From Convolutriloba macropyga (lineage: Eukaryota): a stretch of DNA of 59,882 bases. Under the pieces are notes generated by a model. It had not been told where the DNA came from. It worked only from the letters and a program-made list of their open reading frames with translations, and searched no databases. Position 1 is the stretch's first letter. Each line of letters opens with the position of its first letter. Below are positions 1-59,882 of this stretch, one piece after another. The stretch lies in assembly GCF_964194025.1 (NCBI RefSeq), contig NC_134482.1, positions 32,364,001-32,423,882 on the forward strand. Reading direction: 5' to 3'. A program made the translations under genes and the position numbers.

Positions 1-1112
1 TTTAAGGAGCCATTTGGATCTTTGATTGGTTAGATTTAGTATTCAGACTGCAATAAGAATAACAATTGAAGACAAAACACAAGAATTCAGTTACTAAGAC
101 TTTTCTTCAAAACCATAAAAACCATTAGGTTCTCTGAAAACATACTAAATCTACGTTTGGCAACGTTTTTATGTAAAAGGGAGCTTTCATTTTGAAAGAC
201 GAGAATCAAAGATTTCGTCAGTATTCAATATAAGAAAAACAAAAAAAGCAATCTATTTTTGAAAAAAAAGCCAGAACAAAAAAATCAAAATTTCTGATCG
301 TAAGAACCCATGATTATATCAAACCTATTCCTGATTTCGGCGCGGGGCCAAAAAACTACTCAAGGGTTCCAAATGTTTCCGAAGCAAACCAATCGTCAAC
401 TGAAATATTTCAAAATAAAAAAAACAATGATGCAGTTTGTATAACTACTGAGTTAAATTTGCAAAAAAATGGCATAATTTTAACTCCAGAAGAGTTTTAT
501 TGGGCAGCGGATTTCAAAAAGCTCTCTTTTAGAGCCTAAGGAGATTCGGTCAGCGGTTTCTATGTATCCAATTTCGGGAAACTTAAACAAAGTTGGCGAA
601 AAAAATTATATTTTGTGCAATTTTTGGTGAAAAATATGTGAATTTTGAAATTGTTATAAAATAAATCAAACAATTCAGCAACGCTGTTCTATCTCGAACG
701 CTAACAATCACACAATACCGTTGAAACTTTTTTATTTTAAATTTATATTAGCAAAATTTGGTCAATCTTTACCAAAAATCACGGATAATGTGAAAAAAAA
801 ACAGTTGAACATTCACAAAATTTTAAACTTCGATAATTCCAAGTGAAAAACGAAACTCAAAAAAAACTTATTACTTCCATATTCTAGGATGTACGTGCTT
901 TTTAATGATGCTACTTACAAATCTCAACTGTGGATATATCGATCAGCCATAATTGCCTGAACAAAAAACTCATTTGAGTATATAGTTCCATCCTCCTCAC
1001 CAAAGTGGGGGTCGGAACAAAAAACCACTATTTATTTTTAAAAAGTATCTGTCTTTTGACCCTCGATCTATCGCATCGTCGAGATTTGTCACATCTACAA
1101 AGCTTCTGACTT
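1..1112. repeat. Unclassified interspersed repeat, copy 1 (direct repeat of about 5880-6992; runs off the window start)
   Basis: Colinear by eye with 5880-6992 (e.g. GACTGCAATAAGAATAACAATTGAA, CTCAAGGGTTCCAAATGTTTCCGAAGCAA, GGGGGTCGGAACAAAAAACCAC), with many substitutions; shared sequence ends at TTCTGACTT. No recognisable protein. Confidence 0.85.
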
Positions 1113-1303
1113 GCTCAAATAATAGGGTTTTAATTGTCAATTATCAAATTAGTCATTTAATACTAAACGTTTTAATTATTGAGAGACAAAAAAGTTACAC
1201 AGGAAGTTCATCAATAGTTTTTTAGTGGTTCAACTGGTTTTTATTCTTGAAAATAATGGAATAAATTTTGCAAAAATGTTGATAAGGATAGTGCACCAGC
1301 ACA

Positions 1304-1779
1304 CCCAGGATGAAGTCCGCGACCCAAGACAGGTATTGGCCAGACCGACTCGGGTCGCGGACAGGGGGGTCCGGTGCGACTGTCCACAATGGTCTGGAAA
1401 AAATTTGGGTCGCGCCTTCCGTCTGGCCAATGGCAATTTTGGTCTGTTCGGTCTGGCGAATACCCATATTTCGGTCTGTTCGGTCTGGCCAATACCTATA
1501 TTTCGGTCTGGTCGGTCTGGCCAATACCCATAGTTCGGTCTGTTCGGTCTGGCCAATACCCTTGTTTCGGTCTGTTCGGTCTGGCCAATACCCTTGTATC
1601 GGTCTGTTCGGTCTGGCCAATACCTTTGTTTCGGTCTGTTCGGTCTGGCCAAATCCTTGTTTCGGTCTGTTTGGTCTGGTCAAAACCCATTTTTCGGGCT
1701 GTTCCGTCTGGCTAATACCCTTGTTTCGGTCTGTTTGGTCTGGCCAATACCTGTCTCGGGTCGCGGACTTCATCCTGGG
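1304..1779. mobile_element. Non-autonomous TIR element (MITE), CACTA/EnSpm-like CCC...GGG termini
   Basis: ~43-bp TIRs (CCCAGGATGAAGTCCGCGACCCAAGACAGGTATTGGCCAGACC and its near-perfect reverse complement ending at 1779), candidate 2-bp TSD CA, internal tandem array. Confidence 0.8.
1441..1753. repeat. Tandem array, about 10 x 32 bp (TTCGGTCTGTTCGGTCTGGCCAATACCCTTGT)
   Basis: GGTCTG anchors at 1441, 1473, 1505, 1537, 1569, 1601, 1633, 1664, 1696 (variant GGGCTG) and 1728. The unit contains the inner part of the TIR (GGTCTGGCCAATACC). Confidence 0.95.
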
Positions 1780-3407
1780 CATACTTTTCACAACTTATCA
1801 CAACTTTTCAAAACACTTTAAATAAAAAGGCGCCATTGTATTTATGGCAAATGTTTCGCAAGTGGCACCCAATTTTCGTGTCACAATTTAGAATGACTTG
1901 TGAAATGTATAATAATAAATTGTTTTCTGTAGATGTTGATCACTCATTTACACTACACAATCATTTGCCTAAAGAGAGGTCACTATTGGGCCAAAGATCT
2001 GCTCTCAAGTGTCTCTGAGGATTAGATAACGTTACAGTTTATACTTATTAAACGCTTCAAATTATTTAAAGAACGTTTGATATTTTAAAAGAAAAATTGG
2101 GAAAAACCTATATGTGTAAATCTCACCTCATTTTATTTTTGAATTTTTTCTTAGAAAATTACTTTGCAAAAATGTAAAAACTTTCGTTTACAAAAATTTA
2201 CAAAATTTTCCTGCTGTATGAAGAATGTTTTTTATGCTGTGAAGACTGCTAGAAAACAAATAGCTAAAATTAAGGTGAAGAGATTCTTTATGTAAATGCT
2301 TCGGTGCAATCGTAGAAATTATCCGTCACGCTCGATAAATCAGTTCCACTCGGATATAGATAGTCGCAAATATTGTGATAAAATTTGAGCGCTAAAATTT
2401 CATTTCCAGGTCATTTAGGATAGTTTTGCTAATTATGCCAAAAAACTATTCTGTATAGAGTAACGTTATGGGCGAAATATGCGTTAATTGAGTTGATACT
2501 GAATTTTTTTCATATTCAGAAATATTTAAGTTGAACTAATGCGCAAGTAAATTGAATATAGTTGTCGCAAAACCGTGAAATTTCTTCTTAAAAAAACCCA
2601 TTTTTTTAATCTCTCTTCCTTTGATGCAAGTTTGCGCATACCAAACCTCAGTCTCTAGAACATTTCATATTGTGTCTCTAAAAGACGTTTTGCCTAAGAC
2701 CAGTTCCGTTAGAAAACCTTATCTCTTAAGGCGTTCTCACATGATTATTCATAGGGGTGCCATAATTTAGATTTTGTTATCAAGAGATTAAAAAGTTACA
2801 CTTGAAATTCATCATCCGTTTTTTTGTTATGAAAGTTAGATTTGTTTGTTTTTGGCTTTATAAATACAAGAACATTCAAATTTATGGAATATATTAAAGC
2901 TAACTGGTAAAATTTACAATTTTGAGCTACCGTTAGTTGCTCAGCATTGCCTATTGTCATGACAAAGCAGCTTACAAAAAGTAAAACAAAATCGTTGGAA
3001 CAGGAACTCAGACTTAAAATAATCTCAGAACGAGCTATTATGTCCAAATCCACAATACGGAACTTCAAGCAGACGGCATGCAGTACACTGTAATGTATGA
3101 AATATAGTATCATTCCTCTACTTCTAAAAAATCTATTTTAAGTTCTAACTCAGCTAGAAAGTGCTGAAATCTTCACTTGGCCTTAACAATAGAATGAATA
3201 AAAATTTTATGCCAGAAAACCTTGACATGAAGGTTGTCTCATTGTATAGAGAGGATTTTTGATGGAAGTTACGTTTTCTATTTGAAGCCTGTCTATTTAA
3301 AAAGCTTAAAAAGTTGGTTTCTGCCCCAGTATCTTTGTAGAGGATCTGTTCATTTTTCCACCGTGCAGAAAAACTTTTCATCTATAGGACTGTGGAATCA
3401 GGCGGTG

Positions 3408-3674
3408 ATCACGGCGTTGCCTATCCTTTCTTCTTTGTCGTATCATGTCTTTTCTTCCAAACATTTCAAGTTACAAGTTTCCATTATTGAGTTTCTTTGT
3501 TTGGGTTTCCTTACATGACATCAAAAGTTACAACTCATTTCCGTTTTACATGACTTTATTTTCATCTATAGCAATCGTTAGCAATCGTTACAAAAATGTC
3601 GCTTTACACAAACCAATTATCAAATATGGCAAGTTACATGGATTCAACGAAGAAGTTAATACTGGGCTTTAACA
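3408..3674 (-). repeat. 3' LTR of Pao element 1 (truncated at its 3' end)
   Basis: Direct repeat of 7218-7481; TGT start on the minus strand at 3674, directly after GGCCCCGAGGA. Confidence 0.8.
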
Positions 3675-3704
3675 TCCTCGGGGCCATAAAACCTAACCCT
3701 AACC

Positions 3705-5040
3705 TTACGGTTGTTTGAGGTACACCTTTTGCAGCTTAACGGCTGGTCTGGTTAAAGAACCTAAAGCAGTTTCCAATTCGCAAGACCTAGCGATGTTATC
3801 GGCTGCGGTGAAAATCCTGGTGACACATCCTTGTGGCCAGATTCCTCTGGGAGTCAACTCCCACAGGAGCTTCTTTTGAAGTTAACTTTACTCTTGGTAA
3901 TCTTGAAGCATTCGTTTCCAGAACAGATGCAAGCGCTGCTTGACTTGGGTCCATGATGTCGACTTTAGACAGGCTGAATCTTAAAGAGAAATGTTGGCAC
4001 CTTCGCAAAAAGTCGTCCCAAGGAAATGATCGGATGTAAGAGGATCGTCATCCTGGTTGTCGCTCCTCACGTGAGTCAATGGCCTGGAATTTACCAGACA
4101 TTCCGCTTCCAAGACAAGGGTTGCAAAGACATCAGGTGGAAATTTTGCGGAGCCAAGATTGATGAGGAGAACTCGTTTAATTATTTGGACGAGTCTCTCC
4201 CACACGCCACCAAAGTGAGGTGCAGAACCAGTTTTCGTTGTAGCTGTTTACGGTATCCCGCTTGTCGGGTTGTCTGACATCAAAACTCGTGGCTGGCCAC
4301 GTCTTGACATGAGTAGTCTGATGATGGCTGTGATGCATTTGTCGCTTGACAAGTCTCCTGCTACTTGCAGATGAATGGCATGCTGGACAAGGCATGTAAA
4401 ATGACAGATGCATGTCTTTTAATTCTTTGTATTTATGCATTACTGCGAATGGTCCAAGGTAGCCCAACCAAAATTCGTGAAGATTGCAGGCAATGAAACG
4501 TCTCCATAACTATTTTCCTGGAAGTTCAGCCATTGGTCGTTGGAGCCCGAAAACTTCGACATTCAAAGCATCTGAAAAAAAAACCTTCTAAGGCTTTGCG
4601 ATCTCCAATGATGTGCCATCTTTGTTGGATGTAGTTCCTGGTATACTCTACGTAAAGATGGATGCAAATTGCATGACACTTCTAAATAAAGTTTTACAAT
4701 TTCCTCTTTTGCCTCTAGTTTTGTGCGGTACTTTGCCTCAAAAAGCAAGAAGCATCTTTTTGTCCTTCCGTCAACGCGTAAAAATCCATTTTTTAAAAGA
4801 GGTGATAAGCGCAACAGGCGGTCTTTCTTCTGCAGATCTTTTTTCATTTATCAGATCCTTAACAGTTCCAGAAAATTATTCGAGCTAGGAAACTTGAAAA
4901 AAAAAAGATTTCGGGCTTTAGCAATGTCTACCAAAGCTAGTCTTCTCGGACTGTTGCTCTGTTGCGCTATTATTCGAAACAGACTTTGGCTGTTCCTCTC
5001 ACAAATCTAGTCCATTTTGAGAATCTAATAAAGCAATCTA
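3705..5040 (-). pseudogene. BEL/Pao pol C-terminus (integrase core and C-terminal domain), frameshifted
   Basis: RLSPLLKNGFLRVDGR; GYLGPF; WERLVQIIKRVL...EAECLVNSRPLTHV...PLTSDHFLG; PRGIWPQGCVTRIF...DNIARSCELETALGSLTRPAVKL. Confidence 0.9.
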
Positions 5041-5049
5041 CCTTAGACG

Positions 5050-6992
5050 GCCGATGAGACCTGTCATTAATGTGACTACCAGAAAAGATGGCAAAAAAAT
5101 CGTATAAATACAAGTATTAAGTACGACCAAAACTAGTTGTCCAATTTTTTCAGAAACCATTAATAACCAAACCAAAATAGCCTCAGATAAAACTTATACT
5201 AAAGAAGATTAATCTAAATATCATTAGAAAAAAATTGGGACTTTTCCTCAATGCGACTTGGTAACAAGTCGACAAGAAATGAGCAAAAGGGCAAAGTTTT
5301 AAAAAAGTTTTCTTTTTTGAGAAATAATGTCAAATTGATTAGAAACATTATGCATCAACTGAACTCATTGAGAGATTAATTTATGCCTCAGAAAACATTG
5401 AGTGAGACCTTTCATTATCCAAAATATGCCATACCACTAAAAAAATAATAACAAAAACGGGCAAAAAGAAAAAAAATCAAAATTTGCACAAAAACGGTGC
5501 CCCAGCCAATTAAACATTAAGCGGTTTACTGAAGACATTAAAAGTTTTTAATTGCAATTTTTTCAAATCGTTTTAACCGCGCTTTTTTGCGATACTGAGG
5601 AAGCAAACCTACAAAAATGGTTTAATTTGCAAAAATCGCTAATGTTTTATGAAAACCAACGCAATAAGAACAAAAACCATTTGAGAAAAACAAAACCGTT
5701 ATAAAGAGGAAATTACAGTTCAATAGGTAAGCGATGTGACTTGCTAACAGAAATATGATAAAAAAATTGACAAGTTCAAAAAATCACTGAAATTTTTTCA
5801 AATCAATATTTTTTAGTGTCATTAGGGACATTAGATAACAACCGAATTCCTTGTAGAAGTTCACAGAAGCCTTTTGTATGGAGCCATGTGGATCTGTAAT
5901 TGGTTCGATTTAGTATTTAGACTGCAATAAGAATAACAATTGAAGGCAAAACACAAGAATTCAGTTACTAAGATTTTTCTTCAATGCCATAAAAACCATT
6001 AGGTTTTCTGAAAATATACTAAAACTACATTTGGCCCAAGTAGAGGAGAGTTTTCATTTTTGAAGACGAGAATCGAAGATTTTGTCAGTACTCAATATAA
6101 GAACAACAATAAAAGCAATCTGTTTTTGAAAAAAAGGCAGAAAGAAAATTTAAAATTTCTGATTGTAAGGATCCATGATGATATAAAACCTATTCCTGAT
6201 TTCAGCGCGGGTCCAACACACTACTCAAGGGTTCCAAATGTTTCCGAAGCAAGCCAATCGTTAAGTGAAATATTTCAATGTAAAAAAAACAATGATGCAG
6301 TCTGTATAATTATTGAGTTAAGTTTGCAAAAGATGGCATATTTTTAATTCCAGAAGAGTTTTATAGGGCAGCGGATTTCAACTAGCTCTCTTTTGGAATT
6401 TACGGCGATTTTGTCAGCGGTTTCTATGTCTCCAATCTCGGCAAACTTAAACAAAGTTGACGAAAAGAAGGATATTTTCTGCAATTTTTGATGACATGTA
6501 TCTGAATTTTGAAAATGTTATTAAATTTTTTAGCCAAAAAACTCCAATCAAACAATTCAGCAATGCTCTACTATCTTCAACTGTAACAATCACATTCTAC
6601 CGTTAAAATTTTTCTTTTTTGAAATTCTAATAGCAAAGTTGAGTAAAATTTTAGCACAAATTACGGAAAATGTGAAAAAAACTTCTGAAAATTCGCAAAA
6701 TTTTAAACTTCGATAACTCCAAGTGAAAAACGAAACTCAAAAAAATCTTTTTATTTACATATTTTAGGATGTACGTGCTTTTTAATGATGCAACTTACAA
6801 AGCTCAACGATGATTATATCGATCAGCCAAAATTGCTTGAACAAAAAATCTCATTTGATTATATAGTTCCTCCCTCCCCTCCAAAAAGGGGGTCGGAACA
6901 AAAAACCACCATTTATTTTTAAAAAGTGTCTGTCTTTTGACCCCCGATCTATCGCATCGTCAAGATTTGCCACTTTTACAGATTTTCTGACT
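5050..6992. repeat. Unclassified repeat, copy 2, occupying the middle of Pao element 1
   Basis: 5880-6992 matches 1-1112. The left limit is inferred from where Pao similarity stops. Confidence 0.65.
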
Positions 6993-7086
6993 TCTGACCT
7001 TGAATATGAGCAAACTCTTTGACTACTTCGCGACTGTTTTTTTTTACTGTTTTGTTCTCACTTATGTGACGTTGACCAAAAAGAAT

Positions 7087-7481
7087 TGACCAGTTACCGA
7101 CAAGTGTAGCATTCAGTAACAATCTTCTACTGCATTGATGAAGAACCACTTCCTTGTGTCATCTCCTGGAGGTAGCTTGCTTCATTTGTTGGTGGAATTC
7201 ATCGTAGCGCAAATTTAATCACGGCGTTGCCTATCGTTCCTTCGTTGTTGTATCATGTCAATTTTCTTCCAATTATTTCAAGTTACAAGTTTCATTTATT
7301 GAGCTTCTTTGTTTGGGTTTCCTTACATGACATCAAAAGTTACAACTCAGTTCCGTTTTACGTGACTTTTTTCATCTTTCCCTTAGCAATCATTACAATC
7401 ATGGCGATTTACACAAATCAATCATCCGAATTATGGCATTTTACATTGCTTCAATGAGGAAGTTAATACTGGGCATTAACA
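7087..7481 (-). repeat. 5' LTR of Pao element 1 (~395 bp)
   Basis: Minus-strand TGTTAATGCCC...TCA followed by ATTCTTTTTGGTC (PBS-like); the right 265 bp match 3408-3674. Confidence 0.7.
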
Positions 7482-8702
7482 GGCGGTCGGTGAAACTAAT
7501 AAGTTTTTGAACAGTTATTTTTTTCAGAGGCAAGACTGTCCGGAACAGTAGTTGTGGATAAATATCAATTACAGTCATAGTCTACCCAAATATCATTTGT
7601 CATAGTCTACCCAAACAAAACAAATGCCCTTTTTTAATCAGCAGGAAAAAATCATTGAATTTTTACCTTCATCGGGCAATGGGTTCTTCATTGCACTAGG
7701 GGACTATACTCTCACTAGGAATGGACAATAGTTTTAAGAAAGATATTGACTGTTTATTTAAGATTTAATGAAACAAATTTAAGCAATAATATTTACTTAG
7801 TTATGATCACTTTTCCTTCCGGTATCTCTGGTATTTCTTTGCAAATTTAGATATGGTTTATGGAAGCATAACTAAATCTATTTTTAGTTGCAGAAAGAAA
7901 TCGACTCATAAACAAACGCTTGCGGTTAAAACAATAGTAGTTTCTTGTAGAACAAATGTAGTCAGTTCAACAAAAAACACACGGTTCCAATCAAGACAAA
8001 AGCATCGGTAGTATAATCTTGCAATGGCTCATGAGAATTTTTTAAGGTCTTTCTAGGGTCACAGAGAGTCATACCTGATCTGCATGTATGTTAGGGAACA
8101 ATAAAAAAGTCCCTATCACCCCCAAAGTTCGAACAAAGAAGTTCAAAAAAAGTGCAGCAAAAACGAAAAAAAAGTCAGCTTAAGAATTTCAGTGATAATT
8201 TACAAAGCGATGCTTAAAAATTATTGCCATAATTCGACCAAGTGTTAATTTGAATACGTATTAATGTTCAAAACGCAACAATTACAATTTTTTGGTTCCC
8301 TTTTTTGTTTCAATATTCTTAAGTAAACCTAAAATCGTTAAAACGGTTCTTCTATCTTTTGGGATGCTTACTTGCTTCTAAATAACAGCTTACTTTCCAA
8401 TAATTGGCATTATTAATTTGATTTTACTCACAAAACCCCGGTTTATTACAATTTTACCCAGGTTTGACATTACATTTTTACCCAAATTTTTTAGAAAATA
8501 AAGAATACCAAAACCTAACAAACACTTGATTTGATTTTTGAGGTCGCTAACGAAGTGGCAATAAGCATTACAGATAAGTTGTATCTTAATTTTCTATAAA
8601 ACTGAAAAAGGAAATACGACAAAAAAGCAAAAGCTGATTTGTAAACAAAAATTAGTTTCTGAAAGGAAAATAAGTTGTTTTTAAGCCCTGCCAACTATAT
8701 AT

Positions 8703-9142
8703 AACTATATTTGTATACAACTAAAAAAATTTGAAATAAAATTAGCTTATAGAAATTTTCCTGTAGGTAAGTCAAAAGAAGTTCACAAAAACGTAGAAAA
8801 GGGCACAAGATATAGTCTAGATTATAAAAAACAAAAACCTNNNNNNNNNNNNNNNNNNNNNNNNNNNNNNNNNNNNNNNNNNNNNNNNNNNNNNNNNNNN
8901 NNNNNNNNNNNNNNNNNNNNNNNNNNNNNNNNNNNNNNNNNNNNNNNNNNNNNNNNNNNNNNNNNNNNNNNNNNNNNNNNNNNNNNNNNNNNNNNNNNNN
9001 NNNGGTTTCTTTTTTATAAATTCTAATTTAGGTCTTGTGCTTTTTTCTAAATTTTTGTGAACTGCTTTTGACTTACCTTCAGGAAAATTTCTGTGAGGTA
9101 ATTTTATTTCAATTTAATCCAGCTGTAGACAACAAATTTAGT
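8703..9142. mobile_element. Fold-back/MITE-like inverted repeat whose centre is the assembly gap
   Basis: 8703-8839 (..GAAATTTTCCTGTAGGTAAGTCAAAAGAAGTTCACAAAAA..) is an imperfect reverse complement of 9004-9142 (..TTTTTGTGAACTGCTTTTGACTTACCTTCAGGAAAATTTC..). Confidence 0.7.
8841..9003. other. Assembly gap (163 N)
   Basis: Run of N. Confidence 1.
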
Positions 9143-12100
9143 GTTCAGTAGAATTGTAGCAAATTTTAAAACTGCATCTGACAATTTATTTCAACGTCTC
9201 TGCAAAGGGCTGTAATTAGAGGCTGCTGAAGAAATTTAAGAAACACCTAGCATTTTTTGTAAGATTGACGGTGAAAAAAATGGGTTTGTGTTCATAAAAA
9301 ATAGTCAAAACAAAAAACTGGTCGATTCAACTTTGCAATTGGGTAAAGCAGATCCATTATTAAAAAAGAACTGTTGCAAGAGTTCTGAAATAAGGGATCT
9401 GCAGAAAAAATCTCGGTTTTAACAGGCGTGGCGAAGCTAGCGCAAAAAAATGCATTATCCAGAAGGCTCTAATAAAAAATAAAAAATCCTTTTGGCATTT
9501 CCACCATCAAGTGTCATTTTTATATCCTGGCTCATCCAAAACGGGGACTTGTTAAAAAAGTGTGTCTCACATTTTTAAAGGGAGAAAAATTTACTGATTT
9601 TCTGTTTGTGAACTGTTACTTTAAGACATGGTGACAGAGCTGATGTTCATTTTTTCTCGAAAACATGCCAAAATTTACAAAAATTTGTTATGTCAATATC
9701 AAAGAATTAGCTGTTTTCGAGAATTTTTAAACCAGAATAGCAAAAGGAGAAAATTTATCTCTTTTTTGGTACAGGTTAGTTAAATTAACAGATTTAAATA
9801 ATACTGAGGAGACACAATCCTTTGGAGAAAAGATAGACAAAAAATAGAGATATAGGCAAAACGAGATGACTGTGCGAGAATCCAAAGTTTTAGCAGCAGC
9901 TCTGGAGATCAAAAAAAGAACTTCGCCTTTTTTTCGATGCAACTGGCCAAACTTTGAAAATCATTTTTTCCACCAATTTTAACTCGAAAATTCTGATCAA
10001 TTAAACGCTGCGCAAGGTGATTAATTGTTATCATAGCTCAGTTAAGGTTGAGTTTGATAACCAGATGCAAGTAAAGTTGAAGTTGGGGCTAAAGTTGGCA
10101 CTTGAAATAAATATGTGACTTTTAGATAAACTCCTATACCAAACAAACAGCAACCTTCGTTGAAGACTTGAAAACTGTGCTTCTTGTCTGGCAAAAACTC
10201 AAAAAACGAACACTTGATGGACGCAAATTGTGGTTAAATGGTTAATCGCTGATTTGTTCAATTTCACTAGCTGACCCTCGTAAACATGAAACATATGATA
10301 AGTTCGTTCGAATATAGTGATTATCTTTTCCAAACTTCATCGCTAGTTTCATATGTTTGCTCACTATTAAATTTTTATCGCCATTTAGAAGTACAAAAGA
10401 TGTACTTGTTTAAAGTTTATAAAAAAACTCTTGTACTGTATCAAAAAATTGATGTATTATTTAGTATGTATTTTTTCAATCAAAATTTTGACTGTGTAAT
10501 TTTGCACTAATGAAAACCCAAGCAAAATTTAGTATATAATACGAAAATGTTGCGTGTAATTTTTATATAAAAACCGTTTTTTAACTACTTTCTGGGTTCA
10601 CAGTTAAAAAACACAGACAGACACAAGCACCTCCTTCAATCAAACTTAACTAAAGCCTCATCAGCCAAACGCCCAAAAACGGTTGCTAAACTTCACTCAA
10701 TTCCATAATTTCAAAGGAACAATATATTCAGCTCAGATTCACTTGTGCGTAATTTTTAATAACTTCACTTATTAAAGTTGCTCATTCCTTGTTTATTTTG
10801 AGTCTAAAATATGAGATTCAAGAGCCAATTAGTGCAAAATTATTTTGAAAATGAACTAGAACATGCAAAACTCAGATAAATTTTTGGAAAAACCTGAAAA
10901 TGCCATCAACATTTTTTGTGCTGTTGATTAAAAATATTATGAATAAACTCTCTGTTGAATCGCTAACTACAAAATAATACAGCTTAAGCCAATGAATTTG
11001 TTAAGCCAAAAGTAATGCAAAAATTGCACAAAAGTTGCACACAAACTCCTCAAAAGCATTGAGGGGTTACTCAAAATCGTGTTTGCTTCCAATACTGCCA
11101 TATTTTGCAAAACGAATTTGCCCAAATTTTTCCTGCGAGACAACAGTTAAGTTCTAATGCCAAGATGACACAAGATTCATTATAAACGTTTTTGAAAAAT
11201 TCAAATGGAAAAGAAATGACGGATATGAAAACCCTCATATTTATCCATTTCTGTTATATAATAGCCAAAATTCCAAATTTCTTAACAGTTAATTTCTTAA
11301 AATATCTTAATGTCCATTGGTCTCAAAGGCAATTTTTTCCTCTGTATAATGAATTCCAAATACATTTTTTACACATAGATCACCGTTGTTATGCAGTAGA
11401 AAGACTCTTGAGCGCACTTTTGATAAGCTTAGCAAAATTCAACAAATATTAGTATAATTTTGACCGCTAACAAAATTTTACACGTTTTGATGCGGACGTT
11501 CTTGATTCAACAAGCTGCATTTTTTCACCTAATGATAGAAGTTTCTGTGCTACACACAGACATAGGCTAATTGTTTAATATTATTTGTATGAGCAGATAC
11601 ATTACCGACTAATTAACTGTAAAATTTTTAAATGGCTAAAAAACTTGTAGCATGCCTTGCAAAATCTAAGAATTTACTGGTACAGATGTGGAAGATTGAA
11701 TTAACAATTAAGTTGGTTATCATGACTATGTTTATCAAAACAGCAGATCAACAGTTTAATGAATCAATTTTCAACAGTTTAGTTCATTTTTCGACGCATT
11801 AAAAGTATGTTTCTTGCTTTGTTTCAAAATATGTTTCAATCTTGTAGAAGATTGAATGATTGGCTGAAAATCAAGATTTCAGAAATTAATATCATTTTTT
11901 CTTAAAAAATAAAAACTGAGTGAGTACCTTTGATAGCTAGACTGCTACTTCCACTGGGATTTGAAAGGAGCATCAATCGCTCCTTGCTGTTAGATCCCTT
12001 CATAGATCCAATGGACAGTATTGCCTTATCTTCAACAAGAATCTGTTATGGGTATGGTCAGCAATCCAGCTTGTAGTTCGATGCTGTAAATTTAGTCGCC

Positions 12101-12853
12101 AATAGACCAAATATTTCACCTACCCAAGCCGAGGGTTAAGAGCAAAAATAAATAGAGAAAATTACATTTGCCACTCGTATTTTTTAATATTAATTTTACA
12201 GTCTTTGACCGATTTAATGGGTGCCGAGGTTGAGATATTTTTCATTTTAAATCAGTTTTTTTTCTAATAATCCGAAAGAAAAAGAGTCAGACCTGAAGAA
12301 ACAGTCAAACTTCAATTTGATGATAAAAATATAAATTAGACTTTAAATACAGTAAAAACCCAATTTCTTAGTCAGTTGCAGATGCAATTTTAGTACTAAA
12401 AAAATAAAGAAACACCCTCGGATTTAACTATAGGAAGGATTACAGAAATCTCTCGACTTGGGCATCCTTCAAAATTTACTCAGTTGATCTATTTTAACTT
12501 GTAAGTAAATAACAACGTATGGCCATCAGGCGATTAGATTTAATAAATAAACGAAGGCCAATTCAGTTCACCTTCCCCAGTTTGTTCAGCAAATTTGACA
12601 TTTCACACATTCACAAATGTCAGTGTCGTTCGGATCACAATCTAAAGAAAATATGGTTCTAGAATGATAATTGAGTTTTCAAACGCATCCATTAAAACCA
12701 AATGTTTGTCGTCGAAAGGAGCTTCGGTTGCGTGAATGTTCAAGACAATTAATGGATAATCACGGTGCTTTTATTAATCCAAAAAAGCTTTTTTGATAAA
12801 TGATGTGCATAATGTGCGAGCCAACTGTGAACTTTCTCTTCCAATTGGTTGTT

Positions 12854-12996
12854 AACATCGCACGATGTCGCCCCAAAACTTCCAAGGTGTCAGATTCTTA
12901 AAAAATATCTTAAAAACTCATAAAACATCGCACGATGTTGCCCCAAAACTTCCAAGGTGTCAGATTCTTAAAAAATATCTTAAAAACTCATAAAAC
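12854..12996. repeat. Tandem duplication, 2 x 70 bp
   Basis: AACATCGCACGATGTYGCCCCAAAACTTCCAAGGTGTCAGATTC... at 12854 and 12924, one mismatch. Confidence 0.95.
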
Positions 12997-13295
12997 TTTA
13001 GAAAAAAAACTTTGGCCGGAAATTTCTTTTATAGCAATTGCTTTTCTCTCATATTTTTTTTATAAAGAAATCGATTTATTCATACCAAAATGTCCACGAA
13101 TTTATGCATTTAATTCTCCATGCTGACACGACTTAGATAAAACCCAACACAATTTCATTGTCGCGTACATCTGTCTGTCAAAAATTATGAAAATAACCCA
13201 CTAACGTCGGGCGAATTGCTCTCAAACGACCGGCGAGCGGTTGGCTTCGTCAGTAGCTAGGTACAGTTTAGTGAGGCTAGCTTTAGCTTAATTGA

Positions 13296-13560
13296 AGGGG
13301 CGTAAGTGAGCGCAGTGGTGGGGGGGGGGTGCACCGGAGGGCTGATGGGGTGGCAAGTGGGGGGGGGGGGGGGGGTCAACCTCTAAGAACCGCCCTTCGC
13401 GCCATAAGTATAAGACTCCAAAACAGATTCTGTGAATCGCATACTTAAATTCTACTGAGCTGAAAGGCTCTAAGAGCACTTAATGCAAACTGGGGGCCCC
13501 CTCTTTATCCCGATTCTAAGGACGAACGTAAAATGGAGGAAAAATCCGCCAAACGAAACA
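13296..13560. repeat. G-rich short interspersed element, copy 1 (MITE-like relic)
   Basis: Poly-G tracts, then CAACCTCTAAGAACCGC...GAGCTGAAAGGCTCTAA...CACTTAATGC, shared with 15270-15530. Confidence 0.7.
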
Positions 13561-13741
13561 TTGCATAAAAGCGACAATAAGGATATATTTGCTTAAAATT
13601 GCATTTGAGAGCAATTGACGATCATTTCTCAAAAGTGTATGTTAGGTCATTTATGATAAAAAACATTTTTACTATAACTCATTGTTATTGAGGTTCAGAG
13701 ATGATGTACGCCACATAACAGCAGCTGAAGTGCGGAATCAA

Positions 13742-13838
13742 CGAGAGAGAGTGAGAGAGAGACAAAAAGGAGAATGAGACGGAAAAAGAAGAAACCCAAT
13801 TCGACAGAGAGAGAGAGAGAGACAGAGAGACAGAGACA
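13742..13838. repeat. Interrupted (GA)n microsatellite
   Basis: GAGAGAGA/GACAGAGA runs. Confidence 0.85.
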
Positions 13839-14049
13839 GTAAAACTTTCCAAGATGGGATTCGACTCTGCAACTTCTAGTTTTTGAGCCTTGTTAGTAAA
13901 GGAATCATATAGAAGAAAAAAGTTAAAGGCAAAACTTAAAAAAATTCAACTTTGCAGCAAAAAAGGTTCAAAACTATTATTTGTTTCGAAAGTTCTGTCA
14001 AGTAACCCATCTCTGAGACCTAAAAAGTTTCGTTTGCCAATAATGGTCG

Positions 14050-15230
14050 TTGAACTCAGAAAAGTATTAAAAAAACTGAAAAAATTTGGAAACAATTGCA
14101 ATTTTCAACAAAATCTTGATGAAATTCAAGATATTATTATCTCAAGAACCGCTTTATTGCATCAGGAGACTATCCAGTATCCTTGTTTCAAGCCTGAATT
14201 ATTTTCACTGGCTCAAAAAGGTCCATAAACTTCAAACATAAAAAATTTCCGAAAATTTGGAAACTTTATCCAAAAATTACTAATACTGGAATAAAAAATG
14301 ATCATCATTCCATTAACTCTAAAAAGTATACAGCAGCTTATTAGCACACCTTGGAGGTGGTCGCAGGGGACCTGGTAACGGAAAAATTCAAAAACATGAA
14401 AAAATTGCAAATATTTAAAAATTGCTTAATTTCGTGAAAATAAAATCTTGAAAAACTATCACATACTTCTATGACTTATGCGGCGACATAATTTAAAACC
14501 TGGAGGGAGCTCCGTCGCTCTTGAGGCTAGAGAAACCAATGAAATAGAAAAATTTTTAAAAAACTTGAAAATTGCAAGTTTCATTTTAAAAAAATGCTAA
14601 CAACTTGTGATATTAAAAAGTTGAAAAATAGCCCATGAACAATAAAATTTTTCTAGTAGCTGATTATCAAAACCTAACGGAAGTTTTCTGCCCTTGAGGC
14701 TCAAAAAACCTGAATGATGACTAAAAATATCAAAAAATTGAAGAAAAGGCAAAATTTGTCATAAAATGCTAAATTTCGTGATGTTAAAATCTTGCAAGAC
14801 ATTCCATCACTTCTAGAAATTATACAGTAAACTATTTTCAAATCCTAGAGGAGTTTATTTGGCTCTTGAGGTTGAAGAAACCTAACGAAAACGACAAAAA
14901 TTTTCAATAAATGTTGAAAAAAAGCAAGCTTTATAAGAAAAAAATGCCAAAATTTGTGCCAATAAAAAGTTGAAAAACTATTCCATGGCCAATAAAAATT
15001 TGTCAGTAACTTATTATCAAACCCATTAGAATTTTTTCTGGTCCCTGGGTCTGGTATAACCTGAATAAAGAAAAACAAATGTCAAAAAATTTGAAAATTG
15101 CATGATTTGTCAAAAAATGCTAAAATTCGTGATGTTAAAATGTTGAAACCAATCCATTACCACTGGAAACTATGCAGTAAATTAATATCAAAACCTAGAG
15201 GAGGTTCCTTGAAACCTAGGGATGACAAAA
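14050..15230. repeat. Degenerate ~175-bp satellite with alternating A/B monomers
   Basis: TGC(T/C)(T)AA anchors at 14423, 14595, 14767, 14945 and 15118 (spacing 172, 172, 178, 173); more decayed units to the left. Confidence 0.8.
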
Positions 15231-15269
15231 ATAAAAAGCTCAAAAATTGATAGTCATTAGCTAGAAACG

Positions 15270-15530
15270 GGGGGATGCACCGAGGGCTTGATGGGGGGGG
15301 GTAGGGTAACAGTTGGGTGGGGGTAACAGCGCGTGGGGGGGTGGTGGCAGTGGAGTGGTCTTCAACCTCTAAAGAACCGCTCTTCACACCATAAATAAGT
15401 ATAAGTCTCCGAAACAGTTTGAGCTGAAAGGCTCTAATAGCACTTAATGCCCGCTAAGCTCTACCTGCTTATCCCGTTTTTGATGACGAAAAGTCAAAAG
15501 CGTTCGACAGAAAATCAGTCAAGCAAAAAT
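15270..15530. repeat. G-rich short interspersed element, copy 2
   Basis: Diverged direct copy of 13296-13560. Confidence 0.7.
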
Positions 15531-18194
15531 CTTATTAAAAAAGACCGACAGGACTAAAAAAATTGCTACAAATTTTGTTTGAGAGCAAATAAAATTTTTA
15601 TTTTTGTGGATTAAAATTATTTTAAATGATTTCTGAAAAATAAATAGGTTTATGCTTATCAAAAAAAAATTTTCATAAAAAATGAAGCTGAGAATATCAC
15701 TCAGATATTAATTTTTCTTAAGAGCATTAAGAGATACAAAAATCGGTTAACGAGTGTTTAAAAAACGAAGTTTTTACCACCCAGACTTTAAAAAATTTAT
15801 GAAACATAAGAAAGAGCACAATACAATATCAGAATTAAATACAAGTACAACAGCGAAAAAAAATGGACATTTAAAATAAAAATGACGCTCCAAAAATCCG
15901 TAAAAAGCACCAATTCAATTGCTTCATTTAGCCATAGATTTGAGTAAAAAATTAGGACTGATCAAATTTGAACTCAAAACAACCGTGAAGCACCCACTGA
16001 TTGGTTACCAATTGTTTATGTGACAAACATATTAAGACAAAAATTTAATTATGGATGCTTACTAATCTAAATGCAGTTGCTATCTCTCAGGATGGAATGT
16101 TTTCGAAACCGACATTTTCCCTTGAACTATTTAGCTCCTTAACGGAGACTACCAAGATGGTTTCATCCACGCTTGGTTAAATTAGTTTACATTATTTTTA
16201 GGGATCAATCTTTCTGAGTACTCTGTTTTTTTATGCGCAAAGTATATGATTACAGAAAAACTTATAGAATTCAATACAAACAGCTCTAAAGATTTTGATC
16301 TTTTATTAATATCTATAAATTGAAAGCACTACTAACACGATTTTCCAAGTGAAAGAATTAAATATGTGAAAAACGCTCTCCGCAAAAAATTAGTGAATGA
16401 CAGTGAAAAATTGTCCAAAATGATTTGTAAATCATGACTGAAAATATTCACACGATTCCGTCATTTCATTGTGATAAGGGATTACAGTAAATTCCACTAG
16501 CGTATAAGAATTCTAAAACATTCCACTTTTCCAAAAACAACTTGGCAACTTGGTTTGATGGTTCAGTCTGCTGAAAGTTTGGCACCTAACTTTGAGAACG
16601 TGTCTTTGTAATCAGACACGAGTATGTTATTACTACTGCATGAAATCAATTACACTTTATTCAAAAAATTATCTGAAAAGCCAATTGTGCATGAGTTCTT
16701 AAGCTCTCAAATATTTTGAGACACCAGAAAAAAAATAAACTTTTCATAGGAGCTCAACAAAATTTCAGTTTTTAGCGTTCATAGGTCAAGATAAAAACAA
16801 ATGAATCAGCAGGATTTCTCACGAAAGTTTTATAAAATTTCTAATAACGAATTCTGTAGTTCTCATCTTAGCTTTGAAATTCTTCTGAAAGGATACTTTT
16901 GTCTATACGATATAGTTATCCGTCTTCACAAAAAACCAGGACTGACTTCGAACCATTTGCTTGTTTTTAACAGATTTCACAAATGATGAAATTTGGTTTC
17001 AATCGATTGAAACTAAATCAGAGCAGGTGAGTTATAAACTGAAAGAAAAGACCCATAACTGAGCAACCTGTGACTAATTATCCGACGGCAATTCAAATGA
17101 TTCTCTTGTGCAGAATATGGGTCCGAAAATACAGAATTTGCAATTTACTAGACTTGCCAAAATTAACTGCATAGTAAAAATGGCGTTATTGCGAGAAACA
17201 AAGTACTTACAACTAAAGCAAAACTTGATGCGTCCAAAAACAATGCTAATTTTTGTGTAGCTCACAACATAGTGTTTAATTGCGTTTAAAACCTCTGCTT
17301 TATAGCATCTAATTAAAAATTGCAAGAACATGAAAACGTTGTGTTAAATAATTGAATTTATGCAGGATGTGTTAATTTTTTTTTCAAAATTCACATTAAA
17401 AACGTCCATGAAGATGTTGACAGTTTTTTTCTCCGAATTTCTGCTTCATAATCTTGCACTGATTTGATATGAGGAAAATAAGGAATATTTTGTTTTAATC
17501 TGTCCATTATTACTTGCTGAGTCAAAAAAAGTATGCGGGTATAAAGTACTTTGACCCACAACCGGGAATCGCTCTAACGGTAGCCAAAACTTGTACAGAA
17601 TACTTGCTGGAAATGCCGTTGAACGCGGACGTCGAAAAAGAAAGGAAATCTCAAGCGACGCTTCGGATTTTTTGCTACAAATGAATATTTTTACCGCTTG
17701 TGAAAATTTGATTGTCTTCGGTAAACTTTAATGTCTTTAGGGACAATTCTCTCGTGACAATGTTGGTGGTTAAATTATCCAACAAACTGGTTTTGGACTT
17801 TTACTGCCTCTATTTGACTGACCGGAATCAATCGCATGTGGTTTTTTAGTTCGACAACTCTCAATTAAATGAGACCAAAATGACTGTCATTCTTCTCTTA
17901 TTGGCCGAGGGTTGAATTCTTACGACCCATATCTTTTCTGGGTGGGTTGCTGGCGATGCAAGATACTTTATTAAATTGATATGGTGCTCAAACTAAGAGT
18001 ATTGTAGCTGCTCCACGGATAAAAAGAATGGCTCTTAAAAGCGATAACAAAACTTATCACAAAAAAGCAGTCTTCGACCAGAGCAGCCCGCAAACTGGAG
18101 AGTTCTCCTCAGTACTGGAGAAGACAAGGACTCCAAGACAAGTCTAGTGGCGGTCATTACTTTTGTTCTCATCAAAAGTGGAAAAGGAACATAA

Positions 18195-19610
18195 TCTAGA
18201 TTTCACTTGCACAGGCCCTTTATCAGAGGGCTCAAAGGCTACTTGAAAGTTCTATTATGAAACACTTTAGCCGATATGTATAGTAGTATTAGTAGCAGTA
18301 GATAGGCTTTAGGACGAGACCAGGGGTGAAATAAACCCTTCAGTTTTCAGCTGGCACAAATTTCTTGGCAGCTTTACAGGAGCCACAGAGACAGAGAACT
18401 CGCCAAGAGCAGGGTTCCATCACATTGTAGCTCCTATCGAAGAATTTGTGATATATCTTTGTCAGTCTTGATTTCGTTGAATAATTTTCAGGTATGTGCT
18501 TGTTTAGGATGTTCATAAGTCGCGCAGTCCATGTCCAAAAAATTGTATCGGTCTTCTTCAGCCTGTTAAAAGGAACTTCGAAGTTTTCGTTTTGCCGCGT
18601 TTCTAATGATCTGGGTTTAGGTTTGTCGTTCGAGTCTAGAGCATATTTGCCTTGACATATTGCGTTGAAAAATAGAATATCGTGTAGTTCGAGATACAAC
18701 GATACAGGCAGCATGTTGAGTTTTAGTAGTCGCTGTTTGTAGTCAGCATCTTTTCCGCATATCCAAGCAGTGGCTTTGCGTTGCACTCCTTCAAGCGACT
18801 TCAGGTCAGTTTTTGATGCGTACTAGACCTGGGAAGCGTAGGTCAGAACAGGTACTATGTAATTAACGTACGCATTCAGTTTTGTGGCGGGATTGGCTTT
18901 GTGTGAGCAGCCTCTTTTCGAGAACCAGAAGGATCGCCAGGCCTTGGTTGCTCTTCGAGAACAATTATCACTCCAGGAGAGGCTTCTAGATATGATTACT
19001 CCAAGGTCCTTTTGTTGCGACACCACTTCGAGTGAATCGCCGGATTCGCATGAGGCGCTTCCTTTCACACAAAAAATTTTGCTTTTCTCGACTTTTAAGG
19101 GACATATGGTTCTCTTCACTCCAGGTTTGAATATTTTCTGTAACAATCCGATTTGCGTCGGTTTTGCTCTCCATGATGATTTTGAAGTCGTCAGCATAGC
19201 CATACGATGAATAATTGTAAACGGCTCTGGGAAGGTCGTTGACGAAGGCAAGGAAGAGGAGAGGCCCTAGGATGGACCCTTCGGGAACACCACCGGTCAC
19301 ATTTCTAAAACTTGACCTGGCATTGTTTACCTTGACACATTGGTTACGCTCTCAATGCAGCTGCTTAGAAGATTGAGCAGTTTTCCACCACTGCTGAAGT
19401 CTTTTAGCTTTTCGTGGGCAACTTTGTCGAAAGCTTTTTTGAAGTCCACGTAGACGGCATATATGTGTTCACTATTTGCTGCGTAGTAGAGTTCATTCAC
19501 TTCTTTTAGGTACATAAGGAGCTGCAGAACTGCCGAGCGTTTGTGGCGCAAACCCAATTGTCTTTTATGAAGCTGTATTTCAATGATTGGATACAAGTGC
19601 ATATAATGAA
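18195..19610 (-). mobile_element. 5'-truncated CR1-group non-LTR retrotransposon (RT and C-terminus), few disablements
   Basis: QLGLRHKRS; VYVDFKKAFDKVAH; GVPEGSILGPLLFLAFVNDL; YADDFK; KDLGVIISRSLSW; QRKATAWI; C-terminal CSWRVLCLCGSC; stop at 18340, then a short 3' UTR. Confidence 0.92.
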
Positions 19611-19805
19611 ATACTGAAATAACGCTCAATTCACATCAAGCCGAAAGCAAGAAGTTACCCTCGCAGATACAGCTGACTGCTTTTAACCTTATTTGGAGAT
19701 CAACTTAACAGTCCGTCAGTCATCTTTCGCACTATTTTGTTCACCGAAAAATATATTCAGTGAGAAAACTTCCCGTAAGAAAAAATCAAATTAAAGAGGA
19801 ACAAT

Positions 19806-19811
19806 TTTATT
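19806..19811 (-). promoter_or_regulatory. Candidate polyadenylation signal (AATAAA) for the 4E-T-like gene, implying a ~1.4-kb 3' UTR
   Basis: TTTATT on plus near the end of a non-repetitive stretch downstream of the stop codon. Other AATAAA sites exist, so this is tentative. Confidence 0.3.
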
Positions 19812-21183
19812 TTAGTTTCTACAACGTCTGATATCAAACCAAACATTAATTAGCTTTTCAACTCATATATCAACAGCAGCAGCAGTAATAGTAACTCAAA
19901 TTAATGAAGTTAATCAAGCATCCATTTAGTTTACCTTCATTGTTCCTTAGTAGAAGCAGCAGTAGGTTAAACAAGCATCAATAATCAGAAAGCAATCGAT
20001 CAGTCAATACAGAAGACACAGAATTATTGCACAGGACATAATGCAATCATTAGTCGTCCAACATCAGCAGATAGAAAAATAAGTCGGAAAGAAAACAAAG
20101 TTCATTTCACAGGGCACCACTATCACACACACCTCGGGCAAATCCTTCCTTACATCCGATCCTTACATGATTGTAAAAATGAAGTCATGCAAGCTAAACA
20201 TCGTAGCGGCCGCAAAGGCACCTAAGCTAACTCAAAACCCTTGACAATTAATGGCAGTCATTAAAATGCAAATTGAGGATTATTTTTACAAATTTAAACG
20301 ACAGCGCGGGTTTTGAGTCAGAAAAATGGTTATATCGACAATGATCCAAATAAGTTTCTCTTTATTGTCAAAATTGTCCGAGAGTAGAGTATGCATATTA
20401 TTTTTGTAAATATATTTCATCCTTATGTTTGGAAGTGAGCCAGCCTATATTTATTAGTAGATCATTGCTTTAGCCAATTTATAATGATTATGATAGAATG
20501 GCAGGTAGAATACACACTCAAGTGTAAACAAACAAAAATAAACAAGTAACACTAAAACTAAAGATTTGTTAACATAAATACATACAGCACCTTTTTCTTG
20601 TATTGCACTCACAGAGAAAGGCATACTTGATAGTTTATACGAACTGTTTTCTGTTCCCTAAAATATTCTTCGGCCATTTTCACAAGTTCAATTTTGACTT
20701 TAGTGACTTTGGTCAATTCGCATCTTAAATGGCGTGTGAGTAGTACATGATACCGTTAGATAGTAAATACAATGAGTGACGCTCCGACATTTTCGCAGAA
20801 AATAAACTTTAATTACGATTCGAAAGGATCAATTTCGAAAGGCAATACAAGCAAGAAGAAAACAGATTTCAGGAAACAGTTCTAAGATTTTGACGAGGTC
20901 TTGCACTGTTACAACAACAGTCTTATATGTTGCGCAGATAAACAATCAATGTTATCCTGTATTGAAAGTATACCAATTTTATCAAGTGTACCTGCGCATT
21001 TAATAGATTTAATGGGGCTTATTTGGGCATACAATTTGGGGCTTATTCTTTTATAGGTTTCTAACTAACTTAACCCGTAGTTTTTGAGATAGAGTTACAT
21101 TTCCGAGCTACATGAGAATAGCCCATATCGAATGCATCATTGTTACTTGCAATGATCATTTATAAAGATGTTCTGGAGTCATT

Positions 21184-23175
21184 TCAGTTTTGGACATGTT
21201 GCATTGCTCCCATCAACTGTCGCTGGAATATCATCTGCAGAGCCGGAGTTAAACCAGGTGGTGGTTGCTGGGGACGCATACTTTGAGGTCGCATGTTGAT
21301 GCCACCTGGCGGAATCGGATGTCGCATCCTCAAACCTGCATTCAACTGAGTCTGTAATGGGTTTAGAGAATGGGCATTTCTTGTCACGCTCATGAAAAGA
21401 TCGTTCAGCGGTACCGTCAGTCGCTGATGTTCTTGGAGCCGTAGCTGGTCCTGAAACAATCGAAGCTCCATTCGCTCGTTCATCCGAATAGCTTCTTGGA
21501 GCTCAGCAGCAGATTGCAAATGTGCGGCACTTTGCATTAGTCCAGCATTTCTTTTCGCATCTAGCAGTTTTTGCTGGGCTAATGTCAATGCCAGTCGCTC
21601 TTGTTGCAGCTTCTGAATATATAGCAAAGCCTCGGATTGCTGTCGCATAATTTGCTGAGAATTGTGCTGCAGATTTTGAGCCAGCAACGTCGCTGGATCG
21701 TTAAACAAAGCATTGGTTAATTGGCGCTCGCGGTTCTGTCGCAGCACGTGAGGCATGCTGCTCCAAGTTGCCGAGCTTTCTTCGTTAGACGACGACCCGA
21801 ATGTGTTGTTGACAGACCGTTGCGAAGCTAAGGAAGTCATCGAAAAACTCTCACCTCCAAGGGACAATTTTTCTAAACAGTTTTGGTTCCACACTGGAAC
21901 AGATGACTCCAAATGAGATGGAGCAGCATTTCGCATCGCAGCTCTCTCGAACGCCAAGATCTTGTCACTATTCCAAGTAATAGGTACTTTTCTACCGGAA
22001 TGAAAATTTGCAGATACAATTTGTTGCTGTGAAAACATTTGAGACACACGCGATTGATTTTGCAGGGTACTCTCATTTAAAACATCGCTGGACTGCACAA
22101 CAAGACCGTCACTTGAACTTTTGTTCACGTTGTCAACCAAACTCTTGAAAGCTTTTAAGTCATCGGAAGCATCTGTTTGAACTCCCGTTCCTAGATTAGC
22201 GTCCGGGTGACAGCCTGACTCAATATCTTCGAGAGTCATTAGTGGCAGAACGCGTGTGCTCGATGGCGTTTCCTGACTCTTGTCGCCACTTCTGCTATTC
22301 GCTGAAAAGAATTGATCAACGGCTGTTGACTGACTGCAGCCGGGCTCAATTGTGGACCCACTTGGTCTTTCACCAGAAACCTGCTCGTTATACTCTTTCT
22401 TGAGATCTTCAAGATTTCCGAAATCAAACTCCGCATCAGTTGTTTCCACAGAAACAGAGAGCCATTCAGGCTCACCTTCTGACCGATTATCAACACTTAC
22501 GTTTGATTCATCCGCTGAGTGGCTAGTAGAAACTGCGTTTTGATCAGTTACAAGTGTGCTTGGTGCTTGCTGTGGATAATCTTGGTTAGCAGACGCTGAG
22601 CACTCAGCCGATGCAAATGTTACGTTTCGCTTTTGTCGCGAGTCAACAGAAGAAATTGCAGCGTTTTCTGATTCGCTGGGGACAGAATCAGTGCGTGCCT
22701 GCCCAAGTTCATATGCAGATGAGGATTGCGGCAAAGAACAAAAACTTTGTTCTACTGGTTCTTGAACTGAACTTCTGTAACTTTCAGCTGCAACTTGTTC
22801 CCGCGACCTGTAATTGCCGTATTGAATGCCATAGCTTCGTCTACTTATTTCATAACACGATCGCGCATTTGACCCGAAAGTGTAGTTACGGCTTCCGCCC
22901 TTATTCCTTGAATTAGAGAGGTTCCGTCTGCCTTTACTGGAGTTGAAGAGACTGGAATGCCATAAATTTGGGTTCCATCGACCGTTTGCATCAAAAAATT
23001 CGTCATTCAGAATCTCCGGTTTCACGTTGCAGAAAGGCGACTCCCGCAGATCATGAAGCTCTTTCGCGGTGTAAACTATCCTCGAAGGTATACCTGCTGC
23101 TACTTTGCTGCTCTCCTCATCTTCAGACATCGGCAACTCTTCCAGATCTTCATTATCATCATCCTGAATGGCCAT
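21184..23175 (-). CDS. EIF4ENIF1: eIF4E transporter / 4E-T (EIF4ENIF1, Cup-like) translational repressor, 663 aa
   Basis: Long intact ORF with an in-frame TAG directly before the ATG. YTAKELHDLRESPF..KPEIL...DANGRWNPNLWHSSL parallels human 4E-T YTKEELLDIKELP..RPSCL...DSDGVWDPEKWHASL. It also has a CHD-like EPEWLS...EFDFG, a MTLEDIES motif, an S-rich disordered middle and a Q/P/M-rich C-terminus. Confidence 0.85.
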   Translation of the reverse strand: MAIQDDDNEDLEELPMSEDEESSKVAAGIPSRIVYTAKELHDLRESPFCNVKPEILNDEFFDANGRWNPNLWHSSLFNSSKGRRNLSNSRNKGGSRNYTFGSNARSCYEISRRSYGIQYGNYRSREQVAAESYRSSVQEPVEQSFCSLPQSSSAYELGQARTDSVPSESENAAISSVDSRQKRNVTFASAECSASANQDYPQQAPSTLVTDQNAVSTSHSADESNVSVDNRSEGEPEWLSVSVETTDAEFDFGNLEDLKKEYNEQVSGERPSGSTIEPGCSQSTAVDQFFSANSRSGDKSQETPSSTRVLPLMTLEDIESGCHPDANLGTGVQTDASDDLKAFKSLVDNVNKSSSDGLVVQSSDVLNESTLQNQSRVSQMFSQQQIVSANFHSGRKVPITWNSDKILAFERAAMRNAAPSHLESSVPVWNQNCLEKLSLGGESFSMTSLASQRSVNNTFGSSSNEESSATWSSMPHVLRQNRERQLTNALFNDPATLLAQNLQHNSQQIMRQQSEALLYIQKLQQERLALTLAQQKLLDAKRNAGLMQSAAHLQSAAELQEAIRMNERMELRLFQDQLRLQEHQRLTVPLNDLFMSVTRNAHSLNPLQTQLNAGLRMRHPIPPGGINMRPQSMRPQQPPPGLTPALQMIFQRQLMGAMQHVQN

Positions 23176-23186
23176 CTACAGTCAAC

Positions 23187-23815
23187 CTGAAAAAGCGATA
23201 ACCCAATTGAGAAACTCAGGTGTTTGCCATAATTCACATTATAGCCCCTCCACCAGCTTTGAAGACCAGACAACCTATCTGGTCTATACCCCCTACCCAG
23301 ACACCAATTAGATGTTAATGGGAGAAACTTTCTTTAAATTAGACCCATAAACGAAGATAACTAGCAAAAACGAGAGCACTGGACAATGATGCTATAACTT
23401 GAAAAATGAAACATATATTACAGAAAGCTCAGAAAAACTTTGGGATCTTTTCCGTTTGTGCCCTTCCCTGGTACATTATGCACCCCCCCCCCCGGTACAG
23501 AGCACGTGCCATTTAGTAAATCACGATGTAAAAAATATGGCACGTGCATCTCTGGGGTGCAAACGGAAAAGATTCAAGATTTTATTGAATACCAACGAGT
23601 AAGAGTCAATAATACGTTCTCCAGCTGGTGCAAAGTTAAAAGAGGTGTGCCCCAGGTTACTGTACCGGGTCCACTACTTTTTAATTAATTTGTATACTAA
23701 CAACGTCAAACATTCTCTGAATCTTGATAAAATATGCTCAGTTGAATTATAGCTTAATGTTGATTAGGAATTATAACACAATGGGGGGCTATAATGGGAA
23801 ATACCCAAAAGTTAC
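23187..23815 (-). other. Predicted 5'-UTR intron of the 4E-T-like gene
   Basis: Acceptor CTTTTTCAG|GTTGACTGTAG-ATG at 23187/23186; candidate donor GAGAG|GTAAC at 23816/23815. A further candidate intron lies at 23896-23997 (CAG|GTACAT...TACTCAG|). Confidence 0.45.
23231..23802. mobile_element. MITE-like relic(s) inside the predicted intron, enclosing a small hairpin element and a LINE RT fragment
   Basis: AATTCACATTATAGCCCCTCCA (23231) is near the reverse complement of ATGGGGGGCTATAATGGGAAAT (23781). Inner inverted pair TGCACCCC..GCACGTGCCAT / ATGGCACGTGC..GGGGTGCA (23479-23561). Plus-strand QRVRVNNTFSSWCKVKRGVPQVTVPGPLLF (about 23590-23688). Confidence 0.55.
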
Positions 23816-24470
23816 CTCTCATTCAGATCTTCGCAACCAGACTCAAAAGGACCGACGATAACTTCTGGACACGAAACGGAAGACTGCACAACATTCTGAG
23901 TAAACATATCGACTCAACAACGAAATAAAACAGAAAAGCACGAATAACAGCAAATTTGGAAATTCTTCGAAAAGTTCAACGAAGCCAATCTATGTACCTG
24001 GAGGATACTCTGCCAATGCACGAACTGTAACCAACATTCCAAACTTACTCACTAATGACATAAAGGGTGAAAACCCATGGTATATCCCTAAAGAGTTCGC
24101 TACTACTTCTATTCTCATATGTCACTCCGACATAAGTGACTTGCTATACAACGTTGAAAATTACCGTCAGTATCTTGCCTGGACTGTTTTTAGTGTTTGA
24201 GAAGCAACTATATTTATTATTTTCCATAGTAAAAATGTTGTTGTAGAAGACACTTTATTGTGTAGCGCTGTAATTGTTGAAGTACGTATAAATCACAATA
24301 AAATTACGTTAAAGTTGTTGCAAAATTCCACAGTGAGGTTTTAAAAGATTAAACTAGTCAAAACTCACGCCACAAAAACATGCAAAACTAATCACGCTTG
24401 ATCTATGTAGTGCTTTAATAACAATTTTTTGAACACACTTGCTAGTTTTAAAATCTCTAGAGTTGATTTG

Positions 24471-24611
24471 CAGGAACTCGAATGAGCAGAATCCTTGCAC
24501 ATGGACAGTCATTTGTATCTGTGAAAAGTGTCGTGCATATCCTAGAACCTAACAGCGGGAATAACATCACAGTGGCATATCCACGAAGTCATAATAATAA
24601 TAATAATAATA
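24471..24611 (+). mobile_element. 3'-terminal stub of a third LINE family with (AAT)n tail, inserted in A copy 1
   Basis: Encodes QNPCTWTVICICEKCRAYPRT*, then a short UTR and an (AAT) tail; flanked by ATTTG duplication; absent at the equivalent site of A copy 2 (about 29970). Confidence 0.8.
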
Positions 24612-27270
24612 ATTTGGTAGTTAGTGAATTCCATTATTTTGACGTAGCATGGAAAAAAAGAGCTGCCAAGAAAAGAAGCTGATCTGTGGTCATCGAAAAT
24701 TATTTTTTTGAGTACGTTCGTTGATGCAGTATTTAGCACTTGATAAAATCACTGTCGTATTGAATGAATTTTTTTCTGCTAAGATAGTTTCTTAGATAAA
24801 AAACAGAAAGTTGACCAATTCTCTGTTCAATCGCCATCCCCTGTTTGGGATCTTTGTACAGCTATTGATACTGATGCAACAATGATAGAGTATGTTAATG
24901 GTTGTCTAGTTCAGCTGCTTTGCTAGAGAAGTCATCATAGGTTTTCTAATAAGCTGAATAACTAGAGCGTTTATTTATTCAGCACATCTCAGACCATTTC
25001 GTTTGCTGAAACAAACGACCTCTGTCTTTGAAGAAATCAAAGATATTTGATGATCTCTGAAGTAGTGTGCAAAATTATGTATGTTGATTCCAGAGAATTT
25101 TTTTGCTATCTTTTTGCATCCTTGTTAGAAGCAAAAACTAGACAACCATTAACATACTCTATCAATGCTGCATCAGTATCAATAGCTGTACAAAGATTGC
25201 TCACTTATAAACTTAACAAGAGCGGCCCAAAATAGTTCCTTGGGGTACATTATCCTGTTGGGTCTAATTTTACACTTTGAAATCTGTTAGAAAGAAGTTT
25301 ATAAGGTTTTGTGCATCGATGTCAAAGCCAAATTTTTAAATTTGTCTATTAGGATATCATTTGATATGAAATCAAACGCTTTTAAGAGATCCAAAAGTGC
25401 AGTTTGGACAATATTAATTGAGTCAAAACTTTTACGAACTGATTCTATGAAAAATAGCAAAGCATCAAATTTGGAAACATTTTTTTGAAAACCGATCTGA
25501 AGCCAAATTATAAGGTGAAATGTTTGTCCGTGATTCGTTATTTGTTGATGTAGGTATTGCTCAAAAATTTTTGAAATTGCATTTGTGATTGATATTGGTC
25601 GTTAGTTGTTTGCATCCATTGGGTCAATTTTTTGTAGATATCACTGATTTCCGCTTTTTTAGTGCAGTTTGGAAAATATTTGTTCTGATGCTCTCGTTAA
25701 AAAAAGAAAGTAAGATGTGGTACAATGAGTGTTCGATAATCTTTTATAGCCAAGGGCTTTTAAAGTGCAGTTTGGAAAATATTTTGTCGAATGCTTTAGT
25801 TAAAAAAAGTAAGTAAGATGTGGTACACTGAGTGTTTGACAATCTTTAATAGCCTAGGCAGGAACCATAATAGGACCTAGTGGCTTGTTGGAACTCAAAT
25901 CCCTGACAGTATTGTGATTTTTTTTGTAACAAACTGAAAATTGAACGGTTTGATATGTTTGCTTAGGTTACTTTGGTGGGTGCATCGTTTTACATTCTTG
26001 TCCCTAAAAAATTACCAATGTTAGAAAAAGTTTGATTTAGAAAACTCGCAATCTCAAATTCGTTAGTTTGTGAGTCTTTAAATAAATTTTGCAACGCAGT
26101 TACAGCACTGAGTTTATTTTGTTTCAATCTAATGGAATTAATGGAATTCCAGCGTTTTTTTCAGTGTCCAGAGGTTCAAACAATGCTTTAGATGTTCTTT
26201 CTTTTTTAACAATTTTTAGGTTTGATAGACATTGTCGCTTTTAAAATAGAGATCCCAATTGGTCGACATTTTGTTTTCTGTTAAGTGATAAATGCATTTT
26301 TTTTCTTCGTAATTCTGTTTTACATTCTTAGTGAAATCATTCAGTTTTTAACAGTTTCCTGTGTTTGCAATTTCAAATAAATTTTTTAACATCTGGAGCG
26401 TGAGTTTCCAGTGCATTGCTTTGATGAATGGAGTGCCATGGTAAAATGAAAGGGTTTTAACGAAAATATTTGCTTTGAACTGTTTTTTTGTCAAAAAGTA
26501 TATACTTTTTGTTTTCATCTTTATCAATTTGATATCAGTTACAACAAGAGATGCTAAAAGACCTGATTTGAATGGCGTCTCAAAAGTAAATTGCTTGTTT
26601 TTTCTATAGTTTCGGTCAAAAAGCAATCAATATGTGACTCTGAATTTAGTGCAAATCGTTTGGATTCATGTACCTTTACAATTTTTAGGCCAAAAGATGT
26701 TACGAAGCCTCCAAATTGTTTTTCTCACTTGCGTTTAAACAATTGAGTTTAAAGTCACCCGGTACATGTAAAGTGTTGCTTTGTCCAAAAACGTAGCATT
26801 ATTTTTATGACTGTTCGCCTAAAATTTTTTCTTGATATTGCTTTGAGGGATTGCATTACGTTGCTTTACGTTGATGAGCATTTTTTCGAATTTCTTTTTA
26901 AAAATCTTATTTTACATTCAACCCAAACTGACTCAAACACATTTTCGTCAAACGTCATTAAATCAGGTCTTTCTTTTGGTGCTGATATCTTTGAGACGAA
27001 TAGAGTGACACCTCCATCTTTTCTTTGTCTTTTTGTAAGCGGTCATTTCGGAATAATGCATGAGTGTCGTTTAAAACGTTCCAAAGTTAGATCACATATT
27101 TTCAGTTAACCAAGCTTCATTTAGTCCAATAATTCTGTTATTCTTTAAATACTGAAGGTGATATTTAAATGAGATTTTTTCTTAACAACACTTTGCGCGT
27201 CCAAGTGGAAAATTTTAATGTTTTCAGAACTTTTTTTAGTGACTGCTAAAAAAGTTTCGTAAAAAAATGT

Positions 27271-27306
27271 TGGTCCTGGATTTGACTCCACGACACCACA
27301 TAGCAA
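27271..27306 (-). other. 2A-like (StopGo) motif remnant LLCG[V]VESNPGP
   Basis: One substitution (GAC>GTC) away from D(V/I)ExNPGP; the other copies keep the D. Confidence 0.8.
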
Positions 27307-27437
27307 AAAAATAATCGCAAAAAACATTGCCTGAGTCAGTTTGGGTTGATTACAGATGACCCGTGACACAACATCCACAAATAATCATTTTTTATGCGTT
27401 GCAATTATGGCAATATACAAGAGCATCAAGCGTATTA

Positions 27438-28100
27438 CTAAGTAAAAGACAACTTATCCCAAAAATTAGTTATTAGACATAGACTGTCGTTGCGAAGAGA
27501 CTTTATCATAACGATAAAGCCGTTTTCAGAGGGATGGAGGCAATCTGTGTGAACATAATCATAATTATTTTGAAACTCGGCTTTCAAATCAATCATGTTA
27601 GTTTTTGTGTTGAATAGGTCCTTTACTTTTGAAACTAAACCGCAGAGTTGCGTCTTTTTTTGGACTAAACTTAATCTCTTTTCTAAAGGCAATAATCTTT
27701 TTTCTAAGCGGTAATAGAGCGCAGATTTCTTTCGTCTCTGGTTTGAATCTGTGATCATATGTATATACAAGCTTTATGTCAAAATCAGCCGATAGACAAT
27801 CACTGATTCCCATTAGAGATGTTACTTGTTTCACTTTTTTTGCTCTGTTTGCAGTTCTCTCAAGCAGTCCTGAGATCCTATGACCACCGAAGCCTCCTCT
27901 TCTTAACAAACTTAGTCCAATTTGCCTTCCGTCAATGCTGTTGGTGATTGAATCTCCGATTGTCATTGCCTCTGTAGTGTCGTCCATTGGGATGGAAAAA
28001 TGTCGTCTATAGGCATCCATTCTGCTGGCATTTTTGGTTGAATCTCTTTTATTTGATGAATCTTGAATTTTTCTGCGTTTGTTGTCAGTTGTCCACTGGA
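27438..28100 (-). pseudogene. LINE ORF1 SGNH/GDSL esterase (frameshifted)
   Basis: Block I IGDS, block II FGG, block III GI(N/S)D and block V DxLH in the correct order. Confidence 0.85.
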
Positions 28101-28429
28101 TGTTGTGTTTGCTCCGCTTTATGTTGCAGTTCTGGTCTGAATTGGATCTCTGATGAAGGGTTTTCTGAAATTATCTGAAATTCCGTCATCTGAAAATTTG
28201 AAAAACTCCCACTTTTCAAAAATTCACTAGTGGTTGTTGATTCTTTGAAAATTTCTGCCAAATCCGTAGCAATTCTTCGTAGATAATAAACATTTTCTTT
28301 GTAAGATTGCAAGATAATGTATTGATTTTGATTAAACAGAGTGGTGAAAGCGTCCGCACTTAGTAACATGCTCAAAATTTCAAAGGTTGAAGTAACAATA
28401 AAATGATATCGAACGGTCTCTTGACAGTT

Positions 28430-29920
28430 GTTGATTGTTGTAAGATTTTTTCTCTTGACCTCTAGACAGTTGTTGTAGAAGTTTTTCAGCTCACAAGCAG
28501 AGGCGAGTTATTTATCTGGCAAACTTGTTTTGAAGTCTCTTCCTTTACTTCTGCAAATGTTGCACTCACAAGTATATTGCCATGTGCACACATTTTCAAT
28601 CGAGAAGATTATTTTTACAAATATCCGCAATCGTTCTCTCAAAATAATTCTTGTTTTCAGTCCATCTTGATTCAGAAAGTTGATTTTGGAATTGATTATG
28701 TTTGCTTTTCTTACTGGTTGTGAAATCAACTCATTTTCCGCTTTCTCAATTCGTATTTTTTTGAAGATTAAACACGTCTGGGCTTCTTCCGTGGTTTGGA
28801 ATTGGTGCAGGTTTTTCTATAAGTTCTCTATCTAGTGGATTAGCTTTGAAAGGAATAAGAGGTCAGTCATCTGAAAGTACAAAGTACATTGGTGGAGGCA
28901 ATACGTTCAGATTCTTCAAGGCAATTGTGTACTAGCTTTCATATTGTCCAGTTATCCAACTAAGTTCTCTTTTTTTAAACTTCTCAAGCTTGAACTCATT
29001 TTCCGCTTTCTCAGTTCGTTTTTTAAGACTAAGCACATCTGGGCTTCTTCCTTGGTTTGGAATCGGTGCAGGTTTTTCTATGAGTTCTCTATCTAGTGCG
29101 TTAGCGCTGAAAGGAATATTAGGTCAATCATCTGAATTTACATTGGTAGAGGCAATGCATTCAGAATCATCCTGCCATTTATGTACTGAATTTCATATTG
29201 TCGAGTTATCAAATTGAATTTCCCTTTTATGAAACTTCTCAGGGTTTCTCAGGTCTGCTCTAGTTACTTGAACACAACTGAGTCCAAAAAGCAGGACCTT
29301 TATATCAGGTAATTTGTACGGGCTTAACTTGACGTGCTTGTCTATTACGTAAACAACATTACGCTTTTAGAGTATATGACCTTGTTGGCTTTCTCGGCTC
29401 TCCAATTTATGTGCGCTCCCCAATTCAAGTTGCTGCTGATAGTGATTCTCAAGTCCTTCATTTACGTTTGGGTCTGAAGCAGTTCTTTTCCAAGGAATAC
29501 ACAGGATTTTTACCCCTGAATGTAAGATTAGAACAATTGTCAATTGCCAACTCCATTGTGTTTTGCGAAACCAACTTTTCTATCGCTGTTATGTCTGCGT
29601 GTACTTCAATGTCTGATCTGCCATTTGCTAGTCTTTTGTGGTCGTCTACGAAAATGCAAGGCAGCTGAATTTGAGAATGTCTGTCACTTCCAAGATGAGT
29701 ATGCAGAAGAGCAGTGGTCCCAGGGGGGAGTCTTGTGATGCCTCACAGGTTACATCCAAAGTTTGAGAACGAATACCATCAGATGTCACATACTGCTTCC
29801 TGTCTTATAGTTACTCAACCAGTAGTCACAAAAAACTCCCTCAGACTACAACAGCAACAACTTGTTTTCAAATTTCCACAGTGGGGGAACTTTGTCAAAG
29901 GCTTTGCGGAAATGTGTATA
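28430..29920 (-). mobile_element. LINE family B copy 1 (3' half of RT to 3' end), with an internal ~265-bp duplication
   Basis: KAFDKV, LGPLLFCI remnants and terminal CTWQYTCECNIC; 28727-28990 repeated at 28992-29240; colinear with 34040-35300. Confidence 0.85.
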
Positions 29921-32900
29921 TAAATAACAATTTTTTGAACGACCTTGCCGGTTTTAAAATCACCTGAGTTGATATGGTAGTTATTGGTTTCCATTTGTTT
30001 GACGTAGCATGGAAAAAAAGGAAATGTTTCGAAAAGAAACTGATCTGTGGTCATTGAAAATGATTTTTTGAGTAATTTCGTTGACGGAGTATTTAGCATT
30101 TGGCAAAATCACTGTCGTTTTGAATGAGTATTTTTCTCTGCTAAGATATTTTCTGAGATAAAAATTAGAAAGTTGATCAATTCGCTGTTCAATCCCCGTC
30201 AGCTTTTTTTATTTTTAAGCGCTGTGACAATTTGCAAAGAGCTGAAAAACACATTTTTAAGACCCCAGTTCAGCTGCTTTGCTAGACAAGTCATCATAGG
30301 TTTTCTAATGTGCTGAATAAATAGAGCGGAATATATGAGATGTGACAAAACAATTGATGGAAGTGAACATTCTAGACTTGATGAAGGGAGCTGAGTTCCA
30401 ATTCATTCTATGGTGTTTAACCCCTGAGGCATCTTCATTAACTTTTATTTAATATGATTCATGAAACTGAAACTACTATCAATTGTTAGTCCTAAATATT
30501 TACATTCATTAGACTTCTTGAGTACTTTGTTTTCTATTATCGTTGTCTTGGGTTTTTATCTATGACCATTTCGTTTGCTGAAACAAACGAACTCTGATTT
30601 TGAAGAATTCAAAGTTCTTTGATGATCTCTGAAGTAGTTTGCTAAATAATGTATGTTTGATTCCAAGGAATTTTTTTGCTATCTTTTCATCCTCGTTAGA
30701 AGAAAAAACTAGGCAATCATCAACGTACTGTATCATTGTTTTGTCAGTGTCAATAGATGTACAAAGACAGCTCACTTATAAATTCAACAAGAGCGGTCCC
30801 AAAATTGTTCCTTGGTTTAGACCTCTGACAATTTTTATCCTGTTGGAGAAAACTAAGTTTAATTTTACACTTTGAAATCTGTTAGAAAGAAAGCTTTTCA
30901 AAATGTTTTCTGCATCGATGTCAAAGCCATTTTTTAGTTTATCTAATAGGATATCATGAGATATGAAATCAAATGCTTTCATGAGACCCAAATGTGCAGT
31001 TTGGACAAAATTATTTGAGTCAACAATCTCACAAACTGATTCTATGAAAAATAACAAAGCATCGACTGTGGAGTTATTTTTTCGAAAACCAAACTGAAGC
31101 CAATTCATAAGGTGAAATTTTTGTACGTGATTTGTTATTTGATGATGTAGGAATCGCTCAAAAATTTTTGAATATGCATTTGTGATTGATATTGGGCGTT
31201 AGTTGTTTGCATTTATTGGGTCCACTTTTTTGCAGAGGTGGCTGATTTCCGTTTTTTAATGCATTCTGGAAAATATTTTGTCGAATGCTTTTGGAAAAAA
31301 ATTAAGTAAGATGTGGTACAATTAATGTTTGACAATCTTTTATAGCCCAGGCAGGAATCAAAATAGGACCTAGTGGCTTGTTGGAACTCAATTTCCTGAC
31401 AAAATTGTAAACTATTTTTTCTGTAAAAAACTGAAAACAGAACGGTTTGATAAGTTTGCTTAGGGTACTTTTGTGGGTGCATCGTTTTACATTCTTGTCC
31501 CTAAAAATTACCAAGGTTAGAAAAAGTTTGATTTAGAAAACTCGCAATCTCAAATTCGTTAGTTTGTGAGTCTTTAAATAAATTTTGCAACGCAGTTACA
31601 GCACTGAGTTTATTTTGTTTCAATCTAATGGAATTAATGGAATTCCAGCGTTTTTTTCAGTGTCCAGAGATTCAAACGATGGTTTCGATGTTCTGTCTCT
31701 TTTAACAATTATTAGGTTTGATAGAGATTGTCGCTTTTGTTATAAAAATCCCAATTGGTAGACGTCTTGTTTTCTGTTAGGCCTAAATGCAGTTTCTTTT
31801 CTTCTTATTTCTGTTCTACATTCCTAGTCAAACCATTCAGTTTTTAACAGGTTCCCATGTTAGCGATTTCAAATTATTTTTTTTTCAAAAGAATGCACAG
31901 TGAGTTTTGAGTGCATTGCTAACAATCGATATCATAATATTAGACATTACGGGAGCAACATTGCTTTGATGAATGGAGTGCCACGGGGAAATTGAAAGGG
32001 CTTTAACAAAAATATTTGCATTGTACTGTTTTTTTTGTCGAAACAGTATATACTTTTTGAATTGAACTTTATCGATTTGATATCAGGTTCAAAAAGAGAT
32101 GCTAAAAAATCTGATTTGAATGGCGTCTCAAAAAAAAATTGCTGGTTTTTTTTTCTATTATTTTGATCAAAAAGCAACCAATATATGACTCTGAATATAG
32201 TTCTAGTCTTTTGGTTTCATATACGCCAACAATTTATAGACCAAAATGTTACGATGTTCTCCAAATTGTTTTTCTCACTTGCGTTTAAACAATTGAGGTT
32301 AAAGTTACCCGGCACAAGTAAAGTGTTGAACTCTCCAAAAGTTTAGTCTAGATTGTATGACTAATCGCCGAAAAATTTCTCTTGATTCTGCTTTGAGGGA
32401 TTGTACGTTACGTTGATATGCATTTTTTCAATTTTTTTTTGAAAAAATTTTTTTACATTAAACCCAAACAGACTCAAACACATTTTCGTCAAACGTCATT
32501 AAGTCAGGTCTTTATTTTAATGATATTATCTTTGGGACAAATACAGTCACAACTTCATCTTTCTTTTTATTTTTTGAAAGCGCTCATTTCGGAATAGTGC
32601 ATGAGTACCGTTCAAAACGTTCCGAGGTTAGATCAATTATTTTCAGTTAACCAAGTTTCAATTAGTCCAATAATTGTGTTATCCTTTGAATACTGAAGGT
32701 CATGTTTCAATGAGATTTTTTTAAACAACACTTTGCGCGTTCAAGTGCAAAATTTTAGAACATTTTTTAGTAACTGCTAAAAAGTATTCGTAAAAACTGT
32801 TGGTTCTGGATTTTACTGCACGTCACCACATAGCAAAAAAATAATCGCAAAAGCTCTGCCTGAGTGAACTTGGGTTGATTACAGATGACCCGTGACACTA

Positions 32901-34040
32901 CAATCAAAAATAATTTTATTTTCTGCGTTGCAGTTATGGCAAAATGCAAGAGCATCAAGCATGTTGCTATGAAAAGGACGACAATAACCAAAACGTTAGT
33001 TATTAGAGATATAAATACAAAAATTGAAATATATCATTTTGGCTAGGTCTTGGTGTTTCTCGGTTCTGTTTCGTTCAAATTGAGGTAGCACAGTCGTTTA
33101 TTTCAATATTTAAGTTTATCAGATTGTTGAGAAGAGATTTAACCAACGTTAACCGACTTTACTTGAACCATAAAGCTGTTTTCAGAGGGAAGGAGGCCAT
33201 CTGTGTGAATATGATCAAAAGCATGTTAGTTTTTGTGTGGTATAGATTCTTCACTTTTGAAACTAAACTGCAGTGTTGCATGTTGACTTTTTGGCACTAA
33301 ATTTACTTTCTTTTCTAAAAGCACTAAGCGGCAACAGAGTGCAGATTGATATTGTTTCTGATATGAATTTTAGAGCACATGTATATACAAGTTTTTTGTA
33401 TGCCGTAATTGATTCGTTTATGTCGAAATCAGCCAATAGGCAACCATTGATTCCCATTAGAGTTGTTACTTGTTTCACACTGTTTGCTCCATTGTTTGCA
33501 GATCTCACCAGCAGTCCTGAGATCCTTTGACCCCCGAAGCATCTTCTTAACTTACTTGGTCCAAATTGTGCTCCGTCAATGCAGTTGGTGCTTGAATCTC
33601 CGATTACTATTGCCTCTGTAGTGCTGTCTTTTGGGATGGATAAATGTCGTCTATAGGCATCAATTGTGCTGGAAGTTTGCGTTGAATCAGTTTTATTTGT
33701 TGAATTTTTCAATTGATATGCGTCTGTTGTCAGTTGCCCGCTGGCTGTTGTTTTTGCTCCGCTTGATGTTGCAGTTCTGGTCTGAATTGTATCTCTAATG
33801 AAGGTTTTCCAAAATACCTGAAATTACGTCATCTTAAAAAAATGAAAACATATCACTTTTCAAAAATTCACTAGGGGTTGTTGATTTTTTCAAATTTTCA
33901 GCTAAATGCGTAGCAGTTCTTCGTATATAATAAATATCTTCTTTTTAAGATTGCAAGATAATGTATTGATTTTGATTAAACAGAGTGGTGAAAGCGTCCG
34001 CACTTAGTAACATGCTCAAAATTTCAAAGGTTAAATTAAC
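29921..34040 (-). mobile_element. LINE family A copy 2 (most complete): esterase ORF1, leader/2A, APE-RT
   Basis: IVIGDSSTN...LMGING; LLCGDVQ*NPEP (32801-32836); LQFGFRKNNSTVDAL; LMKAFDFISHDILLDKL; GLNQGTILGPLLLNL; IQYVDDCL. Confidence 0.9.
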
Positions 34041-36990
34041 AACAAAATGATAATGACTCGTCTCTTGACAGTTTTTGTTTGTTGTAGGAGATTTTCTGTT
34101 GAGCTCCAGACAATTGTTGTAGGAGTGTTTCAGCTCGCTAGCAGAGGCGAGTTATTTATCTGGCACACTTGTTTTAAAGTCTCTTCCGCTTACTTTAGCA
34201 CATTTTACAATCACAAGCGTATTGCCATGTGCAGACGTTTTCAATCGAGAAGTTTATATTTACAAACAACCACAATCGTTCTCTCAAAAACGTTTTTCCT
34301 TTCAGTTCATCAGGATTCAGAAAATTGATTTCGGAAATGATTCTGTTTGCTACTCTTGCTGTTTGTGAAATGAACTCATTTCCCGCTTCCTCAGTTCGTA
34401 TTTTTCCAAGATTAAACACGTCTGGGTTTCTTCCTTGGTTTGGAATCGGTGCAGGTTTTTCTGTGAGTTCTCTCTCTAGTGGATTAGCTTTGAAAGGAAT
34501 AATAGGTCATTCGTCTGAATATACATTGGTAGAGGCAATACGTTCAGATTCTTCAAGGCATTTGTGTACTGGGTTTCATGTTTTCCAGTTATCCAACTAA
34601 GTTCTCTTTTTTGAAACCTCTCAAGCTTTCTCAGGTCAGCTCTAGTTACATGAACACAACTGAGTCCAGAAAGCACGACCAGCAAAACAGGCGATTTGTA
34701 CGGGCTTAACACGATGTGCATGTTTACTGCGTGAACAACATTTCTCTTTAAAAGTATTTGACCTTGTTGGCTTTCTTGGGTCTCAAAATTATATGTGCTG
34801 CCCAATTCAGGTTGTTGCTGAATGTGATTCTCAAGTCCCTCATTTACAATTGCGTCTAGAGCAGTTCTCCTCCGAAGAAGAAGGAGACGTTTTCCCCCTG
34901 AATATAAGACTAGCACATTTGTCAATTGCCAACTCCATTGTGTTTTGCGAAACCAACTTGTCTATCGCTGTTATGTCTGAGTGTACTTCAATGCCTGATC
35001 TGCCAATTGTTAGTCTTTTGCGGTCGTCTGCGAAAATGTAGGGCTGCTGAGTCTGAGAACTTCGGTTAGATCCATGATGATTATGCGGAATAGCAGTGGT
35101 CCCAGGAGGGAGCCTTGTGATACCTCACTGGTTACATCCATAGGTTCAGAACTAATACCATCAGATGTCACATACTGCTTCCTGTTTTATAGGTACTCAA
35201 CCAGTAATCACAACAAACACGCTCAGACTCCAACAGCAGCAAATACCTGGTTTCAAAATTCAATAATGTGGAACTTTGTCAAAGGCTTTAGTGAAATGTG
35301 TGTAGAAAGGTAACTATTCATCAGTGGAGTTCCTAGCTAGAGCTTTGTAGATCCTCGGCAGAGATTACAGTTTTTTCGACTGACCTCCGACTGACAAAAC
35401 CATGTTGATGCTCTGTGGGGTACAAGATAAAGTGCTTGTAAGATGCTTGGTATAGGCATTTTTCAAGTACTTTGAGGTCTGTGTTAAGATCAGAAAGTGA
35501 TCTGCAGATTTTACTAGTCGTTTGTCTCTCTTTTTGTGTATTGGAATTATTGACGCCATCTTGCAAATCTTAAGATTTTTGTGGAGGATTTGATGATATT
35601 CGTATACTTGTTCAATCATTTGATCATTTGTGAAACAGTTTTTTGTAAGACATTATGTGGATAGCCATTTGGGCCATTTGACTTCGATTTGCTGAGATAC
35701 AATAGAATTTCTGCTATCTCGTTTCTGAAACCTTCCAAATATGTGCATGTGCTCGATTTGTTGAGATCTTGTACATCCACGTTTGTCTGGGGTGAGTACG
35801 CCGAGTAAAAACACTTGACTAGTAAGCCAATTTTCTCTTGAGAAATCGTGGTTGAGGACCCAACTTTTATCATAACTGCGGGCAGATTATGCGATGTCTT
35901 CAACTTCCCATGATCTTGAATGTCAATTTGGTGTCTTGAGTGTTTTGAGCTTACATTAGGTGTGATGTAATGGCTGTAATTCACAACGAAAGAGACTGGC
36001 AATGCGGGATTTTTGATTAGCAGCTCCAAGTGGTCATACAGTTCTTTGCAAAATTGGAATAGCAAATTGCTTCAAACTTCGTTTTTTTTATGGGGACGAT
36101 TAATTTGTGAGTAATATGCACTTCCCTGACTACGAAAGTTGAGAGTGTAAGGCTTGACTTGCTGGTGTGAACATTCTAATAGCCGTTGGATTGTATCGTG
36201 ATCAGAGCAAGTGTAGATTTTGCTGAACTGCTCAACAAATGTGACTTGAAGAGCGCAGTTTCGATAGAGAGCTACATCCAACAGATTGTTGACTCTTGCC
36301 TCATAATCAACCGTTTGTTGGAACAGTTTGCCTTCCCATTGGTCAAGAATTTCTTGTTCTGCGGCATCCTTCGTGGTGTAAATTACATCAGTTTGCGTTT
36401 GGAATGATTATGTCACCGCAGACAATTATCGGGGAGTTTTTGGGAAGCACTGAGAGTATTTCGACAAAATCTTTCAGTTCGACGCCAATTTTTGGCGACA
36501 TCAAATTCAATTCAAGGCAGATGTAAATGCAAAGCCAACACGATGGCTTTACCACAAACAGAAATCTTTTTACGCATCTACTTAAAAGTTTGTAGGAAGT
36601 GTAAGAGGCAAATGATTTTGAATCCAGATTTGCTGTTTATTTTGACGCAGAAAAAGCGTTTTATTAGGTGCCTCTATTTGTACAAAAATGAAGGCTTTTG
36701 GCTATCACAAAATGTCGTTGATGTTGCTGAGCTCCTAGAGCAAACCTCATGTCAAAGATAGCATCTTCTCCGGCTTTTTTCCAGTGAAGGTTTCGGGAAT
36801 TTTATTTTATGGTTTTTTGAGTAAAATTCCAGAATTTATTACACTCCGTAGCTTCTACATATATTTTATAATCCTGCCAACAGAAAAAAATTATACATAC
36901 CCCTGTTTAGACAAAATAGGATCTAATCTGTTTGCCCCTCTTCAGCTTAGCGGGTTTGGTATCCTTTACGTCTAAGCCTCCCACAATGTT
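34040..36990 (-). mobile_element. LINE family B copy 2: ORF1 tail, APE, RT, Cys-rich C-terminus
   Basis: PIIVCGD, NLLDVAL, CSDHDTI (APE); KSNGPNG; IIPIHKK; QHGFVSRRS; KAFDKV; QGSLLGPLLF; FADD; CTWQYACDCKMC. Confidence 0.9.
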
Positions 36991-37009
36991 GTGCTCATTG
37001 AATTGGAAG

Positions 37010-38050
37010 AAAACTGTTGGTCTTTAATTTGACTCCACGTCACAAATAGCAAAATAATTATCGCAATAAACGTTGCTTGAGTCAATTTGGGTTAATTCCA
37101 GGTGACCCGTGACACTACATTCACAAATAATTTTATTTTTTGCAATGCAGTTATGGCAATACTCAATAGCATCAAGCATCTTGCTAAGAAAAGGACGACC
37201 TTATCCAAAATGTTAGTTATTAGAAATATAATTAAAAAAATTGAAATACATAATTTTGGCTAGGTCTCGGTGTTTTTGGAGTCGTTTATTTCAACATTTA
37301 AATTTATCAGAATGTTGTGAAGAGACTTCACAATAAACTTAACGCCGGATTCAGAAGGATGGAGGCCATCTGTGTGAATAAAATCATGGTGACTTTGAAA
37401 CTCGGCATTCAAATCAATCATGTTAAATTTTTTGCAGGGTAGGTCCTTCACTTTTGAAACTAAACTGCAGAGTTGCTTGTTAAATTTTTTGGCACTAACC
37501 TTACTCTCTCTTCTAAAGGCACCAAGCGGTATTAGAGTGCAGATTGATATTTTCGCTTATATGAATTTGTAAACAAATGTATATATAAGTTTTTCGTATG
37601 GCGTAGTTGATTCAAAAATGTCAAATTGAGCCAATAGACACTCATTGATTCCCATTAGAATTGTTGCAAGTTTCAGTTTTTTTTGTTCTGGTGTTTGCAG
37701 TTCTCTCAAGTAGTCCTGAGATCTTTTGACCACCGAAGCCTCTTCTCAACATACTTGGTCCATTTTGCCTTCCGTCAATTTTGTTGGTGATTTAATCTCC
37801 GATTACCATTGCCTCTGTAGTGCCGTCCTTTGGGATGACTAAATATCCATAGGCATCAATTGTGCTTGAATTTTGCGTTGAATCAAGTTTATTTGATGAA
37901 TCATTGAATTGATCTGCGTTTGTTGTCAGTTGTCCGCTGGTTGTTGTATTTGCTCCGTTTGATGTTGCAATTTTGGTCTGAATTGGATCTCTGATGAAGG
38001 GTTTTCTGAAGTTACCCGAAATAACGTCATTTAAAAAAATTGAAAAACTA
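37010..38050 (-). mobile_element. Family A 5' module (esterase ORF1 + leader/2A) fused to the start of B copy 2
   Basis: AMVIGD; HTDGLHPSESG; DVESN*RP at 37018-37052. Confidence 0.85.
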
Positions 38051-40165
38051 TCGTCTTTTGCGGTCATCTGCGAAAATGTAGGGCTGCTGAGTTTGAGAAT
38101 GCCTGTTAGATCCAGGATGAATATGCAGAATAGCAGTGGTCCCAGGAGGGAGCATTGTGATTCCTAAATGGTTACATCCAGAGTTTAAGAACTAATATCA
38201 TCAGATTTCACATACTGCTTCCTGTTTTATAGGTACTCAACCACTCGTCACAAGAAACACCCTCAGACTGCAACAGCAGGAGCTAACTTTTTTCAAAGTT
38301 CAATAATGTGGAACTTTGTCAAAGGCTTTGCTAAAGCGTGGGTAGAATGCTAATCTTTCATCAGTGGATTTCCTAGCTAGAGCTTCGTAAATACTCGACA
38401 GTGATTACAGTTTTTCGTTATGACTGACTTTCGACTGACAAAACCATGTTTATGCTTTGTGGGGTACATGATAGAGTGCTTGTAAGATGCTCGAAATGTG
38501 CATTTTTCAAGTACTTTGAGGTCTACTTTCAGAAGAGAAAGTGGTCTTTAGATTTTAACCAGACGTTTGTCTCTCTCTTTTTGTATCGGAATTATTGACG
38601 CCATCTTGCAAATCTTATGATTTTTGTGGAAGTTTTTGATGATCTTCGATAACTTGTTCAATTATTTGATCGCTTGTGAAGCATTTTTTTGTAAGACAAT
38701 ATGTGGAGAGCCATTTGGGCCATTTGACTTCGATTTGCTGAGATACAATAGAATTTCTGCTATCTCGTTTCTGAAACCTTCCAAATATGTGGATGTGCTC
38801 GATTTGTTGAGATCTTGTACATCCACGTTTGTCTGGGGTGAGTACGCCGAGTAAAAACACTTGACTAGTAAGCCAAATTTCTCTTGGGAAGTCGTGGTTG
38901 AGGACCCAACTTTTATCATAACTGAGGGCAGATTATGCGATGTCTTTAAATTTTCCAAGTTCTTGAATATCATTTTTGTGTCTCGAGATGACATTGCTTT
39001 CTCCTGGTGGTAAATTTGACGAGACTCAGCTCATTCTGTATTAATTTTCTTCAAATTGGTGTCCAGAGTTTTACGATAGCTGATTGGTTTTCTAACCAGG
39101 AGTTGTTTCTGTGTTTTGAGCCTGCATTAGGTATGATAAGCTGGCTGTAATCCACAACGAAAGAGACTGGCAATGCTGGCTTCTTCTCGGAACATGATTT
39201 TCGACTAGCAGCTTCAAGTAGTCATACAGTTCTTTGCAAAATTGTAATAGCAAATTGCTTCGAAGTACGTTTTTTTATGGGACGATTAATTTGTGAGTAA
39301 AATGCACTTCCATAACTACGATAGTTGAGGATATAAGTCTTGACTTGCTGGTGTGAACATTCCAATAGCCTTCGAATTGTATCGTGATCAGAGCAAGTGT
39401 AGATTTTGCTGAACTGCTCAACAAATGAGACTCGAAGAGCGCAGTTTCGATAGAGAGCTTCATCCAACAGATTGTTGACTCTTGCCTCATAATCAACCGT
39501 TTGTTGGAACAGTTTGCCTTCCCATTGGTCAAGAATTTCTTGTTCTGCGGCATCCTTCGTGGTGTAAATTACATCAGTTTGCGTTTAGAAAGATTATGTC
39601 ACCGCAGATAGTAATCGGGGAGTTTTTGGTAAGCACTGAGACTAATTCGACAAAATCTTTCAGTTAGACGCCATCTTTTTGCGATACCAAATTCAATTCG
39701 AGGCAGATGTAAAAGCGAAGCCAACACGATGGATTTACGACAAACAGAAATCTTTTTACGCATCTACTAAAGCATTTGGAGGAAGTGTAGGAGGCAAACG
39801 TTTTTGATTCCGGATTTGCTTTTTTTTTTCAGGGAAAGCGTTTTATTAGGTGACTCAATTTGTACAAATTTAAAAATTTTTAGCTATCAGAAAATGTCGT
39901 TGATGTTGCAGAGCTCCTAGACCAAAGCTCACGTCGAAGGTAGCATCTTCTCCGGCTTTTTTCAAGTGAGAGTTTTGGGAAATTTACTTTATCGTTTTTT
40001 GGTTATATGACAAATTTCCAGAATTTATTACACTCCGTAGCTTCTACATACCATGTGATGATCCTGCCGTCAGAAAAAAACTGTACTTACCCTTGTTTAG
40101 ACCAATTAGGATCTATTCTGTTTGCCCCTCCTCGGCTTAGCGGGTTTTGTATCCTTTACGTCTAA
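38050..40165 (-). mobile_element. LINE family B copy 3 (APE to RT FADD, 3'-truncated)
   Basis: Colinear with 35015-36990; breaks just after FADDRKR and joins A ORF1. Confidence 0.88.
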
Positions 40166-40169
40166 GCGT

Positions 40170-40400
40170 CCCACAATGTTGTGCTTACTGAATTGGTTAA
40201 AAACTGTTGGTTTTTGATTTGACTCCACGTCACCACATAGCAAAAAAATTATCGCAATAAACTTTGTTTGAGTCAATTTGGGTTGATTCCAGATGACCCG
40301 TTACTCTACATTCACAAAGAATTTCATTTTTTGCGTTGCAGTTATGGCAATGCACAAGAGCATCAAGCATGTTGCTAAGAAAATGACGACTTTGTCCAAA
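40170..40400 (-). mobile_element. Family A leader/2A module fused to B copy 3
   Basis: LLCGDVESNQKP at 40208-40243; same 2A-to-B junction as at about 37010. Confidence 0.8.
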
Positions 40401-40414
40401 AGGTTTGTTGTAAA

Positions 40415-41268
40415 TGATGTTGCTGAGCTCCTAGAGCAAACCTCATGTCAAAGATAGCATCTTCTCCGGCTTTTTTCCAGTGAAGGTTTCGGGAATTTTA
40501 TTTTATGGTTTTTTGAGTAAAATTCCAGAATTTATTACACTCCGTAGCTTCTACATATATTTTATAATCCTGCCAACAGAAAAAAATTATACATACCCCT
40601 GTTTAGACAAAATAGGATCTAATCTGTTTGCCCCTCTTCAGCTTAGCGGGTTTGGTATCCTTTACGTCTAAGCCTCCCACAATGTTGTGCTCATTGAATT
40701 GGAAGAAAACTGTTGGTCTTTAATTTGACTCCACGTCACAAATAGCAAAATAATTATCGCAATAAACGTTGCTTGAGTCAATTTGGGTTAATTCCAGGTG
40801 ACCCGTGACACTACATTCACAAATAATTTTATTTTTTGCAATGCAGTTATGGCAATACTCAATAGCATCAAGCATCTTGCTAAGAAAAGGACGACCTTAT
40901 CCAAAATGTTAGTTATTAGAAATATAATTAAAAAAATTGAAATACATAATTTTGGCTAGGTCTCGGTGTTTTTGGAGTCGTTTATTTCAACATTTAAATT
41001 TATCAGAATGTTGTGAAGAGACTTCACAATAAACTTAACGCCGGATTCAGAAGGATGGAGGCCATCTGTGTGAATAAAATCATGGTGACTTTGAAACTCG
41101 GCATTCAAATCAATCATGTTAAATTTTTTGCAGGGTAGGTCCTTCACTTTTGAAACTAAACTGCAGAGTTGCTTGTTAAATTTTTTGGCACTAACCTTAC
41201 TCTCTCTTCTAAAGGCACCAAGCGGTATTAGAGTGCAGATTGATATTTTCGCTTATATGAATTTGTAA
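40415..41268. repeat. Essentially identical ~855-bp copy of 36719-37572
   Basis: Offset 3696; ORF-track translations 36784/40480 and 37260/40956 are identical. Confidence 0.95.
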
Positions 41269-41755
41269 GCAAATGTATATATAAGCTTTTTGTATGGCGC
41301 AAATGATTCAAATATGTCAAAATCAGCCGATAGACACTCATTGATTCTCATTAGAATTGTTACATGGTTCAGTTTCTTTGTTCGGATGTTTGCGGTTCTC
41401 TCAAATAGTCCTGAGATCCTATAACCCCCGAAAGCTCTTCTCAAGATACTTGGTCCAATTTGCCTTCCGTCAATGCGGTTGGTGTTTGAATCTCCAATTA
41501 CCATTGCCTCTGTAGTGCTGTCCTTTGCCATGAAAAAAATGTCGTCTATAGGCATCAAGTGTGCTGGAATTTTGCGTTGAATCTATTTTATTTGATGAAT
41601 CTTTGAATTGATCTGCGTTTGTTGTCGGTTGTCCGCTGGCTGTTGTATTTGCTCCGTTTGATGTTGCACTTCTGGTCTGCGTTGGATATCTGATGAAGGT
41701 TTTTCTGAAGTTACCTGAAATAACGTCATCTGAAAAATTGAAAAATATCGTCTCT
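40700..41755 (-). mobile_element. Family A 5' module (esterase ORF1 + leader/2A), copy 5
   Basis: AMVIGDSNTNRIDG...FGGYRISG...LMRINECL; HTDGLHPS; 2A remnant at 40714-40748. Confidence 0.85.
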
Positions 41756-41769
41756 TGCTGTTTGTGATG

Positions 41770-44326
41770 TGAACCCATGTCCCGTTTTCTCAGTTCGTAT
41801 TTTTTAAAGACTAAACACATCTGGGGTTCTTCCTTGGTTTGGAATCGGTAGAGGTTTTTCCATGAGTTCTCTATCTAGTGGTTTAGCGTTGAAAGGAAAA
41901 ATTGTTCAGTCATCTGAATGTACTTTGGCAGAGCCAATACATTCAGAATATTCAGGCCATTTATGTTGTGTATTTTATATCGTCCAGTTATCCAATTGAG
42001 TTCTATTTTTTGAAACTTCTCAAGCGTTTTCAGGCCTGCTCTAGTTACCTGAACACAACTGAATCCAAAAAGCAGGACAGGCATAACATAAGAATTGTAG
42101 GGATTTAAATTGATGTGCATGTTTACTGCGTAAAGAACATCTCGTATTTAGAGTATATGAACTTGTTGGCTTCCTTGGGTCTCAAAATTATGAGCGCTGC
42201 CAAATTCAGGTTTTTGTTGATGGTGATTCTCAAGTCCGTCATTTACGTTTGTGCCTGAAGCAATTCTCTTCCCTGGAAGAAGGAGACGTTTTTCACCTTG
42301 AAAATAAGATTAGCACATTGGCCAATCGCCAAGTCCATTGTGTTTGGTAAAATCCACTTGTCTATTGCTGTTGCTTCTGCGTGCACTTTAATATCTGATC
42401 TTCCAATTTCTAGTCTTTCGAGGTCGTCTGCAAATATGTAGGGCTGCTGAGTTTGGGAGCAACTGTTAGATCAAGGTTGATTTTTCAGAATAGCAGTGGT
42501 CCGAGAAGGGAGACCTGTGGTACCTCACAGTTACATCCAGAGTTTAAGAAAAATGCCATCAGATGTTACATACTGCTTCCTTGTCAACCAAGTGTCACTA
42601 GAAACACCATCAGTCTCCAATAGCAGCAACTTTGTTCAAAATTCCATAATTTGGAAATTTGTCAAAGGCTTTGCTGAAATGTGTGTAGAAGGCTAACAAT
42701 TCATTCGTGTAGTTAAAGCTAAAGCTTCGTAGGTCCTCAGCAGAGATGACAGTTTTTTCGCTATGGCTGACCTTCGCCTGATAAAACCGTGGTGACGCTT
42801 CCTGAATAACATGATAAAGTGCTTTTAGAGTGCTTGGTGTTTGCATTCTTCAAGTATTTTGAGGTCTATGTTCAGAGGGGAAGGTGGTCTGTAGTTTCTA
42901 ACCTGTCGTTTGTGTCTCTTTTTGTATATCGGAGTTATTGACGCTATCTTGCATAGCTTATGAAATTTCTGGAGACTTTTGATGATCTTCATTAACTTGT
43001 TTAATTATTTAATCATGTGTAAAGCAAGTTTTCGTAAGACAATATGGGGATAGCTATTTGGGCCTCTTGACTTCGATTTACTGAGCCACAATAGAATTTC
43101 TGCTATCTCATCTCTGAAAACATCCAAAATTGTGTGTGCTGGATTTGCACTGTTGAAATTATTTATGTCCAAAATCGTCTTGGGTGAGTAAACCGAGCGA
43201 AAGAACTCAATTAGTAAGCCAGTTTTCTCCTGAGAAATTTTGGTTGGGTACCCATCTTTTATCATAACTGCGGGCAGGTCAGGCGACGTCTTCAAACTTT
43301 TCAGGTGCTTGAAGATCATTTTTGTGTCTCGAACTGACAGTATTTTCTCCTGGAGATTAAATCGATCACACCCATCTCATTCAGTAACGATTTTCTCCAA
43401 ATTGGTTTCCAAAATTTTACAATAGCTAATTGGTTTACTCACCAGGAGTTGCTTCTGTGTTTTGAGCTTCCATTGATGGTTTGATGTGCTAGGTCAATCT
43501 ACGTCGGCTTCCAAGAGACTGGCGATGCCGGTTGTTCTAAGAATATGAATTTCGATAAGCTGCTCCAAGTATTCATAAAGCTCTATGCAAAATAGGAATC
43601 TGAAAAATGCTTGAAACTGCGTTTTTTTTATTGGTACGATTTATATCGGAGAATTATGCATTTCCATAACTACAATAGTTGAGGATGTAAGGCTTGACTT
43701 GCTGGTGTGAGCATTCTAATAGCCTTTGGATTGTATCGTGATCAGAGCAAGTGTAGATTTTGCTGAACTGCTCAACAAATGAAACTCGAAGAGCGCAGTT
43801 TCGATAGAGAGCTACATCCAACAGATTGTTGACTCTTGCTTCATTTCAACCGCTTGTTGGAACAGTTTGCCTTCCAATTAGCCAAGAATTTCTTGTTCGG
43901 CGGCATCCTTCGTGGTAATTTTACATCAGTTTGCGTTTAGAAAGATTATGTCACCGCATATAATAATCGAGGAGTTTTTGGAAAGCACTGAGACTGTTTC
44001 GACAAAATCATTTGCGACACCAAACTAAATTCGATGCAAATGTGAATTCGACGCCAACGCAATAGCTTTGTCACAAACCGAAATCTTTTTATGCATCTAC
44101 TCAAGTCTTTGTTAGCATCTTCTCCGGCTTCTTTCAAGTGAGAGATTTGGGAACTATACTCTATCGTTTTTTGACGGAATTCTAGAATTTGTGACACTCC
44201 GTAGCTTCTACATATAATTTGATGATCCCGCAATCAGAAACGAAGTTTATACTTAGCCTTGATTAGACCAATTAGAATCTATTCTGTATTCCCTCCTCAG
44301 CTTAGTGGGCTTTTATCTTTTACGTC
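41770..44326 (-). mobile_element. LINE family B copy 4 (ORF1 tail, APE, RT; 3' end missing)
   Basis: CSDHDTI; KSRGPNSYP; YTHFSKAFDKF; FADD; LNILNVLALPKYIQ. Confidence 0.88.
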
Positions 44327-44424
44327 TCCAGGCACACGTGATTTTTTTACATAGTAATGTGCTAAATAACAACATATAATTTGTAAATGGGGCAAAAAAC
44401 ACTGGGGGCCAAAACAGAAGAGAT

Positions 44425-44755
44425 CCCTATTATCTTATACGGCTCTGCCATATGGTTTCCAAATGATAATAACATAAACATTTTGGAAAATGTCCAAATT
44501 CGAGTTAAAAATAGGTAACTACCGGCTAAAAATAAGTTGACTGCCTTATCTCATTTTCGCTACTACCAGTTGCGCGGTTTATTTCGACGCGAGGAAAACC
44601 TTTGACTCGGTGCCTCAATTTGCTCCAAAATGAAAGTTTTTGGCTCCCACAAAAAGTTGGGCTTATTGACTTCTTCAATCGTCGCTGCACTTTCGAGAAC
44701 AATGTGGATCTTGCCAAGGATATCGGCATCCAATTCGAATCTGATCTAAATTATA
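44425..44755 (+). mobile_element. Scrambled LINE RT fragments
   Basis: PIILYGSAIWFPN...ILENVQ; AVYFDARKTFDSVP; VDLAKDIGIQFESDL, not in normal order. Confidence 0.6.
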
Positions 44756-45124
44756 ATCTAGGATGAACTGAAATTTTTTTACCGAAACCAAAAAAGAACA
44801 ATATGAATCAAATAGAACGAGCATTTTCATCAGGAGTCGTCCAGCTCGCCAATTTCATAATGGTTGAAACAGTGTAGACTTCTTTGAAAACCCAATTCTC
44901 GTTAAAATTCAAATAAAAAAGACAACTTTGGGTTTTTTTTACCTCGTCGTATCACCCCTATGACTGTCGTAGATTTTTAAATCTTTACTTCTGTTAATTT
45001 GTTTTCTCTTTTGTGTACTCTGTGTGCACTGAAAATGCAAACATAAATTGAGTAATGTCTGAAGAATTGCTCTCGAACATTAGGAAAAACATTTTAATCC
45101 GCGGCTAGAAAAACATTTCACAAC

Positions 45125-45191
45125 TCCGAGATTCAAAAGCCTGACCTCCAGATTCATAACCAGATGCACCCACCACTCGTCTATCTCGCCC
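45125..45191 (-). repeat. Degenerate tRNA-derived (SINE-head-like) sequence
   Basis: GGCGAGATAGACGAGTGGT (A-box-like) ... GAGGTCAGGCTTTTGAATCTC (decayed B box). Confidence 0.35.
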
Positions 45192-46113
45192 TTATTTTGC
45201 TCTATCTTTCAAAAATGAAGAAAAAAGCATGAAAAAATCACTTGAGAAGTTAAAGATAAGATTGTTCCGGAAGAAAAGCGCAAAATGGTCTAGCGAAAAT
45301 TTGCATTAAAAATGACCGACAAGTTTACTATAATTGTTGTGAGCTTCGTTCAAGAGCAATTAATAAAGTCTTTTATTACTAATACTAGAACTGGTACTAA
45401 ATATTATTGTCAAGGGAGAAAAACGGGTAATCAATTAGACAAATAAAATTAACACAAAGCAAACACAAATGCAGCTCATTTTTTTCAGATAAGGCAATTC
45501 TTTAGCTAATTTTTTCATCAAGAGATTATAAGTCCTCCAAAGGCAGTAAACAATTAGGTTTTTCAAAAAATATAATTTAAGAACAATCATTTCTTTCATT
45601 TGTTATTTGCAGAATTTCATGCAACCAGTTCAATATTTCAAGCTATTAATTCACTCCACTTATGATAAGAGGAGGGATCTTTTAGTCCAATTTATATCGC
45701 TACGAGGACAAATTTTAAAAATTTACGTCTAATCGATTGAAAATTATCCAACATTTGGCGGAAAAAGCATTGCACTAAAAAAATCTAAGACCCCGCATGA
45801 TCGAAACCTTGAAGCACCAACCATCTGTGTGGGTATTCGATCGCAAGTTTCCGGTTTCGTGCGATTGTGAGAAGGAAACACACCTATAATATTCAAAGAT
45901 CCCCTCTATAATTGAATATTGCTGTCCCAAATGCTGAAGCATGATCTACAGGAGGAAGCAGAGGATTACGATAGTCCTCAGCCATATCCAAAAACTCCAT
46001 AGTTGTCCGTAGTTTGTGTGAAATTCCAAATCTAATGAGAACTATCTTCTGGACTAGCTCCCCACTTGGCTTAGCCAATCGTTGATTCGATTCAGAGCTA
46101 GTGAACGGAAAAG

Positions 46114-46832
46114 GATTATCAAACATGTCAAAAGTGTTGAATATTTTGAAAATTTGAACTGAGGAGTATAATACTTCGAGAAGCGTGTGCACAAGGATTT
46201 GTTTCCCGATTTTCTGAAAAACATTTTTGGGAGTCAAGGCGGCTTCTCTGAGCAGGCGATCCTTTCAGAGAGATTATAAAAAACCAACTTTAACAGCAAA
46301 AAATAGTGTTGTCAAAAATTGGACACTTGTAGATCAGAAATCAGGGGCTGCTTTATGGAAAAATATTTTAAAAAATTAGCCTCAGTATACTTGTTTTCCA
46401 GGAAAAGGAATTCGGGCCTTGCTGTAAAACAGTTTAAAAAAGTACGAATCAAAATTTTTCAATCGTCTCTGCAGTTTCAAGTACATTGTGGATCTGGCCG
46501 AGGATATCAAAAAATGATAAAATGATTATCAAACATGGCAAAAACGTTCAAAAATTTGAAATTTTTAAATCATTAGTGTAACGTGAAAAAAGATTAGATG
46601 CCCTTCTTTCTGAAATTTTATTTTGAGAGTAGGGACGTCTTCTTTGAGCAGGCAGTCCCTTCAGAGAGAATATAAAAAATTAGCGTGATAAACAAAAAAT
46701 AGTGTTGTCAACCTGGAAAAACGGTGGAAATTAGTAGATCAGAAATTTATACAAATATTTAAAACTCTTGGTCTCAGTAGCCTTATTTTCCAAGCAAAAG
46801 GATTCGTGCCTTGCTGAAAAACAATTCAAAAA
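46114..46832. repeat. Old tandem duplication, period ~410 bp
   Basis: GATTATCAAACATG, GAGCAGGC..TTCAGAGAGA.TATAAAAAA, AAAAAATAGTGTTGTCAA, GTAGATCAGAAAT and GCCTTGCTG each occur twice in the same order. Confidence 0.8.
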
Positions 46833-48174
46833 GAATGAATGAAAGTATTCAAAAAGTGTTGCCCGCCAAGATAGACCTTTAAGAGATTTTGAAGTTTCAC
46901 GTAAAGCTCTGAACGGACTAGAATTCCGGTAACTGTCAAAGAAGTTCCATATAACGGAGCAAATAATCCAATAAAAAGCAAGTTGCTAAAACCAGGTATT
47001 CTAGCAAACAATAATAAGTTAGGGAACAGTAGGGAGGAAAAGGGTGTTTGCTGTGAAAGACATTGTGTGATGGATACATCTGCAAAAAATATTGTGATTA
47101 TGATTTAAAGAAACATTAGCTGATAGAAAACTACAAAAAAGGTCAAAAATCGTATCAGTCAATGATCATTTAAATGTTCTTTTTGAAAATTGTAACAAAA
47201 TTTTTGTGATCAAAACAAGAACCAAAAAATCCTTGAAATTCTCAAATTCACCGATAGAATCAACCAATGACAAGAAAATCATCAAGAAGGAAATTTGAGA
47301 CGGAACTTTTATTGAAAGAGAAAAACAAGATATCCAAAAGTTCTCAAATATAACAAACAACAGGCGCACTTGCAATTTTTTGAGCTGGCAAATGCCCACG
47401 AGGAGAACACAACAACACGCCTGTTGTTATCTATTCCAGGAAAGCCATAATCATACCACAACCTAAGTAATTTTTCACTTCCTCTTTCAGAAAAAAACCA
47501 GATGGAAAAAAAATCTGATATTAAGAAAAAAATCAGGAACTCTATCAAGAACTCAGACAAAAATCAGGAAGTCTATAAAGAACTCAGACAAAAATCAGGA
47601 GCTATGAACTCATGAGCGTGAGCCAATTGAGTATTTTGTACAAATTTCGAAAGCTTATAAACTTATTTAAAAGTCTCCAACAGCATCGAAAATGCTCTGC
47701 ATTTTTTTCACTTTACGGATACTCCACACGATCATAAGAGATCAACACTTAAGAACTTACACAAAATAGCAGTCACAAAAAGTTACTTTTAAAATAAAGT
47801 TACCTAATACCGTCAGGACAATAGTATGGCAATGGTGGCTTCCTGACAGTGATATTTGCCAAATATTGGATGAAATGGTTTGTAGAACATCTAAGTGCCG
47901 GGGATATGATGAGCTCTGGAGAAACAGAAACTTCACAACAAAGATGTCCCGATGTCAAAAAAGTGTTTCAGAATAGCAAGCCGTTAAATGGGTAAAACTT
48001 GAGAGCTGGTACCATATAAAAAATTGAGAAATGGAACCTTACAAAAAAATTTGCGACTTTTTGTTTAAAATTGCTTTCAATTTGAAAATACAACAACTGA
48101 TAACCAAGCTGAGAAATTATTTGAAAGGTTTGTTGATGAAATTATTTTCTTAGAAGGAAAACCCCGATATTTTT

Positions 48175-48991
48175 TATTACGGTTCCTATCTGACCAAGTC
48201 TCTGGAATAAATTTAGGCCTCTGATTCGTAAATTCTTTAGGTCGCTAACTATCCAATCAGAAATAAATCAAATATAATTTGAATTCTTTGTCTCGGTTGC
48301 AGCTTTAAACTCGTTCCATAATATTTTGACTTAAATTGTACTGGGGAAAGCTAAAATATCCGCAGATTGGATATAGACATTACAACTGATTTTTACGGCA
48401 ATCCGAACACTATAATTAGCAACTCTGACCAAGGTTTACATTATTTGTAAACAACAGCATAAAACGTTAACAATTTGGTTTTCGGATTATCAATCATTAT
48501 TGAAATCCAATAAAGGACAATATATGAATGACAAATACCCTGATTAACATGGGCATAAACATTTAAGTTAAATAGGTTGATTAAAATTGCCTAAGAATTT
48601 GAATAAATTTTTAGAATTAAAGAAAATTAAAGAAGTCAATTTGTTCGAAACAATAAAAAGGACAAAGGCAAATTCAGAATACCAGTTGATGACAATTAAA
48701 TTTGAAACAATTGACCATGACATTTCAGCACTCATTGAGCGCAATAGAGTGAAATAAAGAATGTTAACCTCGTTGCCAAGTAATTATAAAATTTGCTGTA
48801 TTTTAAAATGATCGCCTACGCATTCTTCGGAAAAATTTTTGTTAAAATTTTGTCAGGTCGCTGCTTCTGTTGTATAGTTTTTCATAGATAAGGGTCAACC
48901 CTCCTATTTTGGCAACTCTGACCTCTTCTTCGAGGTCGAATTTTACTTTGAAGAAAGGGTTTTAGTGCAATTTAGCTAGAGCAATAGCACA
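48175..48991 (-). repeat. Probable 3' LTR of Pao element 2
   Basis: 48175-48900 aligns with 53677-54335, starting exactly at the T(G/A)TTAC boundary. The right limit (CCCGGAA|TGT on minus) is tentative. Confidence 0.55.
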
Positions 48992-49129
48992 TTCCGGGAA
49001 AAATTGACAATTAATAAATTATTTCTTCAACTAGTGACAACTGATAAGATATAAACACTAAAAAGCCTAATTCTGCACTGGTTGGGACATTAAAATTGAA
49101 AGAAAAAGTTCTGACCTCAAAAAAACCGG

Positions 49130-59882: not shown

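What the first reader, a model, noticed from the sequence alone, without database searches (positions are those of the whole stretch)
27145..41755. LINE with SGNH-esterase ORF1 plus a hydrophobic leader ending in a viral-type 2A/StopGo peptide ahead of APE-RT
Seen: five copies of the motif on the minus strand. They read LLCGVVESNPGP (27271), LLCGDVQ*NPEP (32801), ..DVESN*RP (37018 and its duplicate 40714) and LLCGDVESNQKP (40208). Each is broken, but together they reconstruct a canonical LLCGDVESNPG|P. The motif follows a ~60-aa leader with two hydrophobic stretches (VVLFLARCLMLLSIAITA...FIAIIFLL) that sits just after an ORF1 with all four SGNH blocks (GDS/G/GIND/DGLH), and it precedes the APE domain. 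Established: D(V/I)ExNPGP causes ribosomal skipping, 2A-like motifs occur at the N-terminus of ORF2 in some CR1/L2-group elements, and esterase ORF1s are known from CR1/L2 elements such as ZfL2-1. Inference: combining a lipid-binding esterase with a membrane-targeting leader released by 2A could give two ORF2 products (free and membrane-anchored) and a membrane-associated RNP route. Each part is known separately; the combination in this lineage may be undescribed.
Basis: partly seen in the sequence, partly recalled or inferred. Interest (0 to 1): 0.75.

Follow-up and report, generated by a model that had tools for sequence, protein, structure and literature searches.

The report
Esterase LINEs with signal-plus-skip leader
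These are broken copies of an extinct jumping gene whose first gene is an esterase and whose copying enzyme begins with a greasy, signal-like leader ending in a ribosome-skip motif, a layout shared by many younger relatives in this genome that likely parks the element's RNA at the ER membrane while the enzyme is made.

Summary
The five motifs are at the stated places. Across 35 aligned genomic copies the majority reads LLCGDVESNPG|P in frame with APE-RT, behind an ORF1 with all four SGNH blocks. Corrections: family A is extinct (about 13% decay, no intact copy seen). Only 2 of the 5 window copies lead into APE; the rest are local duplications joined to another LINE. The second hydrophobic stretch (9 aa) is the 2A helix, not a membrane span. 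The genome holds 591 exact 2A motifs (control 0). Of 93 loci examined, 58 have an SGNH ORF1 upstream, against the published view that 2A goes with loss of ORF1. In 14 sister families scored, a signal-peptide-like segment ends 59-71 residues before the skip site, and that part shows modest purifying selection. Best reading: the 2A pause exposes the segment to SRP and docks the ribosome and RNA at the ER; skipping then frees APE-RT. Skipping, targeting and any link to the esterase are untested. This scan noted signal-like leaders before 2A on other DNA. New variant of a known kind.

The parts
24245..28441 (-). Family A LINE, near-full decayed copy 1 (5' region, ORF1, leader-2A, APE, RT, 3' UTR with AATAAA and a TCT-repeat remnant)
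   Evidence: maps to family majority positions 389-4797 at 81-86% over the long segments; 3' end
27454..28369 (-). ORF1 of copy 1, broken: N-terminal likely coiled coil, linker, SGNH esterase (about 27534-27972)
   Evidence: sister ORF1 profile hits the family majority at 5.6e-16
27397..27455 (-). h1: hydrophobic segment of the ORF2 leader (20 uncharged residues in the family majority; frameshifted in this copy)
27271..27330 (-). 2A helix and motif, copy 1 (D changed to V)
24622..27270 (-). APE and RT remnants of copy 1
   Evidence: tblastn of intact sister ORF2, E 1.5e-7 for APE and 2.6e-21 for RT; Pfam RVT_1 8e-5
29925..34085 (-). Family A LINE, near-full decayed copy 2 (leader-2A at 33011-32801; lacks the last 200 nt)
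   Evidence: 84% to family majority 389-4578; RVT_1 7.9e-12
37011..38052 (-). Partial family A copy (ORF1 part, leader, broken 2A) joined to LINE B sequence
40192..40404 (-). Leader and broken 2A only, from a short tandem duplication
40707..41739 (-). Partial family A copy, 95% identical to 37011-38052
41750..44327 (-). LINE B, a second decayed LINE (RT, cysteine-rich C-terminus); further pieces at 38053-40195, 34086-37005 and 28442-29932

Best explanation
The stretch is a locally duplicated pair of dead LINEs; family A encoded an SGNH-esterase ORF1 and an APE-RT whose leader ends in an in-frame canonical 2A motif, and the leader likely worked as a pause-and-dock signal that would bring the translating element RNA to the ER membrane before the predicted skip frees the enzyme. 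Steps. (1) Shown: layout ORF1(esterase) - leader - 2A - APE - RT - (TCT)n tail, in family A by majority and in intact sister elements such as L081, L082 and L157. (2) Shown by hydropathy only: a signal-like segment h1 ending 59-71 residues (14 sister families) or 40 residues (family A) before the skip glycine, just beyond the 30-40 residues that the ribosome tunnel hides (tunnel length recalled). (3) Inferred: the 2A pause leaves h1 exposed for SRP, as the XBP1u arrest peptide does for HR2 at 52 residues. (4) Inferred: after skipping, APE-RT is finished on the cytosolic face of the ER and takes its own RNA there, where a phospholipid-binding ORF1p could assemble the particle. (5) Inferred: unskipped chains stay on or in the ER and are mostly lost, which also keeps ORF2p low.
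For: In-frame motif. Family A groups with the sister families by RT, SH-aLRT 99 in a quick tree of 70 of 155 RTs. SGNH ORF1 upstream of 58 of 93 motif loci and 20 of 32 clusters, 10 of them not used to build the profile. A sister ORF1 folds as SGNH (pLDDT about 90 over the domain) and matches GDSL hydrolases, PAF-AH and the ZfL2-1 esterase 4c1b. h1 of 10-16 residues (30 in one family), preceded by K/R in 12 of 14, at near-constant spacing in 14 of 14 scored families; codon shuffles reach both peaks in under 1% of runs for 14 of 15 sister leaders. The h1-plus-linker part has pN/pS 0.60, Fisher p 0.005, against 0.79 and 0.91 in the other frames, over 11 pairs. Signal-like N-termini in 6 of 14 2A-bearing relatives against 2 of 26 without 2A, p 0.014. 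Precedents: XBP1u (PMC6624018), Ty1 RNA on SRP (PMC3945221), cytosolic release downstream of a signal-bearing 2A protein in yeast (PMC2978324), liposome binding by the ZfL2-1 esterase (PMC3905857).
Against: No SignalP or TM predictor could be run; hydropathy scales were recalled. Leaders are T-rich (31-44% T), which favours F, L and I; nucleotide shuffles give two peaks in up to 7% of runs. Copies were picked for open frames, and the neutral pN/pS baseline of this simple method is probably near 0.8. The 30 codons next to the 2A showed no significant constraint (0.77, p 0.27). Family A itself deviates: shorter spacing, no polar linker, codon-shuffle p 0.03, uncertain start. Four clusters with long open leaders lack h1 by eye. 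Only 20 of 66 outside leaders have h1, and 1 of 80 outside loci has the esterase. Only 8 of 24 similar peptides skipped in cells. ZfL2-1 transposition appears not to need the esterase activity (cited in PMC13343379), and the secretory pathway was dispensable for human L1 (PMC5478143).
Confidence: 0.45

Rival explanations
1. Brake, not address label. The leader and 2A helix mainly cut ORF2p output by stalling, fall-off and ER disposal of leader or fusion; membranes play no part in particle assembly.
For: 16 of 24 LLCGDVE peptides lowered protein levels; 59% of ORF2p-linked 2A peptides did so (PMC13405545, section 14); down-regulation is the published proposal (PMC3894237). A signal upstream can block skipping and pull the fusion into the ER (PMC2978324). 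h1 occurs without an esterase.
Against: The published brake was meant to replace ORF1, yet ORF1 is kept here. The 2A helix alone gives reduction, so a separate conserved h1 at fixed spacing is not needed for it.
Confidence: 0.3
2. Known 2A-LINE with an incidental greasy leader: T-rich DNA drifts to F/L/I codons and only the 2A helix matters.
For: Leader T content 31-44% against 29% in the ORF2 body; other frames also reach hydropathy 2-3. Family A's own leader is atypical. Selection signal is modest.
Against: Constant h1 position with a polar linker in families whose synonymous sites are saturated; enrichment in 2A-bearing over 2A-less relatives; in-frame constraint on the distal leader.
Confidence: 0.13
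3. Membrane-tethered enzyme. The 2A skips poorly and the working ORF2p is the full fusion, anchored by h1 (family A) or by the long pre-2A helix after signal cleavage (sisters), with APE-RT in the cytosol.
For: 12 of 24 similar peptides did not skip; the pre-2A uncharged run is 15-32 residues in 10 of 14 sisters.
Against: The full D-V/I-E-x-N-P-G-P motif is kept across deep families; APE-RT must reach chromosomes; the run is only 7-11 residues in 4 sisters and 9 in family A.
Confidence: 0.12

Closest known systems
2A-bearing APE non-LTR retrotransposons (Odon et al. 2013, PMC3708506; Luke et al. 2013, PMC3894237)
   Same: Canonical motif 40-80 aa from the ORF2 start, directly before APE; CR1-group host element.
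   Different: Those mostly lack ORF1, with three named exceptions of ORF1 type not given in the text read; here an esterase ORF1 is the rule. Odon's main text has no mention of signal, hydrophobic or membrane.
Type IV esterase ORF1p: ZfL2-1, vertebrate CR1 and L2, RTEX (Schneider 2013, PMC3905857, PDB 4c1b; Metcalfe and Casane 2014, PMC4120745)
   Same: Coiled coil, linker and SGNH domain with catalytic S, N, D and H.
   Different: None of the 24 esterase elements in Schneider Table S1 is among the 2A elements named in the Odon text read. Metcalfe found esterase ORF1 in CR1/L2 only in vertebrate groups; this lineage looks Daphne/Crack-like by eye.
Sea-urchin NLR 2A-like signal sequences (Roulston 2016, PMC4981915)
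   Same: 2A combined with ER targeting, giving two fates.
   Different: There the 2A peptide is itself the signal; here a separate hydrophobic segment lies 40-70 residues upstream, in a retrotransposon.
XBP1u HR2 plus arrest peptide (PMC6624018); Ty1 RNA on SRP (PMC3945221)
   Same: A pause or nascent chain brings the mRNA to the ER; XBP1u spacing is 52 residues.
   Different: Analogy of mechanism only; no homology; neither uses StopGo.

Membership tests
CR1-group LINE (L2/Crack/Daphne lineage) | ORF2 with N-terminal APE and RT | tested here: met
CR1-group LINE (L2/Crack/Daphne lineage) | 3' short tandem-repeat tail, no LTR | tested here: met
   AATAAA then (TCT)n in L033, L036, L045 and a remnant in the window
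CR1-group LINE (L2/Crack/Daphne lineage) | RT phylogeny against named clade references (RTclass1) | tested here: inconclusive
   only compared by eye with reference RTs shown; the tree holds no named references
Class A 2A/StopGo peptide | G-D-V/I-E-x-N-P-G-P in frame inside an ORF | tested here: met
   majority of 36 copies
Class A 2A/StopGo peptide | hydrophobic, leucine-rich tract at -19 to -10 | tested here: met
   criterion from PMC13405545 section 13
Class A 2A/StopGo peptide | measured skipping | not testable with these tools
   similar peptides skipped in 8 of 24 cases
Type IV esterase ORF1p | SGNH blocks I, II, III and V | tested here: met
   majority residues in 30 loci; weak Pfam GDSL hits on natural fragments, E 0.003-0.045
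Type IV esterase ORF1p | SGNH fold behind a coiled coil | tested here: met
   on sister L081: helix 17-54 and SGNH domain, Foldseek E about 1e-6; family A linked by profile at 5.6e-16; a family-A-only profile found nothing in PDB
Type IV esterase ORF1p | hydrolysis and phospholipid binding | not testable with these tools
   shown only for ZfL2-1 (PMC3905857)
ER signal peptide or signal anchor | basic n-region, 7-20 residue hydrophobic core, polar c-region near the ORF start | tested here: inconclusive
   pattern present by hydropathy in 14 sister families and as a 20-residue run in family A; no trained predictor; family A start unresolved
Single-ORF 2A-LINEs (2A replacing ORF1) | absence of ORF1 | tested here: not met
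   SGNH ORF1 upstream in 58 of 93 loci

The most novel reading that the evidence does not exclude
A whole LINE clade uses a signal sequence spaced to emerge exactly when its 2A pauses the ribosome, so SRP delivers the element's mRNA to the ER, skipping releases APE-RT on the membrane face, and a lipid-binding esterase ORF1p builds the particle there: a dedicated membrane assembly route that also explains cis preference.
Probability: 0.25. Interest if true: 0.8.

Novelty: new variant of a known kind. Interest (0 to 1): 0.5.

Why it matters
Why LINEs carry 2A, and what the 40-80 residues in front of it do, is open; the published idea is that 2A stands in for a lost ORF1. This genome has many families that keep both, and their leaders share a signal-like segment at fixed distance from the skip site. 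That offers a concrete function for the leader and a link to older hints that LINE particles use membranes. Intact natural sister elements (L081, L082, L157) make it testable without repairing anything.

Tried and rejected
Pfam found no family on the four broken window ORF1 pieces. PDB sequence searches with family A fragments were blank. The word-index protein search found no relative of the sister ORF2. The ESM Atlas gave no answer. Cluster look-up gave no useful names. No RNA holder listed. The single-sequence fold of a sister leader was low confidence, pLDDT 54, and is not used. A -1 frameshift joining ORF1 to ORF2 at the T/A run was rejected: ORF2 lies in the +1 frame and the -1 frame closes at once (read). 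AUGA stop-start coupling at the upstream ATGATG was rejected: its TGA is not in the ORF1 frame. No intact family A copy appeared among 40 DNA and 86 protein matches. Site-specific insertion of LINE B at the 2A was considered; one shared junction and B's rarity elsewhere favour local tandem duplication. The careful tree did not finish; the quick tree is used. Formal clade typing against reference RTs was left open.
Full report
Observation. A 301-nt probe found 40 scored matches across a 1.18-Gb genome at 71-86% identity apart from the self-match. The majority of 30 loci and of 20 near-full copies restores a 4.4-kb LINE, family A: an ORF1 of about 345 aa, an ORF2 in the +1 frame with leader, LLCGDVESNPG|P, APE and RT, and a 3' end with AATAAA and (TCT)n. 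Copies differ from the majority by 13% on average (8-18%, 36 copies, some near-duplicates) and 2 of 35 keep the full motif. No intact copy turned up. The family is extinct.

The window. Two near-full copies (28441-24245 and 34085-29925) start at the same base and follow the same 3' end of a second LINE, B. Three partial copies switch to B-side sequence about 10 nt after the motif through one junction. B has only distant matches elsewhere. The simplest reading is repeated local duplication of one B-A pair, so the five motifs are not five insertions, and only two precede APE.

ORF1. Blocks GDS, G, GIND and DGLH are the majority residues in 30 loci. Natural fragments give weak Pfam GDSL hits. A profile of 13 sister ORF1s scores the family A majority at 5.6e-16. 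A profile of these 13 plus three family A fragments hits a GDSL lipase (4.8e-5) and the ZfL2-1 esterase 4c1b (0.0045). The AlphaFold model of sister L081 has an N-terminal helix 17-54 and a confident SGNH domain that matches GDSL hydrolases and PAF-AH.

Genome context. The exact motif occurs 591 times against 0 for the reversed control. Only the first 100 places were listed (contigs C1-C3); 93 distinct motif loci were fetched and fall into 32 clusters. An SGNH ORF lies upstream in 58 of 93 loci and 20 of 32 clusters; 10 of these clusters had not contributed to the profile. L081, L082 and L157 have open ORF2s of 1035-1101 codons. Family A falls in one RT clade with ten sister RTs and 16 outside relatives (SH-aLRT 99, quick tree, 70 of 155 RTs used). 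By eye the RT resembles Daphne/Crack entries; formal typing was not done.

The leader. Fourteen clusters with long open leaders were scored; four more with long open leaders (three GC-rich elements with a cysteine-rich segment after the motif, and one other) lack h1 by eye, and 14 were too broken. In all 14 scored, a hydrophobic core ends 59-71 residues before the skip glycine, preceded by K/R in 12 and followed by a polar linker and a second hydrophobic tract next to the motif. Codon shuffles reached both peaks in under 1% of runs for 14 of 15 sister leaders; nucleotide shuffles did so in 0.05-7%. Over 11 pairs aligned as DNA, the part upstream of the last 30 codons had pN/pS 0.60 (p 0.005) against 0.79 and 0.91 in the other frames, while the last 30 codons gave 0.77 (not significant). 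Copies were chosen for open frames and the method ignores transition bias, so this is modest support. Family A is a compact variant: one 20-residue uncharged run (hydropathy 2.33) ending 40 residues before the glycine, no polar linker and a 9-residue second tract. Its start is unresolved. An ATGATG 71 codons before the motif is in frame at the commonest spacing (8 of 30 copies; 12 of 30 in that phase), but a T/A run makes or breaks a stop. The alternative ATG lies 27 nt after the ORF1 stop and would trim h1.

Outside this genome. Of 150 best relatives of L081 ORF2, 16 carry a 2A-like motif (2 strict); many are fragments. Signal-like N-termini occur in 6 of 14 with 2A and 2 of 26 without (p 0.014). 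Among 80 metagenome loci, 20 of 66 evaluable leaders have an h1 of hydropathy 2.5 or more. One locus, L270, has an SGNH ORF upstream (Pfam 1e-9), out of 38 with at least 900 nt upstream; others carry NADAR or L1-like ORF1s. So 2A with a retained ORF1 is not rare, the signal-like leader is common but not general, and leader and esterase are not tied.

Mechanism. In XBP1u a pause exposes a hydrophobic segment 52 residues away to SRP and carries the mRNA to the ER (PMC6624018; abstract and passages). The spacing here, 40-71 residues, fits the same logic with 2A as the pause. After a skip the downstream product was cytosolic in yeast, but some signal-bearing upstream proteins block skipping and drag the fusion into the ER (PMC2978324; part 1 of 5). 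Ty1 RNA uses SRP to nucleate assembly sites (PMC3945221; abstract). The ZfL2-1 esterase binds liposomes (PMC3905857; part 2 of 6, passages, supplement file 2 part 1). I put docking at 0.45, a pure expression brake at 0.30, incidental hydrophobicity at 0.13 and a tethered fusion at 0.12. Against docking: of 24 tested LLCGDVE peptides 8 skipped, 4 fell off, 12 did not skip and 16 reduced protein (PMC13405545; sections 13, 14, part of 15, supplement search). ZfL2-1 transposition appears not to depend on the esterase activity (cited in PMC13343379; passages), and the secretory pathway was dispensable for human L1 (PMC5478143; passages).

Comparison with print. 2A before APE is well known (PMC3708506, parts 1-4 of 6 and supplement excerpts; PMC3894237, parts 1-2 of 3; bioRxiv 10.64898/2026.09.24.754024, passages and section 31). 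Those authors tie 2A to loss of ORF1 and name three exceptions without giving their ORF1 type in the text read; figure 2A and Repbase were not visible. Esterase ORF1 in CR1/L2 was reported only for vertebrate groups (PMC4120745; passages). 2A acting as a signal is known in sea-urchin NLRs (PMC4981915; passages). Searches found no paper describing esterase ORF1 plus 2A in one element, or a separate signal segment in the 2A leader of LINEs; the library lacks most subscription papers. Earlier notes of this scan already report signal-like leaders before LINE 2A motifs in other genomes.

Verdict. The identification is secure (about 0.95). The layout is a new variant of a known kind that contradicts a published correlation and gives a testable role for the leader. 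The window's own copies are dead; the value lies in the intact sisters. Interest 0.5.

Noticed in passing
L199-L278 (metagenome 2A-LINE loci): 35 of 66 evaluable leaders contain a conserved [Y/W/F]R-x-x-[I/V]G-x-[F/W/Y/H] peptide near their start, absent from 48 own-genome leaders; a second, unexplained leader type.
   Followed up: partly
L270:2-811 and 1532-4858: Intact SGNH ORF about 1 kb upstream of a 2A-leader ORF2 with a cysteine-rich C-terminus: esterase plus 2A in what looks like another LINE lineage, possibly a three-gene element.
   Followed up: partly
L199, L237, L259; L264: 2A-LINE loci with a NADAR-domain ORF upstream, and one with a UPF0029 domain on a coiled-coil ORF1.
   Followed up: no
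L205:669-1358, L212:717-1373: Hydrophobic ORFs of about 220 aa with no Pfam match, ending 280 nt before the 2A motif.
   Followed up: no
L052, L053, L064, L095, L186: GC-rich elements with 2A followed by a cysteine-rich PHD-like segment and no evident signal-like leader.
   Followed up: no
window 21184-23175, minus: 663-codon open frame with an EIF4E-T Pfam match (3e-8), probably a host gene exon.
   Followed up: no
window 50489-50884 and about 4000-4500, minus: Decayed BEL/Pao retrotransposon fragments (Peptidase_A17 4e-16 for the first).
   Followed up: no
window 18340-19635, minus: A third decayed LINE (RVT_1 3e-10) with a cysteine-rich C-terminus like LINE B.
   Followed up: no
L031, L035, L039, L041, L048: Family A copies elsewhere also often sit in short tandem duplications.
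   Followed up: no
P0045, P0074, P0137: Relatives without a 2A motif that still begin with a signal-like stretch.
   Followed up: no
window 54017-59759: Recent tandem duplications at 96-98% identity.
   Followed up: no
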